Virus genome (UHGV): UHGV-1710763 | Direction: 5' to 3' (one strand) | Length of the DNA stretch: 28,122 bases | DNA from: a virus | Shown: piece after piece, positions 1-28,122 of the stretch | Position numbering within the stretch: position 1 is the first letter of the stretch | Layout of the letters: every line of letters starts with the position of its first letter | Made by a program: the position numbers and the translations under genes | The notes under the pieces: model-generated | Database searches by the model: none | The model's input: only the letters and a program-made list of their open reading frames with translations | Told to the model about the DNA's origin: nothing

Positions 1-257
1 ACTTCGAACTGACCACGCTTTTACAAATTGCAACTGACAAAGAAGATGTAGCACTGTTTCACCGTATTGAAAGCGATTTGTTCAATGGTAAAATCATCAA
101 AGAGTCTTACGAAGTTGTCGGATTCAAAGACGGTAAAGCGTTCGGATTCTTTGACCTCGACAAAGGCAAAGCGGTTACAAAATATGATGTTTTATCTTGT
201 GAGATTCTGACAAAATACAACGAAAAAAGACTTGCAACATACGCCAACATGCAGTAA
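1..257 (+). CDS. 3' end of a gene truncated by the window edge (hypothetical protein)
   Basis: Frame 3 is open from the window start to TAA at 255-257; no start codon inside the window. Confidence 0.4.
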   Translation, partial: FELTTLLQIATDKEDVALFHRIESDLFNGKIIKESYEVVGFKDGKAFGFFDLDKGKAVTKYDVLSCEILTKYNEKRLATYANMQ

Positions 258-323
258 ATTACTAATCAACGGGAGGCGATAACCTCCCCACTAAATAAAA
301 CCCTTAAACTAGGAGATTCAAAA

Positions 324-572
324 ATGGCAACTATCCGCGCTACTGTCAATGCCTATGGCTGTTATACTCTGGACGTTAAATTCGATATTGGTGGAACTGA
401 TGAGTGTTTTTCATTAGTGAAGACAGTTATCAAACAAGTTATTCCAGATTATAACCCTACTGATGACTTCTGGAAAGATGCTGTAAAAGAGGCATTAAAC
501 GACGAGCATCACTATCATTACTGGGGTGACTTGATTGTTTCCCTGTACTACAATAAACAAGGTTACAACTAA
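324..572 (+). CDS. hypothetical protein (82 aa)
   Basis: ORF-track ORF; AGGAG ribosome-binding site at 311-315, ~8 nt before the ATG; followed by a terminator. Confidence 0.55.
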   Translation: MATIRATVNAYGCYTLDVKFDIGGTDECFSLVKTVIKQVIPDYNPTDDFWKDAVKEALNDEHHYHYWGDLIVSLYYNKQGYN

Positions 573-610
573 TCGACGCAGCGGGGCTAAATAGCCCCAG
601 ATACCTCAAC

Positions 611-632
611 AGCCCCTCATAGGGGCTTTTTT
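611..632 (+). terminator. Rho-independent terminator
   Basis: Stem AGCCCCT / AGGGGCT with a 3-nt loop followed by TTTTTT; a second GGGGCT-AAAT-AGCCCC hairpin lies at 583-598. Confidence 0.6.
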
Positions 633-1095
633 ACGTCTATCCAATCCTTATACAATCCCTTTCCCTCACCTTTCCAGAATCTTATCAGACCTTAAAAGCA
701 ATAACTCTATAGTCTACGCTATAACCTCTTATCAAATCAACTTAAATATAAGCCCATAACCCGAAAGGGAAGGGCAACCGTTTAAACGCTCTATAAAGCT
801 CTATAACAGCCTTATCAACCTAACTTAAGGGATTGCATTAACTCACCCTAAAAAGCCCTTTATAAAGCTTCCCAGAGACTTAAAAGAATCTTATAAGGGT
901 GTAAGCTTTATCGTCTCGTTAGTATTCTTGTGAATATCTAAAAAGGCTTGATAGTGTCTAAAAAGTATGTTATAGGGGCTATAAAGTTACTTTGAAGTAG
1001 CTTAAAAGTTACGTAAAAGAGGCTATAAAGTTACGTAAATGCTAGCCCCCTTAACATTTTCTTAACAATTTCTTAACAATCCCTACATAGTTATG

Positions 1096-1620
1096 CTTTT
1101 AAGGCACTTGTTAGCAACTTGTTAAATCTCTGTTAAGACCACGTAAAAGCCTTGTAAGAGTCTTTGACATAGCCTTAAAAGCTCCTGTAAAGCCCTATAA
1201 AGAGTTATCTGTACAGTTGAGGGGTAAATACTAGGAAGAGACTTAAAAGAGGCTATAAAGAGCTATAGAGGGCTTTTAAGAGGTATGTTTAAAGAATCAC
1301 TAAGAAGCAAAGGGAACGATAAGAAAAGAGATAGTGACCATGTTAATAGCTTGATAAAAAGATTAAACACTTGTTAGAAACTTGTTAATTATCTTAACAA
1401 AATAACTCTTAACATTTAACTACTTAGCCCTTGTTAGTCATTTGTTTAGATTCTGTAAAGCCTATTCAGCACTTGTTAGAAAACTGTTACGCCCTTGTTA
1501 GTTCTGTTAAGAATCTGTTAAGACCTTTGAAGAGTTGTTAAGAAGATGTGAGAACTGTTAAGAGATTGTTAAGGATATTTTAAAATTTTGCAAAGTACTT
1601 GTAAGGGAGCTGTTAAGGGC
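1096..1620. repeat. array of CTTGTTAG / CTGTTAAG / TTGTTAAG octamers (15 or more copies, irregular spacing)
   Basis: For example acttgttagcaacttgttaaatctctgttaag (1107-1137) and cttgttagttctgttaagaatctgttaagacc (1493-1525). Confidence 0.65.
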
Positions 1621-1985
1621 TACCAAGCAGATATACATCATGAGGTAGATTCTACCGAATCAACTAGACAGATATTTTTGAGTTCCTTCAAAGACCCTAA
1701 AAAATGACTTGACAGTCCTATTTTATAAAAATTTTAAGATTCTGAATAATTACCTATACAGTCTTTTAAAAATACAGGTAGAAACAGGCTTATAAGATAC
1801 CTTGTTAGTACCGTGTTAGACCTTGTGAGATAAGGTCTGTAAAGATATTCCTGTTAAGTTTGTTAAAACAGTCTATATAGAGGCTTAGTAGTACCTAGTG
1901 AACACCTATAGAGAGTGTCATAGCTAACCTAGAGATTAAGAGGTGTATAGGAGCTTCTAAGAGGGTATAGAGAGATGGTTAAGAT

Positions 1986-2080
1986 GATTGTATAGGTTGT
2001 TTAGAAGGCTTGTTAGAAGAGTGTTTAGATGGCTATTTAGAAGGGCTATACAGAGGGCTATTAAGACCACTAGATAGTTA
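1986..2080. repeat. tandem ~12-bp iteron-like repeats (GNNTGTTTAGAA x4, then GGGCTATACAGA / GGGCTATTAAGA)
   Basis: ggttgtttagaa|ggcttgttagaa|gagtgtttagat|ggctatttagaa|gggctatacaga|gggctattaaga read in register. Confidence 0.6.
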
Positions 2081-2213
2081 CTAAGATACTATATAGTACT
2101 ATATAACTATATATAGAGAGTAAGATTAAGAAGGTTGTTAAGAAGGATAGATATTTTATTCACATATGATGGTGACCCAGAGGTTGGGACAACCGATAAA
2201 ATTTTATAAAAAT

Positions 2214-2238
2214 TAAAAAGCCCCCAATTAAGGAGGCT
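2214..2238 (-). terminator. Rho-independent terminator ending the leftward operon
   Basis: Minus-strand reading AGCCTCC-TTAATT-GGGGGCT followed by TTTTT, 12 nt past the stop of the 2250..2468 gene. Confidence 0.55.
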
Positions 2239-2249
2239 CTTAAGATATT

Positions 2250-2468
2250 TTAAATCAGTGTTTCCAGAACTGTTTTCAATGATGACTTGGTTGTCTGATA
2301 AAAATGAGTGAACCCATTATTGTTATCGAATATCTGCATCATGATATCATCTCCCTTGATTGGGTACACTACACCAGTGGTGTCAACATCAAAGACCTTC
2401 ACAGAAGTAAGTGGTTTCTTTGTTTTAGAGCAGTAAACTGTCAATCTTTTACCAATAAGCTCTTTCAT
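2250..2468 (-). CDS. hypothetical protein (72 aa)
   Basis: ORF-track ORF, last gene of the leftward operon. Confidence 0.5.
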   Translation of the reverse strand: MKELIGKRLTVYCSKTKKPLTSVKVFDVDTTGVVYPIKGDDIMMQIFDNNNGFTHFYQTTKSSLKTVLETLI

Positions 2469-2520
2469 TTCGCTACCTTCTAAGTTTCTACAAAGGGGCT
2501 ATCAAGTAACCCCTAAGTTA

Positions 2521-2745
2521 TTACTCAGACTTTTCAGTCTTCTTGTCGGATTTCTTACTAGTCTTCTTCTCAGCTTTCTGTTCAGGCTCCTTCTCAGAAG
2601 TTGCCTTAATAACCATATCAAGAAGCTCTGATAAGTCACTCTTCAGCAAAGTAACAGGCTGCTCGTTGTAGAAGTTTTTGTCAAGATAAACTTTGAACTC
2701 TTCTATAGAAGGAAATCCAAAAATTGGTACAGGTGTCTTAATCAT
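2521..2745 (-). CDS. hypothetical protein (74 aa), Lys/Glu-rich C-terminus
   Basis: ORF-track ORF, same strand as neighbours. Confidence 0.5.
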   Translation of the reverse strand: MIKTPVPIFGFPSIEEFKVYLDKNFYNEQPVTLLKSDLSELLDMVIKATSEKEPEQKAEKKTSKKSDKKTEKSE

Positions 2746-2821
2746 TGTTTAGTCTCTCCATAGGCATCTTTTAAGATTGCCTTGTTAATCATTTCAGCGA
2801 TTGCAAAACGAACACATACAG

Positions 2822-3325
2822 CTATAATTGTAGGTTGCATTCTTTACTTACCTCTTCAAGTTTAACTTCAGAGTCCTTAAGTCGTTTCTTATGAACTCTG
2901 AATCTTAGTAGTGAGATTATGATACCAGCTAAAGGAACAGCATACAAGTACCAAACATCATATACCTTTGCAGTAATCTGTGTAATAGTCAAGTCTTGAG
3001 CTATGTAGCTGATTGCTGATACGGCTAGTAATGTTGCTAAGAAGAAAACCAGTATCATAGCAATATTCAGACAACCTCTGGCATGGTATTCATGCTTAAT
3101 GCACTTATTCTTCTCTTCAACAACACTGTTGTAGTCATTTGTAAAGTCTCTGTAGAAAGCTTTCAAGTATTCTTGAGTGTAGCCTTCAAAGCAACCTGTA
3201 CCATACCAATAATCACCACCAAAATGCGCTATGATACCGGTATCCCCATTTGGTTTGGTTACTCTCAAAGAGGTGTGATGACGAGTATCTTGATAGTCTA
3301 TTTTGTATCTTTCTTCATAAATCAT
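2822..3325 (-). CDS. putative membrane protein with two hydrophobic helices
   Basis: Hydrophobic segments IAMILVFFLATLLAVSAISYIA and VWYLYAVPLAGIIISLL in the translation. Confidence 0.5.
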   Translation of the reverse strand: MIYEERYKIDYQDTRHHTSLRVTKPNGDTGIIAHFGGDYWYGTGCFEGYTQEYLKAFYRDFTNDYNSVVEEKNKCIKHEYHARGCLNIAMILVFFLATLLAVSAISYIAQDLTITQITAKVYDVWYLYAVPLAGIIISLLRFRVHKKRLKDSEVKLEEVSKECNLQL

Positions 3326-3540
3326 TTTCCAATCCCTCTCAATCGTTTATTCCACTCAAGGTCAACAAGTCTTTGCAGGACTTTCCCTCTAGGTGTTACA
3401 CCTTTTAAATCTGCATCGTAGCAACGGTAAAAGTCACCTTCAGCGTGTTTACCGTAGCATTTTCTGATATTCTGACTCCTACGATATTGTTCTAATAGGG
3501 ACAGTTTGTAGTAATCTTCAACTGTAGTTAGTTTTTTCAT
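3322..3540 (-). CDS. hypothetical protein (72 aa)
   Basis: ORF-track ORF; 4-nt start/stop overlap with the downstream gene. Confidence 0.5.
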   Translation of the reverse strand: MKKLTTVEDYYKLSLLEQYRRSQNIRKCYGKHAEGDFYRCYDADLKGVTPRGKVLQRLVDLEWNKRLRGIGK

Positions 3541-3612
3541 TTTTCACCACGCATCTTCTTAAGAAGCTAAAAAGGGAACTACCTCTCGATAGCTCCCATT
3601 ATAGTCAATATT

Positions 3613-4203
3613 TTATACTCGGCAAGAGTACTTCTTAGGCATTAATGCACTGCGTTTGCTACTTTCTTCACTCAATAGTGCGATAAAGTCATCACCTTTA
3701 CCTTTCCACGGGCTGAATGAAGGGATATGCTCACGAATAGCCTCAATAACCGTCTTAAGTGCTGTATTTTTCATCCACCAATCAGAATCTGCTGATGCCA
3801 CTACGTAGTATCCACCTTCATCAGTCAGAATTGGCTCTGAGATACATGGAGAAATCAAAGTTGTGATGATTGAACCATTGTTCATGTAGTATGTACGCTT
3901 AATAACCTTTTCAAGAAGCTTGTGTAGGTCACCAAACAGTGTGACAAGCTCTTTATGGTCAATGTCTTTTTCGAGGCTTGCTCGATACTTCAATAGTGCA
4001 GCATCAACTTCTCTGTCATTGAATTTGAAGTATTGTACTTCATCAACAAGGCAAACACTGATATTGTTGACATTCATAGTCAACTTACAGACTTTTGCAG
4101 GAGAATTGATACTTGGTTGAAAAAGTGCAACACAACCTTCAATGTTCCCAAAATGTTGGACTAGTGTTACTTGTGGGGTAATATTCTGTTGCTCTTCGGA
4201 CAT
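3613..4203 (-). CDS. hypothetical protein (196 aa)
   Basis: ORF-track ORF, operon context. Confidence 0.55.
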   Translation of the reverse strand: MSEEQQNITPQVTLVQHFGNIEGCVALFQPSINSPAKVCKLTMNVNNISVCLVDEVQYFKFNDREVDAALLKYRASLEKDIDHKELVTLFGDLHKLLEKVIKRTYYMNNGSIITTLISPCISEPILTDEGGYYVVASADSDWWMKNTALKTVIEAIREHIPSFSPWKGKGDDFIALLSEESSKRSALMPKKYSCRV

Positions 4204-4547
4204 TACAGTTTCCTCATTAAATACTTTTTAAGTTGTGTGTTAGGTTTCTCAAAAACTTCTATAGAAGATATCTTGACAGATTCACCACGCATACCTGTAT
4301 GTTTGAATATATAGTACTCTAGCATTCCTATATACTTTGCTGGCAAGTCATGTTTGACATACACCGTTACAGAATCTTCAAATTCAACAACCTTTGTACC
4401 ATCTTTGTAGTTAAACTCTTTAGGATAGTTGTAGTTGTCGATGTCGTACATTAAAAAGAGTCTTTTCCGTTGCATGTCAAGCTTATTGGTTAAAGACTCT
4501 TTGATATCTGAGAAGTTTTTGTACACTATGACGTGGAGCTTACTCAT
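4203..4547 (-). CDS. hypothetical protein (114 aa)
   Basis: ORF-track ORF, abuts neighbouring genes. Confidence 0.5.
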   Translation of the reverse strand: MSKLHVIVYKNFSDIKESLTNKLDMQRKRLFLMYDIDNYNYPKEFNYKDGTKVVEFEDSVTVYVKHDLPAKYIGMLEYYIFKHTGMRGESVKISSIEVFEKPNTQLKKYLMRKL

Positions 4548-4833
4548 CGTTAAACTCTCTGACGAAGAAATAGTTGACTTTATTATTACCTACCATAAGG
4601 TCAAAGCAGGTGTTCTCAAAAGGCTTGTTGTAGGCATCATATGAAGTGTACGTATCAGCTACTTGCTTAGTAGTGAGCTTTTTACTTGATGGACTTAAGA
4701 GGCCACCATACAGTTTCTTGATAGCCTCTTCTACAACAGACCAGATAATTTCGTCAGTAATTTCTTCGTACAGGTCAAGTTCACGCTCTAGTGAGAAGTC
4801 ACAAATAGGGAAAACAACCTGTACTTTACTCAT
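4540..4833 (-). CDS. hypothetical protein (97 aa)
   Basis: ORF-track ORF, overlapping coupling with neighbours. Confidence 0.5.
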   Translation of the reverse strand: MSKVQVVFPICDFSLERELDLYEEITDEIIWSVVEEAIKKLYGGLLSPSSKKLTTKQVADTYTSYDAYNKPFENTCFDLMVGNNKVNYFFVREFNDE

Positions 4834-5222
4834 TAACGAATCACCTGTGAGACTTGAATTGCTTCAGTTACTGACAAGTCACCTACTTTCTCTTCTTTGA
4901 TAAATGTGAAGGTAAGTTCAACAGGCTCTTGCTCTTCTTGCTCAACTGGAATGCCATTAAGCTCATCTCGGATTGATTGAGTTGTCCAGTCTTCTCCACC
5001 ATCTGGATAATGGATGGCGTAAAGAGGAAACTCCATATCATACCAGCCAAATACAGGGCAACCATCTGCATCATCTCGCATTCTGCGAAGGGTGCTACCT
5101 GAGCCTGTAAAGCGAAGACTAATATTTCCATTACACTCAAAAATCACTGCGTCGGCAAGTCCAACATCTTCTCGACCATCATGGCCAAAAGTGTCAACTT
5201 TTACTTGAATCTCTTTATTCAT
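4833..5222 (-). CDS. hypothetical protein (129 aa)
   Basis: ORF-track ORF; preferred over the overlapping 4883..5140 frame because it tiles with its neighbours. Confidence 0.5.
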   Translation of the reverse strand: MNKEIQVKVDTFGHDGREDVGLADAVIFECNGNISLRFTGSGSTLRRMRDDADGCPVFGWYDMEFPLYAIHYPDGGEDWTTQSIRDELNGIPVEQEEQEPVELTFTFIKEEKVGDLSVTEAIQVSQVIR

Positions 5223-5613
5223 AAAAACCTCTCTCTGCTTGTTCGATTTTTGCTCTTAAAACTTCACATCGTTCTATGTGATATCTGGCCTCATGCTCAT
5301 GTGTTGCCAAAGTCCTTTCAAGAACTGTTTTATAGTAACTCGCAAGCTGCTCTCTTGTCAAGGGGTGTTCTGAAATAATATCAAGGCCGCTTTCACCCAG
5401 AGTATTAAACTGCCCGTGCTCATTTACATGGTAAGTTTCAAACTTGAACAGACCGTTGTTAGCAGATTCAATAGGTGAGAGTTCAGCCAACTCAACAGTG
5501 AACATTGTGTGCACCCTATCACCAACTGTAACAATGTTACTACCAATGATTCTCACCATTGAGCCATTGCGAGTGTACTTAAAAGTTCCAAAGTCACTAG
5601 CCCAAAGTTTCAT
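5215..5613 (-). CDS. hypothetical protein (132 aa)
   Basis: ORF-track ORF. Confidence 0.5.
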   Translation of the reverse strand: MKLWASDFGTFKYTRNGSMVRIIGSNIVTVGDRVHTMFTVELAELSPIESANNGLFKFETYHVNEHGQFNTLGESGLDIISEHPLTREQLASYYKTVLERTLATHEHEARYHIERCEVLRAKIEQAERGFYE

Positions 5614-5664
5614 AGTTTTCTCCTTAGAAAATAAAAAAGGCTCCCGAAGGAGCCTATGAAGATA

Positions 5665-6129
5665 TTACTTTGGGTATACACTGTCAAGATAAATGTCAGC
5701 TTCCATTCTACGTCTGTTTTTCAGGCCGTTTGAAGTGACCTTCTGACCTTTGACTGTAACCTTGTTCCACCACTGCATAGCTTCTGCACAACCTACCTTA
5801 TTACCAGCGTTGTGGCGCTTGATAAATGTAGAGTCCTGCATAGCTGTGATACCAATGTTGTATGTTTCACTTACAAGTGCATCAAACTCGTTCTGAGAAG
5901 TTGGAACCTTGATAGCTTTGTTCACTGCTGCAACGAACTTTTCAACATCTGCGAGAAGATACTGTTCAGCTTGTTCAGCGGTAATCTTCATACCCATCTT
6001 AACAGGCTTCCCACCAATACGAATTGTCCCATACCCAATTGTGGGGATTCCAGCAGAATCTTCGTAAGCCTCAAGCTTAAGACCTTCAAAGAACTTAATA
6101 GCTTCTAATCCTTTTCTTGAGAGTTGCAT
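5665..6129 (-). CDS. phage lysozyme / endolysin, glycoside hydrolase family 24 (T4 e / lambda R type)
   Basis: Translation carries the GH24 signature FEGLKLEAYEDSAGIPTIGYG (catalytic Glu, Asp, Thr spacing); size of 154 aa is typical. Confidence 0.8.
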   Translation of the reverse strand: MQLSRKGLEAIKFFEGLKLEAYEDSAGIPTIGYGTIRIGGKPVKMGMKITAEQAEQYLLADVEKFVAAVNKAIKVPTSQNEFDALVSETYNIGITAMQDSTFIKRHNAGNKVGCAEAMQWWNKVTVKGQKVTSNGLKNRRRMEADIYLDSVYPK

Positions 6130-7262
6130 TATGCCCCTCCTACTGGGTTAACTGTAACTGTTGCCGCATTAGATGTTACAGAGCCACCTGCACCAGTAAC
6201 TACACAAGTGTAGCTTCCTGCATCAGCAGTGGTTGCACCTTCTTTGGTGTAAGTTGCAGCAGTTGCATCGAGGATGTCTTCCTCACCTTTCTTCCACTGG
6301 TAACCTGTTGCACCTGTTGCCACAACATTCAGTGTTAAAGTCTCACCTTCAGTGATTTCTTGATTGGTTGGCTGTTGAGTGACTACCGGAAGTGCGTTAA
6401 CAATAACCGTTGCAGGGCTAGAAGTGACAGAACCACCTGCACCTGTTACAACGCAAGTGTATGAACCTGCATCTGCTGGCAGAGCACCAGACTTGCTATA
6501 GGTAGCATTTGTCGCTGAAGGAATGTCAGAGCCATCTTTCTTCCATTGGTAACCAGTTGCACCAGTTGCAGTAACTGCTAAGTTGATGTTTCCACCTTCA
6601 TTAATAGTCTGGTTAGAAGGTTGCTTGGTAATCACAGGTAGTGCGTTCACAGTCACTGTTGCTGCATCTGAGGTAACACTTGTTCCACCCTCTCCAGATA
6701 CAACACAAGTGTATGAACCAGCGTCAGAAGGTGCTACTGACTGTTTTGTGTAAGTTGCAGAATTGGCACTAGGGATATCCTCACCATCCTTCTTCCACTG
6801 ATATCCAGTGGCGTTAGTTGCTAGAATGCTTAGAGTAAGTGTGCCACCCTCATTGACTGTTTGACCTGTTGGTTGCTGAGTAATTGCTGGTGGCTTAATA
6901 GCATCCTTCAACTTAGCATTCAACATTGAGAACGGCTTAACTCTTGCCAACCATTCACAGTAAATTGTGTCAACATCTTTACCATTGATGATTGCATACT
7001 GCAAATCCATGAAGAAATCAGCAGTTCTCATCTGTGCACCAACACTGTAAAGCAATTCATCACTAAATGGAACTTTGTAGTCTGGTTTGTAGTCAAACTT
7101 CTCAACTTCTGCAATATCAGCTTCAGGCCAATATGAACTATAGGTAAGTGGTAAAATAGCCTCTTGATATGTTCTAAAATCATATCTCTTACCAGCCTTT
7201 ACATTTGCAATGAAACCCTTCACAAACTCTTTGAAGTCTGGGTAAGTCTTTGCTTTAATCAT
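6129..7262 (-). CDS. protein with an N-terminal domain of unknown function plus three tandem Ig-like (I-set type) repeats
   Basis: Three ~85-aa repeats each ending in the motif DAGSYTCVV(S/T)G and containing ATGYQWKK. Confidence 0.65.
   Translation of the reverse strand: MIKAKTYPDFKEFVKGFIANVKAGKRYDFRTYQEAILPLTYSSYWPEADIAEVEKFDYKPDYKVPFSDELLYSVGAQMRTADFFMDLQYAIINGKDVDTIYCEWLARVKPFSMLNAKLKDAIKPPAITQQPTGQTVNEGGTLTLSILATNATGYQWKKDGEDIPSANSATYTKQSVAPSDAGSYTCVVSGEGGTSVTSDAATVTVNALPVITKQPSNQTINEGGNINLAVTATGATGYQWKKDGSDIPSATNATYSKSGALPADAGSYTCVVTGAGGSVTSSPATVIVNALPVVTQQPTNQEITEGETLTLNVVATGATGYQWKKGEEDILDATAATYTKEGATTADAGSYTCVVTGAGGSVTSNAATVTVNPVGGA
6140..6900 (-). repeat. three tandem ~255-bp coding repeats (Ig-like domains) inside the 6129..7262 gene
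   Basis: Near-identical DNA blocks encoding the repeated Ig-like domain. Confidence 0.6.
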
Positions 7263-7573
7263 TTCTTTTTAGCCTCTAAATGTGCGTTTAGTCTAAAATA
7301 ACCTTTGTGATGCGGAGATACATCACCAACAACAATACCTTTAACCTTATAGCCTTTACCAATTACATACTGGATATCCATAAGGAATCTTCCAAGACCA
7401 ACAATATGGAACATTGGATATAATAGATTCTCAGAATCTGGAATATTGATTTCAGGTTTGTAGGTGCGTTGTTCGCTTGTTGGTGTAATATCTTCTTCAG
7501 GCCATTTACTGAGTCTCCATGTCAAAGGTGTTGGGATAACATCATTAAGGTTGTACCTTTCACCATTTTGCAC
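7259..7573 (-). CDS. paralogue of the N-terminal domain of the Ig-repeat protein; N-terminus apparently frameshifted (possible pseudogene)
   Basis: Shares PLT..WPE.DI...YKP...LLY...F.MD.QY.I with the 6129..7262 product; track ORF starts with GTG, while an ATG at 7629 in another frame encodes MKAKSAKDF, matching MIKAKTYPDF of the paralogue. Confidence 0.5.
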   Translation of the reverse strand: MQNGERYNLNDVIPTPLTWRLSKWPEEDITPTSEQRTYKPEINIPDSENLLYPMFHIVGLGRFLMDIQYVIGKGYKVKGIVVGDVSPHHKGYFRLNAHLEAKKK

Positions 7574-7676
7574 GGAATTGATATAGGATTGTAGGAAGCA
7601 ATAAAGTCTTTTGCACTCTTAGCTTTCATTAAATATCCTTATAAATAGTTAAAGGGGCATCAGCCCCTATTCACAC

Positions 7677-8267
7677 TTAAGCTTTGGTCTTAAGTAGGTT
7701 CTTAAGTTTTTTAAGATTCATACTCTCATCAAACTTAAAACCAAATCCATTGACATAATCAATGAACTCGGATTTCTTACTGAGTGACAATGCGTAACTC
7801 ATATCAAAGTTCTTACTTGTTTCTGCGTCTGGACTAGAGTTCACATCAAATGAAATTTCTGTAGGCTCTTGCTTACTTTTCCTCATATTATCAACCAACA
7901 AACATGTATAGTTTGCTGGATAGAAGTTTACACTACCATCAACGTAGCTGTACTTATTATTATGGATAAGGTTGGAAAATACCTTAAGGAATGTTTCTGA
8001 GTCGTGGCAAACAAGTTTGAATTGGCTGCTCTCTCCAAGCGCAACTAATGAGTACGGACTTTCACTATCAAAGTCATAATTTGGATTCGATGCCGTCACT
8101 GTTACACGCATCAAGTTATTAGCAATAGTCTTCTGTTTAAAAGAATTTTGAACATAGTGAAGACCTCTATCACACTGATTGACTAGCTCTTTAAGTAGGT
8201 CATTTGCATATGGTGAATTAATTGATACAGAGCCATCACTATTGTAATTAAAACTTACTGTTAACAT
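7677..8267 (-). CDS. hypothetical protein (196 aa)
   Basis: ORF-track ORF. Confidence 0.55.
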   Translation of the reverse strand: MLTVSFNYNSDGSVSINSPYANDLLKELVNQCDRGLHYVQNSFKQKTIANNLMRVTVTASNPNYDFDSESPYSLVALGESSQFKLVCHDSETFLKVFSNLIHNNKYSYVDGSVNFYPANYTCLLVDNMRKSKQEPTEISFDVNSSPDAETSKNFDMSYALSLSKKSEFIDYVNGFGFKFDESMNLKKLKNLLKTKA

Positions 8268-8494
8268 TTTTCAGTTCTCCTGCGATTTATGATTTTGCTG
8301 CAATAGAGAAACGAAGTAAACTCACTGGAAGAAACCATTAAGTGTTGTTCACTAGATTGAGCCATTGCCCTGAAATACATTCCAGTCAAAGCATCATAGT
8401 GACTATTCTTTCCAATTGAGGTTATATAGCCATGACTCTTTGCAGTTTGATATAAATCTATAATATCTGCGATTTCTAATTGGGAACTACACAT
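8261..8494 (-). CDS. hypothetical protein (77 aa)
   Basis: ORF-track ORF. Confidence 0.45.
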   Translation of the reverse strand: MCSSQLEIADIIDLYQTAKSHGYITSIGKNSHYDALTGMYFRAMAQSSEQHLMVSSSEFTSFLYCSKIINRRRTEKC

Positions 8495-8658
8495 AGATAA
8501 TCCTCTTGTCTTCTGTAATTTTGAAAGAACAGGTACAGACCAATTTCAGAGGATGAATAGTAGATTGACTCTACCCTTTTTGATTCCTTACAGTGATTGG
8601 TATTCTTACCTTTCTTCGGTTTATTTGATTTTCTCATTAAGTCTCCTTTGTAGAACAA
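8476..8658 (-). CDS. hypothetical basic protein (60 aa), first gene of the leftward operon
   Basis: ORF-track ORF. Confidence 0.4.
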   Translation of the reverse strand: MFYKGDLMRKSNKPKKGKNTNHCKESKRVESIYYSSSEIGLYLFFQNYRRQEDYLCVVPN

Positions 8659-8736
8659 GGCAGACCTACAGCTTTAAGTAAGATGGTACAGTAATCCATA
8701 CAACAAGTCAAGAACTATTGCAAGTTAAAAAAGTTG

Positions 8737-8765
8737 TTGACAAAGTACTTGACAAGGTGTAGGCT
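8737..8765 (+). promoter_or_regulatory. candidate sigma70-like promoter (TTGACA with a weak -10) inside the conserved AAAAAGTTGTTGACA context
   Basis: TTGACA at 8737-8742; -10 candidate TAGGCT at 17-nt spacing is poor, with TATAAAT further downstream; same upstream context as the stronger promoters. Confidence 0.3.
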
Positions 8766-8818
8766 TATAAATACTTAGAAGATTACTTAAAAGGTTCCTC
8801 TAAAAAGGCTATTTAAAC

Positions 8819-8838
8819 AGATATCTTTCTGGATATCT
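8819..8838. promoter_or_regulatory. 7-bp inverted repeat AGATATC-N6-GATATCT (possible operator)
   Basis: Perfect palindrome arms read directly in the region between the divergent gene blocks. Confidence 0.3.
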
Positions 8839-8886
8839 ATCTTTTATCTTAAAAGCCTTTTAAGAGGTCTTATAAGAGGCATACCA

Positions 8887-9258
8887 ATGAAAAACAGAAC
8901 AAACAAAGGCCAGTTTAAAAAAGGCCAGTCTGGAAACCCATCTGGAAGACCCAAAGGCTCTCGTAACAAAAGTTCACTCGTAAAAGCTCAACTGACCATT
9001 GATAATTCTGCTGAGTTTGCTGCAAAGTTGTTTGAGGCGATTGTTACAAGGGACGCTGCTAAGCTTGCAGAGTTCGGGTTAAACACAGACGACGTAACCA
9101 TCAAGAGTATGATTGAGGTCGGTAAAACTATCATGACTCACTCAGCAGGTGAGATGAAAGCCATTGCAGCAGACACTAAGAAGACTCCTGATAATGGTGG
9201 TCAACAACAGACAGATAACAAACCAACGTTCTCTGCTGTAGCGACTCTTAAAAAATAA
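8887..9258 (+). CDS. hypothetical protein with N-terminal basic GNPSGRPKGSRNK motif (possible nucleic-acid binding)
   Basis: ORF-track ORF starting at an ATG; the motif resembles basic N-termini of phage DNA-binding proteins. Confidence 0.55.
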   Translation: MKNRTNKGQFKKGQSGNPSGRPKGSRNKSSLVKAQLTIDNSAEFAAKLFEAIVTRDAAKLAEFGLNTDDVTIKSMIEVGKTIMTHSAGEMKAIAADTKKTPDNGGQQQTDNKPTFSAVATLKK

Positions 9259-9270
9259 TTTTAAAAGGTG

Positions 9271-9300
9271 TTGACAGACTCTATAAAGTTGCTCTAAAGT
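9271..9300 (+). promoter_or_regulatory. sigma70-like promoter (TTGACA-18-TAAAGT) overlapped by a 9-bp inverted repeat
   Basis: TTGACA at 9271-9276; TAAAGT at 9295-9300; palindrome arms TGACAGACT (9272-9280) and AGTCTGTCA (9298-9306). Confidence 0.5.
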
Positions 9301-9339
9301 CTGTCACATCAAACAACAAATGAGAGAAGAGAGTAAAAT

Positions 9340-10755
9340 ATGAGCGAATTATTTAAACATGCGCACCTTCATGCAGGTCGAACTGAAAATGGTGCTGTAA
9401 ACCATACTTCATCAATGTCTGCTCTTGTAGACTTTTACAAAGCTGCTGGTTCAAGCCGTAGCAATGTAGAAATCTTACCAGACCTGTTCTACAAAGCTTT
9501 GCGTGAGGATGTTGATGTTGCAGTTCGTATTTTACTGCATATGCGAGATGTACGAGAAGGTATGGGTGAGCGTAAAGCCTTCAGAACTGTTTTGCTTCAA
9601 GCAATTGAAGATAAAGTTTTAGAGCCTACACAGGTTCTTCGCATTATGGATAAGATTGCAGAACTTGGTCGTTTTGATGACTTCAAAATCTTCGTAGGTA
9701 CTCGTTTCGAGACAGATGCCTTCAAACATTTAGAAGCAGCATTACTAGACCCTGCAACAGCAGGTTTGGCAGCTAAGTGGTTACCACGAGTAAAACCACG
9801 TCACAAACAGTTTGTAAAACGTTTCTGCAAGTTTGCAAACTTGAGTGAGAAGGAGTATCGCACACTGTTATCTGCACTGTCTGATACGGTTGAGCAAAAA
9901 ATCTCTGCTAATGAGTTTGGTAAGATTGACTACAGTAAGATTCCTTCACTTGCTGCTGCACGTTACCAAAAACTCTTTAACCGTAAAGATGGAGAACGCT
10001 ACAAAGCTTACATTGAGTCCTTATCAAAGGGCGAGACTAAGATTAATGCTGGTGCTGTTTATCCATACGATGTGATTAAATCTGTTAAGTATGGTAATGC
10101 AGATGTTGCTAATGAGCAGTGGAAAGCACTACCAAACTGGATGGCAGAGGGTGAAAACATTCTATGTATGTCTGATGTTTCAAGTTCAATGTCTTGGGTG
10201 AATTTTGGTTCAATTACTGCTCTTGATATTGGTGTTTCACTTGCATTGTATGTAGCAGAACGTAATACAGGTTGCTTTAAGAATGAGTTGATGGTTTATT
10301 CAACAAACCCTCACTTCATTGAACTGAGTGGTGATTTACGAAACCGTCATCGTCAGGTGATGCGACACGTTGAATATGGCTCAACTAACTTACAAGCAGC
10401 TTTTGACCGTATTCTTGAGACAGGTAAAAGAAACAACTTGACTCAGAAAGATATGCCAAGTAAGCTTATCATCTTCTCCGATATGGAGTTCAATCAGGTT
10501 GATGGAGCTAACGGTCGTACAAACTTTGAAGCAATTCAGAGTAAGTACAAAAAAGCTGGATATGAGATGCCACAACTGGTATTCTGGTACTTAGCAAACC
10601 GTAATGGCACTTGCGAAGTATCTGTTAAGGATAACGGTGTAGCAATGGTATCTGGTTTCTCTCCAGCCACTTTAAAAGCTTTGCTTGGTGGTGAGAAGTT
10701 TGACCCAATCAGCGTAATGCTCAAAGCAGTAATGATTGACCGTTATATCTGGTAA
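9340..10755 (+). CDS. Ro60/TROVE-like protein: alpha-helical N-terminal region plus C-terminal vWA domain with MIDAS motif (Rsr-like)
   Basis: MIDAS DxSxS in ILCMSDVSSSMSW; C-terminal IIFSDMEF; YPYDVIKSV segment; helical N-terminus. These parallel Ro60 segments as recalled from memory (HPFHILIAL, LLAVDVSASMN, VFIVFTDNE). Confidence 0.55.
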   Translation: MSELFKHAHLHAGRTENGAVNHTSSMSALVDFYKAAGSSRSNVEILPDLFYKALREDVDVAVRILLHMRDVREGMGERKAFRTVLLQAIEDKVLEPTQVLRIMDKIAELGRFDDFKIFVGTRFETDAFKHLEAALLDPATAGLAAKWLPRVKPRHKQFVKRFCKFANLSEKEYRTLLSALSDTVEQKISANEFGKIDYSKIPSLAAARYQKLFNRKDGERYKAYIESLSKGETKINAGAVYPYDVIKSVKYGNADVANEQWKALPNWMAEGENILCMSDVSSSMSWVNFGSITALDIGVSLALYVAERNTGCFKNELMVYSTNPHFIELSGDLRNRHRQVMRHVEYGSTNLQAAFDRILETGKRNNLTQKDMPSKLIIFSDMEFNQVDGANGRTNFEAIQSKYKKAGYEMPQLVFWYLANRNGTCEVSVKDNGVAMVSGFSPATLKALLGGEKFDPISVMLKAVMIDRYIW

Positions 10756-10765
10756 AAAGTTTTAA

Positions 10766-10802
10766 AAAGGGTATTGACAATGTGTTTGATACCCTTTAAT
10801 AT
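10766..10802 (+). promoter_or_regulatory. sigma70-like promoter (TTGACA-17-TAATAT) embedded in a 9-bp-stem hairpin just after the Ro60-like gene
   Basis: TTGACA 10774-10779, TAATAT 10797-10802; inverted repeat AAAGGGTAT (10766-10774) / ATACCCTTT (10789-10797). Confidence 0.55.
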
Positions 10803-10864
10803 TTTCTACATAGAAACGAAATGAGAGCTTTTCTAAGATACTGAAAAATATTTTAAAAAAGTTC

Positions 10865-10894
10865 TTGACAATCACTAAAAAATAATGTTAAAGT
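10865..10894 (+). promoter_or_regulatory. sigma70-like promoter ahead of the first tRNA
   Basis: TTGACA at 10865-10870; TAAAGT at 18-nt spacing; AAAAAAGTTCTTGACA upstream context. Confidence 0.45.
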
Positions 10895-10920
10895 GGTTAC
10901 ATAGAGTTTGAAAAGTTTAT

Positions 10921-10997
10921 CTCTGTTTAGCTCAGCTTGGTAGAGCGTTCCGTTTGGGGCGGTAAGGCCGGAGGTTCAAGTCCTCCAACAGAGACCA
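10921..10997 (+). tRNA. tRNA-Pro (anticodon TGG)
   Basis: Hand-folded cloverleaf: acceptor CTCTGTT / AACAGAG, D-arm GCTC..GAGC, anticodon loop TTTGGGG, T-arm GGAGG-TTCAAGT-CCTCC, encoded CCA. Confidence 0.7.
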
Positions 10998-11004
10998 AAT
11001 TAAT

Positions 11005-11082
11005 GTTCCAGTAGACAAAATGGTAAAGTCACCACTCTTTCAAAGTGGATATCTGAGGGTTCAAATCCCTTCTGGAACGCCA
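11005..11082 (+). tRNA. tRNA-Glu (anticodon TTC)
   Basis: Acceptor GTTCCAG / CTGGAAC; anticodon stem CCACT / AGTGG with loop CTTTCAA; T-loop TTCAAAT; CCA. Confidence 0.75.
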
Positions 11083-11173
11083 GTTTTGACAGAAGACCAA
11101 TTACAGCAAACTTAATCTTATTCATCTGAAGGTAAATCGGACAAAGAAGAGATTTGGTCTGGTCATTAAGAAT

Positions 11174-11250
11174 TGCGGGTATAGAGAAAGGGCGTCTCAC
11201 ATGTCTCATTAGCATGGTATCGGCAGGTTCGACTCCTGCACCCGCCTCCA
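11174..11250 (+). tRNA. tRNA with CAT anticodon (Met, fMet or Ile-lysidine; identity unresolved)
   Basis: Anticodon stem CATGT / GCATG with loop CTCATTA; T-arm GCAGG-TTCGACT-CCTGC; acceptor has a 1:72 mismatch; CCA. Confidence 0.65.
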
Positions 11251-11334
11251 AATTTACAGAAGACCGTTTACAGCAATACTTATTAAATTTTTAGCGGAAA
11301 AAATTGAAATATACGGTCTGGTAATACTAAACAT

Positions 11335-11411
11335 GGTTAGGAAGCACATAAGGTATGTGCGGTCGCCTGTTAAGCGAATGGCACAGGGTTCGAATCCCTG
11401 ACTAACCGCCA
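11335..11411 (+). tRNA. tRNA-Asn (anticodon GTT)
   Basis: Acceptor GGTTAGG / ACTAACC; D-arm GCAC..GTGC; loop CTGTTAA; T-arm CAGGG-TTCGAAT-CCCTG; CCA. Confidence 0.75.
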
Positions 11412-11480
11412 AATTTAGGAGAGAAGCAATTGCTCACCGATTTGTAAGGTGCAAGTCCTTAGCCTGAATAGAAATTAAAT

Positions 11481-11568
11481 GTGTCGTTATCCCGTAGATG
11501 GTAGCGGTGGGGACTGTAAATCCCTTGTCATTGAGACTCGGTAGGTTCGACTCCTACACGGCACACCA
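11481..11568 (+). tRNA. tRNA-Tyr (anticodon GTA), class II with long variable arm
   Basis: Acceptor GTGTCGT / ACGGCAC; anticodon stem GGGGA / TCCCT with loop CTGTAAA; ~15-nt variable arm; T-arm GTAGG-TTCGACT-CCTAC; CCA. Confidence 0.65.
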
Positions 11569-11573
11569 ATAAA

Positions 11574-11651
11574 GGTTATGTAGTTTAATTTGGTTAAAAT
11601 ACTCCCCTGTCACGGGAGATGATGAGGGTTCAAATCCCTTCGTAACCGCCA
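11574..11651 (+). tRNA. tRNA-Asp (anticodon GTC)
   Basis: Acceptor GGTTATG / CGTAACC; anticodon stem CTCCC / GGGAG with loop CTGTCAC; T-loop TTCAAAT; CCA. Confidence 0.75.
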
Positions 11652-11834
11652 ATTTTGAGAGGGCTATTTAGCCCCTCCCTTAAAGGGTTCTTACGAGTAT
11701 CCTTTAAAGGAGCAGAAGACCAAATACAGCAAGTTACTTAAAATTTCAAGCCAATTTAATTTTGAAAAATTTAAAACTTGGTCTGGCTCAACAAATTTAC
11801 AGAAGACCGTTTACAGCAAAACTTAAACAATCTA

Positions 11835-11907
11835 TTTCTCCGGTAAAGAAAAGGCGAAGGTTCGATTCCTTCACTCGGCAGATGTCGAGTTGGTGTAATG
11901 GTAGCAC
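11835..11907 (+). ncRNA. circularly permuted tRNA-like element (anticodon-like hairpin, T-arm, acceptor stem closed by an AGAT loop, D-arm); candidate Y-RNA-like tRNA mimic
   Basis: Order read directly: TTTCT-CCGGTAA-AGAAA, GAAGG-TTCGATT-CCTTC, ACTCGGC-AGAT-GTCGAGT (7 bp), TG, GTG-TAATGGTAG-CAC; no 5' acceptor partner upstream and no 3' half downstream. Confidence 0.35.
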
Positions 11908-11932
11908 TTAAGATGATAAACAACGGTCTGGT

Positions 11933-12076
11933 AATTATCTTTGTAGATAAGTTATTAAGCTTACCTGTGAGTATGCGACCACAAAGGGTGAAAGGGTAAA
12001 TTCTAGATTTAAACCTAACAAGGCACATCGCTACAGACCTTAAGCAAGTCTGGGTAGCTTATCTACAAAGATAATT
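11933..12076. repeat. perfect 18-19-bp inverted repeat flanking a ~106-bp segment (long hairpin, possible RNase III site or miniature element)
   Basis: ATTATCTTTGTAGATAAG at 11934-11951 is the exact reverse complement of CTTATCTACAAAGATAAT at 12058-12075. Confidence 0.6.
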
Positions 12077-12080
12077 TAAT

Positions 12081-12156
12081 GGAAGTGTAGCAGAATGGTG
12101 ATGCGGCAGACTTTTAATCTGACAGGCGATGGGTTCGAATCCCTCCACTTCTACCA
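12081..12156 (+). tRNA. tRNA-Lys (anticodon TTT)
   Basis: Acceptor GGAAGTG / CACTTCT; anticodon loop CTTTTAA; T-loop TTCGAAT; CCA; paralogue of the Lys(CTT) gene at 13309. Confidence 0.75.
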
Positions 12157-12161
12157 AAAAT

Positions 12162-12238
12162 GGTTCAGTCGCAGATAAGGTAATGCAAGGGTTTCATAAG
12201 CCCTATGAATGTGGGTTCGATTCCCACCTGAACCTCCA
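12162..12238 (+). tRNA. tRNA with CAT anticodon (second copy; Met / fMet / Ile2 unresolved)
   Basis: Acceptor GGTTCAG / CTGAACC perfect; anticodon stem AGGGT / GCCCT with loop TTCATAA; T-arm GTGGG-TTCGATT-CCCAC; CCA. Confidence 0.7.
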
Positions 12239-12239
12239 A

Positions 12240-12315
12240 GCTGGTATAGTTAAGAAGGTTATAACACTCCCCTGATAAGGGAACATCGGTGGTTCGATTC
12301 CACCTACCAGTACCA
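12240..12315 (+). tRNA. tRNA-Ile (anticodon GAT)
   Basis: D-arm GTTA..TAAC; anticodon loop CTGATAA; T-arm GGTGG-TTCGATT-CCACC; CCA. Confidence 0.7.
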
Positions 12316-12330
12316 ATTTCAATAAAGTTG

Positions 12331-12359
12331 TTGACATTGAGATGTGACTACTTTATAGT
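12331..12359 (+). promoter_or_regulatory. strong sigma70-like promoter inside the tRNA island (TTGACA-17-TATAGT)
   Basis: TTGACA 12331-12336, exactly 17-nt spacer, TATAGT 12354-12359, with the AATAAAGTTGTTGACA upstream context. Confidence 0.6.
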
Positions 12360-12562
12360 AACCTTAGTTTTCGTTGCGTAGCGTCTATTTTGCAAATTTA
12401 AAATAAATGCAAACGACAATGTTTTTCTGGCAGTAGCTTGATAGGCTAAACACCAGTGAGGTCTTCCAATCCCTCATCAAAGAATTTGGCGTACTAGCCC
12501 ACGGTATGATTAATAAGGTGGGCATCTTTAAGGGCTTTCTAAGAGAGTCTTTAAAGATTAAT

Positions 12563-12639
12563 GCACCCTTAGTTCAATTGGATAGAGCAACGGTCTTCTA
12601 AATCGTTAGTTACAGGTTCGAATCCTGTAGGGTGTACCA
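12563..12639 (+). tRNA. tRNA-Arg (anticodon TCT)
   Basis: Acceptor GCACCCT / AGGGTGT; D-arm GTTC..GAGC; anticodon stem ACGGT / ATCGT with loop CTTCTAA; T-arm ACAGG-TTCGAAT-CCTGT; CCA. Confidence 0.75.
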
Positions 12640-12780
12640 ATTAGTTAGCAGATTACTTAGACGACCTAAGCGGGTCTTCCTGTAGGGAGGTGGTCTGTAT
12701 CTCATGTTTTCCAGAACATGTAAATAATCTGAGAAGGGGCTTTACAGTGTTGAGATAATACGGTAAGCTTCGAATTATAG

Positions 12781-12867
12781 TATGGGACGATGTTAAGACT
12801 CTAAGGCATGAGCAACGGCTTCCAACACCGTTTCAAAGGGGTTCAACTCATCCGTCCCATGCCAAAG
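12781..12867 (+). ncRNA. unresolved tRNA-like structured element (11-bp terminal stem, 9-nt-loop hairpin with CTTCCAA, T-loop-like GGGGTTCAA, ends GCCA)
   Basis: TATGGGACGATG pairs with CATCCGTCCCATG; internal hairpin AACGG-CTTCCAACA-CCGTT; no canonical cloverleaf could be drawn. Confidence 0.3.
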
Positions 12868-12877
12868 TCTTATTAGG

Positions 12878-12965
12878 GGTAGGTAGCGGCTAATGGTAGC
12901 CAAACAGTCTTGAAAACTGTTGCCACTGTAGAGATACGGTGAGGGTTCGACTCCTTTACTTACCG
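12878..12965 (+). tRNA. tRNA-Ser (anticodon TGA), class II; CCA not encoded
   Basis: Acceptor GGTAGGT / ACTTACC; anticodon stem ACAGT / ACTGT perfect with loop CTTGAAA; long variable arm; T-loop TTCGACT. Confidence 0.6.
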
Positions 12966-13223
12966 CCTAATAAGATTTTACACCGTCCATGCTTGCTCGC
13001 ATTTTCGGTTTATCCCTCGTGTATTGTCGTACACACTGATAAAGCACCTAGTAGGTGTCACGGAGAAGAGATAATATCAAGCTCTCCAAAGGTTCTAGCC
13101 ACCGGATTAAACAAGACTATGCAAAGACCTTTTTAGGTCTTTTTAGAGGGCTTCTAAGGTTATTACAGCTTGTTGTGGAACCTTGTTGCTTAGGTTCTTA
13201 GAAGTTCTCTAAAAAGATTTAAT

Positions 13224-13301
13224 GGGAGATTGACGGTAATTGGTAAACCTACCATCCTTAGAAGTTGGTGTTTGAGGGTTCGAATCCCTTGTCTCCTACC
13301 A
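13224..13301 (+). tRNA. tRNA, anticodon provisionally TAG (Leu) on a class-I-length scaffold; identity uncertain
   Basis: Acceptor GGGAGAT / GTCTCCT (two G-U pairs); loop CTTAGAA between CCATC / GTTGG (one mismatch); T-arm GAGGG-TTCGAAT-CCCTT; CCA; D-arm irregular. Confidence 0.5.
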
Positions 13302-13308
13302 AATTAAT

Positions 13309-13384
13309 GCAGGTGTAGCAAAATGGTTATGCGGCTGACTCTTAATCAGTAAGACGATGGGTTCAATTCCCTCCACCTGTACCA
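13309..13384 (+). tRNA. tRNA-Lys (anticodon CTT)
   Basis: Acceptor GCAGGTG / CACCTGT; anticodon stem GCTGA / TCAGT with loop CTCTTAA; T-loop TTCAATT; CCA. Confidence 0.75.
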
Positions 13385-13391
13385 AACAATG

Positions 13392-13467
13392 GGGGTCATA
13401 GTTTATATGGTTAAAATTCGAGTTTTGCAAACTTGGGAACTGAGTTCAATTCTCAGTGACTCCACCA
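13392..13467 (+). tRNA. tRNA-Ala (anticodon TGC)
   Basis: Acceptor GGGGTCA / TGACTCC; anticodon stem CGAGT / ACTTG with loop TTTGCAA; T-arm CTGAG-TTCAATT-CTCAG; CCA. Confidence 0.75.
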
Positions 13468-13473
13468 ATTAGT

Positions 13474-13548
13474 GCATCCATAGTTTAAACGGGAAAATTA
13501 CAGTCTTCCAAACTGAGGTTGAGGGTTCGATTCCCTCTGGATGCTCCA
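13474..13548 (+). tRNA. tRNA-Gly (anticodon TCC)
   Basis: Acceptor GCATCCA / TGGATGC perfect; loop CTTCCAA; T-arm GAGGG-TTCGATT-CCCTC; CCA. Confidence 0.75.
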
Positions 13549-13562
13549 AATTAAGGTGTGAT

Positions 13563-13976
13563 ATGAAAATATGCAGTACTTGCAGAATACCAAAAGATGA
13601 AAGCTTATTCCATAAGAATAAGAACAAGAAAGACGGTCTTCAAAGTCAATGCAAAGATTGTGCAAGACTTCGTGATGCAAAGAGTTATCAAGCAAATGAT
13701 AAAAGGAAAGAGGCTATTAAAAGCACTCGTAACTTCAAGAGAGAGCATAACAAGACTCTAGCTAGAAGGTACAAAGCTTTATGCAAATGTCATATATGTG
13801 GTGAGAAAGAACCAGTTGCACTGGATTTACACCATACAGACCCTTCCCAGAAAGATTTGAATCCTGCATCACTTTATTCATACTCCACAAAAAGATTAAA
13901 AGATGAAATCAGAAAGTGCATTGTCTTGTGCGCTAACTGTCACAGAAAAGTACATGCTGGTATCATAAAAGTTTAA
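13563..13976 (+). CDS. HNH family endonuclease (free-standing homing-endonuclease-like gene)
   Basis: Cys pairs CKDC and CKCHIC plus an HNH core (LDLHHTD ... N ... CANCHRKVH) in the translation; sits between tRNA-Gly and tRNA-Thr. Confidence 0.7.
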   Translation: MKICSTCRIPKDESLFHKNKNKKDGLQSQCKDCARLRDAKSYQANDKRKEAIKSTRNFKREHNKTLARRYKALCKCHICGEKEPVALDLHHTDPSQKDLNPASLYSYSTKRLKDEIRKCIVLCANCHRKVHAGIIKV

Positions 13977-13977
13977 T

Positions 13978-14054
13978 GCTGCTTTCGTATAATTGGCTAT
14001 TACACATCCCTTGTAAGGATGGAAATGCAGGTTCGAGTCCTGTGAGCAGCACCA
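13978..14054 (+). tRNA. tRNA-Thr (anticodon TGT)
   Basis: Acceptor GCTGCTT / GAGCAGC; anticodon stem CATCC / GGATG perfect with loop CTTGTAA; T-loop TTCGAGT; CCA; starts 2 nt after the HNH stop codon. Confidence 0.8.
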
Positions 14055-14149
14055 ATTCAGAGGTCAAGTGAAAGACCGCTGGTGTCAACTGAAGACCGTA
14101 ACAAATTCCACGGAGTTGAGTTAGCGGCACAACTTCAGACCTCTTTCAT

Positions 14150-14224
14150 ACTCGCTTAGTTTATATGGTAAAACATCACCCTTACAAGATGAAGAGAAAG
14201 GTTCAAGCCCTTTAGTGAGTACCA
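14150..14224 (+). tRNA. tRNA-Val (anticodon TAC)
   Basis: Acceptor ACTCGCT / AGTGAGT; D-arm GTTT..AAAC; loop CTTACAA; T-arm AAAGG-TTCAAGC-CCTTT; CCA. Confidence 0.65.
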
Positions 14225-14225
14225 T

Positions 14226-14303
14226 GTTCCAGTATCCCAATTGGCAGAGGATGCAAGCTCAAACCTTGTACTAGTGACGGTTCGAATCCGTCTTGGAACA
14301 CCA
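14226..14303 (+). tRNA. tRNA with CAA anticodon (Leu-type) but only a 6-nt variable region
   Basis: Acceptor GTTCCAG / TTGGAAC; anticodon stem GCAAG / CTTGT with loop CTCAAAC; T-arm GACGG-TTCGAAT-CCGTC; A73; CCA. Confidence 0.6.
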
Positions 14304-14308
14304 ATTTT

Positions 14309-14384
14309 GCAGGATTAGTTCAAATGGATAGAGCAACAGTCTACGAAGCTGTTAATAGGGGTTCGAATCCCTTATCCTGCGCCA
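14309..14384 (+). tRNA. tRNA-Arg (anticodon ACG)
   Basis: Acceptor GCAGGAT / ATCCTGC perfect; D-arm GTTC..GAGC; anticodon stem ACAGT / GCTGT with loop CTACGAA; T-loop TTCGAAT; CCA. Confidence 0.8.
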
Positions 14385-14403
14385 ATTTAAAGAGGCTATT
14401 TAG

Positions 14404-14961
14404 ATGAGATATTTGAAGTATGCTTCATGGATTTTCTTAGCTTTGTTAGAGCCATTTGCAGCAATCTTAGCAGTTATCTTAGCACCTTTTGTAGTTCCAT
14501 TCTACAGTGAGAAGAAAGGACACTTACCTTTCGGATTCAGATGGATGGAGACATATGACAACCCAATTGATGGTGATGAAGGTCACGTTAAAAGATGGGC
14601 TAATATTAGATGGATTGGTAAACTAGGTGTCTACATGCAAAGAGTCGGATGGCTCTGGAGAAACAAAGCTTATAACTTCTCTTACCATGTATTAGGAAGA
14701 GATGTAAAAGATGTTACTAAGTGGAAAGGTAATATCAACGTAAGTTCTAACCCTGAAGATAATCAGACAGGTTATCTCCTAATGTGGAACAGCAATGCTT
14801 GGGGATTATTCGCTTTTATCCCATCAATTAAAATCTTTGGTAAACAGTTCTACTGGAGAATTTATATTGGGTGGAAGCTAAAAAGTGTTGTCCCAGAAGA
14901 AAGAGCATTCTCAAGGGAAAGAGTTATGTTGGCATTCTTTATTCATCCACTAAGAAAGTAA
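14404..14961 (+). CDS. hypothetical membrane protein (hydrophobic N-terminus, Trp-rich)
   Basis: ORF-track ORF; N-terminal hydrophobic stretch WIFLALLEPFAAILAVILAPFVV; embedded between tRNA genes. Confidence 0.55.
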   Translation: MRYLKYASWIFLALLEPFAAILAVILAPFVVPFYSEKKGHLPFGFRWMETYDNPIDGDEGHVKRWANIRWIGKLGVYMQRVGWLWRNKAYNFSYHVLGRDVKDVTKWKGNINVSSNPEDNQTGYLLMWNSNAWGLFAFIPSIKIFGKQFYWRIYIGWKLKSVVPEERAFSRERVMLAFFIHPLRK

Positions 14962-14969
14962 AGATTTAA

Positions 14970-15045
14970 AGGGGATTAGTTTACAAGGTTAAAACCTCGG
15001 TCTTTGAAATCGAAGAAGTTGGTTCAATTCCAACATCCCCCGCCA
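14970..15045 (+). tRNA. tRNA-Gln (anticodon TTG)
   Basis: D-arm GTTT..AAAC; anticodon stem TCGGT / ATCGA with loop CTTTGAA; T-arm GTTGG-TTCAATT-CCAAC; weak 1:72 pair; CCA. Confidence 0.7.
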
Positions 15046-15047
15046 AT

Positions 15048-15126
15048 GCTCCATTACTCCAATTGGCAGAGAGGCCAGACTTAAAATCTGTGTTATGTAT
15101 CGGTTCGAATCCGATATGGAGTACCA
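15048..15126 (+). tRNA. tRNA with TAA anticodon (Leu-type) but only a 7-nt variable region
   Basis: Acceptor GCTCCAT / ATGGAGT; anticodon loop CTTAAAA; T-arm ATCGG-TTCGAAT-CCGAT; A73; CCA. Confidence 0.6.
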
Positions 15127-15131
15127 AATTT

Positions 15132-15207
15132 AGCGGTATAGCATAACTGGCAATGCAACAGTCTCTGAAGCTGTCTTATTAAGGTTCAAATCCTTATGCC
15201 GCTGCCA
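15132..15207 (+). tRNA. tRNA-Gln (anticodon CTG)
   Basis: Acceptor AGCGGTA / TGCCGCT; anticodon stem ACAGT / GCTGT with loop CTCTGAA; T-arm TAAGG-TTCAAAT-CCTTA; CCA. Confidence 0.7.
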
Positions 15208-15238
15208 CTTCTAAGGGTTCTTACGAGAGTCCTTAAAT

Positions 15239-15314
15239 GTGGCCTTATCATAAATGGTAATGACCCATGCTGTGAACATGGTCTATACGGGTTCAAATCC
15301 CGTAGGTCACCCCA
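15239..15314 (+). tRNA. tRNA-His (anticodon GTG)
   Basis: Acceptor GTGGCCT / AGGTCAC; D-arm TCAT..ATGA; anticodon stem CCATG / CATGG perfect with loop CTGTGAA; C73 discriminator; CCA. Confidence 0.75.
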
Positions 15315-15321
15315 ATTTATA

Positions 15322-15396
15322 GTCCAAGTAGCTTATATGGTTAAAGCGCGTGTCTGAAAAACATGAGAAGAGGGTTCAAATCCCACTGGACTACCA
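15322..15396 (+). tRNA. tRNA-Phe (anticodon GAA); acceptor register ambiguous
   Basis: D-arm GCTT..AAGC; anticodon stem CGTGT / ACATG with loop CTGAAAA; T-loop TTCAAAT; ends ACCA. Confidence 0.65.
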
Positions 15397-15412
15397 ATTT
15401 CAAAGGTGCTTA

Positions 15413-16147
15413 ATGAAAGAGATGACAGAACAAGGTAAGGAGATTTTTAATCTCTTAAAAACCGGTAAAGGGTTTTCTAACCCACTTATTACTGGTGCAG
15501 CAGTTCTCGGTGGAACCGTAGCTGCCTCTACATCACTTGTAAGCTCTATTAGCTCTGTAACAGACCCTACAACGAAGGAGAAACTTGTTGCTGCTGGACT
15601 TACAACAGTTCTTCTAAACAGCTTTACAACAAGCCTGACAAGCACTACAGCAACTACTAAGACCCTAACAGACTACGGTCAAAAGTCTATTGATGAGTTT
15701 TCATCACGTATGCAGGTGGCAAAGGGATATTCCAATGTTATGGGTGCAGCAGGAGAACAAGTTGGTTGTACACCATTCAGTGGTATTATGGGTGTTGCTA
15801 CAGAGTATGGTCAGCAAGCTATTGACATGATTAACAGCACACTAGACAGTGTTAACGGTGTGTTAAGTGACTTACAAGATGCTATTGACAAGGGTCTTGA
15901 TACTGTTTCTGATTTAGCTAACCAAGCTGTAAGTAAGATTAATGAAGGTATTTCAAAGATTACAGCTTATGCAGATGAAGTTGTGCAGATGATTGAAGAA
16001 GAAGCTGCCCTTATTGCAGAGTACCTTAAAACGAATATCAATGGGTTCTTAGCAGGTATCTTACCAGACTGGTTTGATGATGCCTGTAAAACTGGTGTAA
16101 TTGACACTATTGCAACACCAGAAATGAAGAACGCATTACAGAAATAA
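15413..16147 (+). CDS. hypothetical Ser/Thr-rich protein; start moved downstream of the track ORF (15350) to the first ATG clear of tRNA-Phe
   Basis: Track ORF 15350..16147 overlaps the tRNA at 15322-15396; the in-frame ATG at 15413 has AAAGGTG upstream. Confidence 0.55.
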   Translation: MKEMTEQGKEIFNLLKTGKGFSNPLITGAAVLGGTVAASTSLVSSISSVTDPTTKEKLVAAGLTTVLLNSFTTSLTSTTATTKTLTDYGQKSIDEFSSRMQVAKGYSNVMGAAGEQVGCTPFSGIMGVATEYGQQAIDMINSTLDSVNGVLSDLQDAIDKGLDTVSDLANQAVSKINEGISKITAYADEVVQMIEEEAALIAEYLKTNINGFLAGILPDWFDDACKTGVIDTIATPEMKNALQK

Positions 16148-16148
16148 T

Positions 16149-16241
16149 GGAAGATTAACCCTAAAAGGTAAGGGAGCAGTTTGCTAAACTGCCAGTAGCT
16201 GAGAAATCGGTGTACCAGTTCAAGTCTGGTATCTTCCTCCA
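16149..16241 (+). tRNA. tRNA-Ser (anticodon GCT), class II with long variable arm
   Basis: Acceptor GGAAGAT / ATCTTCC perfect; anticodon stem GCAGT / ACTGC perfect with loop TTGCTAA; ~20-nt variable arm; T-arm ACCAG-TTCAAGT-CTGGT; CCA. Confidence 0.8.
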
Positions 16242-16245
16242 ATTT

Positions 16246-16321
16246 GAATCCGTGACAGAAATGGCTATGTGCCTGTCTGCAAAACAGGTTTATAAGGGTT
16301 CGAGTCCCTTCGGATTCTCCA
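16246..16321 (+). tRNA. tRNA-Cys (anticodon GCA)
   Basis: Acceptor GAATCCG / CGGATTC perfect; anticodon stem CCTGT / ACAGG perfect with loop CTGCAAA; T-arm AAGGG-TTCGAGT-CCCTT; CCA. Confidence 0.8.
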
Positions 16322-16358
16322 AGTTATTTTACTCTCTCTCAATTAAAATAATAATAAT

Positions 16359-16418
16359 GCCCTGCTATAAGTATTCTTCCTTTCGCTACCGAAGAGTATT
16401 TTTAGACAGGGCTTTTTT
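16359..16418 (+). terminator. compound hairpin followed by a T-run (terminator closing the tRNA island)
   Basis: GCCCTG ... CAGGGC followed by TTTTTT at 16413-16418, with an inner imperfect hairpin. Confidence 0.45.
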
Positions 16419-16483
16419 ACAGAGTTATACTTTATAAGAAGCCTTATACAGTATGTCTCTGACGTACATTGTGGTTTCTCCTT

Positions 16484-16507
16484 GACGGTCTCTGTACCGT
16501 CTTTTTT
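16484..16507 (+). terminator. Rho-independent terminator
   Basis: GACGGT-CTCTGT-ACCGTC followed by TTTTTT. Confidence 0.6.
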
Positions 16508-16543
16508 AAGGGGAAACATGATTAACTATTTGGAGAAAACATA

Positions 16544-16744
16544 ATGAGCGAGACCGTTTATAAAGAACTTTATGAAGCTAATAAGAAGCTAGAATTTATG
16601 CAGAATACTATCATGGCAATTGCAGACAGATTGTCTGTAGCAACAGGTATTGATATTAAAGAAGCATCTATGGATGCACTTCTTGATGCTGTTGATGCAA
16701 AGTTCGAAGTTAAGAAAGAAGAGACTGCTACAGACTCTGAATAA
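16544..16744 (+). CDS. hypothetical protein (66 aa) immediately upstream of the large terminase
   Basis: ORF-track ORF; GGAG ribosome-binding site upstream; position is typical of a small packaging protein but nothing in the sequence confirms that. Confidence 0.45.
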   Translation: MSETVYKELYEANKKLEFMQNTIMAIADRLSVATGIDIKEASMDALLDAVDAKFEVKKEETATDSE

Positions 16745-16765
16745 TTCTATTTGCGGAGGCGCTTA

Positions 16766-18367
16766 ATGGACTTAAATGCTGTTAAGCAGAAGCGAGTGGA
16801 AGATGTTAGGAAAGTCCTAGCTGGAGAGTTGGGGCTTTCTGATGAAGTAAAAGAAATTATCAAATCATTCGGTAAAGACCCCTCTAAATTCCTTCCAACT
16901 CAAATTCTGACTTTATTAAGATACACACCAGACCAAGTTAGACTTATCTTCAAATTGATGACTGATAAGAACTATGTAGCCCCTCAGCCGGGTTCTCAAG
17001 AGGTCTTTTTAAATACTAATGCTGACTTGGTTCTCTATGGTGGTGCTGCTGGTGCTGGTAAAACTGCTGCATTGTTAATGGACTCTTTAAGATTTATTGA
17101 AGACCCTAACTATAATGCTGTATATTTCCGTCGAAATACAACACAGCTACAAGGTGGTTTATGGCCTGCTGCAAAGAAACTATTTGGTAAGTTTGGTGGG
17201 ATTCCTCACGAGCAGAAAATGACTATCACATTCCCTTCTGGGGCAACTATCAAGTTTACCTACCTAGAACTTGAAAAGCACGCTGAAGGTCATCAGGGTA
17301 TTGAATACTCAGCTATTTACTTTGACGAAGGTACACACTTCTCTGCTTCACAGATTTCATACCTACAAACCCGTCTACGTTCTGGTGCTGAAGGCGATTC
17401 ATACATGAAGATTTCCATGAACCCAGACAGAGACCATTTTATTTATGATTGGGTAGAACCATTCTTAGATGAAGAAGGTTATCCAGACCCTGAAAAGTGT
17501 GGTCGTATTCGTTGGTATGTAATGAACGATGGCGTGATGGTTTCTGATTGGGAGAGAGACAAGATTCTTGAAATGTTCCCTCTTGAGATTCCTCAAACAT
17601 ACACCTTCATCTCTGGTACGATTGATGATAACCCAATTCTTGACTTCTTAGAACCAAAGTATCGCGGTAAGCTTGAAACCAACACTCCTGTAAACGTTGC
17701 AAGACTTCGTTTCGGTAACTGGAAGGCTCGTGCAGAAGGTTCAAACTATTGGCAAAGACAATGGTGTGAGATTGTTGATTCACTCCCAGAAGATGTATTT
17801 GATGTTAGAGCATGGGACTTAGCAGCAACTTTACCATCTGAGATTAACCCTAATCCAGACTGGACAGCAGGTGTTAAGATGGGTAAATCTAAAAAAGACG
17901 GTTGCTATTATATCATTGATGTAGTAAGATTTAGAGATAGACCCTCTGGAGTCGAAACACAAATTAATTTGACTGCTGAAAGTGACGGTAAGCGAACTGG
18001 TATTTTTATCCCTCAAGACCCAGGCGCTGCTGGTAAATCCTACGCAACATCCCTCATCAGGAAACTTGCCGAGAAAGGCTATCGTGCAAGAGCTAAACCA
18101 ACAAATAAAGATAAAGTTACCCGCTTTGCGGGATTTTCTGCTGCTTCTGAAGCTGGACTTGTAAAAGTCTTGAGAGGTAGTTGGAATGAAGCTTACTTTC
18201 AAGAGCTTGAAGGCTTTTGTGGTGACGGCAAAACTAAAGATGACCAAGTGGATGCTACCAGTGATGCTTTCAACAGTCTGAACGAAGTTAAATTATTCAA
18301 GCCACCATCAATGGGTGCTCACACAGACTTAGTGAGAGGAAACCCATATGAGGGGCTTAGACGTTGA
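16766..18367 (+). CDS. terminase large subunit
   Basis: Walker A motif GGAAGAGKT in LVLYGGAAGAGKTAALL; ~530 aa; track ORF starts at a TTG at 16751, so the ATG at 16766 with GGAGG 5 nt upstream is preferred. Confidence 0.8.
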   Translation: MDLNAVKQKRVEDVRKVLAGELGLSDEVKEIIKSFGKDPSKFLPTQILTLLRYTPDQVRLIFKLMTDKNYVAPQPGSQEVFLNTNADLVLYGGAAGAGKTAALLMDSLRFIEDPNYNAVYFRRNTTQLQGGLWPAAKKLFGKFGGIPHEQKMTITFPSGATIKFTYLELEKHAEGHQGIEYSAIYFDEGTHFSASQISYLQTRLRSGAEGDSYMKISMNPDRDHFIYDWVEPFLDEEGYPDPEKCGRIRWYVMNDGVMVSDWERDKILEMFPLEIPQTYTFISGTIDDNPILDFLEPKYRGKLETNTPVNVARLRFGNWKARAEGSNYWQRQWCEIVDSLPEDVFDVRAWDLAATLPSEINPNPDWTAGVKMGKSKKDGCYYIIDVVRFRDRPSGVETQINLTAESDGKRTGIFIPQDPGAAGKSYATSLIRKLAEKGYRARAKPTNKDKVTRFAGFSAASEAGLVKVLRGSWNEAYFQELEGFCGDGKTKDDQVDATSDAFNSLNEVKLFKPPSMGAHTDLVRGNPYEGLRR

Positions 18368-18383
18368 TAGCTAGGTGAGAAGA

Positions 18384-19850
18384 ATGGCAGATATTACAGA
18401 AACACAAGAAAGCTTACCACCATTTAGAATGGGTGAAGTAGGTTCTTTGGGTCTGAAGGTTAAGAATGGAATAATCTATGAAGAACCTCGTCAGGCACTA
18501 AGGTTTCCTGAAAGTATTAAAACTTTCCAATTAATGATGCGTGACCCTGCTGTAGCAGCATCTGTAAATATTATTAAGATGTTTGTCAGAAAAGTCAACT
18601 GGAGATTCGTACCTCCAAAGGGAAAAGAGCAAGACCCTAAAATGCTTGAAAGAGCAGACTTCTTTAATTCTTTAATGGATGACATGGAGCATGATTGGGC
18701 AGATTTTATTAATTCTGTAATGTCATTCTGCACTTATGGGTTCTGTGTTAATGAAAAGGTTTATAAGAAGCGTCAGGGTAAGAAAGGAAAGTACCAGTCT
18801 AAATTTGATGATGGTCTAATTGGATGGGCTAAATTACCAATCAGAAACCAATCAACACTTGATAAGTGGTATTTTGACGAAGACTTTAGAAAAGTTACTG
18901 GTGTTAGACAGAATCTGAGAAATGTTTCACATATTGCTGGAGCAATTAATCTTGGAGAAAGACCACTAACAAGAAAACTCCCACGAGCTAAATTCATGCT
19001 GTTTAAGTATGACGATGAATATGGAAACCCAGAAGGTCGTTCACCATTACTTAATGCCTATGTGCCGTGGAAGTATAAAGTTCAGATTGAAGAGTACGAA
19101 GCAGTCGGTGTTTCAAGAGACTTGGTAGGTATGCCAAAAATTGGTTTACCACCAGATTATCTGGATGAAAATGCAGAACCTGAAAAGAAAGCTTTCGTAC
19201 AATACTGCAAAACTGTTGTTAACGATATGATTGCTAATGATAGAGCAGGTTTAATCTGGCCTAGATATATCGACCCAGATACTAAAGAGGATATTTTCGA
19301 GTTCTCATTAGTTTCTAGACAGGGTGCTAAAGCATACGATACAGGTTCTATTATTGACAGATATTCCAAGCAGATTATGATGGCATTTATGTCAGATGTT
19401 CTTGCTATGGGTCAGTCAAAATATGGTTCATTCTCTCTTGCAGACTCTAAGACAAGCTTACTAGCGATGTCAGTAGATATTCTGCTGAAGCAAATTAAGA
19501 ACGTAATTAACCGTGATTTAGTTGCACAGACTTATGCTCTTAATATGTGGGACGATGAAGAACATGTACAAATCACATATGATGATATCGAAACTCCAGA
19601 CCTTGAAGCAATTGGTTCTTATATCCAGAAGACTGTTGCAGTAGGTGCTTTGGAAGTTGACAAAGAGCTATCTAACAAGCTTAGAGAGCATATTGGTCTT
19701 CCTCCTGCTGATGAGTCTCAGCCAGTATCTGAAAAGCTTTCTCCAAATAGCCAAAGCCGTTCAGGAGATGGTTACAAGACCGCTGGAGAAGGTACTGCAA
19801 AGACACCTTCAGCGAAAGACCCAAGCACAGCAAATAAGGCAAATAAATAA
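18384..19850 (+). CDS. portal protein
   Basis: ~490 aa gene directly after the terminase, as in most tailed phages; track ORF starts at GTG 18375, ATG at 18384 preferred; acidic tail with basic C-terminus. Confidence 0.65.
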   Translation: MADITETQESLPPFRMGEVGSLGLKVKNGIIYEEPRQALRFPESIKTFQLMMRDPAVAASVNIIKMFVRKVNWRFVPPKGKEQDPKMLERADFFNSLMDDMEHDWADFINSVMSFCTYGFCVNEKVYKKRQGKKGKYQSKFDDGLIGWAKLPIRNQSTLDKWYFDEDFRKVTGVRQNLRNVSHIAGAINLGERPLTRKLPRAKFMLFKYDDEYGNPEGRSPLLNAYVPWKYKVQIEEYEAVGVSRDLVGMPKIGLPPDYLDENAEPEKKAFVQYCKTVVNDMIANDRAGLIWPRYIDPDTKEDIFEFSLVSRQGAKAYDTGSIIDRYSKQIMMAFMSDVLAMGQSKYGSFSLADSKTSLLAMSVDILLKQIKNVINRDLVAQTYALNMWDDEEHVQITYDDIETPDLEAIGSYIQKTVAVGALEVDKELSNKLREHIGLPPADESQPVSEKLSPNSQSRSGDGYKTAGEGTAKTPSAKDPSTANKANK

Positions 19851-20350
19851 TGGCTGAAGTTATCTCTATTTCAAATGCTACACGAGTGCATTCGTATAGA
19901 GGTGTTCTTATCATTACTGACAAGTTATCTGTAGAGGCTGGCTCAAGGGTCAGCCTTTCAGGTTATGTAAGTGATGGTGGAACCTCTGACGTTTTCACTA
20001 TTTGCAGGTTACTTGATGCACCAATGAGTGGAAAACCGTTTATTTCAGGAAATTGTAGTGAAATTGTTAAAATTCCATTTGACAGTTCATGCCTTTTGGG
20101 TGTAAAGTTATATAACTACGAGAATAAACGTATCAATGTTAATAGCATTGAAGCCGCTTTCATTACCCTCGACACTGCATTTCAATCTCCAATGACAGTT
20201 AATAAAGAAACAAACAGACTTGAATACATTTTTTCACAAAATGATTACAAAGTACTTGTCAAAGGCAAAGTATATGATATGGTTGTAAATGTGGTAGATG
20301 AATCTGGTAACCATTCAACAGTCCTTAAACAAAAAGTAAGGTTTAATTAA
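19850..20350 (+). CDS. hypothetical head-module protein (166 aa)
   Basis: ORF-track ORF whose start overlaps the portal stop. Confidence 0.5.
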   Translation: MAEVISISNATRVHSYRGVLIITDKLSVEAGSRVSLSGYVSDGGTSDVFTICRLLDAPMSGKPFISGNCSEIVKIPFDSSCLLGVKLYNYENKRINVNSIEAAFITLDTAFQSPMTVNKETNRLEYIFSQNDYKVLVKGKVYDMVVNVVDESGNHSTVLKQKVRFN

Positions 20351-20682
20351 TGGGAACATTAACTATTGATGGTAAGAATAAAATCCTCGCCACGCTAACC
20401 CCAACGACTATTATTTTACACAATGTAGACCCAACGGCAGACCCTACAGCAAATAAGGTTACTCAGCCAGTGGCTATTTATTTTTCTGAACCGGATAATG
20501 GCTTAATTGCCTCAGAAGATACAGTTAGTATTACTGTTCCAGCTTCTGCAACGGTCTCACACTATAGCTTGTGGGATGCTAACGATAAATGCGTGGCAAC
20601 TGGTGCTCTTAGCAAACCTCAATTCTTTGCTGAAGAAGGTATCTATGTTATCTCTTCAGTCTCTGTAGATTTAAACAAATAG
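20350..20682 (+). CDS. hypothetical head-module protein (110 aa)
   Basis: ORF-track ORF whose start overlaps the upstream stop. Confidence 0.5.
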   Translation: MGTLTIDGKNKILATLTPTTIILHNVDPTADPTANKVTQPVAIYFSEPDNGLIASEDTVSITVPASATVSHYSLWDANDKCVATGALSKPQFFAEEGIYVISSVSVDLNK

Positions 20683-20693
20683 GGTGAGTAAAA

Positions 20694-22040
20694 ATGAGTT
20701 CGAATATCTTCAGACTTGCTGATAGATTATTCAACCAACCTTTACTAGCCACTGAATCATTAGCTCACTCAGCAGCAACTTATGTGAATAACAGATTGCT
20801 GGGTGATGTCCAAGCAGCAGTAAACTTTGATAAACCCAAAGGTGAAGCAAGAAGTCTTTTAAAAGTAAAAGATGACATTGCTATTATCCCTATTATGGGT
20901 GGTTTAACCCATCGTATGACATTCATTGATGCAATGTGTACAGGTGGATTAAGCTCTTATGAAGGTTTACGCAGAGGCTTTGACGAAGCTTTAGCAGATG
21001 AGTCAATCAAGACAATTGTGCTACACATTGATTCAGGTGGTGGTGAAGCTTCAGGTTGCTTTGAATTAGCACGTCATATTATGGCTTCAAGAGGCCAAAA
21101 GAAAATTATTGCTTATGTAGATGAGTTCGCTTGTTCCGCTGCATACGCTCTTGCATCTTCTGCTGAAGAAATTATTGCATCACCAGATGCAGATGTTGGT
21201 TCTATTGGTGTAATTATGGTTCATCAGGAATTAACTAAGGCATTTGAAAAGAATGGCGTAACAATTAACGTCATTAAAGCTGGTGAGTTTAAAGGTATGG
21301 GTTCACCATTCCAAGCACTTTCAGAAGAAAGCAAAGAAAGACTTCAAAAGAGAATTAATGATACCTACGCAACCTTTACAGGTTTTGTAGCTGAATCTCG
21401 TAATCTCTCTGAAGAAGCTGTAAAGAATACTGAGGCGAATGTTTATTCTGCTCAGGAAGCTCTTGAACTTGGTTTAATTAACTCAATCATGTCTCAAGAT
21501 GATTTCTTAAATTACTTACAAGGTTCTGAAGAGGCTCCTGTAAGTTTAAACGTTAACAATTCAGGTGAAGAAATGACTGAACAAGAAAAGCAAGAACTAG
21601 AAGCTTTGCGTCTTCAGGTTGCTCAAATGAAAGCTAAAGAACAGGAAGCTGCTTTGTCAGATTTGACTAATAAGATTTCTGCTTCTGCTGAAGCTTTTGG
21701 ATTTGATGCAAAAGAAGCTGCAACGACTATTTTAGGTGCTGGTCTTGATAACCCTCTGAGTGTTCTGTTTATGAATGCTATGGAAGGTGCTAACCAGAAA
21801 CTTAATGAAACTATCGCGTCCCATGCTTCTGCAATGGAAGAAAAAGAATCAGAAATTACCAAGCTGAAAGAAACTGCTGGTGCTGTTCTTGAACATTCTA
21901 ATGCTATGGAAGAAATGGGTAATGACGGCGAAGCTGATTTGGTTGAAGAAGAAAAAGAACCAGCTAAGAATGCTTCCGAAGACACCGCTGAACAACGCAA
22001 ACTGGCTCTCCAGAATGCTCTAAAATCTCTTATCAAATAA
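20694..22040 (+). CDS. head maturation protease (S49 / ClpP-like serine peptidase) with C-terminal coiled-coil, scaffold-like region
   Basis: Peptidase-like core IPIMGG ... IVLHIDSGGGEASG ... DEFACSAAYALASS ... SIGVIM; C-terminal Glu/Ala/Lys-rich heptad-like sequence; placed between portal and capsid genes. Confidence 0.7.
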   Translation: MSSNIFRLADRLFNQPLLATESLAHSAATYVNNRLLGDVQAAVNFDKPKGEARSLLKVKDDIAIIPIMGGLTHRMTFIDAMCTGGLSSYEGLRRGFDEALADESIKTIVLHIDSGGGEASGCFELARHIMASRGQKKIIAYVDEFACSAAYALASSAEEIIASPDADVGSIGVIMVHQELTKAFEKNGVTINVIKAGEFKGMGSPFQALSEESKERLQKRINDTYATFTGFVAESRNLSEEAVKNTEANVYSAQEALELGLINSIMSQDDFLNYLQGSEEAPVSLNVNNSGEEMTEQEKQELEALRLQVAQMKAKEQEAALSDLTNKISASAEAFGFDAKEAATTILGAGLDNPLSVLFMNAMEGANQKLNETIASHASAMEEKESEITKLKETAGAVLEHSNAMEEMGNDGEADLVEEEKEPAKNASEDTAEQRKLALQNALKSLIK

Positions 22041-22051
22041 GGAACACAATA

Positions 22052-22429
22052 ATGGCATATCAAGGTTTTACTAAGTTAGGTAACAGAGAACCTCTGAATG
22101 ATATCATTCTTTGGGAACAGATTACCCCAACAGGCCACTCTCGTAAAGAGTACACTCCACAGGCATCTACAGAGTATCGTGTAGGTGAAGTTCTGAAAGC
22201 AGATGGTACTAAGGTACAAGCTGGAGAAGAAGCCCAAGCAGACTCTGTATGTATCGTTAATTTCTACGCAGACCTGCAACTGTCTTATCATGGTCAGTTG
22301 AAAGTAGTAGGTATCCACCGTGATGCAGAACTGAAAGACCTGCTAACTCTTGAATCAAGCGTTGATGCTACTGAAGTCAAGAAAGCTCTGGCTGCTAAAG
22401 GTATTGATTTCGTACCAACTGGCCTGTAA
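22052..22429 (+). CDS. putative head decoration protein (lambda gpD-like position)
   Basis: 125-aa gene directly upstream of the major capsid gene; assignment is from position and size only. Confidence 0.4.
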   Translation: MAYQGFTKLGNREPLNDIILWEQITPTGHSRKEYTPQASTEYRVGEVLKADGTKVQAGEEAQADSVCIVNFYADLQLSYHGQLKVVGIHRDAELKDLLTLESSVDATEVKKALAAKGIDFVPTGL

Positions 22430-22462
22430 TAACAATAATAAGACATTCTGGAGAATTTTACA

Positions 22463-23572
22463 ATGTTGACTAATTCTGAAAAAAGCAGATTTTTCCTTGC
22501 TGACCTGACTGGTGAAGTCCAGTCTATCCCAAATACTTATGGGTATATTTCCAACTTAGGTCTGTTCCGTTCAGCACCAATCACCCAAACTACTTTCCTT
22601 ATGGACTTGACTGATTGGGATGTTAGCTTGCTTGATGCGGTAGACCGTGATAGCCGTAAAGCAGAGACTAGCGCACCTGAGCGTGTTCGTCAAATCAGCT
22701 TCCCAATGATGTACTTCAAAGAAGTTGAAAGCATTACTCCTGATGAGATTCAGGGTGTACGTCAGCCAGGCACTGCAAACGAACTGACTACTGAAGCTGT
22801 AGTACGTGCTAAGAAGCTGATGAAGATTCGTACCAAGTTCGATATTACTCGTGAGTTCTTGTTTATGCAAGCTCTGAAGGGTAAAGTTGTTGATGCTCGT
22901 GGTACTCTGTATGCTGACCTGTACAAGCAGTTCGACGTTGAGAAGAAGACTGTTTACTTCGACCTTGACAACCCTAATGCTGACATTGACGCTTCTATTG
23001 AAGAACTGCGTATGCACATGGAAGACGAAGCTAAGACTGGCACTGTAATCAACGGTGAAGAAATTCACGTAGTTGTTGACCGTGTATTCTTCAGCAAACT
23101 GGTTAAGCATCCTAAGATTCGTGACGCTTATCTTGCACAGCAGACTCCACTGGCTTGGCAACAGATTACTGGTTCTCTGAGAACTGGTGGTACTGACGGC
23201 GTTCAGGCTCATATGAACACCTTCTACTACGGTGGTGTTAAGTTTGTCCAGTACAACGGTAAGTTCAAAGACAAGCGTGGTAAAGTTCACACTCTGGTTA
23301 GCATTGATGGTGTTACTCAGGATGGAACTGTAGGTGTAGGACATGCTTTCCCTAACGTTTCTATGCTGGGTGAAGCAAACAACATCTTCGAAGTGGCATA
23401 TGGCCCATGCCCTAAGATGGGTTATGCGAATACACTTGGTCAGGAACTATACGTATTCGAATACGAAAAAGACCGTGACGAAGGTATCGACTTTGAAGCT
23501 CACTCTTACATGCTGCCATACTGTACTCGTCCTCAGTTGCTGGTAGATGTTCGTTCTGACGCTAAAGACTAA
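22463..23572 (+). CDS. major capsid protein (lambda gpE-like family)
   Basis: 369 aa, the size and position expected of a capsid gene after protease and decoration genes; codon usage looks highly expressed; family from recalled resemblance to gpE. Confidence 0.65.
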   Translation: MLTNSEKSRFFLADLTGEVQSIPNTYGYISNLGLFRSAPITQTTFLMDLTDWDVSLLDAVDRDSRKAETSAPERVRQISFPMMYFKEVESITPDEIQGVRQPGTANELTTEAVVRAKKLMKIRTKFDITREFLFMQALKGKVVDARGTLYADLYKQFDVEKKTVYFDLDNPNADIDASIEELRMHMEDEAKTGTVINGEEIHVVVDRVFFSKLVKHPKIRDAYLAQQTPLAWQQITGSLRTGGTDGVQAHMNTFYYGGVKFVQYNGKFKDKRGKVHTLVSIDGVTQDGTVGVGHAFPNVSMLGEANNIFEVAYGPCPKMGYANTLGQELYVFEYEKDRDEGIDFEAHSYMLPYCTRPQLLVDVRSDAKD

Positions 23573-23593
23573 TATTCTTAAGGAGGGTTATGA

Positions 23594-24043
23594 ATGTGTT
23601 ATACAGGCGACCCAGCCAATAACCCTCTTGATAGAGTAAGAATCCTCTGCACAGATACCAATAATGACGAAATTCTTATTGAACAGTCTGTGCTAGAGTG
23701 GTTCTACCTAGAATCTGGAAAGGATGAAAAGAAAGCAGCCATCAAAGCTCTTAAATATTTACTCTTTCAAGTAGCCAAGATGGGAGATGAGAAGGTTGGT
23801 GGTGTTTATTTACGTAACTCTTCCAGATTCAAGTCTCTGAAAGCTGTTTATGACGACCTTGTTAAAAGCTCTGTTTCAGGACTACCCTATGCAGGTGGTA
23901 TTAATCAGTGTGATATTGACATGCGTCGTCAGAATCCTTGCTCTGTCAAGAAATACACAGAATATGGTGATGCTGCCAGATACGAAGGCAGAGATTACTG
24001 CAACCGTGTTAATGGCGTATTTATTATCGAGCGAGATGAATAA
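23594..24043 (+). CDS. hypothetical protein (149 aa), probable head completion / connector
   Basis: ORF-track ORF; AGGAGGG ribosome-binding site; function from position only. Confidence 0.5.
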   Translation: MCYTGDPANNPLDRVRILCTDTNNDEILIEQSVLEWFYLESGKDEKKAAIKALKYLLFQVAKMGDEKVGGVYLRNSSRFKSLKAVYDDLVKSSVSGLPYAGGINQCDIDMRRQNPCSVKKYTEYGDAARYEGRDYCNRVNGVFIIERDE

Positions 24044-24525
24044 TGGTTAAAAGGGTTATTCACCCCGCGAGAGCAAAATTAGTCGGGGCTATGAAGAACT
24101 TGCAAACGGCTAATGCTCAAGTTGGGTATTTTCAAGAACAAGGTCAACATAGCTCTGGTTTTTCTTATCCTGCTTTAATGTATTTACAAGAAGTTATTGG
24201 GGTTCCTTCAGCTTCTGGTAAAGTATATCGTAGGTTGTTTGAAATCACTATGATGCTAAACAAACAGACCTTGTTAGAGCAGACTAAGAAGAATCTATAT
24301 AAGCAACTTAGCAGTCTCAACACAGACCCTTCAAATACCTTAGAAGCATTTGCAAAGAATGCTCAAAAGGCAATTAAAAGGGGTTTTGGTAATTCTGCTA
24401 TCCTCCCTCCTAACGCACCTTCCACAGTCAAGAAAAAAGGCTTTAACGCACCTCTTGTTGAGACAGGTGACTTAAGAGATAACCTTGCTTATAAAATTTC
24501 TACTAAGAAGGGTATTAAGAAATGA
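24043..24525 (+). CDS. hypothetical protein (160 aa), probable head-tail joining
   Basis: ORF-track ORF with overlapping start; function from position only. Confidence 0.5.
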   Translation: MVKRVIHPARAKLVGAMKNLQTANAQVGYFQEQGQHSSGFSYPALMYLQEVIGVPSASGKVYRRLFEITMMLNKQTLLEQTKKNLYKQLSSLNTDPSNTLEAFAKNAQKAIKRGFGNSAILPPNAPSTVKKKGFNAPLVETGDLRDNLAYKISTKKGIKK

Positions 24526-24923
24526 GACTCTTAAACAGACACAGCTTTGTAGTAAAGCGTAAAGTCTCTGAAGACGGTTATTATAACGATGATGGTGATT
24601 GGGTAGCTTCACAAGATATTGTAGAGGTTAACTGTAAAGGTAATATCCAGCCATATATCAAAGGTTCTGTAAAGAACGGTACACAGATTGCTTTACCGGA
24701 AGGTATTAGACTTACCGATACAAGAATCCTGTATACCACATATAAGCTTAGAACTTCAGATGATGTAGAGTGGAATGAGTCTGATATTGTTATGATTGAT
24801 GGTCATGAGTATGAAGTATTTATGACTATGGATTGGTCACAGCAATTAGCCCATACGTCCCATTATGAATATATCATTATTAGAAGGGATAAAATGAATG
24901 CAGTTAGAAACAGCAGAACTTGA
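24522..24923 (+). CDS. hypothetical protein (133 aa), probable head-tail joining
   Basis: ORF-track ORF with 4-nt overlap. Confidence 0.5.
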   Translation: MRLLNRHSFVVKRKVSEDGYYNDDGDWVASQDIVEVNCKGNIQPYIKGSVKNGTQIALPEGIRLTDTRILYTTYKLRTSDDVEWNESDIVMIDGHEYEVFMTMDWSQQLAHTSHYEYIIIRRDKMNAVRNSRT

Positions 24924-25497
24924 AAAAGGTCTAGTTAGAACCTTAGTGGATGTTATTGGTCACAGATTAGCTCGTGATAAAAATAATAGGCCAAACGTAA
25001 TTAGGGCTTACCCTTCTGATAACTCAAATGACAAAGGTTTAAAACCTGACCAGCCATTTATCACCGTATATTGTCAAGATGCTGCAACACCTTATGGTTG
25101 GGTTCTTGATAAGTTTGTTGAGGATGATGTAGTTTGCTACAGAATTGCTTTTCAGATTCCAGTATTAATTACGGTGAATGGTAAAGGTGCTCACAGTATT
25201 ATGCTTGAGCTTAAACAACGATTAGAGATGAGTTCAGTCAGAGATTTAATCCTTGAAGAAACAGGAGCTACAGTACTGGACACTGGAGCAATCCCAAATG
25301 ATTACACTTATCTCAATACAGATTTCGAAAATTCTGCACCTCTTGTTGTAACTCTTGTAAAAAACTCAGTCCTGAAAGATGAACGTGGAAGTATTATTGA
25401 GCGTGTCATTGTTGATGGTGAGTTAGTTTATGAAGAAGGACAAGAGCCACCAGAATATATTATCCATCTAGATGTAGACTCCAAAGGGGTAAAATAA
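24898..25497 (+). CDS. hypothetical protein (199 aa), probable tail terminator / neck
   Basis: ORF-track ORF; function from position only. Confidence 0.5.
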   Translation: MQLETAELEKGLVRTLVDVIGHRLARDKNNRPNVIRAYPSDNSNDKGLKPDQPFITVYCQDAATPYGWVLDKFVEDDVVCYRIAFQIPVLITVNGKGAHSIMLELKQRLEMSSVRDLILEETGATVLDTGAIPNDYTYLNTDFENSAPLVVTLVKNSVLKDERGSIIERVIVDGELVYEEGQEPPEYIIHLDVDSKGVK

Positions 25498-26850
25498 ATG
25501 TGGAATCCAATTGTTAATGTAGACATTACATTGAACACCGCAGGAACTACAAGAGAAGGTTTTGGTTTGCCACTATTCTTAGCTTCAACAGATAACTTTG
25601 AAGAAAGAGTACGTGGTTACACTTCCTTAACTGATGTTGCTGAAGATTTCGATGAAAACTCTGCTGCATATAAGGCTGCTAAACAACTTTGGAGTCAGAC
25701 TCCTAAAGTAACTCAGCTTTATATTGGTAGACGTGCTATGCAGTACACTGTATCAATTCCTGATGCCGTTACCGAAAGTACAGACTACTCAATTACTGTA
25801 GCTGCTGGCGGTGGAATTTCTCAACCATACCAGTACACAGCACAAGATTCAGACACTGCTGAGGTAGTGTTGCAACAGTTTAAAACACAGATTGAAGCTG
25901 ACCCAACAATCAAATATAAGGTTTCTGTGAATGTAACTGGTAGCAATGGCTCTGCCACAATGATTATTACCAAAGCTGGTGATAATGACTTTGTGAAAGT
26001 AACAACCACAGCACAGACTGTATATATTGCAAGTACAACTGCCGATACAGCATCAACTGCTCTGGCAGCTATCGAAGCTTATTCTACCGACTGGTATTTC
26101 ATTGCAGCAGAAGACAGAACTCAACAGTTTGTCTTAGCAATGGCTTCTGAGATTCAGGCTCGCAAGAAAATCTTCTTTACAGCTAACTCTGATGTAGCAG
26201 CACTGCAAGGGACAGAATTAGCCAGTGCAAATGATGTTCCAGCACAGCTTGCTAAGAATATGTACACTCGCACAGTTTGCTTGTGGCATCACGCAGCAGC
26301 AGAAGATTACCCAGAGATGGCATACATTGCTTATGGTGCTCCATATGATGCAGGTTCAATTGCTTGGGGTAATGCTCAGCTAACTGGTGTAGCAGCTTCT
26401 CTACAACCTTCTAATCAGAGACCTCTGACAAGTATTCAGAAGTCAGCTTTAGATGCACGTCACTGTAACTTTATTGACCTTGATGGTGGTGTTCCAGTGG
26501 TTCGTAGAGGGATTACTTCTGGTGGGGAATGGATTGATATCATCCGTGGTGTTGACTGGTTAGAATCAGACCTGAAAACTTCTCTGAGAGACTTGCTAAT
26601 TAACCAGAAGGGTGGTAAGATTACTTATGATGATACTGGTATTACCCGTATTCGTCAAGTCATTGAAACCTCTCTGCAAAGAGCAGTCAACAGAAACTTC
26701 CTGTCATCTTACACAGTTAATGTTCCTAAAGCCTCTCAAGTTGCTTTGGCAGACAAGAAAGCTCGTATCCTGAAAGATGTTACCTTCGCAGGTATCTTAG
26801 CAGGGGCTATCTTGGATGTTGACTTGAAAGGTACAGTGGCTTACGAATAA
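25498..26850 (+). CDS. putative tail sheath protein
   Basis: 450-aa gene followed by a 148-aa gene, two small chaperone-like genes and a probable tape-measure start, the usual order for contractile tails; no motif-level proof. Confidence 0.45.
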   Translation: MWNPIVNVDITLNTAGTTREGFGLPLFLASTDNFEERVRGYTSLTDVAEDFDENSAAYKAAKQLWSQTPKVTQLYIGRRAMQYTVSIPDAVTESTDYSITVAAGGGISQPYQYTAQDSDTAEVVLQQFKTQIEADPTIKYKVSVNVTGSNGSATMIITKAGDNDFVKVTTTAQTVYIASTTADTASTALAAIEAYSTDWYFIAAEDRTQQFVLAMASEIQARKKIFFTANSDVAALQGTELASANDVPAQLAKNMYTRTVCLWHHAAAEDYPEMAYIAYGAPYDAGSIAWGNAQLTGVAASLQPSNQRPLTSIQKSALDARHCNFIDLDGGVPVVRRGITSGGEWIDIIRGVDWLESDLKTSLRDLLINQKGGKITYDDTGITRIRQVIETSLQRAVNRNFLSSYTVNVPKASQVALADKKARILKDVTFAGILAGAILDVDLKGTVAYE

Positions 26851-26865
26851 TAGAGGTAAATTGGA

Positions 26866-27312
26866 ATGGCTATGTATCAGCAATATTCCCCTAAAGACGT
26901 TGTATGTAGCTGGAATGGTATTGCCATTGAAGGCTTTGCCCCAGATTCATTCTTGCGTCTACAGAGAACATCACCGCTTGTGACACCAGTTGTTGGTGCA
27001 GGTGGTCAAGTTGCTCTGACAAGAAATGCAGACAAGACAGGTACTATTGAGATTGAGTTAATGCAGACTTCTCTCTCTAACCAGATGCTTTCTGCAATTC
27101 AAGCTAAACAAGACAATATGGAACTTGAAGAAGATATCTCTTCTAACTTCGTAATCTACGACCCATCAGGCTCTGTTCTGGCAACTGGTATTAATGCTTG
27201 GTTGCAGGAATTACCGCAGATTGAACTTGGTCGTGACCAGAACTCTAAAACTTGGATTTTTGGTTGTGAGAAGCTAGACTACACTTCTACAATTCCAGCG
27301 TCAAGTGTTTAA
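26866..27312 (+). CDS. putative tail tube protein
   Basis: 148-aa gene directly after the sheath candidate and followed by a strong terminator. Confidence 0.45.
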   Translation: MAMYQQYSPKDVVCSWNGIAIEGFAPDSFLRLQRTSPLVTPVVGAGGQVALTRNADKTGTIEIELMQTSLSNQMLSAIQAKQDNMELEEDISSNFVIYDPSGSVLATGINAWLQELPQIELGRDQNSKTWIFGCEKLDYTSTIPASSV

Positions 27313-27322
27313 TAAATCCTAT

Positions 27323-27357
27323 AAGGGGGAGACTTTAAAAGGTCTTCCCCTTTTTTG
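27323..27357 (+). terminator. Rho-independent terminator after the tube gene
   Basis: AAGGGGGAGAC-TTTAAAAG-GTCTTCCCCTT (11-bp stem with one G-U) followed by TTTTTTGTTT. Confidence 0.65.
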
Positions 27358-27385
27358 TTTCTTTTAAAAGTATTAAGGAATCACA

Positions 27386-27784
27386 ATGAAAACAGAATCT
27401 AGAGTAATTAATGGTAAGAAAGTAAATATTGTTCTGCTTGGGGCAAGAGATGGTATTAAGATGTCTATGAAGTTGGGTAAAATTGTTGTTCCAACTTTTG
27501 CACAGATGCTGTCAAGTCTGACTGACAAGGGTAAGAAAGAAGCTCCAATGGTTCCATTTAAAGAACTTGTTGAAGCTTGTTTTGACAGAATTGAAGAAAT
27601 TAACCTTGAAGAAATGGCTACCCTGTTATTTCAAGGGGCAACTGTTGATGACTTCCCACTTAATATTGATACATACTTCCAAGCAAACTATGGTGAATTT
27701 ATTGATTACTTAGCATTTGCGCTGGAGGCAAACTTCGGAAGTTTTTTCGAAGCAAGCATTTTCAAAAGCCTAACTTCTCAGTAA
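27386..27784 (+). CDS. putative tail assembly chaperone
   Basis: 132-aa acidic protein located between the tube candidate and the tape-measure start. Confidence 0.45.
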   Translation: MKTESRVINGKKVNIVLLGARDGIKMSMKLGKIVVPTFAQMLSSLTDKGKKEAPMVPFKELVEACFDRIEEINLEEMATLLFQGATVDDFPLNIDTYFQANYGEFIDYLAFALEANFGSFFEASIFKSLTSQ

Positions 27785-27786
27785 AC

Positions 27787-28026
27787 ATGGGTAACACTCT
27801 ACAGACACCACTGACTGATGCTGCTGTAGAGGCAACCTATGAAGAAGCAGACGAGATGAAATTTGTGCTTGCTATTTATGGTATGGAAGGGTGTAAAGAA
27901 ACACTTGACCAACTCTTTGCTATGACATTCTCTGATTTATTATCATTGAGACAATTTCTTGAAATTCAGAGGTCGTATAAAGAGGAAATTGCTTACAACG
28001 AACTTAGAAGAGCAGGAAAAATGTAA
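27787..28026 (+). CDS. hypothetical protein (79 aa), chaperone-like position
   Basis: ORF-track ORF. Confidence 0.45.
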   Translation: MGNTLQTPLTDAAVEATYEEADEMKFVLAIYGMEGCKETLDQLFAMTFSDLLSLRQFLEIQRSYKEEIAYNELRRAGKM

Positions 28027-28122
28027 TGGCACAATATACAGTTGATAGCTTCATTGTGGAACTTGGTTTCAGTGAAAAGGTAATTAAAGGCTTGCAAAGA
28101 GTTGAGAAAATGTCTATGCAAG
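28026..28122 (+). CDS. 5' end of a gene truncated by the window edge (likely tape measure protein)
   Basis: ATG at 28026 overlapping the upstream stop; open to the window end (MAQYTVDSFIVELGFSEKVIKGLQRVEKMSMQ). Confidence 0.4.
   Translation, partial: MAQYTVDSFIVELGFSEKVIKGLQRVEKMSMQ

Follow-up and report, generated by a model that had tools for sequence, protein, structure and literature searches.

A gene-free stretch of a Felix O1-like phage genome as a probable concatemer junction built around a 580-bp direct terminal repeat

The virus genome UHGV-1710763 was analysed over 28,122 nucleotides (the window, meaning this whole stretch of DNA) and belongs to a Felixounavirus, a Felix O1-like myovirus. 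The original prediction described positions 640-2240 as gene-free and lying between convergent terminators, and both parts of that description were borne out. No ORF of 60 aa or more is found between 572 and 2250, the longest in 573-2249 being 39 aa, and a terminator scan recovered an intrinsic terminator on each side (plus strand 611-627, minus strand 2241-2216). The borders are as follows.

585-600: second hairpin, GGGGCTAAATAGCCCC, directly before the plus-strand terminator
611-633, plus strand: intrinsic terminator at the end of the rightward early gene block (stem-loop AGCCCCTCATAGGGGCT and a T run; scan hit 611-627)
2216-2241, minus strand: intrinsic terminator at the end of the leftward gene block

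Both terminators are also annotated at homologous places in ASO1A and Moogle, and the blocks TAGCCCCAGA and GGGGCTTTT are invariant at the rightward-block terminator in the alignment of relatives. The largest internal ORFs (27-39 aa) mostly begin with TTG or GTG; the sole ATG ORF with a Shine-Dalgarno-like sequence nearby, 1285-1377, has no ATG in SUSP1 and Moogle, and the ORF listing combined with the comparison with relatives revealed no small conserved ORFs. Felix O1, garuso and ASO1A have a gap without annotated genes at this place, the CDSs under the match being those of the flanking genes only, and a few records annotate small CDSs in the gap (e.g. E9, 30-55 aa).

Positions 600-2300 match 257 phage records, 198 of them at a coverage of at least 80%, and a stretch of similar size occurs in all four Ounavirinae genera. 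Sequence comparison places the whole stretch under purifying selection. The identity of this non-coding DNA to relatives is 87-96%, compared with 76-89% at the third codon positions of the flanking genes, the corresponding values for SUSP1 and Moogle are 74-84% and 51-53%, and the stretch had the higher identity in 18 of 18 comparisons. Keyword searches of the Felix O1 genome paper (PMC3185647) and a Felixounavirus comparative paper (PMC8300805) returned no passage on the region, and the Bas63 knockout-library paper holds no data on the intergenic stretch.

The central feature of the stretch is a repeat that relatives carry at both genome ends.

1045-1624, plus strand: direct terminal repeat (DTR), 580 bp, placed by homology to the terminal copies of HP1 and E9

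HP1 (Mooglevirus) has a repeat_region annotated at 1-570 and 88766-89335, with exact 570-bp copies, and E9 (Felixounavirus) carries exact 580-bp copies at both record ends; the start and end copies were verified as exact in these two records, and both pairs map to 1045-1624 of the window. The E9 and HP1 records begin at window position 1045 with GCCCCCTTAACA, and the record of Hena2 (Kolesnikvirus) was opened at the homologous left boundary. In Ro111lw, SeKF_63, SPJ41, NBEco004 and NBEco005 the whole 580-bp query matched from record position 1, together with a second copy. In all, the homologous left boundary is the opening point of at least seven GenBank records, which come from three genera; six of them have the whole repeat at the start and a second copy. 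The repeat is placed in the window phage by homology, to reference records whose ends derive from PhageTerm or from assembly. Published analyses report a T7-like DTR of 613 bp by PhageTerm for Ro111lw (PMC6454146), a DTR by PhageTerm for E9 (PMC11737134), short DTRs by PhageTerm for Fifi106 and Fifi318 (PMC11984208) and direct repeats at both termini for HP1 (PMC9120918). That the boundary is common to three genera supports fixed ends. A headful pac site was considered and rejected, as independent records share base-identical repeat boundaries and the published PhageTerm calls are DTR.

The window itself holds a single DTR copy because the assembly was collapsed, permuted and opened elsewhere. 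This permuted, collapsed state had escaped the original prediction, which did recognize a 500-bp array; the array of repeats is real, and the earlier reading missed that it is the terminal repeat itself. Several Felix O1-like assemblies break inside the stretch, and the record starts of dune and BPS17W1 (near window position 2011) and of RPN213 were judged to be assembly breaks and not genome ends.

The repeat and its flanks resolve into the following elements.

640-1044, plus strand: unique non-coding segment adjoining the right-hand DTR in virion DNA, with a CT[AT]4AG array in units ~11 bp apart
1030-1056: left boundary box, GTTACGTAAATGCTA then GCCCCCTTAACA, with the cut between 1044 and 1045 (record starts of E9, HP1 and Hena2)
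1050-1082, minus strand: three 11-bp CTTAACA units, equal to minus-strand TGTTAAG aimed at the left end (tandem-repeat scan)
1096-1290, plus strand: CT[AT]4AG-type octamer block inside the DTR (CTTTTAAG, CTTAAAAG, CTGTAAAG, CTATAAAG, CTATAGAG)
1367-1620, plus strand: forward YTGTTAR array up to the right DTR end (units CTTGTTAG, CTGTTAAG, TTGTTAAG; repeat families D1-D4)
1574-1595: conserved block GATATTTTAAAATTTTGCAAAG, ~30 bp inside the right DTR end, (nearly) invariant in three genera
1609-1637: right boundary box, CTGTTAAGGGCTACC then AAGCAGATATACA, with the cut between 1624 and 1625
1640-1663: 24-bp indel ATGAGGTAGATTCTACCGAATCAA, close outside the right boundary and containing the palindrome GGTAGA-T-TCTACC
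1625-2215, plus strand: unique non-coding segment adjoining the left-hand DTR in virion DNA, with G-rich linkers and a GC skew of +0.27

Both boundaries are conserved to the base. The left box, with TA and then GCCCCC at the cut, is kept in 17 distinct sequences from three genera, and GGGCTACC followed by AAGCAGATATACA across the right boundary (1616-1637) forms the longest invariant block of the region (19 sequences, three genera). The 13-mer AAGCAGATATACA occurs exactly once per locus in 25 loci and lies directly 3' of the DTR in HP1 and E9; it is also present in the Kolesnikvirus phages Tian and ST-3, and Hena2 has AAGTAGATATACA instead. We propose that the right boundary box may be a site of terminase cleavage and recognition. 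Inside this end, the ATTTTGCAAAGG part of the 1574-1595 block is also kept in Kolesnikvirus and is the region's sole blastn match in Erwinia phages. Outside it, the ATGAGGTAGATTCTACCGAATCAA indel is patchy: the window, L009, L012 and Moogle have it, and the other aligned sequences lack it.

The ends of the repeat are bracketed by inverted TGTTAAG arrays in three genera. In the window, the CTTAACA tandem (period 11, 2.8 copies, 95% matches; 1 to 4 copies among relatives) is one arm of an inverted repeat with its partner at 1546-1583, and the forward array includes two reversed YTGTTAR copies at 1392-1415. The lengths of the DTR in 44 phages fall into classes 11 bp apart, with a resultant of 0.87 at a period of 11.0. 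The octamers of the 640-1044 segment (CTTAAAAG, CTATAAAG, CTAAAAAG, CTTATAAG) are separated by C-rich linkers (GC skew -0.18) and include 17 CTN4AG copies with a peak period of 11.1; 11 strict CT[AT]4AG copies lie in 573-1044, six more lie in the DTR, and the block at 879-898 is invariant in the alignment of relatives. Within the 1096-1290 block, GC skew by window shows the linkers switching from C-rich to G-rich. The segment at 1625-2215, which is 0.89-0.94 identical to relatives, holds 20 CTN4AG copies, conserved blocks at 1718-1736 (the AT-rich palindrome CTATTTTATAAAAATTTTA) and 1784-1807, and CTATATAG tandems at 2086-2115.

All three repeat classes named in the original prediction were found, namely the CTTAAAAG/CTATAAAG/CTTATAAG class, the CTTGTTAG/CTGTTAAG array, in which 14 of 19 YTGTTAR copies fall in 1045-1624 and none in the left flank, and a 12-bp tandem array of 5.5 copies at 2000-2066. 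Their abundance exceeds that of random sequence. The CTNNNNAG octamer is present in 66 copies in 640-2240, compared with 11.3 +/- 3.2 (maximum 24) in 2000 Markov-1 simulations, and at a density of 41 per kb compared with 10 per kb elsewhere in the window. CT[AT]4AG reaches 13.1 per kb in the stretch against 0.95 per kb elsewhere, and YTGTTAR 11.3 against 0.57 per kb. The motifs have a strong strand bias (CTTGTTA 9 versus 0, CTATAAA 5 versus 0). Pairwise distances between them peak at 10-11, 21-22, 32-33 and 43-44 bp, which establishes a phasing of units ~11 bp apart. A-tract phasing as a sign of strong intrinsic curvature was dropped, the AA phasing power of 12.6 being borderline against a simulated 99th percentile of 12.4. 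The octamers are better conserved than their adjacent 3-nt linkers only (Wilcoxon p 2e-6); compared with all other positions of the region, their conservation is 0.902 versus 0.880 (permutation p 0.17; pairwise Fisher p 0.07-0.37).

Outside the stretch, the following elements carry the motif or belong to the packaging genes.

8786-8876, plus strand: cluster of five CT[AT]4AG copies in the leader of gene 8887, 3' of tandem TTGACA boxes
8887-9258, plus strand: candidate terminase small subunit (TerS) with DUF5681, 123 aa (Pfam, E 2e-14)
16751-18367, plus strand: terminase large subunit (nuclease/ATPase; Terminase_6N and Terminase_6C domains, phrog_979)
18375-19850: portal gene, next after the large subunit

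The predicted recurrence of the motifs before gene 8887 was confirmed, the five leader copies being the sole other cluster in the 28-kb window, and they surround a CAGATATC...GGATATCTATC element. A second predicted recurrence, CTTTATAAGAAG near 16430, is a lone site outside the motif family and was given no weight. Hena2 has a similar cluster, made of CTTAAAAG-type motifs, before the homologous gene. The DUF5681 gene lies directly upstream of the terminase large subunit gene in five of five distant non-Ounavirinae homologues, and because of this conserved gene order gene 8887-9258 likely encodes the terminase small subunit. In the Ounavirinae and one marine relative the DUF5681 gene is the first in the same operon, with non-coding DNA and other genes before the large subunit; in the window, a 26-tRNA cluster and a Ro60-like gene lie in between.

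Taken together, the sequence data make it highly probable that the stretch serves as the concatemer junction in a phage with a short DTR, for recognition, cutting and end duplication during packaging. A packaging site was one of the options raised by the original prediction, and it is supported by the presence of the DTR and both cleavage boundaries within the stretch. A bank of binding sites for a phage DNA-binding protein, another of those options, is plausible, and the protein binding the arrays would most likely be the small terminase subunit (gene 8887-9258, DUF5681); nothing speaks for a partition site in a lytic phage. Such a type of site is known from phage T7, and its anatomy is undescribed for the Felix O1-like group. 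In the mechanism that we propose, the terminase would recognize the junction through its arrays of short motifs, which follow one another at intervals of one helical turn, with the inverted TGTTAAG arrays pointing at both DTR ends. The large subunit, expected to be the nuclease/ATPase that cuts at the DTR boundaries, would nick opposite strands at the boundary boxes TA|GCCCCC and GGGCTACC|AAGCAGATATACA. Strand-displacement synthesis over 580 bp could then provide each daughter genome with a full repeat, as proposed for T7, while the terminators at the borders and a C-over-G bias in any read-through RNA from either side may keep transcription out of the junction.

The presence of CT[AT]4AG clusters in two operon leaders suggests that the motif may serve a regulator rather than the terminase. 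The octamers would then be operators of a phage or host regulator of the late (TerS) and replication operons, and the terminal arrays would titrate or store this regulator independently of packaging. The complete genome of LF82P3 (85 kb) fits such a role, as its CT[AT]4AG clusters are confined to the terminal region and two divergent promoter-region leaders, one before the small terminase gene and the other between the DNA polymerase gene and the primase/helicase operon, and the leader cluster is kept in Kolesnikvirus. However, no candidate regulator was found, and a regulatory sink would leave unexplained both the YTGTTAR arrays, whose clusters are limited to the DTR and its right flank, and the invariant boundary boxes; in Hena2, 15 of the 19 plus-strand GTTAAGA copies of 45 kb fall within the terminal 0.82 kb. 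The same distribution is also compatible with TerS itself as the binder, which would amount to autoregulation. We regard a sink unconnected with packaging as having some, rather small, chance of being correct.

A replication origin, which the original prediction also offered, is unlikely. The arrays would be initiator iterons and the AT-rich parts unwinding elements, the DTR merely overlapping them. The stretch is indeed AT-rich (66%) and repetitive, its GC skew changes sign inside the region from -0.18 to +0.27, the AT-rich palindrome is conserved, and in T7 secondary origins lie near the left end. Nevertheless, the scans gave nothing in favour of an origin: DnaA boxes show no enrichment (28 versus 37.6 expected in the window, with three weak ones in the region), and instead of a few long iterons of 17-22 bp the stretch has 8-bp units in 11-bp repeats, in over 60 degenerate copies. 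No initiator gene adjoins the stretch, the neighbouring genes resembling none, the skew switch sits in the linkers between motifs, and the cumulative skew over the window, lowest near 8.5-9 kb, follows the transcription direction. An origin reading would be compatible with a packaging role.

A non-coding RNA, small proteins or a promoter bank are very unlikely contents of the stretch. The SD-like AAGAGG strings recurrent in the arrays, the conserved TTGACA at 1705-1710 and the small CDSs annotated in records such as E9 could be taken as signs of expression, but no Rfam family comes close to threshold in the stretch, and the terminators face inwards on both sides. The ORFs of at most 39 aa are unconserved and would have their frames broken by 11-bp indels. 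The idea of a bank of sigma-70 promoters, present in the original prediction, found no support in a count of eight promoter-like sites against 6.1 +/- 2.6 in shuffles. A non-functional, slippage-prone spacer between convergent terminators, growing and shrinking by 11-bp units, would account for the stepwise lengths, the one to four CTTAACA units and octamers not significantly above the region average in conservation, but is scarcely credible and appears largely refuted by the comparison with third codon positions, where the excess is far greater between genera, as well as by the similar size kept in four Ounavirinae genera and by invariant blocks of 19-24 bp.

The candidate small subunit carries an AT-hook-like motif. 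The gene 8887 product has an invariant motif, GNPSGRPKGSRNK, within a disordered N-terminal arm; its AlphaFold2 model (mean pLDDT 72) has 27 disordered N-terminal residues followed by four helices. The family-invariant PsGRPKGSrNk agrees with AT-hook 2 of HMGA1, PRGRPKGSKNKG (2EZD), at 10 of 12 positions, a weak match (E 0.2) in which the first Arg of the AT-hook RGR core is Ser, Asn or Ala in the DUF5681 motif. The Pfam AT_hook model is not reported for the DUF5681 protein, and a PDB fold search with the DUF5681 model gave no match with E below 5. Speculatively, and with odds clearly against it, DUF5681 might represent a kind of small terminase subunit not recognised before, reading DNA by an AT-hook-like arm (GRPKGSRNK) and not by a helix-turn-helix. 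In the Ounavirinae, such subunits would form a ring, with arms reaching into the minor grooves at the W-rich CTWWWWAG cores; the ring would wrap the junction and set the register of nicking. If true, this would explain why the motifs are loose in sequence yet strict in spacing, why the DTR changes length only in 11-bp steps and why the small-subunit gene carries the motif in its leader (autoregulation). No motif arrays were found in the few kb around each of the DUF5681 genes of distant phages. In Hena2 the TerS leader motif shows no co-variation with CTTCTAAG, the flank motif specific to Kolesnikvirus, and so lends no support to recognition of the two places by a single protein.

Typing, biocontrol and therapy of Salmonella and E. 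coli make wide use of Felix O1-like phages. Most of their GenBank records open at an arbitrary position and leave the region unannotated or fill it with spurious small ORFs. The recognition of 1045-1624 as a DTR with base-precise conserved boundaries would allow genomes to be correctly oriented and annotated, and tells engineers which DNA to leave undisturbed. To our knowledge, the manner in which short-DTR phages recognize the junction and duplicate the repeat is unsettled, T7 included. In this phage family the junction is large, highly structured and deeply sampled, with natural variants in the hundreds, length classes 11 bp apart, arrays of inverted motifs and a cut-site box that does not vary; the family also provides a candidate small subunit whose putative DNA-binding motif is simple and can be tested.

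Among known systems, iteron origins (lambda ori, P1 oriR, P4 ori/crr) share with the stretch the clustering of direct repeats in AT-rich non-coding DNA. Here, in contrast, the units are far shorter and far more numerous, they coincide with the physical genome ends, DnaA boxes are not above chance and there is no adjoining initiator gene. Phages phiEco32 and SU10 (193 bp), N4 (short DTR), and T5 and SPO1 (long repeats) are similar in having non-permuted genomes with direct terminal repeats, and in SU10 the repeat ends were defined by sharp read drop-offs (PMC4281155). Compared by description, none of these phages was found to be described with 11-bp length steps or bracketing inverted arrays.

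The pac and cosB sites (SPP1 pacL/pacR, P22, Sf6, and lambda cosB with gpNu1) consist of short boxes at integral helical turns, on which small subunits assemble as an oligomer and bring the large-subunit nuclease into position for a cut close by. They span 100-300 bp with a handful of boxes, usually in or beside the small-subunit gene, and the phages that use them lack exact terminal repeats, their genomes being either headful and permuted or cohesive-ended. Unlike these sites, the junction described here is 7 kb from the small-subunit gene, the leader of which keeps a small motif cluster only.

By analogy, the closest counterpart is the junction of phage T7, where 13 copies of CCTAAAG, with none on the other strand, extend across the right flank, the 160-bp repeat and the left flank. 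In T7/T3 and in the window phage alike, the direct terminal repeat is short and exact and has unique ends defined by sequence, many copies of a short A-rich motif, nearly all on one strand, occupy the repeat and its non-coding flanks, and packaging requires duplication of the repeat. CCTAAAG and the CTTAAAAG/CTATAAAG family even have a TAAAG core in common. Unlike T7, however, the window phage has a repeat of 580 bp, more than 60 motif copies over 1.6 kb at a regular spacing of ~11 bp, and a second class, YTGTTAR, in inverted arrays at both repeat ends. Both of its flanking gene blocks are transcribed towards the ends, and coupling of packaging to pausing of a phage polymerase, as in T7, cannot apply because the host RNA polymerase is used. 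The window phage is also a myovirus with a Terminase_6N/6C large subunit and a DUF5681 small-subunit candidate. T7 gp19 is not of the Terminase_6N/6C type, and the likeness between the two junctions would thus be one of design, not of descent.

The stretch at 640-2240, originally predicted to be gene-free, rich in short-repeat families and set between convergent terminators, proved to be a real and non-random feature, and the right answer stood among the several functions then suggested for it. No ORF of at least 60 aa lies between 572 and 2250, those inside being 27-39 aa long and mostly starting with TTG or GTG, and inward-facing intrinsic terminators are found at 611-627 (+) and 2241-2216 (-). 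A megablast search with 600-2300 matched 257 phage records, nearly all of them Felixounavirus and other Ounavirinae, with at least 80% query cover in 198 and identities of 80-95%. In Felix O1, garuso and ASO1A the flanking genes are the sole CDSs under the match, and the gap itself carries no annotated gene. The Felix O1 homologue occupies 12333-13978, between ORF23 and ORF24, and a gene-free stretch of 1.4-1.7 kb is found at the same position in all four Ounavirinae genera. Other genes of the window include the following:

10921-16321, tRNA genes (26)
16751-18367, terminase large subunit
18375-19850, portal gene

A 72-aa ORF adjoining the gene-free junction (2250-2468, - strand) is a chimera, its residues 1-39 matching the beginning of phrog_7193 and its residues 32-72 the end of phrog_4330. 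Its two halves appear to correspond to separate junction-side genes of Felix O1, ORF25 and ORF24, and roughly 0.8 kb seems to have been deleted beside the left-end flank in this phage.

The decisive lead came from the start and end points of public records. The annotation of Citrobacter phage HP1 (Mooglevirus) gives a repeat_region at 1-570 and 88766-89335, and the record of Escherichia phage E9 (Felixounavirus) begins and ends with the same 580 bp, repeated exactly; both repeats start at the counterpart of window 1045 (GCCCCCTTAACA...) and end at that of 1624 (...GTTAAGGGCTACC). The whole 1045-1624 query aligned from record position 1 in Ro111lw, SeKF_63, SPJ41, NBEco004, NBEco005 and HP1, each of which also contains a second copy, and the record of Erwinia phage Hena2 (Kolesnikvirus) opens at the homologous left boundary. 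Short terminal repeats in the Felix O1-like group are already reported: PhageTerm gives direct terminal repeats (DTRs) for E9 (PMC11737134) and a T7-like terminal repeat of 613 bp for Ro111lw (PMC6454146), both HP1 termini carry direct repeats (PMC9120918), and two Kolesnikviruses have short DTRs (PMC11984208). The Felix O1 genome paper deduced short terminal repeats from the size of the genome, and keyword searches of it returned no passage on the gene-free region (PMC3185647). The record ends and the published DTR calls thus identify 1045-1624, placed by homology, as the direct terminal repeat. On the same placement, 640-1044 (left flank) is unique DNA adjoining the right-hand copy and 1625-2215 (right flank) adjoins the left-hand copy. 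As assembled, the window is collapsed and permuted, and has the form of the concatemer junction. A full-length Felix O1-type terminal repeat (92% identity) also occurs at 135884-136463 of GU169904.1, labelled as the 147-kb Staphylococcus phage SA1; this record and P0022, a DUF5681 fragment labelled Staphylococcus aureus and identical along its length to the DUF5681 protein of the window, seem to be contaminated or chimeric entries in the public databases.

The octamers noted in the original prediction all fit a single frame, CTNNNNAG. There are 66 copies of it in 640-2240, where Markov-1 simulations gave 11.3 +/- 3.2 (maximum 24), and the 12-bp tandem array is present at 2000-2066. The strict AT-core form, CT[AT]4AG (class A), is 14 times and YTGTTAR (class B) 20 times as dense as elsewhere in the window, and the junction motifs are strongly strand-biased. 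Octamer-to-octamer distances peak at 10-11, 21-22, 32-33 and 43-44 bp, and the region is therefore made of degenerate 11-bp units. Just beyond it, a repeat with a period of 12 bp, CTTCTCAGCCTT (2530-2597, 5.7 copies), within a 74-aa gene (2521-2745, - strand) raises CTNNNNAG counts; this is coding repetition outside the arrays. The two classes are distributed over the compartments as follows:

Class A, CT[AT]4AG: left flank 11, left-central repeat 6, part of the right flank 5
Class B, YTGTTAR: repeat 14, right flank 5, left flank 0

The left end of the repeat has three CTTAACA units of 11 bp, which are opposite-strand class B, and at the right end forward class B units run up to TGTTAAGGGCTACC; through these opposite orientations both ends of the repeat, and of the virion chromosome, carry TGTTAAGGG within a few bases of the terminus. 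Inverted class B arrays were seen in the window, HP1 and Hena2, the arms in Hena2 spanning 46 nt with 76% complementarity, and relatives have between 1 and 4 copies of the CTTAACA unit. Repeat homologues in 44 records have lengths of 559, 569-570, 579-582, 590-592, 599-603, 612-614 and 659 bp, with a resultant of 0.87 at period 11.0, a value that is inflated by shared ancestry yet comes with at least six length classes. The linkers show opposite GC skew, C-rich on the left (-0.18, 640-1000) and G-rich on the right (+0.27, 1500-2240), and RNA entering the junction from either convergent operon would therefore be C-rich and G-poor. Such read-through RNA would have pyrimidine-rich linkers every 11 nt, and a Rho-dependent backstop behind each intrinsic terminator is possible. 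Just ahead of the terminator, at 585-605, hairpin GGGGCTAAATAGCCCC followed by AGATA resembles the core GGGGCTTAAAAGTCTGTAAAGTAAGCCCCAGATAAAG of the 57-bp direct repeats reported between Felix O1 early genes (PMC3185647), and the early region may thus contain it repeatedly as an element acting at the RNA level.

Compared with 16 Felixounavirus loci, the three non-coding compartments have identities of 0.81-0.96, while in the same loci the genes on either side reach 0.76-0.89 at their third codon positions. Against SUSP1 and Moogle, the non-coding DNA keeps an identity of 0.74-0.84, the flanking genes reaching 0.51-0.53 at third and 0.70-0.81 at first and second positions. At the level of sequence comparison, this shows the non-coding stretch to be under selection and is evidence that it is functional. 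The longest invariant block among 19 sequences from three genera, AGGGCTACC|AAGCAGATATACA at 1616-1637, spans the right boundary. The 13-mer AAGCAGATATACA comes straight after the repeat in HP1 and E9, is found in exactly one copy in each of the 25 loci holding the region, and is kept in Kolesnikvirus, where almost no other part of the region aligns. Conservation extends to the left boundary, GTTACGTAAATGCTA|GCCCCCTTAACA, as well. Directly outside the right boundary, a 24-bp palindrome-containing indel (1640-1663) is patchy, being present in the window, two relatives (L009 and L012) and Moogle and missing from the other aligned sequences. A run of ~35 T that interrupts the right flank of the record of the Kolesnikvirus Salmonella phage ST-3 (L028, about 3490-3520), not seen in Tian or Hena2, probably arose as an artefact of sequencing or assembly.

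Models of the junction as an origin, a headful pac site or a cos site each fail at least one defining test. The location of the terminal repeat, its fixed boundaries, the selection acting on the region and the phased arrangement of its units are established. We propose that terminase would assemble on the phased arrays, that the large subunit would nick opposite strands, one at each boundary box, and that strand-displacement synthesis would copy the 580 bp to give a full repeat on each packaged genome. Duplication of the terminal repeat by strand displacement is a feature of T7 models. The candidate binder of the arrays is the product of gene 8887 (8887-9258, +), which is assigned to DUF5681 and annotated as hypothetical in current records. 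In five of five homologues outside Ounavirinae, the DUF5681 gene lies directly upstream of the terminase large subunit gene; in Ounavirinae and a marine relative (L041/L042) it comes first in the same operon, apart from the large subunit. Because of the gene order in distant homologues, 8887-9258 very likely encodes the small terminase subunit. The searched literature held no such assignment for DUF5681, its sole mention being a proteome listing. Between the terminase genes, 9340-16321 holds a Ro60/TROVE-like gene (DUF2828 and DUF7788; phrog 'RNA-binding protein') and the 26-tRNA island, and looks like an insertion splitting the usual small-large gene pair; the two genes are separated in the same way in the marine relative. 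The invariant core of the protein, PsGRPKGSrNk (GRPKGSRNK in gene 8887), matches AT-hook 2 of human HMGA1 (PRGRPKGSKNKG, 2EZD) at 10 of 12 positions, with a weak E of 0.2. The structure model places this core in a disordered N-terminal arm followed by four helices, and no solved fold was found to match the model. An arm of the AT-hook type would be a good fit for the W-rich cores of the class A units and a poorer one for TTGTTAG.

The second and last class A cluster of the 28-kb window lies in the leader of gene 8887, and Hena2 has a similar cluster ahead of the homologous gene. In the complete 85-kb genome of Felixounavirus LF82P3, such clusters occur at three places only:

Cluster 1, terminal region
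Cluster 2, leader of the small terminase gene
Cluster 3, divergent leader with the DNA polymerase gene on one side and the operon including primase/helicase on the other

A regulator may therefore recognise class A, and either the small terminase subunit or a different protein could fill that role. The Kolesnikvirus flank motif, CTTCTAAG, differs from class A and is absent from the Kolesnikvirus small-subunit leader; co-variation therefore lends no support. The LF82P3 polymerase/primase-helicase divergent region (L044, 34554-34777) has the same layout as the gene 8887 leader: tandem TTGACA boxes precede CTTAAAAG-type octamers that surround a small palindrome, and CTTAAAAGAGG...ATG comes last. 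This suggests shared leader-level control of the two operons.

No description of the junction anatomy, that is, compartmented motif arrays, inverted TGTTAAG brackets, an invariant cut-site box and 11-bp length steps, was found in the searched literature. The ends of T7 carry an exact repeat of 160 bp and 13 copies of CCTAAAG, none on the other strand, distributed over the repeat and both of its flanks. The junction design is the same, and both motif families share a TAAAG core. The terminase of the window, however, is probably not of the T7 type, judging by its Pfam domains and by what is known of T7. The repeat described here is also 3.6 times longer than that of T7, with ~5 times as many units at a regular 11-bp spacing and a second motif class in inverted arrays, and the phage is without a phage RNA polymerase.

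Follow-up and report, generated by a model that had tools for sequence, protein, structure and literature searches.

What is an array of more than 15 T-rich octamers doing in a stretch of phage DNA that appears to hold no genes? The question is raised by an interval of 525 bp (1096-1620) in the virus genome UHGV-1710763, from which a stretch of 28,122 nt, hereafter the window, was analyzed over its whole length. A sequence-only reading of this interval had described direct copies of CTTGTTAG and CTGTTAAG and had suggested that they were clustered sites for a regulator, or else a partition (parS-like) or pac-like site. We suggest that the array most likely marks the site at which the genome is cut for packaging.

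The octamer array proposed by that reading is real. On the plus strand of 1096-1620 there are 10 exact copies, five of CTTGTTAG (at 1107, 1370, 1430, 1472 and 1494) and five of CTGTTAAG (at 1130, 1504, 1515, 1555 and 1610); with one mismatch to either sequence allowed, the count rises to 21. When the same 525 bp are shuffled 1000 times with dinucleotides preserved, the corresponding means are 0.08 for exact copies (maximum 2) and 1.32 for copies with up to one mismatch (maximum 7). The core TGTTA[AG] is found 15 times on the plus strand of the interval, against a shuffle mean of 1.0 (maximum 5), and the other ~26 kb of the window contain only about 30 copies on the plus strand and 9 on the minus strand. 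Because these counts far exceed those of the shuffles and of the rest of the window, the array is not explained by base composition, the account that had been named as fatal to its significance. Neighboring octamers are spaced mainly by 9-12 bp and 20-22 bp, mostly by 11 bp or multiples of it; Fourier power in the array region reaches its maximum at 11.0 bp, and the unit consensus is yTGTTAAGa, every 11 bp. The array was also correctly taken to be non-coding, as Fourier analysis of the region reveals no 3-bp coding periodicity and there are no ORFs of at least 40 aa in 610-2249. The limits first given to it, on the other hand, stand only in part: repeats are present throughout 1096-1620, but the whole ORF-free gap from about 600 to 2250 consists of related units phased at 11-12 bp, with examples such as CTATAAAG, CTTAAAAG, CTAAAAAG and CTATAGAG, and the periodicity runs across the entire gap, including flanks built from different units.

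The surroundings of the array identify the kind of phage that carries it. The window derives from a Felixounavirus, a virulent Felix O1-like myovirus, and its gap matches 257 phage records, most of them at about 85-93% identity; the matching phages are Felix O1-like myoviruses whose hosts are E. coli, Salmonella, Shigella and Citrobacter. The gap is a 1.65-kb, ORF-free stretch between two gene blocks transcribed toward each other, each closed by a terminator-like hairpin. At the left border, the hairpin at 611-627 (plus strand) ends the rightward gene block, and a homologous terminator is annotated in ASO1A and Moogle; at the right border, the hairpin at 2216-2241 (minus strand) ends the leftward block, and here too a terminator is annotated in ASO1A and Moogle. 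The same convergent layout around the gap is annotated in relatives. GC content is 33.6% in the gap, against 39.6% elsewhere in the window. The only matches to Rfam in the entire window are 24 tRNAs, none of them in the gap; besides these tRNA genes, the sequence outside the gap encodes the portal, the large terminase and head genes. The genes flanking or near the gap match only phage families of unknown function, endolysin, and tail or decoration proteins.

Homology to read-mapped termini in relatives indicates, with near certainty, that window positions 1045-1624 (plus strand) are the short direct terminal repeat (DTR) of this phage, 580 bp long and present in a single copy in the assembly. 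The relatives with read-based ends are Pr103Blw, the Mooglevirus HP1 and Ro111lw. In E. coli phage vB_EcoM-Pr103Blw (MW481326), the first and last 581 bases are annotated as a “short direct terminal repeat”, the two copies being identical, and this 581-bp DTR was found with PhageTerm (PMC8303462); in Citrobacter phage HP1 (OK539913, Mooglevirus) the DTR is annotated at bases 1-570; and for Ro111lw a terminal repeat of 613 bp has been reported (PMC6454146). Window position 1045 corresponds to position 1, and window position 1624 to positions 581, 570 and 613, respectively, of these three independently reported repeats: the DTRs of Pr103Blw and HP1 end at the alignment column of position 1624, and the 613-bp repeat of Ro111lw ends at the matching junction of GGGCTACC and AAGCAG. 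The left end at 1045 reads GCCCCCTTAACA... and the right end at 1624 reads ...CTGTTAAGGGCTACC, the same as in the DTRs of the three relatives, and at least six database records begin or end exactly at position 1045. In Kolesnikvirus, a genus with phages of Erwinia and Salmonella, some records start at position 2167 of L004 and others end at about 2603-2606, which are homologous positions and delimit a repeat of about 440 bp.

The packaging enzyme points in the same direction. The large terminase subunit (TerL; 16751-18367, plus strand; phrog_979, E=2.9e-233; Terminase_6N and Terminase_6C) is encoded away from the array and shares 99% identity with its counterparts in many Felixounavirus records. 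Because TerL is shared, and because the papers describing the DTRs concern the same genus, the phage can be placed in the same packaging lineage as the DTR phages. These relatives are non-permuted, fixed-end packagers with short DTRs according to PhageTerm (PMC6454146, PMC8303462). The interval 1096-1620 lies wholly within the DTR and makes up 90% of it. The suggestion of a pac-like site was hence close to the mark, in that the array fills a DTR whose edges are the ends of virion DNA in relatives, but the relatives have fixed ends and not a headful pac. We accordingly do not retain a headful pac site, with its permuted and redundant DNA, judging from the two fixed, non-permuted boundaries of the relatives. 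That the assembly holds one copy of the repeat is a matter of collapsed or permuted assembly. These considerations have a practical corollary: assemblies of these phages should open at the base equivalent to window position 1045 and carry the 580-bp repeat at both ends. We also observed that many database records lack the repeat at both ends, and that some annotate spurious small ORFs over the array.

The repeat and its flanks can be read from left to right as a succession of phased blocks. The left flank array (640-1044, plus strand) lies outside the DTR and consists of CTATAAAG, CTTAAAAG, CTAAAAAG and CTTATCA units in 11-bp phasing, with a WAG autocorrelation at d=11 that is 5.5 times expectation; in virion DNA, it forms the unique sequence that adjoins the right-end copy of the DTR on the inner side. 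Directly outside the left DTR boundary, two TTACGTAA palindromes (at 1009 and 1031) are contained in a 22-bp direct repeat (1009-1038). The DTR itself opens with three inverted units (1050-1079, minus strand), CTTAACA on the plus strand and TGTTAAG on the minus strand, at an exact 11-bp spacing; they begin 6 nt from the left terminus and are invariant in a three-way alignment. Three direct units with 11-bp spacing, CTTGTTAG, CTTGTTAA and CTGTTAAG, follow at 1107-1137 (plus strand), and the central DTR (1140-1300, plus strand) contains mixed A-rich units, namely CGTAAAAG, CTTGTAAG, CTTAAAAG, CTGTAAAG, CTATAAAG and CTTTTAAG. A cluster at 1339-1415 combines direct TGTTA[AG] cores at 1341, 1372 and 1383 with inverted cores at 1394 and 1409. 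The direct orientation originally ascribed to the array thus holds for most copies, but not for these two cores or for the three units at 1050-1079.

From 1430 to 1617 (plus strand), a long run of direct units extends as far as the right terminus. Within it, the units starting at 1556, 1567, 1578, 1589, 1600 and 1611 keep an 11-nt register without a break and read, in order, TGTTAAG, TGTTAAG, TTTTAAA, TGCAAAG, TGTAAGG and TGTTAAG. At 1574-1595 lies a GATATTTTAAAATTTTGCAAAG element holding a 10-bp palindrome, ATTTTAAAAT (1577-1586). Directly outside the right terminus, the alignment of relatives shows a conserved AAGCAGATATACA (1625-1637, plus strand), and AAG.AGATATACA is present there in Kolesnikvirus too. 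The right flank array (1625-2215, plus strand) is again outside the DTR; it is made of CTATAGAG-type units with a period of about 12 bp, includes six further TGTTA[AG] cores (1803, 1814, 1852, 1861, 2011 and 2136) and is, in virion DNA, the unique sequence just inside the left-end copy of the DTR. Repeat units therefore reach about 400-600 bp past the DTR on either side, with 20 of the 26 TGTTA[AG] cores of the gap inside it. The two ends mirror each other. Read inward, both open on a C-rich stretch, after which TTAACA-type units follow in 11-bp register; the left terminus reads GCCCCC-TTAACA-N5-TTAACA-N5-TTAACA, with three exact copies of the unit, and the right end carries one exact and two degenerate copies.

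Whether related phages keep the array was the check proposed at the outset, and they do. Across 11 relatives from Felixounavirus, Mooglevirus, Suspvirus and Kolesnikvirus, each gap contains 18-30 plus-strand TGTTA[AG] cores, and the series of spacings and the order of units are largely common to all 11. In an alignment of 10 genomes, conservation is 95.8% in the unit cores and 82.7% in the other DTR columns, although alignments of repeats can flatter such values; none of 5000 random placements matched the observed core conservation. The comparison with Kolesnikvirus is stronger evidence of conservation than these column statistics, as the unit array persists there even though BLAST similarity ends beyond about 85 bp. 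The TGTTAAG unit is constant between genera, unlike the left-flank unit, which is TTCTAAG in Kolesnikvirus. Four genera retain the GATATTTTAAAATTTTGCAAAG/ATTTTAAAAT element in recognizable form, with 3-4 substitutions, about 30-50 bp inward of the right end of the DTR. Further afield, the 1.47-kb equivalent of the gap in the Arnovirus Pectobacterium phage Arno162 contains TTAACA/TGTTAA arrays that are less strongly enriched, and the first 47 kb of Pseudomonas phage PaGz-1, whose TerL is 42% identical, contain no TGTTA cluster and no strongly 11-bp periodic segment.

Among 2.9 million viral contigs scanned for TGTTAAG-N3-5-TGTTAAG, the matches were mostly single and due to chance. One contig (L022) does carry a genuine, 11-bp phased array of CTGTTAAG and TGTAAAC, but its terminase resembles those of Firmicute phages, and we put its detection down to the choice of this motif for the scan.

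We propose, with moderate confidence, that the array comprises the body of the DTR and its non-coding flanks, and that its phased units are bound by a protein and thereby point the terminase to the concatemer junction. In concatemers, one copy of the 580-bp segment would join two genomes. The terminase would cut at the left edge, between TGCTA and GCCCCC, yielding the left end of one genome, and at the right edge, between GGCTACC and AAGCAG, yielding the right end of the neighboring genome, with the repeat being duplicated during cutting or packaging. An oligomeric DNA-binding protein could occupy the units side by side on one face of the helix, since a spacing of 11 bp on DNA of 10.5 bp per turn would place the sites nearly on one face, with a slow left-handed drift. 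Units bound in this way would mark the repeat at each junction and place the nuclease at both of its edges, and the inward-facing mirror units might allow one and the same complex to serve either edge. Cutting at the DTR boundaries would be expected of TerL, and the likeliest candidate for the binder would be the recognition subunit of the terminase. The clustered protein-binding sites of the sequence-only reading agree with units that are phased and conserved. The data themselves establish the DTR (by homology), the phasing, the better conservation of cores than of spacers and the mirrored ends; the binding itself, the assignment of the protein to the terminase and the cutting model are what we infer. 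Binding and a packaging role of the units are accordingly much less certain than the identity of the DTR, and we found no published report of a protein binding to them.

A search for the putative binder among the candidates in the window turned up no recognizable small terminase gene, and the 66-aa ORF at 16544-16744 has no family match. A DUF5681 protein (8887-9258) bears a GNPSGRPKG motif and is encoded by the first gene of the operon leading to TerL. It has no sequence match in the PDB, no significant fold match and no source naming it a terminase; its AlphaFold model is weak (pLDDT 68, pTM 0.37), and it shows no similarity to the PaGz-1 gene at the same position. We therefore regard its assignment as the small terminase as unsupported by PDB, fold or annotation matches.

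Other functions can be imagined for a large, repeat-rich and non-coding region. It might be a replication origin, with the units acting as initiator iterons and the AT-rich palindrome as an unwinding element: the 1.65-kb stretch harbors phased repeats by the dozen, direct as well as inverted, and is poorer in GC than the remaining window, the palindrome at 1577-1586 is conserved, and no origin for these phages is described in the literature that we found. Yet the repeat-rich core matches the DTR edge to edge, and this already accounts for its lack of coding sequence and for its conservation; the gap has no initiator-like gene beside it, its neighbors being of unknown function, and GC skew in the window only tracks gene orientation. 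We consider an origin improbable as the explanation of the array, although an origin and a terminal repeat could overlap. It is similarly improbable, in our judgment, that the units act through DNA shape with no specific binder, the 11-bp register producing a curved or wrappable end that helps the first-packaged end to spool, the last-packaged end to seat in portal and tail, or ejection to be controlled. Such an effect would account for a periodicity of 11-12 bp that extends over the entire 1.6 kb and into flanks with different units, and it would suit units holding short A-tracts (as in CTTAAAAG and CTAAAAAG) at the physical ends of the DNA, but shape alone would neither hold the TGTTA core at 96% identity nor preserve the orientation of the units relative to the termini. 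The other two possibilities that had been raised at first, a partition centromere of the parS/parC type or an operator array for a transcription regulator, fare worst, and we deem them highly improbable. Direct-repeat arrays of 10-12 bp are typical of ParR/parC and TubR/tubC centromeres, to which the array is formally similar in design; this is, however, a virulent myovirus, and a scan of the genes flanking the array detected no partition ATPase, actin-like, tubulin-like or ParR/ParB gene. As for a regulator, the array lies between convergent terminators, and a sigma-70 promoter scan of 300-2600 found 9 sites against 6.1 expected, which is not above chance; a promoter cluster or RNA polymerase sponge was dropped on the same count. 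For partition and operator functions alike, the coincidence with the DTR explains the position of the array better.

A more specific alternative is that the TGTTA units are sites for the phosphorylated host regulator ArcA (ArcA-P), which would serve as an architectural cofactor at the DNA ends or be soaked up by replicated phage DNA under low oxygen. An ArcA site consists of at least two 10-bp repeats (ATGTTAAAAA) with a TGTTA core, 11 bp apart center to center; additional repeats may follow at 11 or 22 bp, and ArcA-P polymerizes over 2-5 or more repeats, occupying long stretches cooperatively (PMC4173790; PMC3798270). The phage units match in both core and spacing, as direct TGTTA repeats 11 bp apart center to center. 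Using a weight matrix built from 115 ChIP-defined E. coli ArcA boxes and a threshold of at least 12 bits, we detected 12 boxes in the 580-bp DTR, where shuffles yield 0.26; the remaining 25.9 kb contain 4. Two of the boxes at the left terminus, within 1050-1079 and no more than 35 bp from the end, score 22.5 and 22.7 bits, the highest values in the window, against a maximum of 21.5 in the training set. The 11 relatives have 12-15 ArcA boxes each and Arno162 has 9, and all of the phages with ArcA-type boxes infect Enterobacterales; no such boxes occur at the ends of T7 or in the first 47 kb of PaGz-1. Enterobacterales carry ArcA. A TGTTA unit that stays constant across genera while the left-flank unit varies would fit a conserved host reader of the ArcA type, and a host protein at phage ends has a parallel in lambda, which uses IHF at cos.

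Several observations nevertheless lead us to rate the ArcA reading as unlikely. With cores and spacing held fixed, the eight non-core positions of the ArcA matrix score a mean of -1.4 bits against -1.7 expected from base composition (z=0.31), and so fit ArcA no better than chance composition would, the exception to this mismatch being the three units at 1050-1079, and the phage units favor G after TGTTA(A), at positions where the ArcA weights are -3.1 and -1.6 bits and G is thus disfavored. ArcA sites on the chromosome overlap sigma-70 promoters and have A/T-rich flanks, whereas the phage units have G-containing flanks, number at least 20 and lie off promoters. Felix O1-like phages grow well in aerated laboratory cultures. 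ArcA, by contrast, depends on phosphorylation for binding (PMC4173790). The match was, moreover, found post hoc, and no literature linking ArcA with Felix O1-like phages was found. If true, the ArcA-box match would be of wider interest, as it would couple phage DNA maturation or host metabolism to the oxygen status of the gut.

Returning to the packaging junction as the preferred reading, the DTR of Felix O1-like phages is already known, having been reported or annotated in close relatives. New with respect to the literature we found are the internal phased array, the mirror arrangement of units at mapped ends and their conservation across genera; the gap region is not discussed in the Felix O1 and wV8 genome papers, in the Felixounavirus comparative paper or in the Bas63 knockout-library preprint. 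How both edges of the repeat are recognized, and how the repeat is duplicated, is poorly understood in fixed-end phages outside T7. With at least 20 phased units, two mapped cut sites and representatives in at least four genera, the region constitutes a compact and easily mutated substrate for such questions, in a group of phages that serves widely in the typing and biocontrol of Salmonella and E. coli.

The closest known counterparts are the DTRs of the Ounavirinae phages Pr103Blw, Ro111lw and HP1, which have homologous sequence and identical boundaries, lie between the same convergent gene blocks and contain the units found here; the papers on Ounavirinae DTRs give the length and the packaging class, and the internal phased units are not described there. 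A more distant likeness is to lambda cosB, composed of R sites with an IHF site, and to P1 pac, where hexamer clusters flank the cut. In both, the small terminase subunit binds repeated elements by the cut, and a host DNA-bending protein can assist. Repeated short elements beside a cut site are what these systems would share with the model proposed here, but they produce cohesive ends or package by the headful, and they use 3-7 elements, as opposed to at least 20 units over 580 bp and two cut sites in the present case. A likeness of design is also found in phage T7, whose short-repeat arrays were reportedly named SRL and SRR by Dunn and Studier in 1983. To our knowledge, no function has ever been proven for these terminal arrays. 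In the T7 bases that we inspected (1-480 and 39530-39937), CCTAAAG recurs every 12-13 bp, within the 160-bp repeat as well as to its left and right. T7 and the phage studied here have in common fixed ends, a short non-coding DTR and A-rich units of 7-8 bp ending in AAG, both inside the repeat and in its two flanks; CCTAAAG has its counterparts here in CTGTTAAG, CTTAAAAG and CTATAAAG, and the repeat interval is about 11-13 bp in both. There is no sequence homology between the two, T7 is a podovirus that encodes an RNA polymerase of its own, and its repeat spans 160 bp as against 580 bp. As an analogy of design, then, the array described here may be viewed as a case of T7-style fixed ends with short-repeat arrays.

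The ORF-free gap, a stretch of phased 11-12-bp units at about 600-2250, ends on its right in a gene that differs from its counterpart in related phages. This first gene to the right (2250-2468, minus strand) encodes only 72 aa, as against approximately 182 aa for ORF24 of Felix O1 and its relatives. The product matches phrog_7193 at its N-terminus and the end of phrog_4330, a different phage family, at its C-terminus, so that the gene looks, from these partial matches, like a deletion or fusion product. Towards the other side of the gap, we note two copies of the palindrome TTACGTAA, which lie inside a 22-bp direct repeat (1009-1038) and end 6 nt short of the left boundary of the direct terminal repeat (1045).

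Several features of the database records touch upon this region. Many Felixounavirus records have been opened at arbitrary points, and some (e.g., ph2-2, Michonne and FM4b) carry short “hypothetical protein” annotations over the repeat array. A Felix O1-type region, at 88% identity, is also found inside GU169904, a 147 kb record labelled Staphylococcus phage SA1, which suggests, judging by this match, that the record is a mixed or chimeric assembly.

Further to the right, a DUF5681 protein of 123 aa (8887-9258, plus strand) opens a rightward operon that runs through the tRNA genes to the large terminase. The protein has an invariant basic motif, GNPxGRPKG, followed by two long helices; it is a possible, though unsupported, candidate for the small terminase. 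It is followed by a 471-aa member of the PHROG “RNA-binding protein” family (9340-10755, plus strand), directly upstream of a cluster of 24 tRNA genes (10921-16318). Among these tRNA genes lie a gene for an HNH endonuclease (13563-13976) and two ORFs of unknown function. The equivalent of the 471-aa protein in Bas63, gp130, is reported to be Ro60-like and to counter a host defence (Bas63 preprint).

Phased arrays and units of this kind also occur elsewhere. The motif scan of viral contigs recovered an unrelated phage contig, L022 (IMGVR_UViG_3300021255_002554), whose closest terminases are those of Geobacillus and Bacillus phages; its non-coding stretch at 5700-6500 holds approximately 20 units in 11-bp phase, with CTGTTAAG alternating with TGTAAAC/GGTAAAC, and a strong promoter-like site comes after the array. 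In Felix O1 itself, at a site outside the window, 57-bp direct repeats containing CTTAAAAG and CTGTAAAG have been described between genes 15/16 and 19/20 (Felix O1 paper), and both sequences are unit types of the gap. Since they lie embedded in a sequence that reads like a promoter (TTTACA-N17-TAAAGT), the A-rich units may also be put to use at early promoters.

Follow-up and report, generated by a model that had tools for sequence, protein, structure and literature searches.

A 12-nt repeat array beside the predicted terminal repeat in a Felix O1-like phage genome and its possible role in genome-end cutting and packaging

The stretch of phage DNA analyzed here (28,122 nt; hereafter the window) comes from a Felixounavirus (Felix O1-like myophage, Ounavirinae) that is about 95–96% identical to many database records, and the tandem 12-bp repeats that an earlier note had reported at positions 1986–2080 are present as described. 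These repeats are one variable-copy cluster of a family of short words (TGTTAAGA / TTGTTAGA / CTATWNAG, roughly CTNNNNAG) that extends far beyond the array, and the array more likely serves genome-end cutting and packaging than the start of replication. The note had read the repeats as a replication origin or an initiator-binding site, and this proves to be partly right: a true short-unit array, which is likely to be a protein-binding one, does lie beside easily melted DNA, whereas nothing shows origin activity, and several points favor another role.

Base autocorrelation over 1986–2080 gave a peak at lag 12 (z = 5.8) and a second one at lag 24 (z = 4.0), and the lag-12 value was matched, at any lag from 6 to 36, by 0 of 500 dinucleotide-preserving shuffles, which bears out the proposed period. 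Because lags 6, 9, 15, and 18 are flat in the same segment, codon periodicity is ruled out as its source. Tandem Repeats Finder agrees with the autocorrelation, reporting period 12 at 2000–2066 (5.5 copies, 69% matches, score 55) together with a period-24 row. The six to eight units in register of the earlier note correspond to six contiguous units on the + strand, which form a core array at 1997–2068 with the consensus GGCTTGTTAGAA / GGGCTATWMAGA, and to weaker units that flank it on either side. The in-register units are TTGTTTAGAAGG (starting at 1997), CTTGTTAGAAGA (2009), GTGTTTAGATGG (2021), CTATTTAGAAGG (2033), GCTATACAGAGG (2045), and GCTATTAAGACC (2057). When the autocorrelation was widened to 1940–2135, the lag-12 signal still reached z = 5.0, and because of this persistence the array is judged to be longer than first noted, covering about 1925–2150 with units of 11–12 nt, all in + orientation, including TTAAGAGG / TATAGGAG / CTAAGAGG / TATAGAGAGA / GGTTAAGA. 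A repeat family (D7) joins 1994–2015, 2018–2039, and 2132–2153.

The ATATAG-rich tract beside the array is equally real. The segment at 2086–2116 is the least stable 30-bp duplex in the 28 kb, with a nearest-neighbor ΔG of −27.2 kcal/mol against a window-wide mean of −38.5 kcal/mol (sd 2.6). This TA-rich tract contains a perfect 16-bp palindrome, TATATAGTACTATATA, at 2090–2105, and a (TA)n run beside the 12-nt array that differs in length among relatives. In the alignment, CTATATAGTACTATATAA of the tract is kept in Felixounavirus and Suspvirus and carries a one-base insertion in Mooglevirus. A hairpin or cruciform at this place was considered and rejected, the single-strand fold energy being ordinary (z = 0.11). 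Between the arrays and the terminator-like hairpin that follows them lies a further block, TCACATATGATGGTGACCC (2157–2180), which overlaps a non-conserved DnaA-box match; the block itself is kept in the sequences of Felixounavirus and, for the most part, in those of Mooglevirus and Suspvirus.

The array lies in a gene-free region of about 1.65 kb (573–2250), in which no open reading frame (ORF) of at least 40 aa occurs and just short non-ATG ORFs overlap the array. Two gene blocks converge on this gap: the rightward block stops at 572 and the leftward block at 2250, and each is closed by a terminator-like hairpin (611–627, + strand, and 2216–2241, − strand, respectively), both with homologous terminators annotated in phage ASO1A. 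A coding gene or an RNA gene at the array was rejected, given the lack of an ORF of that size and two sub-threshold Rfam matches, which fall at the terminator; a promoter cluster in the gene-free region was likewise rejected, eight sigma-70-like sites being found against 6.1 ± 2.6 expected. The junction region is apparently untranscribed. It is AT-rich (33–34% GC), and it forms a local maximum of the cumulative GC skew, the minimum of which is reached at about 8.5–9 kb. Conservation of the region extends to 286 phage records; short “repeat_region” features are marked there in some GenBank records, and gene-free gaps of similar size are found in Mooglevirus Maleficent (1.6 kb) and Suspvirus SUSP1 (1.7 kb). 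The flanking ORFs (324–572, 2250–2468, and 2521–2745) match PHROG families of unknown function only and have no Pfam domain. The first leftward ORF (2250–2468, − strand, 72 aa) looks like an in-frame fusion created by a deletion: its residues 1–39 match the start of phrog_7193 and its residues 32–72 the end of phrog_4330, and relatives have these as two distinct genes, about 150 and 180 aa long. A separate observation concerns the window as a whole (1–28122), which has not a single GATC site where dinucleotide-preserving shuffles predict 79 ± 9; such avoidance of a Dam/MboI-type site is striking.

The ends of the genome can be placed in this region by homology. Felix O1-like phages carry a direct terminal repeat (DTR) that is short and non-permuted; in UAB_Phi87, a DTR of 608 bp was mapped by Bal31 digestion and run-off sequencing (PMC4837284); its sequence (AACATTTTC...GGGCTACCAA; AACATTTTCTTAACAA … GATGTTAAGGGCTACCAA), which was taken from Figure S1 of that paper, the GenBank record not having been opened at its termini, aligns to window positions 1053–1626. 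In Ro111lw, a DTR of 613 bp was determined by PhageTerm (PMC6454146), and the record of this phage, which starts at window position 1045 and ends at 1624, carries an exact 613-bp repeat at both ends. Furthermore, the records of H12, NBSal004, and Mooglevirus HP1 begin at window position 1045, those of E9 and SPJ41 finish at 1624, and the HP1 record annotates its DTR as 1–570. The 20-mers at the two boundaries are 97% and 100% conserved among 15 genomes of three genera. Because these terminus records place the DTR at about 1045–1624, the gap is identified as the concatemer junction, comprising a right-end unique non-coding segment (573–1044) with CTTAAAAG/CTATAAAG/CTAAAAAG units at about 11 nt, a predicted DTR of about 580 bp (1045–1624), and a left-end unique non-coding segment (1625–2250) that holds the 12-nt array. 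By the same homology, the array at 1986–2080 lies 360–455 bp to the right of the predicted DTR and ~940–1035 bp from the left physical end.

Beyond the right DTR boundary, where the fully conserved 20-mer ends, about 40 bp (1633–1672) form the most variable part of the region, with an identity of 0.45–0.48, and in most relatives homology resumes only at about 1668. Just outside the left boundary, at 977–1039, there is a 22-nt tandem repeat (GGCTATAAAGTTACGTAAAAGA, 2.9 copies); the conservation of 993–1012 is low (0.42), possibly as a result of copy-number variation of this repeat.

The words of which the array is made are not confined to it. The whole gap is built from degenerate CTNNNNAG 8-mers, among them CTTGTTAG, CTGTTAAG, CTTAAAAG, CTATAAAG, and CTATATAG, together with TGTTAAGA-type words, and 67 copies of CTNNNNAG occur at 600–2250, that is, 40.6/kb compared with 10.2/kb in the remaining window, with start-to-start spacings of mostly 10–12 or 21–23 nt. 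On the + strand, TRTWWAGA reaches 9.5/kb in the region against 0.45/kb outside it, a 21-fold enrichment, and it shows strand polarity in the region (16 copies on the + strand and 5 on the − strand); TGTTAAG is enriched 18-fold. Over 610–2250, the autocorrelation at lag 11 reaches z = 9.2 and harmonics appear at 21–22 and 31–32, and equal-sized coding blocks give no signal at lags 10–11. The period is about 11 nt in 610–1624 and 12 nt in 1625–2250 (z = 5.5 at lag 12), and in the right-end segment (573–1044) the motif starts are phased with a resultant of R = 0.81 at a period of 11.05. Maleficent and SUSP1 share the period, the top words, and the motif density (39 and 34/kb, respectively) with the window. 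In addition, conservation is higher at the CT and AG motif edges than in the spacers, both within the genus (0.925 versus 0.886) and in other genera (0.859 versus 0.763); this motif-edge conservation peaks at a register shift of 0, although a shift of +5 comes close within the genus (0.923).

The same family marks both edges of the predicted DTR. Inverted TGTTAAG copies at 11-nt spacing (CCCTTAACA N5 TTAACA N5 TTAACA) lie on the − strand at the left edge (1048–1079), and a matching arm (…CTTGTAAGGGAGCTGTTAAGGG, followed by CTACC) lies on the + strand at the right edge (1588–1619); these two segments are paired by the inverted repeats I1 and I2. Read inward, the left predicted terminus is GCC·CCCTTAACA·TTTTC·TTAACA·ATTTC·TTAACA, and the right one is GGTAG·CCCTTAACA·GCTCC·CTTACA. 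Thus the reverse complement of TGTTAAGGG sits in inverted orientation 3–5 nt inside each predicted cut, further copies follow 11 nt apart, and the end-to-end match on inward reading holds in the window, in Ro111lw, and in Mooglevirus HP1. The 12-nt array words TTGTTAGA, TGTTTAGA, and TATTAAGA belong to the same family as this DTR-edge word. Over a somewhat wider span, the edges of the predicted DTR (1045–1088 and 1546–1624) are mutually inverted. These inverted edge copies are candidates for the sites at which the terminase recognizes and cuts the DNA; repeated elements of the kind expected around such sites, CCCTTAACA N5 TTAACA, are found at both predicted cuts.

Among 21 relatives, the array contains 4–7 units and changes in 12-nt steps, such that the conserved anchors around it are 48, 59/60, 71/72, or 83 nt apart, and none of these relatives has fewer than four units. 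The array segment at 2013–2032 is one of the three least conserved spots, with an identity of 0.64 against 0.85–0.99 elsewhere. In the more distant Erwinia phage Hena2 (Kolesnikvirus), blastn aligns nothing of the left flank with window positions 1625–2250; nevertheless, TGTTAAGA recurs at 11-nt spacing in the DTR-homologous stretch, and the left flank carries two arrays of 3–4 copies at 12–13-nt spacing (620–652 and 780–824), one of which adjoins an AT-rich tract. Arrays of the shared word with a period of 12–13 nt are present in Kolesnikvirus, Mooglevirus, and Suspvirus, and the layout recurs in four Ounavirinae genera. Because Hena2 keeps the architecture while the copy number varies, the feature is judged to be old and maintained, with a free number of units; the same variation in copy number shows that the exact array is not critical.

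We put at about even the chance that a phage DNA-binding protein belonging to the machinery for genome-end cutting and packaging uses the motif as its recognition unit, and we infer both the binding of a protein to the motif and the role of that protein in packaging. A feasible model may be that the motif is bound by a small-terminase-like factor of the terminus-generating and packaging machinery, and that arrays at about one helical turn would allow an oligomer to bind cooperatively or to wrap the DNA. The bound complex would mark the junction and place the terminase so that both cuts are made and the DTR is duplicated; on the left flank, the array at 1997–2068 may be an auxiliary site for loading that tolerates 4–7 units. 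Several points run against this model: the array is 360 bp away from the nearest predicted cut rather than adjacent to it, its copy number is variable, the T7 array that serves as the parallel has no proven function, and the least stable tract in the window has no obvious role in packaging and would suit an unwinding element.

No small terminase is known in Felix O1-like phages (PMC3185647). A possible candidate is a 123-aa DUF5681 protein encoded at 8887–9258 on the + strand, which has a basic N-terminal motif (KKGQSGNPSGRPKGSRNK) and the gene of which opens the rightward operon leading to the large terminase. A similarly sized gene, corresponding to it by position and size only, holds this place in Hena2, where the tRNA island makes up most of what lies between it and the large terminase. 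The DUF5681 protein has no sequence match in the PDB, no NCBIfam match, and no terminase annotation, the names of its homologues are uninformative, and its AlphaFold model is of low confidence (pLDDT 65). In the window, a block of 26 tRNA genes, broken by small ORFs, occupies 10921–16321; one ORF within it (13563–13976) is HNH endonuclease-like, and upstream of the block a 471-aa phrog_850 protein (9340–10755) is annotated as RNA-binding, its apparent counterpart in Bas63, gp130, being called Ro60-like in the PhageMaP paper (10.1101/2024.10.10.617714). That paper, a knockout screen of Bas63, reports nothing on the region discussed here (10.1101/2024.10.10.617714), and the arrays are not described in the Felix O1, VpaE1, or UAB_Phi87 papers.

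Of the other readings, we regard a replication origin, in which a phage or host initiator would bind the 12-nt units as iterons and the adjacent TA tract would act as the unwinding element, as unlikely, albeit the least unlikely of them. The regular 12-nt array, seen both by Tandem Repeats Finder and by autocorrelation, directly adjoins the least stable 30-mer in 28 kb; Hena2 also pairs a 12–13-nt TGTTAAGA array with an AT-rich tract; and there is a DnaA-box match, TTATTCACA, at 2156–2164. Such an origin could be a late or end-proximal one: ICP1 shifts late in infection to an origin near one genome end (PMC7145576). The T4 oriE carries evenly spaced 12-nt repeats, although in T4 the link between iterons and origin is itself unproven (PMC3016281). 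The DnaA and IHF boxes that would accompany an origin do not exceed chance level and are not conserved. Two DnaA boxes were found versus 1.63 expected; for the one at 2156, a match to TTATNCACA, three Felixounavirus relatives have TTGTTCACA in its place, and the Mooglevirus and Suspvirus sequences lack it. Only one match to the IHF consensus exists, and none of the flanking ORFs (324–572, 2250–2468, and 2521–2745) is an initiator-like gene. Classical iterons are three or more initiator-binding repeats of 17–22 bp placed about two helical turns apart, whereas the units of this array are 12 nt long and contiguous, and a search for similarity to plasmid iterons gave no match to any plasmid record. 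Moreover, a copy number that ranges from 4 to 7 among close relatives argues for another role, and an origin leaves unexplained the about 65 motif copies over 1.65 kb and those at the terminus cuts. The array also lies where transcription converges and the cumulative GC skew has a local maximum, with the skew minimum at 8.5–9 kb, but this argument is weak because the skew follows the gene strand. No origin mapping for Felix O1-like phages was found in the searchable literature. The divergent intergenic region at 8267–8953, which coincides with the skew minimum and contains short 12-nt tandem repeats at 8820–8842, 8857–8879, and 8929–8953, is an alternative place for an origin or for early and late promoters. 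Packaging and replication roles could also coexist, and it is tempting to speculate, as a long shot, that the 1.65-kb silent region is a sequence-coded scaffold that couples the two in one element. In that case, about 65 phased copies of the word would assemble a large nucleoprotein complex, a “packaging centromere,” at the junction; the complex would set both terminus cuts via the inverted copies at the DTR edges; and, on the left flank, the 12-nt array and the easily melted, palindromic TA tract would together let DNA synthesis enter to duplicate the DTR or, alternatively, serve a late end-proximal origin.

Two further readings dispense with a dedicated phage protein or with a function of the array itself. 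Phased AT-rich and GC-rich units could make the DNA curved or easily wrapped, or could provide sites for host nucleoid proteins, and thereby aid condensation or ejection of the genome end or keep the region transcriptionally silent; we consider such a structural role improbable, to about the same degree as the coupled scaffold. A period near one helical turn over 1.65 kb, the low GC content (33–34%), the position of the best A/T-versus-G/C periodicity window of the 28 kb (1801–2100), and the combination of unenriched promoters with bracketing terminators are all in line with it. However, the A/T-versus-G/C periodicity elsewhere is modestly above background and the phase is lost across the region (overall resultant R = 0.37), so that a long-range curvature signal, with modest periodicity power outside 1801–2100 and an incoherent phase, was rejected; only one IHF consensus match is present; what is conserved is a specific set of words, with CT..AG edges more constant than the interior and with strand polarity; and copies of the motif sit precisely at both predicted cut sites. 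Least probable of all, in our estimate, is a functionally neutral slippage repeat (VNTR) inside an otherwise functional non-coding region. The gain and loss of whole units in clean 12-nt steps (4 to 7 among close relatives), the low identity of 2013–2032 (0.64, among the three least conserved segments), and the variable length of the adjoining (TA)n run are what slippage would produce. Against this, an array of the same word with a period of 12–13 nt occupies the corresponding position in Kolesnikvirus even though this flank has no blastn match there, the array is present rather than absent in Mooglevirus and Suspvirus as well, and not one of the 21 relatives has dropped below four units.

Among known systems, the closest analogue, analogous rather than homologous, is found in the arrays of short repeats beside the terminal repeat of T7, which Dunn and Studier reportedly named SRL/SRR in 1983. 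In the T7 record, CCTAAAG-type heptamers follow the 160-bp repeat in at least nine copies at 175–340, which lie 13 or 26 nt apart (lag 13, z = 9.0). Both phages would have a short, exact, and non-permuted DTR, which is assigned by homology in the window, and in both the non-coding DNA beside the DTR holds many words of 7–8 nt at a spacing just over one helical turn. The words themselves are similar, CCTAAAG/CTTAAAG/ACTTAAAAG in T7 compared with CTTAAAAG/CTATAAAG/CTGTAAAG in the right-end and DTR arrays of the window (680–1300), a resemblance that could reflect chance, a shared host factor, or a physical requirement. Single sites appear to be dispensable in both: T7 tolerates single insertions at most loci of its ends (10.1101/2024.10.10.617714), and in the phages described here the copy number varies. 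By contrast, the two belong to unrelated phage families, the present one being an Ounavirinae myovirus, and lack sequence homology, sharing only YTAAAG; the repeat-rich region is about 10 times longer in the window (1.65 kb) and also fills the DTR; inverted motif copies lie at both predicted cuts in the window; the period is 10–12 nt rather than the 13 nt of T7; and the genes of the window point to both ends without promoters for a phage RNA polymerase, whereas T7 has phiOL at 405. Neither array has a proven function.

Other comparisons are more distant. The lambda cosB R sites, the P1 pac hexamers, and the SPP1 pacL/pacR are terminase recognition sites made of repeated elements; the reader of these elements is a small terminase, an oligomer by which the DNA is bent or wrapped. 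The window resembles these in the clustering of short repeated words around a DNA cleavage site, predicted in this case, and differs from them in scale, the known sites having 3–7 elements over tens to a few hundred base pairs against about 65 over 1.65 kb. The iteron origins of plasmids and lambdoid phages likewise have direct repeats that adjoin an AT-rich, easily melted tract; in the window, however, the units are contiguous 12-bp ones and are accompanied neither by a flanking initiator gene nor by a conserved DnaA box. The 12-nt repeats of the T4 oriE are similarly conserved at syntenic places and suspected of binding protein (PMC3016281), but oriE is a mapped origin near a point of transcriptional divergence, whereas the array described here lies at a point of convergence at the genome ends. 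Even for T4, a review states that no link has been established between the iterons and oriE activity (PMC3016281).

Felix O1-like phages find wide use in Salmonella typing, in biocontrol, and in therapy, and they also serve as chassis in phage engineering. Many database records open the genome elsewhere than at the physical end, and some call small ORFs inside the gene-free region; knowledge of the motif layout helps both to set genome starts correctly in annotation and to design constructs that can be packaged. The motif and its layout at both predicted cuts give the search for the recognition protein something concrete to aim at. The array is not a new kind of element; it is a handle on the unsolved problem of packaging recognition within a well-known phage group. 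Furthermore, the recurrence of repeat arrays beside the terminal repeat in a myovirus lineage unrelated to T7 argues that such arrays have a general role.

Follow-up and report, generated by a model that had tools for sequence, protein, structure and literature searches.

The window analysed here is a stretch of 28,122 nucleotides from the virus genome UHGV-1710763 and carries, on its minus strand, a compact block of three genes for a stand-alone capsid-binding domain (CapBD) paralog, a putative hexamer-centre capsid decoration protein (Hex-Dec) and an endolysin. The region from 5600 to 8300 shared 99.0% identity with Escherichia phage Andreotti and 95-98% with many Felixounavirus genomes, and 251 Ounavirinae-type records matched it; judged by these matches, the window is a Felixounavirus. 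The features of the block and of the structural module are listed below.

5638..5655, minus strand: strong terminator-like hairpin with a T-run behind it, at the end of the paralog, Hex-Dec and endolysin block; a terminator is annotated at this position in AYO145A
5665..6129, minus strand: endolysin (Phage_lysozyme; Pfam PF00959, E=9e-41)
6129..7262, minus strand: coding sequence of the putative Hex-Dec, a Hoc-like hexamer-centre capsid decoration protein of 377 aa (open reading frame list; PHROG 3995; PDB 9ncf_S and 9c2d_S)
6144..6392, minus strand: Ig-like repeat 3, aa 291-373, corresponding to the fourth, terminal Ig of Bas63 Hex-Dec (Pfam, motifs, AlphaFold2)
6393..6641, minus strand: Ig-like repeat 2, aa 208-290 (best stretches Ig_2 aa 209-288 and I-set aa 209-282; motifs; AlphaFold2)
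6642..6893, minus strand: Ig-like repeat 1, aa 124-207 (best stretch Pfam Ig_3 aa 124-189; motifs; pLDDT >90)
6894..7262, minus strand: N-terminal CapBD, aa 1-123 (gapless alignment to the modelled Bas63 and Sf14 CapBD)
7259..7629, minus strand: stand-alone CapBD paralog of the Felix O1 gp37 / AYO145A gp42 family (phrog_4463), normally 123 aa, frameshifted in the window
7653..7668, minus strand: short GC hairpin AGGGGC-TGAT-GCCCCT, flanked by the gp38-like gene and the paralog (sequence; AYO145A terminator annotation)
16751-18367, plus strand: large terminase, the start of the structural module
18375-19850, plus strand: portal, structural module
20694-22040, plus strand: prohead protease, structural module
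22052-22429, plus strand: beta-tulip decoration protein (Dec), structural module
22463..23572, plus strand: major capsid protein, the putative binding partner of Hex-Dec (PDB 9ncf_A, E=5e-245; 9c2d_A, E=1e-234; PHROG 29)

The Hex-Dec reading frame starts with ATG, and the coordinates given for it in the initial annotation agreed exactly with this minus-strand frame. Its stop codon overlaps the endolysin start by 1 nt (TAATG) and the paralog stop overlaps its own start by 4 nt (ATGA); these overlaps support translational coupling of the three genes. The hairpin at 7653..7668 was missed by the terminator scan because its T-tail is weak. No sigma-70 promoter was found between this hairpin and the paralog start, and the scan returned fewer promoter-like sites (7) than shuffled sequence (9.4).

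The gene product consists of a 123-aa N-terminal module followed by three tandem Ig-like repeats, which together make up the C-terminal 250 aa. The initial annotation had read these as I-set-type domains, and the profile searches bore this out. Ig_3 (PF13927) scored 110.1 bits against a cut-off of 30, Ig_2 scored 93 bits against 27 and I-set (PF07679) scored 86.3 bits against 23.7, each with three matched stretches. The Big_2 family that had been suggested alongside I-set did not hold up: neither Big_2 (PF02368) nor PKD gave a significant Pfam match, Big_2 gave none at E <=0.1, and a Big_7 match stayed below threshold (19.7 vs 24.1 bits). Both motifs that had been pointed out are present in every repeat, DAGSYTCVV at aa 180, 264 and 347, and YQWKK, preceded each time by the residues ATG, at aa 154, 238 and 321. 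Describing the repeats as near-identical was too strong, since their pairwise identity is 66-70% in protein; in DNA it is 71-72%. Tandem Repeats Finder reported no long-period DNA array, only two 9-nt micro-repeats. A low-complexity or DNA tandem-repeat artefact, the concern raised at the outset, was thus ruled out, the units being about 72% identical in DNA and scoring as true Ig domains. They are diverged domain repeats.

Structure prediction led to the same fold. The AlphaFold2 (AF2) model, built on a 15-sequence alignment, had a mean pLDDT of 86 and was all-beta, with pLDDT >90, throughout aa 124-373; the N-terminal module was modelled with helices at residues 7-22 and 80-92 and strands at 95-104 and 112-120. 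The top Foldseek matches in the PDB were tandem I-set proteins, namely LRIG1, Robo1/2 and titin I67-I69, with E values from about 1e-18 to 6e-21 and a TMt of 0.61 for titin I67-I69. The conserved C-strand Trp and the D-x-G-x-Y-x-C motif occur in all three repeats. The only Cys of each repeat is the F-strand one in the Y-x-C motif, and therefore the canonical disulfide between B-strand and F-strand cannot form. The intradomain disulfide is missing from many I-set and phage Ig-like domains, and the single-Cys repeats do not exclude I-set membership.

The protein has structurally characterized counterparts among the capsid decoration proteins of related phages. In phmmer searches it matched PDB 9ncf_S ("Immunoglobulin-like domain protein", 460 aa) with E=2e-293 and 9c2d_S / 9c3a ("Tail protein", 372 aa) with E=8e-169, and it matched PHROG 3995 over aa 1-292 with E=2e-208. 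The chain 9ncf_S is the Hex-Dec of phage Bas63 (PMC12609058) and 9c2d_S is gp20 of Shigella phage Sf14 (PMC11821841). Residues 1-123 aligned without gaps to both chains and were about 97% identical to 9ncf_S. In Bas63 and Sf14 these proteins are monomers at the centres of hexamers in T=9 capsids, where they occupy only the pentamer-proximal (quasi-3-fold, facet-edge) hexamers, and their Ig-like domains were too flexible to be resolved in the cryo-EM maps (PMC12609058; PMC11821841). The initial guess that such Ig-like domains decorate virions was correct; it assigned the protein no function, which cryo-EM of close relatives supplies.

The CapBD of Sf14 is anchored by R79 and R107, which bind D221 of three capsid protein subunits (PMC11821841). 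Both arginines, seen in its sequence and in the gapless alignment, are kept in the window protein. The capsid protein encoded in the window shares about 99% identity with its Bas63 counterpart and aligned without gaps through residue 221, and D221 is kept as well; both sides of the interface are therefore conserved in the window. The gene is very probably a Felixounavirus Hex-Dec, an ortholog of Bas63 Hex-Dec, Sf14 gp20 and Felix O1 gp36, and its product a Hoc-like head decoration; no finding spoke against this identification. Members of the Ounavirinae Hex-Dec / Sf14 gp20 family (phrog_3995) carry one to four C-terminal Ig-like domains after the CapBD; the window protein has three by Pfam and AF2, and every feature tested places it in that family.

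A capsid protein of this kind could mainly serve as mechanical cement rather than in adhesion or environment sensing. Capsids are stabilised by many decoration proteins, and T=9 capsids are often decorated (PMC11821841). However, Hex-Dec is a monomer held by few salt bridges at 60 of the 80 hexamer centres and does not bridge capsomers, and the beta-tulip Dec lattice already covers the quasi-3-fold sites. Both decoration proteins are retained on empty Sf14 capsids (PMC11821841), and the Ig number varies from one to four among relatives, as expected of an exposed accessory fibre. We consider reinforcement an improbable main role for Hex-Dec.

The names under which the family is stored point to the tail. 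PHROG 3995 is labelled 'tail protein', GenBank records read 'putative tail protein' or 'major tail protein', and the Ig region matches Ig-bearing major tail proteins (phrog_158, phrog_853; Vibrio phages), as if the Ig domains decorated the tail tube or sheath. Those matches, however, span the Ig repeats only. Two independent cryo-EM studies placed the N-terminal domain of near-identical orthologs at the centres of capsid hexamers (PMC12609058; PMC11821841), and the Bas63 paper calls the 'tail protein' label an annotation error (PMC12609058). Assignment to the tail is very improbable and is effectively refuted by the Bas63 and Sf14 maps.

About 9.5 kb and a switch of strand separate Hex-Dec from the terminase and head genes, and an island of 26 tRNAs occupies 10921-16321. 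The initial annotation considered the setting beside the lysozyme unusual; the setting is real but not specific to the window, being conserved across Ounavirinae and already published (PMC3185647; PMC12609058). The gene order gp38-like gene, paralog, Hex-Dec, endolysin is common to AYO145A, Andreotti and FO1a. Felix O1 gene 36, the "tail protein" gene, was remarked to lie far from the morphogenesis genes (Whichard et al., 2010; PMC3185647), and the Bas63 Hex-Dec gene is over 10 kb away from the structural module (PMC12609058). The Felix O1 gene numbering used here was confirmed in FO1a. In CsCl-purified Felix O1 virions, gp36 was detected by mass spectrometry with 44% coverage (PMC3185647). 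By RT-PCR, Felix O1 ORFs 36 and 37 belonged to the late class peaking at 60 min, as did ORFs 51, 53, 63, 64, 72, 73, 76, and 77, and lysin ORF 35 peaked at 25 min (PMC3185647). The proposal that the operon is an early one is contradicted by this 60-min peak, which ORFs 36 and 37 share with morphogenesis genes. A non-structural lysis or early function for Hex-Dec, such as a cell-wall-binding partner of the adjacent lysozyme, would suit the coupling to the endolysin and the distance and strand switch from the terminase and head genes, but is scarcely credible given the ortholog in purified Felix O1 virions with its late peak against 25 min for the lysin (PMC3185647), the orthologs observed on capsids (PMC12609058; PMC11821841) and the lack of any match to lysis-related families in Pfam or PHROG.

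Among the closest known systems, the Hex-Dec of Bas63 (Escherichia phage JohannRWettstein, PDB 9NCF chain S, Sci Adv 2025; PMC12609058) shares genus, gene position, type of Ig repeat and interface arginines with the window and differs in having four Ig domains and 460 aa rather than three and 377 aa. Sf14 gp20 (PDB 9C2D / 9C3A chain S, Commun Biol 2025) has three Ig domains and an N-terminal CapBD like the window protein and was also found by virion mass spectrometry (PMC11821841); it comes from another genus, Mooglevirus, and its Ig domains have diverged further (about 60-70% identical, as estimated by eye). Felix O1 gp36 is encoded by the orthologous gene, which adjoins those for lysin gp35 and paralog gp37 as in the window, but its 31.6 kDa would correspond to two Ig domains, and it was first mislabelled as a major tail protein.

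[quoted passage not shown] The CapBD of Hex-Dec is topologically distinct from that of Hoc and has no sequence homology to it (PMC12609058). PHROG 'Hoc-like' matches begin at aa 120 or later, covering the Ig repeats and missing the CapBD core, and no T4-type Hoc chain was found among the best 60 of 118 PDB matches. Membership in the T4 Hoc family was rejected on the domain order and the missing CapBD match; Hex-Dec is a Hoc analog, not a member of the Hoc family. [quoted passage not shown] Its Ig domain matched window aa 131-207 with E=3e-12; pb10 differs in having a single Ig and an unrelated capsid-binding domain, with no match to Hex-Dec outside the Ig region.

The number of Ig domains ranges from one to four across the genus (PMC12609058). 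A second phmmer alignment paired window aa 200-376 with 9ncf_S residues 283-459, nearly identical over the last repeat, and the window's Ig1, Ig2, and Ig3 correspond to Ig1, Ig2, and Ig4 of Bas63. As aligned, the two proteins differ by one whole Ig domain removed or added in register. A protein homology search based on the CapBD returned about 47 candidates, almost all of them 210-aa forms with one Ig. The single Ig of these forms is mosaic, with stretches resembling different repeats of the window protein. Its first third looks like Ig1 or Ig3, its middle third like any one of the three, and its last third like Ig3 in 37 of 39 sequences. As read from short segments, these mosaics fit repeated in-register deletions between repeats with differing breakpoints. 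The CapBD search gave no distant relatives; those appeared by tblastn only, for example gene 38 of Erwinia phage phiEa21-4. This gene lies directly between the gp38-like gene and the endolysin and encodes a CapBD with one Ig, annotated as a "conserved structural protein". The phiEa21-4 ortholog is annotated as Big_2-like, and the Ig subtype differs between genera.

The initial annotation described the N-terminal module as duplicated, which holds in the sense of a tandem gene paralog directly upstream of Hex-Dec and does not hold within aa 1-123. The frameshift-corrected paralog had 43 identities in 121 positions in an end-to-end alignment with Hex-Dec aa 1-119 (z=25 against shuffles) and matched 9ncf_S with E=2.8e-7. 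Within aa 1-123, no internal repeat was detected by Smith-Waterman comparison (z<0 against shuffles at every split tested), and hhalign of half-profiles gave a probability of <=0.2%. Pseudo-C2 lobes L1 and L2 have been described for the Bas63 CapBD (PMC12609058); such pseudo-symmetry is visible in structure only, if at all. An AF2 model of a 97%-identical paralog family member was of moderate quality (pLDDT 66, pTM 0.68) and had the same order of helices and strands as the CapBD. Foldseek matched this model to 9ncf_S (E=3e-5, TM 0.66) and 9c2d_S (E=1.4e-4, TM 0.68), and no other PDB match fell below E=0.6.

In the window the paralog lacks one T of a TTTT run (plus-strand A-run at 7603-7605) compared with AYO145A and Andreotti, which carry the extra T and an intact 123-aa reading frame. 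The window frame that starts with the ATG at 7629 runs into a stop after 35 codons, and the longest intact paralog frame is 7259..7573, with a GTG start and 104 aa. The corrected protein was 100% identical to AYO145A gp42. None of 148 matching phage records shared the window's 75-nt version, and the best 15 of the 148 each aligned over 76 nt, one base beyond the window query. A programmed frameshift was rejected on the grounds that no record shares the window version and that the relatives' reading frames are intact. Either the homopolymer was misread in sequencing or the mutation is very recent.

Elsewhere the paralog is well maintained. Intact 123-aa copies are AYO145A gp42, Andreotti gp99, and gp37 of Felix O1 and FO1a, and in Felixounavirus, Mooglevirus and Suspvirus the protein keeps a length of 120-124 aa; phiEa21-4 lacks it. 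Pairwise dN/dS values were 0-0.15, on few substitutions, and the gene appears to be under purifying selection. The anchoring arginines are lost in every aligned paralog, with G in place of R79 and Q or H in place of R107. The paralog is not among the reported virion proteins of Felix O1 (PMC3185647) or VpaE1, nor in Table 1 of the Sf14 study, and its locus tags are not mentioned in the Sf14 supplementary files (PMC11821841). It is missing from the Bas63 and Sf14 cryo-EM models and is not discussed in the papers on them, and the word 'paralog' does not occur in the Bas63 paper (PMC12609058). One doubtful possibility is that it is a working late protein that, rather than being stably incorporated into virions, tunes the placement of Hex-Dec. 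It might transiently cap hexamer centres on proheads, it might fill the 20 true-3-fold hexamers left free by Hex-Dec, or it might compete with the CapBD or serve as its chaperone.

For Hex-Dec itself, the orthology, the Ig fold and the interface residues of both partners found in the window underlie the best-supported scheme, in which virion location and docking mode are those established in close relatives by cryo-EM and mass spectrometry. Hex-Dec would be made late, from the coupled paralog, Hex-Dec and endolysin block that lies on the strand opposite to the structural module. Its CapBD (N-terminal 118-123 residues), a compact alpha/beta domain, would fit the central depression of hexamers, and as a monomer it would dock at the centres of the 60 pentamer-proximal hexamers of the T=9 capsid, with R79 and R107 forming salt bridges to capsid protein residue D221. 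The three I-set-type domains, in an arrangement on the head taken from prediction, would then extend as a flexible, exposed fibre of about 250 residues. Judging from T4 Hoc, its analog, this fibre most likely binds glycans, bacterial surfaces, mucus or other virions, weakly and reversibly, and Hex-Dec would be expected to be non-essential. An adhesion role for the Hex-Dec fibre was proposed by the Bas63 authors (PMC12609058).

Hex-Dec is already known as a protein, its CapBD having been solved twice by cryo-EM and its odd gene position having been published, and the paralog is the only lead from this locus that is even modestly new. It poses a small puzzle, a second capsid-binding domain retained without the fibre and without the anchoring arginines. 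If the paralog is functional, the window phage would be a natural frameshift mutant of it, unless the missing T is a sequencing error. The three-Ig allele of the window is a further example of Ig domains being gained or lost in register. The practical value lies in correct annotation, as most database records still name the product a tail protein, and Hoc-like fibres attract applied interest in phage display and in the mucus adherence of therapeutic phages.

Upstream of the gene for Hex-Dec, the Hoc-like capsid decoration protein of the window, lies a second gene for a capsid-binding domain (CapBD) that carries no Ig repeats:

7259-7629, minus strand: paralog, stand-alone CapBD, frameshifted.

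Members of its family, phrog_4463, are 120-124 amino acids long; conservation of the family extends across Felixounavirus, Mooglevirus and Suspvirus, and it evolves under purifying selection. Erwinia phage phiEa21-4 is without the paralog. Structural modeling predicted a CapBD fold for the paralog, and both capsid-anchoring arginines are missing from it. The paralog was absent from the reported virion proteomes of Felix O1, VpaE1 and Sf14 and from the cryo-EM models of Bas63 and Sf14. Sequence comparison with AYO145A and Andreotti revealed that a single T is absent from a T-run in the window's copy (7603-7605, plus strand), which causes the frameshift; with the frameshift corrected, the protein was 100% identical to AYO145A gp42. 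None of 148 related phage records had the window's 75-nt version of this site. The missing T reflects either an error in sequencing or a knockout private to this phage.

The surroundings of this block include the following features:

8500-8890: divergent intergenic region; the leftward block ends near 8494 and rightward genes begin at 8887
10921-16321, plus strand: cluster of 26 tRNA genes with ORFs in between
13563-13976: HNH endonuclease ORF in the tRNA cluster
14404-14961: conserved ORF with no assigned function in the tRNA cluster
15350-16147: second conserved ORF with no assigned function in the tRNA cluster
22052-22429, plus strand: 125-amino-acid ORF, beta-tulip decoration protein, matching phrog_4146 (labeled 'tail protease')

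The divergent region is the counterpart of the gene 40/41 divergence point of Felix O1, where a sigma-70-like promoter, P41, has been proposed; a promoter scan of 8500-8890 detected only weak promoter-like matches. The tRNA island stands between the Hex-Dec/lysin block and the structural module. The 'tail protease' label on the 22052-22429 ORF would be another inherited mis-annotation. Among database records, the 147-kb GU169904.1 ('Staphylococcus phage SA1') contains this Felix O1-type region with about 86% protein identity; the assembly behind the record is probably chimeric or contaminated.

The number of Ig domains in Hex-Dec varies. Comparison of the one-Ig proteins from the homolog search (P0001-P0043) with Ig1-Ig3 of the window showed that 210-amino-acid, one-Ig variants are common in metagenomes and that the one Ig domain each carries is pieced together as a mosaic from Ig1, Ig2 and Ig3, the last third being Ig3-like in 37 of the 39 one-Ig sequences. 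These mosaic patterns suggest that one-Ig variants arose through repeated in-register deletions with differing breakpoints.

The Ig repeats of the window also strongly matched the Aureispira grappling-hook protein GhpA (PDB 9flp_A; E=1e-80, 13 stretches), indicating that a bacterial surface filament, the setting of GhpA, employs the same type of Ig repeat as Hex-Dec.

Follow-up and report, generated by a model that had tools for sequence, protein, structure and literature searches.

The gene at 9340-10755 of this phage DNA raises two questions: is its product a Ro60-type RNA-binding protein, and, if so, which RNAs are its partners? Particles of Ro60 with Y RNA have been conserved all the way from bacteria to humans, human Ro60 is a major autoantigen, and the functions of the particles are only partly understood. 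Ro60 and Rsr hold Y RNA on the outside of the ring and the ends of misfolded RNAs in its central hole. Y RNAs are organised as a constant protein-binding stem joined to a variable effector module, and to our knowledge very few have been described beyond animals and some of the bacteria. The window analyzed here, a stretch of 28,122 nucleotides from UHGV virus genome UHGV-1710763, is a segment of a Felixounavirus genome (a Felix O1-type phage): the gene region shares 99.6% identity with Felixounavirus LF82P2 and 97% with Felix O1, in which the counterpart of the gene is ORF42 (Felix01p079). The ORF begins with ATG on the + strand and encodes 471 aa, and its coordinates were found to be exact. 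Downstream of it, where an earlier note on this DNA had placed tRNA elements, ARAGORN called 26 tRNA genes on the same strand (+), the first of them at 10921, only 166 nt past the gene. In relatives, homing-endonuclease insertions were observed in the tRNA island. The gene, its domains and the flanking sites are as follows, the promoter- and terminator-like entries being consensus matches only:

9271..9300 (+), candidate sigma-70-like promoter, TTGACA-18-TAAAGT, 40 nt 5' of the ORF
9340..10755 (+), gene of the Ro60-like protein, 471 aa, ortholog of Felix O1 ORF42 and Bas63 gp130 (DUF2828 plus DUF7788; PHROG 850)
9340..10134 (+), all-helical N-terminal region, ~aa 1-265 (predicted structure, invariant columns)
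10159..10704 (+), vWA domain, aa 274-455, DUF7788, alpha/beta (Pfam, alignment, predicted structure)
10766..10797 (+), terminator-like hairpin followed by a T-rich tail, directly past the stop codon
10774..10802 (+), promoter-like site TTGACA-17-TAATAT, overlapping the terminator-like hairpin at 10766-10797
10865..10894 (+), promoter-like site TTGACA-18-TAAAGT with TG, 27 nt 5' of the first tRNA

The structure of the 471-aa protein was predicted with a pLDDT of 88.8 and a pTM of 0.88. As modelled, the N-terminal helical region is the counterpart of the HEAT-repeat ring of Ro60 and is followed by the vWA domain, so that the predicted protein has the ring-then-vWA architecture of Ro60 and Rsr. 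In structure comparison, 392 residues of the protein aligned to Ro60, and the fold matched the Deinococcus Rsr structure 2NVO. The vWA domain carries a MIDAS motif, as expected of Ro60/Rsr: DVSSS at residues 279-283 (nt 10174-10188), plus T349 and D381. Across 45 homologs (40-89% identical to the window protein), D279, S281, S283, T349 and D381 were invariant; the same alignment revealed several invariant Arg/Lys-rich motifs in the N-terminal half, where the conserved basic and acidic motifs include RDVRxGxGER (aa 69-78), GRxDD (aa 110-114) and KW (aa 146-147). The predicted structure and the invariant MIDAS residues thus bear out the reading, made in the earlier note from the letters, of a helical N-terminus followed by a vWA domain with a DVSSS motif.

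At the sequence level, the protein matched Pfam DUF7788 (148.8 bits; cutoff 27.1) and DUF2828 (102.2 bits; cutoff 29), and along its full length phrog_850 ("RNA-binding protein"; E 4.4e-184). The TROVE model (Pfam PF05731), which a canonical Ro60/Rsr sequence would be expected to hit, was matched neither by the window protein at E<=1 nor by the 45 family members at E<=10. Searches of Pfam, NCBIfam and PDB sequences (phmmer and family profile) returned nothing significant for TROVE, the family profile touching TROVE chains among the PDB sequences only at E 1.7 and in the MIDAS region, while Pfam vWA_Ro60 gave a weak match in 8 of the 45 family members (best E 1.7e-4). Because sequence searches gave no significant TROVE evidence, the link to Ro60 rests on the fold and on this weak vWA_Ro60 signal. 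The segments that the earlier note had taken for Ro60 landmarks were therefore not recovered as TROVE or PDB sequence matches, but the resemblance stood at the level of the fold; likewise, of the checks it had proposed, the profile search found the vWA domain (DUF7788, and vWA_Ro60 weakly in 8 of 45) but no TROVE, and the comparison with Ro60 confirmed a Ro60-like fold over the 392 aligned residues. The protein is a DUF2828/DUF7788 member with a Ro60 fold, in a phage-rich family separate from canonical TROVE/Rsr, and is probably a Ro60-type RNA-binding protein.

This family is widespread. Homologs were found by tblastn in 710 phage records, the phages infecting Escherichia, Salmonella, Vibrio, Campylobacter, Mycobacterium, Listeria, Staphylococcus and Enterococcus, among others, and the matching protein clusters numbered over 2,500. 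Annotations of the homologs read "hypothetical", "vWFA protein", "RNA-binding protein" or "Ro-like RNA binding protein". The closest characterized relative is gp130 of Escherichia phage Bas63 (JohannRWettstein; bas63_0130, MZ501086), which is identical at 461 of 471 positions (98%) and occupies the same place directly 5' of tRNA-Pro. It was described as structurally similar to Ro60 and shown to counter the ppl defence (PhageMaP preprint, PMC11482910): its deletion led to tiny Bas63 plaques on a ppl-expressing host, and complementation rescued them. In a Listeria phage study, the homolog CKA15_055 was assigned to Ro60 via HHpred and the protein was detected in purified virions. Moreover, a Ro60 of Thermus phage phiLo binds two adjacent Y-like RNAs (Yrl1/Yrl2) and host PNPase (PMC12135203; PDB 9KOP, 9L5Y); that protein is annotated as TROVE-domain, and the profile similarity of the window family to it was not significant (E 1.7, in the MIDAS region only). 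Given these earlier reports on Bas63 gp130, CKA15_055 and phiLo Ro60, the protein-level interpretation is correct but not new. Two candidate partner genes were tried and rejected as general ones: the DUF5681 gene upstream, which is confined to Ounavirinae and one contig, and the RtcB ligase, which lies near the homolog in the Listeria phage only.

The apparent novelty lies in the RNA partner. The tRNA spacers between 11087 and 11934 hold, on the + strand, four paralogous elements (R1-R4) that look like previously unrecognised partners of the Ro60-like protein:

11087..11165 (+), R1, short Y-like RNA in the tRNA-Glu/tRNA-Met spacer (model from distant phages, 29.4 bits, E 6.4e-6)
11254..11324 (+), R2, short Y-like RNA in the tRNA-Met/tRNA-Asn spacer (34.6 bits, E 2.2e-7, top match in the window)
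11710..11789 (+), R3, short Y-like RNA in the tRNA-Asp/tRNA-Lys gap (26.9 bits, E 3.1e-5; outer stem GAGC/GCUC)
11797..11934 (+), R4, long YrlA-like Y RNA with closing stem and ACAGCAA (long-form model, 60.5 bits, E 3.2e-11)

R1 and R2 nearly fill their spacers, starting 3-5 nt past one tRNA and ending 8-10 nt before the next, and R3 and R4 sit together in a 429-nt unannotated gap from tRNA-Asp to tRNA-Lys. The sequence motif common to them, AGAAGACCNNNTACAGCAA / AGAAGACC-NNN-TACAGCAA, occurs in four copies on the + strand of the window versus 0.00 expected, each with the matching GGUCUGG 55-125 nt 3' of it. R1-R4 share one fold: an outer 4-bp stem, an AGA/G internal loop, an inner 7-8-bp stem and single-stranded UACAGCAA, and in each of them the motif ACAGCAA is conserved and single-stranded next to the closing stem. 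For example, R1 has outer stem UGAC/GUCA, AGA opposite G, and inner stem AGACCAA/UUGGUCU, followed by UUACAGCAA, and R2 has outer stem UUAC/GUAA and inner stem AGACCGU/ACGGUCU. The paralogs thus differ by compensatory changes, with an outer stem of UGAC/GUCA, UUAC/GUAA or GAGC/GCUC and an inner stem of the type ..AA/UU.. or ..GU/AC... The complete set of four was also seen in Felix O1, in Bas63 and in three more Ounavirinae (Sf18, phiSUSP1 and Mordin/Moogle), and the rare stem substitutions among Ounavirinae keep pairing through G-U. A permissive Rfam 15 scan of 8200-17000 returned no family for R1-R4 (only a partial tRNA match in R4, and noise), and Rfam had nothing at related elements of a mycobacteriophage locus (L002) and a Listeria phage locus (L003); we found no description of an RNA of this type in Rfam 15 or the searchable literature, though earlier mention elsewhere is possible. 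The tmRNA and permuted-tmRNA matches of the Rfam scan at 12257-12562 were rejected: they were weak, far below threshold and overlapped tRNA-Ile.

R4 carries, in its interior, a permuted tRNA mimic consisting of a T arm (11856-11872; GAAGG-UUCGAUU-CCUUC), a closed 7-bp acceptor-like hairpin (11873-11890; ACUCGGC-AGAU-GUCGAGU), a UG linker and a D arm (11893-11907; GUGU-AAUGGUA-GCAC). The T arm, hairpin, linker and D arm are 17, 18, 2 and 15 nt long versus 17, 15, 2 and 15 nt in Salmonella YrlA, and as in YrlA the T-loop has UUCRA and the D-loop GG. The descriptor for this order of arms matched the window at 11856-11907, and shuffles of ~1 Mb, both strands, gave 1-3 matches; this is the permuted tRNA-like element that the earlier note had placed about 1 kb downstream of the gene, and it lies inside R4 at ~1.05 kb. 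[quoted passage not shown] R4 does contain a GGCGAAGG, but its place is the T-stem junction and relatives do not conserve it, having GGCGAGG (L002) and GUCGUGG (L017) there, so that it was rejected as an Rsr site of the YrlA type. Nor is R4 a canonical tRNA, as its arm order is permuted and its acceptor-like stem is closed by a loop: ARAGORN did not call it, and its partial Rfam tRNA score was 22 bits versus a gathering score of 29. Across three Ounavirinae genera the acceptor-like hairpin takes three unrelated sequences, all of which pair (ACUCGGC/GUCGAGU, ACACG/CGUGU and ACCCUUC/GAAGGGU), while the T and D arms are constant. The Bas63 ortholog scored 60.6 bits with the long-form model. In the Bas63 annotation, R4 is located under a minus-strand "hypothetical protein", bas63_0137, and R3/R4 are overlapped by bas63_0137 and bas63_0138.

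The existence of the RNA family beyond Ounavirinae was examined in 80 IMG/VR loci at homologs of the gene (75 of them only 39-47% identical), mycobacteriophage Gabriela and Listeria phage cka15. In the fetched loci, the descriptor of T arm, closed hairpin, ~2 nt and D arm gave 27 non-tRNA matches versus 1-3 in shuffles, one of them in the gap directly 3' of the mycobacteriophage gene. In every good case the tRNA-like core lay inside a 7-8-bp stem of phage-specific sequence, and in the distant loci the 5' strand of this stem is followed by (A/U)C(A/C)GCAA and the 3' strand by G. Some of the permuted matches were rejected as tandem-tRNA artefacts, most clearly L003:347-403, with its T arm inside one Rfam-called tRNA and its D arm inside the next; artefact-like matches lacking closing stem and motif were left out of the model seeds, while L037:8154 and L068:7528, which have tRNA-end-like CCAA in their acceptor-like loops, were kept because stem and motif are present.

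A strict descriptor of stem and motif found 73 elements within 1 kb of the gene and on its strand, in 51 of the 77 distant loci, versus five on the other strand and 4-6 in shuffles, and elements were ~9 times as dense inside this 1-kb zone as beyond it. In most distant loci the element abuts the 3' or 5' end of the gene, typically 20-300 nt away; three tandem copies come right after the mycobacteriophage gene (L002) and right before the Listeria phage gene (L003). Model searches gave a similar picture: all 70 short-form matches (E<=0.01) and all 24 long-form matches (E<=1e-5) in the distant loci were on the strand of the gene, and 57 of the 77 loci had at least one match, while 20 had none (some of these being short contigs). 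As 28 of the 48 loci without any tRNA were among those with matches, the element tracks the gene rather than tRNA islands. Within the constant scaffold the interiors vary: R1-R3, like the majority of copies, have short AU-rich loops, R4 and 23 others have a permuted tRNA mimic, L062:5734-5833 and L068:5759-5852 have a tRNA body in normal order that lacks an acceptor stem, and L014, L015 and L040 have a module CCUUUCUGGAGGGGAAAGCAAAAACUCGCC in common.

The membership of R1-R4 in this family was established with covariance models built without them. The short-form model was seeded (A2) with 28 elements from distant, non-Ounavirinae phages only, six of the sequences having one padded leading "A" in the unpaired flank column 1 with paired and motif columns untouched. 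In an unfiltered search of the entire window, its best matches were R2, R1 and R3, in this order (E 2.2e-7, 6.4e-6 and 3.1e-5), the next match being at E 0.021. The long-form model, seeded (A4) with 10 tRNA-like elements from distant phages, matched R4 from end to end (60.5 bits, E 3.2e-11), every modelled pair being standard; under it, tandem tRNAs did no better than E 0.03. Moreover, the helices covary: double-sided changes occurred in 7 of 7 pairs of the short form (98.9% of cells paired versus 62.8% when shuffled; covariation score 0.881 versus 0.195 shuffled and <=0.18 in slid registers) and in 20 of 22 pairs over all four helices of the long form (96.7% versus 59.2% paired; score 0.915 versus 0.216), and G-U pairs appeared only when the elements were read as + strand. 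These alignments were fitted to the models and lean towards structure, and seed selection relied on a pairing descriptor; therefore the enrichment statistics and the independent matches in the window are the cleaner evidence.

Taken with the protein, these RNAs likely account for the locus as follows: a Ro60-type protein would form with cognate Y-like RNAs R1-R4 an RNP that alters RNA decay or repair in the infected cell and aids the phage in escaping host defence. R1-R4, lying ~0.3-1.2 kb downstream on the same strand, would be the cognate RNAs. The promoter-like site and the terminator-like hairpin that flank the gene seem to be its own, and the promoter-like site at 10865-10894 is likely the start of a transcript carrying the tRNAs and the small RNAs, both suggestions coming from consensus matches in a region where the count of sigma-70-like sites was not above that of shuffles. 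This site and the one at 10774-10802 are the two TTGACA sites that lie between the gene and tRNA-Pro. Because R1 and R2 are closely bounded by tRNAs, the RNAs are probably freed from the polycistronic transcript by the tRNA-processing enzymes (RNase P and 3' processing) that cut the flanking tRNAs. The stem together with (A/U)C(A/C)GCAA is a putative protein-binding site, counterpart of the Ro-binding stem of Y RNAs; the closing stem varies in sequence with its pairing kept, and the adjacent single-stranded motif is invariant. The interior of each RNA would then be a variable effector module. In R4 this module is a permuted tRNA mimic of the YrlA kind, through which the particle could be tied to an enzyme that recognises tRNAs or to an exoribonuclease of the host, for instance PNPase.

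This mode of working is likened to that of Rsr with YrlA/YrlB and of phiLo Ro60 with Yrl1/2. In common with Rsr and YrlA/YrlB of Salmonella and Mycobacterium (PMC4201824; bioRxiv 10.1101/312249), the locus combines i) a predicted ring plus vWA fold, ii) RNA genes that share the strand of the protein gene and are at most a few kb from it, each with a closing stem and a conserved motif, and iii) one RNA with a permuted tRNA mimic beside shorter paralogs without it. [quoted passage not shown] On the other hand, the window protein has no TROVE HMM match, belongs to another Pfam family and is shorter than Ro60 (471 versus ~530 aa), the elements are embedded in a tRNA operon, and the window holds no rtcBA RNA-repair operon. 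Furthermore, the motif of R1-R4 lies just 3' of the 5' strand of the stem and is (A/U)C(A/C)GCAA instead of GNCGAAN0-1G, and thus RNA binding is not simply transferable by homology. The RNAs of phiLo Ro60 also differ, as they carry a CGAA motif and lie upstream of the gene (PMC12135203). The principle proposed here is that of the Deinococcus radiodurans Rsr-Y RNA-PNPase particle (RYPER), in which the Ro ring is linked by Y RNA to a nuclease as effector; the tRNA-like elements of that Y RNA are arranged differently from those of R4. The suggestion in the earlier note of an Rsr plus Y-RNA-like module gained support from the Ro60 fold and from a covarying, gene-linked RNA family, RNA binding itself being predicted.

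The RNAs might have no part in the anti-defence effect. The protein alone could inhibit a defence factor, e.g. ppl via its vWA/MIDAS face, with the Ro60 shape a leftover and the RNAs not its ligands; we regard this as unlikely. In its favour, gp130 alone suffices against ppl in T7: supplied from a plasmid or inserted in T7, it rescues T7 on the ppl strain (PMC11482910), and because of this rescue the ppl phenotype does not require the phage RNAs. The result is nonetheless compatible with an RNP, since the protein could use host RNAs in T7; the phage RNAs may have another function, modulate the protein or be replaceable by host RNAs. If the protein acted by itself, this would not explain why 51-57 of 77 very distant loci, many of which lack tRNAs, have a covarying, strand-specific element no more than 1 kb from the gene, nor why the helical ring domain has retained invariant Arg/Lys-rich motifs.

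It is quite improbable, too, that R1-R4 and their relatives are cis-acting signals, i.e., autoregulatory UTR operators, or processing or stability marks in polycistronic transcripts. Elements that abut the gene end at 20-300 nt, as in most distant loci, could be mRNA UTR, and the consensus scan identified no dedicated promoters or terminators for the RNA elements. Here, however, the elements are set apart from the gene by several tRNAs, two promoter-like sites and the terminator-like hairpin; moreover, elements come in 2-4 tandem copies, and their elaborate interiors, with complete tRNA-like domains and covarying helices, would be needless for an operator or a cleavage signal. Scarcely credible, and already disfavoured, is that R4 is a decayed or rearranged tRNA pseudogene, R1-R3 spacer debris and the Ro60-like neighbour a coincidence: the elements do lie inside a 26-tRNA island of a kind that carries homing-endonuclease insertions in relatives, and tandem tRNAs can mimic the T-then-D order, as a few descriptor matches seem to do, but three unrelated yet pairing R4 hairpins with constant T and D arms in three Ounavirinae genera, the same architecture and motif beside homologous genes in phages without tRNA islands, and the gap between tandem tRNAs (E 0.03 or worse) and R4 (3e-11) argue against it.

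An RNP of the Ro60-like protein with R1-R4 would matter beyond this phage, as the DUF2828 Ro60-like family is common in phages and one member has a measured anti-defence phenotype. Earlier guesses at its RNA partner were annotated tRNAs in one paper and abundant unassigned transcripts in another: the PhageMaP authors speculated that some annotated tRNAs of Bas63 might be Y RNAs (PMC11482910), and the Listeria phage study wondered whether abundant nearby transcripts were. The candidates here differ from the Bas63 ones in being unannotated spacer elements, and a defined, covarying RNA family beside the gene makes the guess directly testable. The chances are about even that R1-R4 represent an undescribed, widespread class of phage Y RNAs, recognisable by the covarying closing stem and the invariant (A/U)C(A/C)GCAA loop and serving as the dedicated partner of DUF2828 Ro60-like proteins in phages of Proteobacteria, Actinobacteria, Firmicutes and many uncultured hosts. 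The effector modules on this scaffold would be interchangeable, some being permuted tRNA mimics, some tRNA bodies that lack the acceptor stem, and some other shared motifs. If so, the modules would let the RNP engage tRNA-recognising host enzymes or defence nucleases, making it a modular RNA-guided counter-defence particle. For phage tRNA islands, the elements suggest functional non-tRNA passengers that would be matured by the tRNA-processing machinery. R1-R4 also correct several spurious small-ORF annotations.

Between tRNA-Pro and the Ro-like gene of Listeria phage cka15 (L003), the Rfam comparison placed a candidate structured RNA:

L003:2428-2979 (OR088597.1, about 26195-26746), ROOL RNA match (RF03087) with a near-threshold Rfam score

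The match covered the full model and scored 90.1 bits (E 2.3e-17), below the 99.1-bit gathering threshold, and it overlapped three tiny ORFs annotated as "hypothetical" (CKA15_059-061). In the cka15 transcriptome paper, no other phage transcript came close in abundance to the one at 26,236-26,727, and by 40 min CKA15_059/060 accounted for ~67% of the phage transcripts; the paper gave the 26,236-26,727 transcript no identity. We propose that it is probably a ROOL RNA.

Y-like RNAs arranged in tandem, with one long form among the three copies in each phage, were found beside the Ro-like genes of cka15 and of Mycobacterium phage Gabriela (L002), in all cases in unannotated DNA:

L003:3617-3890, three tandem Y-like RNA family members directly upstream of the Listeria phage Ro-like gene
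L002:5443-5710, three tandem Y-like RNA family members directly downstream of the mycobacteriophage Ro-like gene

The Listeria paper also described two more strongly transcribed unannotated regions close to tRNA genes, which may correspond to the tandem elements at L003:3617-3890. At the protein level, published mass spectrometry found the cka15 Ro-like protein (CKA15_055, a 29% identical homolog) in purified virions (20 peptides, 57% coverage), although its gene is not one of the structural module. If virion presence of the homolog were general, the Ro-like protein might enter with the genome and act at once.

Around homologous genes at other loci, the Y-like scaffold carried several kinds of insert:

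L017:5282-5675, a tandem array of three tRNA-like copies immediately upstream of the Ro-like gene
L062:5734-5833 and L068:5759-5852, tRNA bodies with their arms in the normal order (D, anticodon, T) in the scaffold, with the Y-like closing stem in place of the acceptor stem
L014:5277-5369, L015:3134-3231 and L040:5734-5828, a recurrent non-tRNA module, CCUUUCUGGAGGGGAAAGCAAAAACUCGCC, in the scaffold

Further features were located in the tRNA island of the window:

11933-11954 and 12055-12076, an inverted repeat with 22-nt arms (95% complementary) enclosing 100 nt, immediately after R4 (the long-form Y-like element) and just before tRNA-Lys
12316-12562, 12640-12877 and 12968-13223, three further tRNA-free gaps of ~240-260 nt each

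The inverted-repeat region may be another structured RNA; the other Ounavirinae genera compared did not share this portion of the gap. None of the three further gaps contained a plus-strand ORF of at least 60 aa or matched either Y-like covariance model. Read from the spacer sequence, the first had a promoter-like site (TTGACA-17-TATAGT) at about 12331, and a permissive Rfam scan gave weak tmRNA-type matches there (15-29 bits); in the third, an unrelated miRNA-precursor model matched a long hairpin (13129-13228) at 32.7 bits (E 6e-4).

Compared with Felix O1 (L001:11739-12467), whose tRNA island contains the HNH homing-endonuclease genes ORF44 and ORF45, the window lacks these genes and, at 12081-12315, has an intact tRNA-Met (12162-12238) that is missing from the Felix O1 annotation. 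This difference reflects endonuclease-driven variation of the tRNA island.

Small ORFs annotated as "hypothetical protein" lie over the Y-like elements in other Ounavirinae:

L092:22749-23023, bas63_0137/0138 (Bas63)
L005:2163-2333, ALH47023 (phiSUSP1)

These ORFs, of which two run antisense to the elements, cover R3/R4 or R1/R2 and are probably spurious. PhageMaP insertions credited to Bas63 genes 137/138 may in fact read out the Y-like RNAs.

Follow-up and report, generated by a model that had tools for sequence, protein, structure and literature searches.

The tRNA operon of the Felix O1-like phage analyzed here probably has a second system, a divergent ribonucleoprotein of the Ro60/Y RNA type, embedded in it. 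The window, the whole 28,122-nucleotide stretch, belongs to a Felixounavirus and is ~97% identical to FelixO1 and LF82P1. The tRNA array as such, which formed the subject of a preliminary description, is already known, since tRNA arrays of Felixounavirus were published between 2010 and 2025; it is well documented in Felix O1-like phages, and the same array, at ~97% identity over its whole length, is present in relatives. The novelty lies in the "empty" spacers of the array, which contain RNAs, and in the Ro60-like gene upstream. The tRNA calls of the preliminary description were sound, but this gene and four non-tRNA RNAs inside the array had been missed.

A predicted Ro60-fold protein is encoded at the head of the array

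The gene heading the array (9340..10755, plus strand) encodes a protein of 471 amino acids, which matches Pfam DUF2828 and DUF7788 as well as phrog_850 ('RNA-binding protein') and whose relatives are annotated as 'vWFA protein'. An AlphaFold model of the protein (pLDDT 88.4, pTM 0.88) was compared with the PDB using Foldseek. The best 12 matches were all Ro60/Rsr/TROVE structures, including the Ro60 of phage phiLo, and extended over the full length (E 2e-7 to 3e-6, TM up to 0.65). The MIDAS residues D279, S281, S283, T349 and D381 are invariant, and 9 of 45 relatives match Pfam vWA_Ro60. At the sequence level similarity to Ro60 is marginal (profile-to-PDB E 0.72). Unlike the known Ro60s, the protein belongs to DUF2828/DUF7788 and gave no match to Pfam TROVE; its identity to solved Ro60s is 11-16%. 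The structural model shows a ring-plus-vWA protein of Ro60 fold, a member of the DUF2828 family. Just 3' of the gene lies a terminator-like 12-bp hairpin followed by a T-rich run (10766..10797, plus strand), which contains a TTGACA box.

Four small RNAs are located in the spacers of the array

Four previously unannotated small RNAs were found at 11091-11936, all on the plus strand. They share the architecture AAG-stem-U(A/U)CAGCAA...stem-CUG; in the general form of the family, AAG is followed by a stem of 6-8 bp whose sequence is free, the invariant U(A/U)CAGCAA, a body that varies, the return strand and finally CUG. By analogy, the motif UACAGCAA and the outer stem are the putative protein-binding parts. 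Copy 1 (11091..11167), between tRNA-Glu and tRNA-Met, reads AAG-ACCAA-UUACAGCAA...UUGGU-CUG; it scored 30.3 bits with the R1 model (E 4.8e-4), matched the descriptor at 11094-11161 and had RF01414 as its best Rfam match (19.7 bits). Copy 2 (11258..11326), between tRNA-Met and tRNA-Asn, scored 38.3 bits (E 1.6e-5; descriptor 11261-11320; RF01414 21.3 bits), and copy 3 (11714..11791) 25.4 bits (E 3.7e-3; descriptor 11717-11785; RF01414 15.3 bits). These three are short. Copy 4 (11801..11936; R1 model 103.7 bits) is long, with the same outer stem and motif placed around a circularly permuted tRNA-like module. The order of this module is V arm, T arm (11856-11872), 3' acceptor strand ACTCGGC, AGAT loop, 5' acceptor strand GTCGAGT and D arm. 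The T-loop and D-loop are intact and the 7-bp acceptor stem is closed; the element was picked up by a permuted-tRNA scanner, and its MFE fold has the same architecture. In thermodynamic terms the four RNAs do not stand out (z-scores -0.8 to -1.4).

The preliminary description assumed host-type promoters driving the array, a claim that found weak support. Sigma-70-like matches were not enriched (23 versus 20.3 +/- 4.2 in shuffles), but a few near-consensus sites are sensibly placed. One candidate, judged by its consensus match, is TTGACA-18-TAAAGT with a TG at 10865..10894 (plus strand), 27 nt 5' of the first tRNA; the best match, TTGACA-17-TATAGT (11/12; 12331..12359, plus strand), corresponds to 'P45' predicted in FelixO1. 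TTGACA/TTTACA boxes at 11087, 11253 and 11796 are not evidently promoters and form the 5' flanks of structured RNAs. It is extremely unlikely that the conserved CAGAAGACC...TACAGCAA boxes act at the DNA level, as promoters of host type or specific to the phage, to drive tRNA subclusters. Such a role would fit their location 5' of subclusters and the overlap of RNA copies 1, 2 and 4 with TTGACA/TTTACA and a weak -10 match (11253-11280, 9/12). The lack of enrichment argues against it, as does the presence, 45-130 nt downstream of the box, of a co-varying complement with which it pairs, a feature not required of a promoter. Moreover, distant family members retain motif and stem without the -35/-10 context.

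The RNA family flanks DUF2828 genes in diverse phages

A permuted-tRNA scanner blind to the motif recovered the window element together with six elements in distant DUF2828 loci, and all seven have in common the upstream motif and an outer stem that co-varies. All 128 matches of a covariance model were on the strand of the gene, and 58% of the distant matches lay within 300 nt of gene ends, compared to 5.7% expected. A model-free descriptor gave 72 matches on the gene strand, none on the opposite strand and 0.3 in shuffles; by this descriptor, at least 44 of 75 distant phage contigs have the RNA next to their DUF2828 genes. In the alignment, 95% of cells were paired, versus 61% in shuffles and ~40% with partners slid, counts that are inflated by fitting of the alignment to the model, which the independent descriptor scan mitigates. 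Compensatory changes affect seven of the eight pairs of the outer stem and all seven acceptor pairs. The RNAs sit between tRNAs in the window and in locus L007, and are also present in DUF2828 loci without tRNA genes (L010, L012, L015, L016, L027 and L036). These results show the four array RNAs to be members of a family of structured RNAs encoded next to DUF2828 genes, and on their strand, in highly diverse phages.

The four elements might instead be cis-acting processing or stability signals of the polycistronic tRNA precursor, such as RNase III/E entry sites or spacers, with the permuted piece being debris of tRNA-gene rearrangement or homing-endonuclease traffic and no dedicated protein partner. 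We consider this quite unlikely. The location between tRNAs, the T-loop remnants at 11448 and 12840, the strong structure of other spacers and the HNH endonuclease insertions that visibly remodel the array among relatives would all be in line with it. Against it, RNA with the invariant motif and co-varying stems adjoins DUF2828 genes in loci devoid of tRNA genes, and it is with the DUF2828 gene that strand and position are associated. In addition, compensatory changes in the closed acceptor and the outer stem extend over deep divergence, which is unexpected of debris.

Comparison with Y RNAs and other small RNAs

Akin to Ro60/Rsr with YrlA/YrlB, the locus combines a gene for a predicted ring-plus-vWA protein with small RNAs alongside on the same strand. 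Phage phiLo Ro60 binds phage-encoded Y-like RNAs, Yrl1/Yrl2 (PMC12135203). As in YrlA, the long RNA has a terminal stem and a permuted tRNA-like module (T arm, closed acceptor-like stem, D arm); YrlA whose acceptor stem has 7 bp is a substrate of RNase P and has CCA added (PMC4201824). The shorter RNAs share only the protein-binding end, putative in the phage, as is the case for Ro60 Y RNAs. In contrast to Y RNAs, the window RNAs are embedded in a tRNA operon and carry U(A/U)CAGCAA rather than the Rsr-binding motif GNCGAA(N)G; none of them matched Rfam YrlA (RF02553).

The four RNAs closely resemble the 'Class I' RNAs of social amoebae in ends, motif and size. RF01414 was the best Rfam match for seven phage copies from four lineages, all scores being below threshold (12.8-26.1 bits versus a gathering threshold of 41.5). 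Like Dictyostelium Class I RNAs (RF01414; PMC7919456), the phage RNAs start with AAG, have a conserved G pairing with a conserved C and a short free-sequence terminal stem with compensatory changes, possess a variable body, end in CUG(U) and are ~60 nt long. Beside the 5' stem strand, Dictyostelium has CCUUACAGCAA and the phages N-U-(A/U)-C-A-G-C-A-A; the Dictyostelium-invariant C6, C9, A10 and A11 are also invariant in the phage RNAs. Class I RNAs have been described as restricted to Dictyostelia, and they are bound by the RRM protein Rnp1A (PMC7919456). The phage RNAs differ in that their hosts are bacterial viruses rather than amoebae, that a DUSE promoter context is absent and that the long form has a tRNA-like insertion unknown in Dictyostelium.

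The conserved adjacency, together with analogy, suggests that the RNAs pair with the protein. Host RNA polymerase would transcribe the array as polycistronic precursors, which RNase P and RNase E would cut. On the model of Ro60 with YrlA and YrlB, processing of the flanking tRNAs may release the RNAs, and these could then bind the DUF2828 ring via stem and motif. By the same analogy, the ribonucleoprotein may survey or degrade misfolded phage tRNA precursors; alternatively, the tRNA mimic may recruit tRNA-handling or exonuclease partners.

In the tRNA cluster of T4, the stable RNA species 1 and 2 (RNA C and D) are co-transcribed and freed by the tRNA-processing machinery. The window RNAs are comparable in being small non-tRNA RNAs encoded within a phage tRNA operon; to our knowledge, the T4 species have no Ro60-like partner.

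The array comprises 26 tRNA genes

ARAGORN called 26 tRNA genes, all on the plus strand and exactly within 10921-16321, with the anticodons listed in the preliminary description, which had counted about 26. Covariance-model scanning did not reject most of them: Rfam RF00005 confirmed 24 of 26 at gathering score (33-65 bits). The array starts with Pro (TGG, 10921..10997, 57.7 bits) and Glu (TTC, 11005..11082, 60.4 bits), followed by a Met-type tRNA (CAT, 11174..11250), Asn (GTT, 11335..11411, 48 bits), Tyr (GTA, 11481..11568, long variable arm) and Asp (GTC, 11574..11651, 65.2 bits). The Met-type tRNA, which has a 1:72 mismatch, U37 and U73 and a Cove score of 28.9 in FelixO1, and tRNA-Tyr, marked pseudo in the FelixO1 record, are the two below the Rfam threshold; both fold into cloverleaves. 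Next are Lys (TTT, 12081..12156), a second Met-type tRNA with GGG/CCC in the anticodon stem and U73 (CAT, 12162..12238, 56.9 bits), Ile (GAT, 12240..12315), Arg (TCT, 12563..12639) and Ser with a long variable arm (TGA, 12878..12967, 33.4 bits). Then come Leu (TAG, 13224..13301, 78 nt), Lys (CTT, 13309..13384), Ala (TGC, 13392..13467), Gly (TCC, 13474..13548), Thr (TGT, 13978..14054), Val (TAC, 14150..14224), Leu (CAA, 14226..14303, 78 nt) and Arg (ACG, 14309..14384). The last group consists of Gln (TTG, 14970..15045), Leu (TAA, 15048..15126, 79 nt), Gln (CTG, 15132..15207), His (GTG, 15239..15314), Phe (GAA, 15321..15396), Ser with a long variable arm (GCT, 16149..16241) and Cys (GCA, 16246..16321). 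All three Leu tRNAs have short variable loops. tRNA-His is marked pseudo in FelixO1; its position -1 is U, hence no G-1 is encoded.

CCA is encoded in 25 of the 26 genes, consistent with the earlier statement that most have it; the exception is Ser-TGA, which ends in GCC then T. No tRNA-Trp was found even with relaxed ARAGORN thresholds, so that Trp is indeed the only one missing. The T-loop motif GGTTCRANTCC occurs 30 times (1.85 expected by chance). T-loop remnants are present at 11448 and 12840. Nearly all of the genes have short, A/U-rich spacers.

Among Ounavirinae, FelixO1 has 22 tRNAs (PMC3185647), wV8 23 (PMC2674420) and Shigella phage Sf14 26 for 19 amino acids (PMC12482277), the latter numbers being those of the window. 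Gene order, anticodons, flanking genes and codon-bias rationale are shared with these arrays at 93-97% nucleotide identity, and the differences, none of them essential, are confined to the HNH endonucleases contained and to a few tRNAs that are present in some and absent in others. In the papers and records for FelixO1, wV8 and Sf14, the Ro60-like nature of the upstream gene and the four spacer RNAs are unannotated.

Codon usage and the anti-defence reading

Codon-usage compensation, proposed in the preliminary description, was supported. Codons that are Watson-Crick cognates of phage tRNAs were enriched in window ORFs over a sample of only 50 kb from E. coli K-12 (mean log2 RSCU ratio +0.52 versus -0.72 for other codons; Mann-Whitney p = 0.013), with AGA enriched 15x, ACA 4x and CCA 3x, in agreement with PMC3185647 and PMC12482277. 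The cognate codons are A/U-ending, preferred by the phage and avoided by E. coli. Each four-codon box has one U34 tRNA and split boxes have G34/U34/C34 tRNAs. Except for Trp, the set decodes essentially all codons that the phage uses; it makes no use of CGG and little of ATA. The array would keep up translation of AT-rich phage mRNAs without dependence on the tRNA pool of the host.

Resistance to tRNA-cleaving defences had also been put forward, and found no support in the sequence: 11 of the 25 anticodon loops do not differ from their host counterparts, among them those of Lys-UUU, Tyr, Asn, Asp and Arg-UCU, which are classic nuclease targets. T5 tRNAs reportedly rescue infection from tRNA-targeting defences. 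That the array, and possibly the tRNA mimic, is selected mainly for anti-defence seems unlikely to us, be it by replacing or shielding tRNAs cut by anticodon nucleases of the host or by effectors of the retron/PARIS type, or by sustaining translation after destruction of host tRNA genes and pools by the phage itself. The near-complete decoding set speaks for such a role, and 14 of 25 loops deviate from the host sequence at position 32 or 38. The Sf14 study favoured an 'all-destructive' infection relying on phage tRNAs, yet it rejected nuclease escape (PMC12482277). Furthermore, neither RNA ligase nor repair genes were noticed among the neighbouring annotated genes.

Other features within the array

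Three ORFs on the plus strand interrupt the array. The first (13563..13976) is an HNH homing-endonuclease-like insertion with a weak Pfam HNH match, annotated as HNH endonuclease in FelixO1 and absent from the corresponding site in L002-L006 and finno. The others, both conserved in phages, encode a DUF7338 protein (14404..14961, Pfam E 1.6e-61) and a DUF7217 'putative membrane protein' (15413..16147; Pfam and relatives' records). A strongly structured spacer with a 20-bp closing stem lies directly 5' of tRNA-Lys (11937..12080, plus strand; MFE -43.1 kcal/mol, folding z = -5.0), and 0 of 200 shuffles fold as well. An intrinsic-terminator-like hairpin with a T6 run follows 3' of the last tRNA (16484..16501, plus strand).

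The window carries the tRNA array of Felixounavirus

ARAGORN called 26 tRNA genes at 10921-16321, all on the + strand, which agrees in number and span with the preliminary description of about 26 hand-folded genes. The anticodons are those that had been read by eye, CCA, said to be encoded by most genes, is present in 25 of the 26, and Trp is indeed the only specificity absent: ARAGORN found no tRNA-Trp in the window, and relaxed thresholds yielded noise only. When scored with the Rfam tRNA model RF00005 (gathering threshold 29 bits), 24 of the 26 genes passed, at 33.4-65.2 bits. Met-CAT 11174-11250 and Tyr-GTA 11481-11568 fell below the threshold, yet both are called by ARAGORN and fold into cloverleaves; the tRNA-Tyr carries a pseudo flag in the FelixO1 record. 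The T-loop motif occurs 30 times in the window, against 1.85 expected by chance. An Rfam scan of the whole window, including sensitive sub-scans, reported no family besides tRNA at threshold. The matches to tmRNA, permuted-tmRNA, MIR473 and Plastid-ycf2 arose from the T-arms of tRNAs or from hairpins.

Felixounavirus genomes, among them FelixO1, LF82P1 and many phages of E. coli, Salmonella and Shigella, match the region at 93-97% identity. Each of 232 phage records spans 80% or more of 10500-16800, the best at 97% identity, and the order of Ro60-like gene, tRNAs and terminase is the same in FelixO1 and phage finno. By identity and gene order this is the Felixounavirus tRNA array. Such arrays have been published for FelixO1 (22 tRNAs, with a codon-usage rationale; PMC3185647), wV8 (23 tRNAs) and the related phage Sf14, subject of a dedicated computational study ("26 tRNAs recognizing 19 amino acids"; PMC12482277); hence the tRNA finding as first stated was already known. 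The complement is real and ordinary for the genus, and by itself offers nothing new, Felix O1-like phages being known to carry 22-26 tRNAs whose role in codon compensation has been analysed earlier. Among relatives, the chief differences are insertions of HNH homing endonucleases and single tRNAs that have been lost. HNH genes (13563-13976 in the window; 3253-3738 and 4226-4618 in the viral contig L001) occupy differing array spacers across Felixounavirus genomes, and gain or loss of Arg-TCT, Arg-ACG, Asp and Met2 accompanies them.

The tRNA set matches phage codon usage

A set of this size had been taken to imply codon-usage compensation. We set the codon usage of 16 long window ORFs (4803 codons) against that of 28 ORFs taken from a 50-kb E. 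coli K-12 sample. Watson-Crick cognate codons of the phage tRNAs were enriched in the phage (mean log2 RSCU ratio, phage/E. coli K-12, +0.52 vs -0.72 for other codons; Mann-Whitney p = 0.013), in agreement with compensation. The highest ratios were those of AGA (15x), ACA (4x), CCA (3x), CTA (2.9x), and TCA and TTA (2.7x). Every four-codon box is served by exactly one tRNA, with U34 without exception. Provided that U34 reads broadly, as known cmo5U/U34 wobble suggests, the tRNA set would be a near self-sufficient decoder; UGG (11.9 per 1000) still needs host tRNA-Trp. CGG was found in none of the 4803 codons, and CCG, TCG, GCG and ACG are almost absent from the same sample. The codons shunned by the phage are exactly those expected to be read worst by four-box tRNAs that all have U34. 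ATA is also a rare codon (1.3 per 1000), and a lysidine-type tRNA-Ile2 therefore seems unnecessary.

The suggestion that the array confers resistance to host tRNA-cleaving defences was not borne out by sequence: 11 of 25 anticodon loops, including those of Lys-UUU, Tyr, Asn, Asp and Arg-UCU, are identical to host loops as tabulated in PMC12482277, and the Sf14 study likewise rejected nuclease evasion (PMC12482277). Host-type promoters had also been proposed. Sigma-70-like matches are not enriched (23 vs 20.3 +/- 4.2 in shuffles), but some near-consensus sites are sensibly placed, namely 10865-10894, just 5' of the first tRNA, and 12331-12359, which is the "P45" predicted in FelixO1. Terminator-like hairpins lie on either side of the array (10766-10797 and 16484-16501). 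Both the anti-nuclease and the promoter readings are weak.

The gene upstream of the array encodes a predicted Ro60-fold protein

The ORF at 9340-10755 (+), directly upstream of the tRNA genes, encodes 471 aa with Pfam matches to DUF2828 and DUF7788 only, and corresponds to phrog_850, "RNA-binding protein". The DUF2828 family comprises more than 2500 database relatives, mainly from phages, and is present in at least 591 viral contigs. Using 45 relatives, we obtained a confident AlphaFold model (pLDDT 88, pTM 0.88) and searched it against the PDB with Foldseek. The 12 best matches, all with full-length alignments (TM up to 0.65, E 2e-7 to 3e-6), were exclusively Ro60, Rsr or TROVE structures: Xenopus Ro60, D. 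radiodurans Rsr and Ro60 of the Thermus phage phiLo. They were followed only by isolated vWA domains (E >2e-3). Judged by this model, the protein has a Ro60 fold, an alpha-helical HEAT-like ring followed by a vWA domain. The MIDAS motif (DxSxS...T...D) is formed by D279, S281, S283, T349 and D381, which are invariant among the 45 relatives. Proteins of the Ro60/Rsr class bind Y RNA at their outer surface, and their central hole accommodates the ends of misfolded RNAs.

At the sequence level, Ro60 membership was essentially negative by phmmer, by the family profile against the PDB and by Pfam TROVE, which matched neither the ORF nor any of the 45 relatives. The family profile reached Xenopus Ro60 at E 0.72, and 9 of the 45 relatives matched Pfam vWA_Ro60. 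The predicted link to Ro60 is thus decided by the fold search, the sequence links being faint. It would place a very large phage family, known from annotation simply as DUF2828, "vWFA" or "RNA-binding protein", among the Ro60-fold proteins. Papers mentioning DUF2828 concern plants and a tardigrade genome.

DUF2828 genes seem to be generally embedded in translation-RNA neighbourhoods. In distant viral contigs with DUF2828 relatives a tRNA array begins right after the gene (L008, L009, L013, L014, L017, L018, L031 and more), and a phage tmRNA gene lies within a few kb of it in L032 (1317-1767), L033 (11822-12176), L039 (12119-12479) and L063 (8619-9092).

Spacers of the array hold four predicted small RNAs with a shared terminal stem

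A perfect T-arm at 11856-11872 lies outside every called tRNA. It belongs to a long element, 11801-11936, in which the order is T arm, 3' acceptor strand ACTCGGC, the loop AGAT, 5' strand GTCGAGT, UG and D arm. The loop has 4 nt and no CCA, the D arm is canonical (GTGT-AATGGTA-GCAC), the T arm reads GAAGG-UUCGAUU-CCUUC, and the tertiary nucleotides U8, A14, G18, G19 and T54-C56 are all there. As read from the sequence, the long RNA thus holds a circularly permuted tRNA-like domain, with the acceptor end closed and the position of the anticodon loop open. The MFE fold of 11801-11936 gives this architecture unaided, with an ordinary z-score of -1.4. An outer stem, AGACCGTT/AACGGTCT, closes around the module, and TACAGCAA follows directly after the 5' strand of this stem.

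The box AGAAGACC-NNN-TACAGCAA occurs four times in the window against 0.37 expected, always at a spacer RNA. Copy 1 (11091-11167) is situated between tRNA-Glu and tRNA-Met, copy 2 (11258-11326) between tRNA-Met and tRNA-Asn, and copy 3 (11714-11791), a short form, and copy 4, the long RNA, come after tRNA-Asp. The motifs of the window copies are UUUACAGCAA, AUUACAGCAA and AAUACAGCAA. Each box copy has a downstream complement 45-130 nt away, with which the NNN positions co-vary. A repeated box could be read as a promoter element, and it is this covariation with a downstream partner that rules the reading out. The permuted domain might alternatively be a Cyanidioschyzon-type permuted tRNA gene or a two-piece tmRNA; however, it has neither an anticodon loop nor a tag reading frame, the "anticodon stem" runs on into the conserved outer stem, and ARAGORN reports no tmRNA.

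The RNA family accompanies DUF2828 genes

We compared 80 viral contigs encoding DUF2828 relatives, mostly of 39-47% identity. A scanner blind to the motif, looking for a T arm, acceptor strand, short loop and complementary strand, found the window element, the Felixounavirus copies, and CCA-less permuted modules in L014, L018, L022, L024, L031 and L057, where ARAGORN calls no tRNA. About 0.04 chance matches per T arm are expected at tRNA-tRNA junctions, and several such matches were discarded. All seven independent elements carry an upstream motif, T(T/A)C(A/C)GCAA, with one stem strand 5' of the motif and its complement 3' of the D arm, and the outer-stem sequence is different in each.

A MAFFT alignment of the elements failed in the 3' half; consequently, a covariance model was built from a structure-guided alignment of the seven seeds, N-padded. 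An unfiltered search recovered all four window copies (E 2e-17 to 4e-3). Across 994 kb the model gave 128 matches, every one on the strand of the DUF2828 gene; at distant loci 58% of them fell within 300 nt of gene ends, against 5.7% expected. The matches take two forms, a long one of about 105-190 nt with the tRNA-like module and a short one of about 60-75 nt. Among the best 22 matches, 95% of cells were paired vs 61% in shuffles and about 40% with partners slid, in an alignment whose fitting to the model favours pairing. Compensatory changes were seen in 7 of 8 outer-stem pairs and in all 7 acceptor pairs.

A descriptor independent of the model, AG-N5-(0-3 nt)-T[ATG]C[AC]GCA[AGT]...revcomp(N5)-CTG, matched 72 times on the gene strand, never on the opposite strand and 0.3 times in shuffles. 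It was positive in 44 of 75 distant loci, and 52 matches lay within 500 nt of the gene. The RNA is also present in loci lacking any tRNA gene (e.g. L010, L012, L015, L016, L027 and L036), which indicates that its core association is with DUF2828 and not with tRNAs. We have high confidence in the existence of this RNA family and in its linkage to DUF2828. A fifth descriptor match in the window, 14448-14657 (AGAGCCA-TT-TGCAGCAA ... TGGCT-CTG, 210 nt), lies within the DUF7338 coding sequence; it may have arisen by chance, or be a relic or an element overlapping the gene.

The module is a probable variant of the Ro60/Y RNA kind

With the Ro60-YrlA/YrlB systems (PMC4201824) the locus has in common a ring-plus-vWA protein, an RNA on the same strand, a terminal stem, a tRNA-like module in permuted order, and shorter RNAs having just the protein-binding end (presumed in the phage) in common with the long one. 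YrlA, a bacterial Y RNA, is encoded on the strand of a Ro60 orthologue and within about 4 kb of it; in the window the start of the long RNA is 1046 nt past the stop codon of the Ro60-like gene, likewise on its strand, the protein being Ro60-like by fold only. The long RNA also follows the YrlA order of T stem-loop, acceptor-like stem-loop and D stem-loop, tRNA tertiary nucleotides included. Unlike YrlA, it has no GNCGAA(N0-1)G near the 5' end and carries the conserved motif U(A/U)C(A/C)GCAA instead. The Rfam YrlA model (RF02553) gave no match at E <=10 on 11780-11960, and in five loci a single one, of 22.3 bits against a gathering threshold of 69, that overlapped ordinary tRNAs. Since both the YrlA motif and the YrlA model fail, the locus would work like a Ro60/Y RNA module, and we do not count it as a member of the YrlA family.

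The YrlA RNA of M. smegmatis has a 7-bp acceptor stem, is cleaved by RNase P and receives CCA (PMC4201824); the long RNA of the window likewise has a 7-bp acceptor stem, so RNase P/CCA processing is plausible. Phage examples of Ro60/Y RNA are known from mycobacteriophages, CcrColossus, phage G, phiLo and some jumbo phages, and none is known for FelixO1-like phages or for DUF2828. The region of the window contains an unannotated Ro60-like protein and small-RNA module, a variant of the Ro60/Y RNA kind. This would extend the Ro60/Y RNA paradigm to common enterobacterial phages that serve in typing and therapy, such as FelixO1 and those of the BASEL collection.

The phage RNAs resemble Dictyostelium Class I RNAs

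For all four window copies the best Rfam match was RF01414, the Class I small RNAs of Dictyostelium, over the full model length (21.3, 19.7, 15.3 and 12.8 bits). When RF01414 was specified beforehand and run against five unrelated contigs, it matched L027 (26.1 bits), L063 (24.4 bits) and L055 (23.4 bits), each time exactly where a short RNA adjoins the DUF2828 gene. The E-values as listed (1.2-6.1) include a factor of 4227 families; for this family by itself they come to about 3e-4 to 1.4e-3 (three pre-specified tests). No phage copy reached the gathering threshold of 41.5 bits (12.8-26.1 bits; 0 in 11 loci).

Class I RNAs begin with AAG, in which G is conserved (PMC7919456), and end in CUGU; their terminal stem has 6 bp, their length is 42-65 nt, and next to the 5' stem strand they carry the 11-nt motif CCUUACAGCAA with U3, C6, C9, A10 and A11 nearly invariant. 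In the phage consensus, whose percentages derive from 80 distinct distant matches and are inflated because the selecting model includes the motif, the 5' end is A71-A76-G96, the motif N-N-U54-U97-(A/U)-C100-A81-G100-C100-A99-A91 and the 3' end C96-U80-G100-(A/U)-U63. The motif-blind seeds carry the same motif. The phage terminal stem has 6-8 bp and, as in Class I, is free in sequence with compensatory changes: the 5' G and its paired 3' C are each present at 96%, and stem sequences differ between nearly all loci. Phage short forms measure 47-66 nt by predicted ends. Thus, motif, termini and length of Class I recur in the phage RNAs, and the RF01414 consensus itself fits the model-free descriptor. 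The DUSE promoter, about 60 nt upstream of Class I genes in Dictyostelia, is a eukaryotic feature and not applicable to a phage operon.

Class I RNAs have been reported as unique to Dictyostelia, and are abundant and developmentally regulated, their mechanism having stayed unexplained for about 20 years. The link to the phage RNAs is credible and statistically real, and stays below the Rfam family threshold. It is possible, and we propose it tentatively, that the two form one class, with Ro60-like DUF2828 proteins docking at its conserved stem-plus-UACAGCAA end. If so, Class I RNAs would be Y-RNA-like partners of a Ro60-like protein, and the long form in phages would illustrate the acquisition of a tRNA-mimic effector module by such RNAs. 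[quoted passage not shown] The match thus offers a testable hypothesis for an RNA class without an assigned function.

A possible role in tRNA quality control

Transcription of the array would yield one precursor or a small number of them, starting at about 10865 and ending at the 16484 terminator, and tRNA processing by RNase P and RNase E would free the interspersed RNAs. These probably bind the DUF2828 protein, in which case the stem-plus-UACAGCAA end would dock on its ring. The tRNA mimic might then bring in an exonuclease or a factor that recognises tRNAs, much as PNPase is tethered to Rsr by Y RNA, and the RNP might survey the phage's own tRNAs. In Sf14, phage tRNAs are thermodynamically weaker than those of the host (mean dG -21.5 vs -30.3 kcal/mol; PMC12482277). 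The module often stands at the head of phage tRNA operons, which points to a system devoted to the quality control or protection of the phage's tRNAs; this specific role of the RNP is our best guess. The significance of the array lies in a second system within it, made up of a protein with a predicted Ro60 fold and conserved, co-varying small RNAs that include a permuted tRNA mimic.

Further features of the array

Several of the tRNA genes are unusual. The sole gene without encoded CCA, tRNA-Ser (TGA) at 12878-12967, ends in GCC followed by T and has the lowest Rfam tRNA score (33.4 bits). The three genes with Leu anticodons (13224-13301, 14226-14303 and 15048-15126) measure 78-79 nt, have A73 and a variable loop of 5-7 nt, and lack the long variable arm typical of bacterial tRNA-Leu; Tyr and both Ser tRNAs keep theirs. 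Leu tRNAs are likewise short (77-78 nt) in the distant relative L007. The tRNA-His (15238-15314), a pseudo gene in the FelixO1 record, has U at -1 opposite C73, the HisRS identity element G-1 not being encoded. Each CAT tRNA shows a partial initiator signature and U73: 11174-11250 has a U1-C72 mismatch, a G2-C3-G4-G5-G6 acceptor and an unusual U37, and 12162-12238 has the anticodon stem GGG/CCC with 1:72 paired.

T-loop-like remnants are located outside called tRNAs at 11448-11458 and 12840-12850. The latter (region about 12780-12865) sits in a tRNA-like fold with CCA inside a hairpin loop (CUUCCAACA), which could be a decayed tRNA-Trp; ARAGORN and Rfam call no tRNA at this fold. Neither the hairpin near 12810, with CCA in a 9-nt loop, nor the remnants starting at 11448 and 12840 are callable as tRNAs.

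Other spacers are strongly structured (z-scores: 11937-12080, -5.0; 12420-12562, -3.3; 14055-14149, -2.9; 13080-13223, -2.8; 11652-11713, -2.7). Three of the structured spacers end in a long, near-perfect (A)UCUUU...AAAGA(U) hairpin, followed by (A)AUUUAAU or UAAU and then a tRNA. They may be RNase III-type processing sites or additional RNAs. In jumbo-phage-like DUF2828 loci (L008, L009, L014, L018, L031, L032, L034 and L035), ARAGORN repeatedly called tRNAs of odd length, "tRNA-Ile (TAT)" of 90-95 nt and "tRNA-Thr (TGT)" of 82-85 nt, which may be atypical tRNAs, intron-containing genes or more tRNA mimics.

What the first reader, a model, noticed from the sequence alone, without database searches (positions are those of the whole stretch)
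11088..11925. Repeated ~70-nt spacer units: AGAAGACC-N3-TACAGCAA ... GGTCTGG, four copies between tRNAs
AGAAGACC(A/G)NNTACAGCAA occurs at 11091, 11258, 11714 and 11801; two copies share the 30-mer AATTTACAGAAGACCGTTTACAGCAA. Each is followed 55-115 nt later by (T/C)GGTCTGG (11159, 11317, 11779, 11918), which can pair with AGACC to close a hairpin. The fourth unit encloses the permuted tRNA-like domain. These may be a family of small structured RNAs, processing sites or protein-binding stems.
Basis: seen in the sequence. Interest (0 to 1): 0.55.

Follow-up and report, generated by a model that had tools for sequence, protein, structure and literature searches.

The report
Small RNAs partnering a phage Ro60-like protein
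The four repeated units are most likely genes for small structured RNAs that partner the Ro60-like protein encoded just upstream, and they carry the same sequence-and-structure signature as the orphan "Class I" RNAs thought to exist only in Dictyostelium social amoebae.

Summary
AGAAGACC-N3-TACAGCAA occurs four times, only on the + strand, against 0.37 expected. Each copy is closed by GGTCTGG.

The window is a FelixO1-like phage, about 98.5% identical to Bas63. The units lie in a tRNA operon 340-1180 nt downstream of ORF 9340-10755. That ORF is a DUF2828/DUF7788 protein whose predicted fold matches Ro60 over its full length.

The conserved core is AAG, a 6-bp helix, single-stranded UACAGCAA, a variable insert, then the 3' helix strand and CUG. 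The same core recurs next to DUF2828 genes only 29-47% identical, in about 80 further phage, bacterial, archaeal and giant-virus loci. It is almost always on the gene strand, and the helix covaries fully.

A search with the RNA pattern alone gave the converse: a DUF2828 gene in 32 of 62 stem-forming hits and in 0 of 58 others.

No Rfam Y RNA model matches. The only Rfam resemblance is to Dictyostelium Class I RNA. A model built only from amoeba Class I RNAs retrieves the phage RNAs (up to 29 bits, E about 2e-4).

Best reading: a new Ro60/Y-RNA-like particle. Unit 4 adds a YrlA-like permuted tRNA domain. Expression, binding and function are untested, as is whether Dictyostelium has a DUF2828 protein.

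The parts
9340..10755 (+). Gene for a 471-aa Ro60-fold protein with Pfam DUF2828 and DUF7788 (vWA-like) domains. It corresponds to Bas63 gp130 and is the proposed protein partner of the RNAs.
   Evidence: Pfam hits at 1.8e-43 and 3.9e-29. AlphaFold2 model with pLDDT 88.5. The top 11 PDB Foldseek hits are all Ro60/Rsr/phage Ro60 over the full length, TM up to 0.70. The MIDAS residues D279, S281 and S283 are invariant. PMC11482910 reports that gp130 counters the Ppl defence system.
10774..10894 (+). Two sigma-70-like promoter sites (10774-10802 and 10865-10894) upstream of tRNA-Pro. They are the likely start of the operon that contains the four units.
   Evidence: Consensus scan, 10 of 12 matches each. 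No + strand terminator was found before 12320. This is pattern evidence only.
11087..11165 (+). Unit 1 RNA, between tRNA-Glu and tRNA-Met. Outer helix 11087-11090/11162-11165. Core G11095...C11159. UACAGCAA at 11102-11109.
   Evidence: Scores 40.5 bits with R2, 19.7 bits with Rfam RF01414 and 12.8 bits with R1.
11254..11324 (+). Unit 2 RNA, between tRNA-Met and tRNA-Asn. Outer helix 11254-11257/11321-11324. Core G11262...C11318. UACAGCAA at 11269-11276.
   Evidence: Scores 42.3 bits with R2, 21.3 bits with RF01414 and 14.1 bits with R1. A compensatory UUAC/GUAA to UUGC/GCAA change is seen in related phages.
11710..11789 (+). Unit 3 RNA, after tRNA-Asp and two hairpins. Outer helix 11710-11713/11786-11789. 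Core G11718...C11783. UACAGCAA at 11725-11732.
   Evidence: Scores 39.9 bits with R2.
11797..11934 (+). Unit 4 RNA, the long form. Outer helix 11797-11800/11931-11934. Core G11805...C11928. UACAGCAA at 11812-11819. It encloses the tRNA-like domain.
   Evidence: Scores 29.8 bits, E 4e-6, with R2 although it was not in the training set. RF01414 scores 12.8 bits.
11822..11912 (+). Permuted tRNA-like domain inside unit 4. Anticodon-stem-like helix 11822-11825/11909-11912. V-like hairpin 11835-11851. T arm 11856-11872 with loop UUCGAUU. Acceptor stem closed by loop AGAU, 11873-11890. D arm 11892-11908.
   Evidence: MFE fold. Partial Rfam tRNA match of 23.3 bits covering the anticodon-arm position, T arm and 3' acceptor strand. 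ARAGORN calls no tRNA here.

Best explanation
The four units are genes for small non-coding RNAs: three of about 60-70 nt and one of about 130 nt. They are the cognate RNA partners of the Ro60-fold DUF2828/vWA protein encoded immediately upstream, and so are functional analogues of Y RNAs.

Proposed mechanism, with each step marked as shown or inferred:
1. The units are transcribed as part of the tRNA operon that starts near 10.8-10.9 kb. This is inferred from the promoter-like sites, the shared strand and the absence of a terminator.
2. They are released when RNase P and the 3' tRNA-processing nucleases excise the flanking tRNAs. The terminal helix and bound protein protect the ends. This is inferred.
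3. The conserved module is AAG, a 6-bp helix closed by an invariant G-C pair, single-stranded UACAGCAA, and 3' CUG. It is the protein-recognition platform. This is inferred from its co-conservation with the gene while the helix sequence covaries freely.
4. The variable insert is an effector or tether module. In unit 4 it is a tRNA mimic with a closed acceptor stem, as in YrlA. It could dock tRNA-recognising enzymes or act as a decoy for tRNA-targeting defence nucleases. This is speculative.
5. The particle acts in RNA (probably tRNA) surveillance and/or counter-defence during infection. That would be consistent with the report that Bas63 gp130 counters the Ppl system. This is speculative.
For: - The repeat is real and specific to the + strand.
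- The adjacent ORF has the Ro60 fold over its full length, with an intact MIDAS motif.
- In 78 IMG/VR loci whose DUF2828 proteins are 29-47% identical, the strict descriptor G-helix / ACAGCAA / helix'-C-UG occurs 38 times on the gene strand and 2 times on the opposite strand. About 0.5 are expected in shuffles. A closing helix is present at 33% of gene-strand ACAGCAA sites against 1.1% of random positions.
- 80 GTDB loci give 19 hits on the gene strand and 1 on the opposite strand.
- The phage covariance model R2 gives 84 of 84 hits (IMG/VR) and 72 of 73 hits (GTDB) on the gene strand. Hits at E<0.01 are found in 45 of 78 and 33 of 80 loci, often as tandem arrays of 2-5 within a few hundred nt of the gene.
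- The six helix pairs are 100% paired. The first G-C is invariant and the other five each show 2-4 Watson-Crick pair types, with 75 doubly changed cells against 23 in shuffles.
- Reciprocal test: 120 IMG/VR loci were retrieved with the RNA sequence pattern alone. 32 of the 62 with a closing helix have a DUF2828 ORF in the fetched stretch, on the same strand. None of the 58 without a helix do.
- The linkage also holds in giant-virus contigs: L225 and L313-L316, with E down to 2e-9.
- In L029 the three units sit between tRNAs and a terminator-like hairpin, ahead of the protein gene. They therefore look like separate RNA genes rather than a 5' UTR.
- The module is embedded in same-strand tRNA arrays in about half of 60 loci checked.
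- The motif is predicted to be unpaired in the folds.
Against: - There are no expression, end-mapping or binding data. Everything is comparative.
- Folding z-scores of the individual units are modest, from -1.1 to -2.3.
- Part of the covariation set was selected with a stem criterion or a stem-containing model, so the paired fraction is inflated by construction.
- About 31 of the R2 hits are its own training sequences.
- Linkage is not universal. 30 of 62 stem-positive pattern hits had no DUF2828 ORF in the stretch fetched. At least two of these are only cut off, since their contigs are the same as L051 and L048.
- No canonical Ro-binding motif and no Rfam Y RNA hit were found.
- The published phenotype (Ppl counter) was assigned to the protein gene alone.
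Confidence: 0.78

Rival explanations
1. The units are passive spacers or cis-acting processing signals of the tRNA operon. They would be hairpins that guide or block RNase E, RNase P or exonucleases, with no life of their own after processing.
For: They lie between tRNAs on the same strand with no promoter or terminator of their own. The DUF2828/RNA module is often inside tRNA arrays.
Against: The same units flank DUF2828 genes in 29 of 60 loci checked that have no tRNA in the stretch, including giant-virus contigs. A conserved single-stranded 8-mer plus invariant flanks is not what a generic processing hairpin needs. The same signature belongs to abundant stable RNAs in Dictyostelium.
Confidence: 0.06
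2. They are ordinary members of the bacterial Y RNA families (YrlA/YrlB) bound by a bona fide Ro60 orthologue.
For: There is a Ro60-fold gene next door. Short and long forms occur together, as with YrlB and YrlA. Unit 4 has the YrlA topology of T arm, closed acceptor stem and D arm.
Against: No Rfam Y RNA or YrlA match at E<=10. The GNCGAAN0-1G motif is not near the 5' end of any unit; GGCGAAG occurs only inside the T-arm region of unit 4. The protein matches DUF2828/DUF7788 rather than Pfam TROVE, and has no PDB match by sequence. The conserved UACAGCAA element has no counterpart in described Y RNAs.
Confidence: 0.05
3. They are real small RNAs, but their partner is not the DUF2828 protein. 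For example, they could act as sponges or decoys for a host RNA-binding protein or nuclease, and gene adjacency would reflect only a shared operon or function.
For: In Dictyostelium the only demonstrated direct binder of a Class I RNA is the RRM protein Rnp1A. Half of the pattern-first hits had no DUF2828 gene in the fetched stretch.
Against: Strand and distance linkage to DUF2828 holds across phages, bacterial and archaeal MAGs and giant viruses. No other recurrent neighbour was found in ten ORFs next to DUF-less units. Ro60-fold proteins are known to bind RNA stems (PDB 1yvp and 2i91).
Confidence: 0.08
4. They are DNA-level elements, such as repeated promoters, operators or recombination sites, rather than RNAs.
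For: A weak promoter-like match (TTTACA-N16-AATACT, 9 of 12) overlaps unit 2. Units 2 and 4 share a 28-nt identical stretch.
Against: Compensatory changes occur between positions 45-120 nt apart, and orientation relative to the gene is strict. Both are RNA signatures. The promoter-like match is no better than chance: 6 found against 4.1 expected.
Confidence: 0.03

Closest known systems
Dictyostelid Class I RNAs (Rfam RF01414; Aspegren 2004, Avesson 2011, Kjellin 2021 PMC7919456)
   Same: - A 6-bp helix joins the 5' and 3' ends, with conserved structure and free sequence.
- The invariant first G pairs with the C of the 3' CUG.
- The flanks are AAG...CUG(U).
- A single-stranded (U)UACAGCAA lies directly after the 5' strand, including the near-invariant C6, C9, A10 and A11 in all four window units and U3 in three of them.
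- Length is about 60 nt, with a variable interior.
- Occasional long forms exist, and some carry T-arm-like hairpins.
- A covariance model trained only on amoeba RNAs retrieves the phage RNAs, and 32 of 49 amoeba RNAs pass the phage-derived descriptor.
   Different: - The window units score below the Rfam gathering threshold: 12.8-21.3 bits against 41.5.
- The first two C residues of the 11-nt motif are not conserved.
- Felixounavirus units have an extra outer helix.
- There is no DUSE promoter, and transcription is polycistronic with tRNAs.
- The hosts are bacteria.
- Class I RNAs are dispersed multi-copy nuclear genes, reported as unique to Dictyostelia, with Rnp1A as the only proven binder.
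- Whether Dictyostelium has a DUF2828 protein is untested here.
Bacterial and phage Y RNAs YrlA/YrlB with Rsr (Ro60) (Chen 2014, PMC4201824)
   Same: The RNA genes lie beside a Ro60-fold gene. The design is modular: a protein-binding stem formed by the two ends plus a variable effector module. Short and long paralogues occur together. The long one has a tRNA-like domain with T arm, D arm and a loop-closed acceptor stem. There is a genomic link to tRNA and RNA-repair biology.
   Different: The protein family differs by sequence (DUF2828/DUF7788, not TROVE). There is no GNCGAA-type Ro-binding motif. A different conserved element (UACAGCAA) is present. There are no Rfam hits. Up to four or five copies occur per locus, interleaved with tRNAs.
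Metazoan Ro60-Y RNA particle (PDB 1yvp, 2i91, 9nfa)
   Same: The predicted protein fold matches over its full length: a HEAT-repeat ring plus a vWA domain with a MIDAS motif. The small RNAs have ends that pair into a conserved helix.
   Different: Protein identity is about 12-16%. The RNAs share no sequence similarity, and there is no bulged GGUCCGA helix.

Membership tests
Dictyostelid Class I RNA (RF01414) | A short (6 bp) helix connects the 5' and 3' ends, conserved in structure but not in sequence | tested here: met
   Six pairs are 100% paired in 34 phage, bacterial and archaeal units, and five of them covary. A seventh pair is not supported. All four window units form the helix.
Dictyostelid Class I RNA (RF01414) | A conserved ~11-nt motif CCUUACAGCAA next to the 5' strand, with U3, C6, C9, A10 and A11 nearly invariant and largely unpaired | tested here: met
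   UACAGCAA is exact in 4 of 4 window units. U3 is present in 3 of 4. CAGCAA is invariant in alignment A5. The first two C residues are not conserved. The motif is unpaired in the folds.
Dictyostelid Class I RNA (RF01414) | Conserved termini: start (A)AG, end CUGU, with the G pairing with the C | tested here: inconclusive
   The sequence is present: GAAG...CUGG in the window and AAAG...CUGU/A elsewhere, with an invariant G-C pair. The true RNA ends were not determined.
Dictyostelid Class I RNA (RF01414) | Length 42-65 nt (median about 60), with rare longer members | tested here: met
   The cores of units 1-3 are 67, 59 and 68 nt, and unit 4 is 126 nt. Dictyostelid long forms reach 141 nt.
Dictyostelid Class I RNA (RF01414) | Score at or above the Rfam gathering threshold of 41.5 bits | tested here: not met
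   Units 2, 1 and 4 score 21.3, 19.7 and 12.8 bits. Unit 3 is not reported.
Dictyostelid Class I RNA (RF01414) | Recognised by a pan-dictyostelid covariance model (Kjellin used Infernal >=15 plus the promoter, or >=25 alone) | tested here: inconclusive
   Model R1 was built from 49 amoeba RNAs. The window units score 14.1 and 12.8 bits (E 0.11 and 0.23) and are the top two hits of the window. Relatives next to DUF2828 genes reach 29.2 and 29.3 bits, E about 2e-4. The top 20 hits are all on the gene strand.
Dictyostelid Class I RNA (RF01414) | A DUSE promoter element about 60 nt upstream, as an independent eukaryotic transcription unit | tested here: not met
   The units lie 4-10 nt after tRNAs in a bacterial-type operon. 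Only sigma-70-like sites are found, at 10774 and 10865.
Bacterial Y RNA (YrlA/YrlB) | Encoded adjacent to a Ro60 orthologue | tested here: inconclusive
   The neighbour has the Ro60 fold. By sequence, however, it is DUF2828/DUF7788 and not TROVE, and it has no PDB hit by sequence.
Bacterial Y RNA (YrlA/YrlB) | A GNCGAAN0-1G motif near the 5' end (the putative Rsr site) | tested here: not met
   It is absent near the 5' end of all four units. GGCGAAG occurs only at 11853-11859 in the T-arm region of unit 4.
Bacterial Y RNA (YrlA/YrlB) | A tRNA-like domain with T arm, D arm and a stem-loop in the acceptor position (YrlA) | tested here: met
   Present in unit 4 only, at 11822-11912.
Bacterial Y RNA (YrlA/YrlB) | A match to curated Y RNA covariance models | tested here: not met
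   No Y RNA-type family is reported among the Rfam 15 matches at E<=10 in 10700-12600 or 11790-11940.
Ro60/TROVE proteins (for ORF 9340-10755) | A HEAT-repeat ring plus a C-terminal vWA domain with a MIDAS motif | tested here: met
   The predicted model has pLDDT 88.5. The 11 best PDB matches are all Ro60, with TM 0.48-0.70. The DxSxS residues are invariant.
Ro60/TROVE proteins (for ORF 9340-10755) | A sequence match to Pfam TROVE (PF05731) | tested here: not met
   Only PF11443 and PF25043 match.
Ro60/TROVE proteins (for ORF 9340-10755) | Binds its RNA partner on the outer ring surface | not testable with these tools
   This needs binding or structural experiments.

The most novel reading that the evidence does not exclude
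The phage, bacterial and giant-virus RNAs and the Dictyostelium Class I RNAs may be one RNA family defined by one protein-recognition code: AAG, a 6-bp helix, UACAGCAA ... CUG(U). On this reading, Class I RNAs are the Y-RNA-like partners of a Ro60-fold DUF2828-type protein. That would make a horizontally spread ribonucleoprotein shared by phages, giant viruses, prokaryotes and social amoebae. It would overturn the view that Class I RNAs are a dictyostelid invention tied to multicellularity, and it would give them a testable biochemical role. The uncharacterised DdR-21 pull-down protein DDB_G0281243 is the first candidate to check.
Probability: 0.4. Interest if true: 0.92.

Novelty: new variant of a known kind. 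Interest (0 to 1): 0.85.

Why it matters
- DUF2828/DUF7788 is a large uncharacterised family, with about 8,800 clusters at 50% identity. It occurs in phages, giant viruses, bacteria and archaea, and reportedly in eukaryotes. This work assigns it a probable RNA partner and a Ro60-like mode of action.
- It makes a loose published speculation concrete. The PhageMaP preprint on Bas63 suggested that some tRNA genes might be Y RNAs. This report gives four defined RNA genes that can be deleted or mutated and tested against the Ppl defence phenotype.
- It shows a recurrent embedding of this module in phage tRNA arrays. That points to a role in tRNA surveillance, or in protection against tRNA-targeting defences.
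- It gives the 20-year-old orphan Class I RNAs of Dictyostelium their first relatives outside the amoebae, and a candidate class of protein partner.

Tried and rejected
- Rfam at gathering thresholds finds only tRNAs. In E-value mode there is no Y RNA, YrlA or other bacterial family, only weak Dicty_Class_I hits.
- A sequence search of the ORF against the PDB finds nothing meaningful. The Ro60 relationship appears only at the fold level.
- The afdb50 fold library was not available. This blocked the planned check for a Dictyostelium homologue.
- Further attempts on that question all failed. These were searches for DUF2828, PF11443 and UCP015417 in papers, motif words and DDB_G0281243 in the Kjellin supplements, a paper search for DDB_G0281243, and a protein search seeded with the giant-virus homologue, whose top 120 hits are all unnamed metagenomic proteins. 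Avesson 2011 is not held.
- A seventh base pair in the terminal helix was rejected: 23 of 34 cells are unpaired.
- The amoeba-only model R1 is only marginal on the window itself, with E 0.1-0.2. Its strength lies in the other loci.
- I looked for an alternative conserved neighbour in RNA-positive loci lacking DUF2828. Ten ORFs showed no common family.
- Literature searches for the motif string returned only primers. Searches for DUF7788 or Ro60-like found nothing relevant.
- The weak R1 hit at 8272-8310 on the minus strand was judged to be chance.
Full report
**Context.** The window is a FelixO1-like myophage (Felixounavirus). The stretch 10700-12600 is 98.5-98.9% identical to Escherichia phages VpaE1_ev108, finno and JohannRWettstein (Bas63). 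ARAGORN finds 26 tRNA genes between 10921 and 16321, all on the + strand. The finding concerns the gaps between the first tRNAs of this array.

**Observation.** AGAAGACCNNNTACAGCAA occurs at 11091, 11258, 11714 and 11801. All four are exact and on the + strand, and there are no further matches even with three mismatches. The chance expectation is 0.37. GGTCTGG follows each copy, at 11156, 11315, 11780 and 11925.

All four units fold the same way:
- An outer 4-bp helix differs compensatorily between the paralogues: UGAC/GUCA, UUAC/GUAA, GAGC/GCUC.
- An asymmetric AGA/G internal loop follows.
- The helix AGACCNN/NNGGUCU comes next.
- A predicted single-stranded UACAGCAA follows the helix.
- The interior is variable.

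Individual folding z-scores are modest, from -1.1 to -2.3. Unit 4 contains a V-like hairpin, a T arm (loop UUCGAUU), an acceptor stem closed by a 4-nt loop, and a D arm. This is a tRNA permuted at the anticodon position. Within Felixounaviruses the units are nearly invariant. The few changes are wobble-compatible or compensatory, for example UUAC/GUAA to UUGC/GCAA.

**The neighbouring gene.** ORF 9340-10755 ends 332 nt before unit 1. It matches Pfam DUF7788 (1.8e-43) and DUF2828 (3.9e-29) but not TROVE, and it has no PDB relative by sequence. An AlphaFold2 model (pLDDT 88.5) has Ro60 structures as its 11 best PDB matches, each over the full length. These are Xenopus and human Ro60, Deinococcus Rsr and Thermus phage Ro60, with E 5e-8 to 1e-6 and TM up to 0.70. 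The vWA MIDAS residues are invariant in the family.

The PhageMaP preprint (PMC11482910) noted the Ro60-like fold of Bas63 gp130 independently and showed that the gene counters the Ppl defence system. It speculated that some of the downstream tRNA genes are possibly Y RNAs, without identifying any.

**What the RNA databases say.** No Rfam family other than tRNA reaches its threshold. At E<=10 there is no Y RNA or YrlA match. The units do hit RF01414, Dictyostelium Class I RNA, weakly: 21.3, 19.7 and 12.8 bits against a gathering score of 41.5. The Rfam consensus for that family is a terminal helix, then CUUACAGCAA, with UG after the 3' strand. That is the same element in the same place.

**Comparative test 1: from protein to RNA.** I fetched loci around DUF2828 homologues from IMG/VR and from GTDB genomes. 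In 78 IMG/VR loci with proteins 29-47% identical I applied a strict descriptor: G, then a perfect 6-8 bp helix, 0-3 nt, ACAGCAA, then the helix complement ending in C followed by TG.
- It occurs 38 times on the gene strand and 2 times on the other strand. Twenty shuffles gave 0-2.
- 33% of gene-strand ACAGCAA sites have such a helix, against 1.1% of random positions.
- In 80 GTDB loci the counts are 19 on the gene strand and 1 on the other.
- Examples are three tandem units upstream of the gene in L029 (helices GAGCAC, GAACGC and GGACAU) and two units downstream of it in L028.

An alignment of 34 short units (A5) shows an invariant G-C closing pair and five further pairs. All are 100% paired, each with 2-4 Watson-Crick pair types. 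CAGCAA is invariant and the flanks AAAG and CUG are conserved. A seventh pair is not supported. There is a caveat: many of these units were picked with a stem criterion, so the paired fraction is partly built in. The diversity of the pairs is not.

The covariance model R2 built from A5 gave these results:
- In the window it finds exactly the four units. Unit 4 was not in the training set and scores 29.8 bits.
- In IMG/VR loci it gives 84 hits at E<=0.1, all on the gene strand.
- In GTDB loci it gives 73 hits, 72 of them on the gene strand.
- Hits at E<0.01 are found in 45 of 78 and 33 of 80 loci.
- The hits typically form arrays of 2-5 within a few hundred nt of the gene.
- About 31 hits are training sequences.

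**Comparative test 2: from RNA to protein.** A scan of all IMG/VR with AAAGGN5TACAGCAAN{24,54}CCTG imposes neither a stem nor a protein. Of these, 62 have a closing helix and 58 do not. A DUF2828 ORF on the same strand lies in the fetched stretch in 32 of the 62 and in none of the 58. Some of the 30 "missing" cases are only cut off: L194 and L255 come from the same contigs as L051 and L048, which do carry the gene. Ten ORFs next to DUF-less units showed no other recurrent family.

**Breadth.** Fold matches in BFVD include DUF2828/DUF7788 proteins of Pithovirus, Cafeteria roenbergensis virus, a choanoflagellate mimivirid, Marseillevirus and Bodo saltans virus.
- L225 is a giant-virus MAG with RING-finger, RNase HII and glycosyltransferase neighbours. 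It has at least four units right after its DUF2828 gene.
- L313-L316 have giant-virus-like contexts (thymidine kinase, spermine synthase). They carry three or four units such as AAAGGAUCC-A-UACAGCAA...GGAUCCUGU, with E 2e-9.
- The protein family has about 8,800 clusters at 50% identity.
- In about half of 60 loci the module sits inside same-strand tRNA arrays. Three Chloroflexota-associated contigs have up to 23-26 tRNAs, the same arrangement as in this window.

**The Dictyostelium connection.** Kjellin et al. (PMC7919456) define Class I RNAs by these features:
- a 6-bp helix joining the ends, conserved in structure only;
- an 11-nt motif next to the 5' strand, with U3, C6, C9, A10 and A11 nearly invariant;
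- a start of AAG and an end of CUGU, with the G pairing with the C;
- a length of about 60 nt and a variable interior.

They report that the class is unique to Dictyostelia. Their curated sequences look interchangeable with the phage units. For example, the amoeba RNA GGUUCCUUUACAGCAAUC...GGGAAUCUG compares with the phage RNA GGUUCCUUACAGCAAAC...GGAACCUG. Some amoeba RNAs even carry GGUUCGAAUCC T-arm-like hairpins.

I built a model (R1) from 49 Class I RNAs of six dictyostelids only. Its results were:
- In the window its two best hits are units 2 and 1, but only marginally (14.1 and 12.8 bits; E 0.11 and 0.23).
- In the IMG/VR loci its top 20 hits are all on the gene strand next to DUF2828 genes, up to 29.2 bits and E 2.5e-4.
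- In the GTDB loci 34 of 37 hits are on the gene strand, up to 29.3 bits.
- Conversely, 32 of the 49 amoeba RNAs pass the phage-derived strict descriptor.

So the signature is shared beyond chance. I cannot tell whether this reflects common descent, horizontal transfer or convergence on a common protein. The preprint version of Kjellin et al. lists the DdR-21 pull-down proteins as Rnp1A/CIBP, GuaB, NdkC and DDB_G0281243, which has unknown function. I could not obtain the DDB_G0281243 sequence. I also could not establish whether any dictyostelid encodes a DUF2828 protein.

**Mechanism.**
- Shown: there is a conserved RNA-like element with a covarying helix, it is specifically linked to a Ro60-fold gene, and unit 4 contains a tRNA mimic.
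- Inferred: the units are transcribed within the tRNA operon from promoter-like sites at 10774 and 10865, with no terminator before 12320. Excision of the flanking tRNAs releases them. The helix plus UACAGCAA is the binding platform for the DUF2828 ring, by analogy with Ro60 binding the conserved Y RNA helix.
- Speculative: the variable modules tether or decoy other factors. The tRNA-like domain of unit 4 could engage tRNA enzymes or tRNA-targeting nucleases. The particle would then serve tRNA quality control or counter-defence, in line with the Ppl phenotype of gp130.

**Rivals.** Four alternatives are considered: passive processing spacers, canonical YrlA/YrlB membership, RNAs with a different partner, and DNA-level elements. 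Each is contradicted by at least one test, as set out under the rival explanations.

**Verdict.** The element is best described as a new Ro60/Y-RNA-like system in which both the protein and the RNA belong to families different from the canonical ones. The unexpected part is that the RNA signature is that of Dictyostelium Class I RNAs. The literature held here contains no description of this RNA-protein pairing.

Noticed in passing
window 11933-12078 (+): A strongly structured ~146-nt element lies directly after unit 4 and before tRNA-Lys. It has a 24-bp terminal stem enclosing a four-way junction (MFE -47.1 kcal/mol, z -5.55, 0 of 200 shuffles as stable). No Rfam match. It may be another non-coding RNA of the operon.
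   Followed up: partly
window 12320-12562 (+): The best promoter-like site of the region (TTGACA-17-TATAGT, 11 of 12, at 12331-12359) is followed by about 200 nt without a convincing ORF before tRNA-Arg. There is a weak sub-threshold Rfam hit to permuted tmRNA (29.2 bits against 47) at 12257-12441.
   Followed up: no
window 11652-11714 (+): Two adjacent hairpins (GGGCUAUUUAGCCC, and a longer stem pairing UUAAAGGGU with AUCCUUUAA), z -2.7, lie between tRNA-Asp and unit 3. Their function is unknown, and no T-tract terminator follows.
   Followed up: no
L153, L157, L183 (GTDB Chloroflexota-associated contigs), L038 and others: The DUF2828 gene and its RNAs sit in the middle of same-strand arrays of 13-26 tRNA genes. 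tRNAs are present in about half of 60 loci checked. The module therefore appears to be a recurrent component of viral tRNA islands.
   Followed up: partly
Dictyostelid Class I RNAs ppa_can_99, asu_can_20 and DpuR-22 (Kjellin 2021 supplement): Some amoeba Class I RNAs contain GGUUCGAAUCC-type T-arm hairpins. This parallels the tRNA-like inserts of window unit 4, the L028 units and L112 5521-5616.
   Followed up: no
L225 10945-11075 and 11300-11590: In the giant-virus MAG an (AAAAC)n microsatellite separates the DUF2828 ORF from the RNA cluster. At two sites a 3'-half-like GACUCCUGU or GGCUCCUGU directly precedes a complementary AAAGGAGUC or AAAGGAGCC plus ACAGCAA. These look like circularly permuted or locally hairpinned variants.
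   Followed up: no
L112 5521-5616: This unit has D-arm, anticodon-arm and T-arm-like hairpins in normal tRNA order in its interior. The Class-I-type terminal helix takes the place of the acceptor stem, with UUACAGCAA inserted after its 5' strand.
   Followed up: no
window 13563-13976 (+): A 137-aa ORF with a weak HNH endonuclease match (E 0.005) sits inside the tRNA array. ORFs 14404-14961 (DUF7338) and 15350-16147 (DUF7217) also interrupt the array.
   Followed up: no
window 8272-8310 (-): The amoeba-only model gives a weak hit here (12.4 bits, E 0.3): UUCUCUAUUGCAGCAA...GAGAACUG, at a gene junction on the minus strand. It was judged to be chance because the phage model R2 does not support it.
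   Followed up: partly
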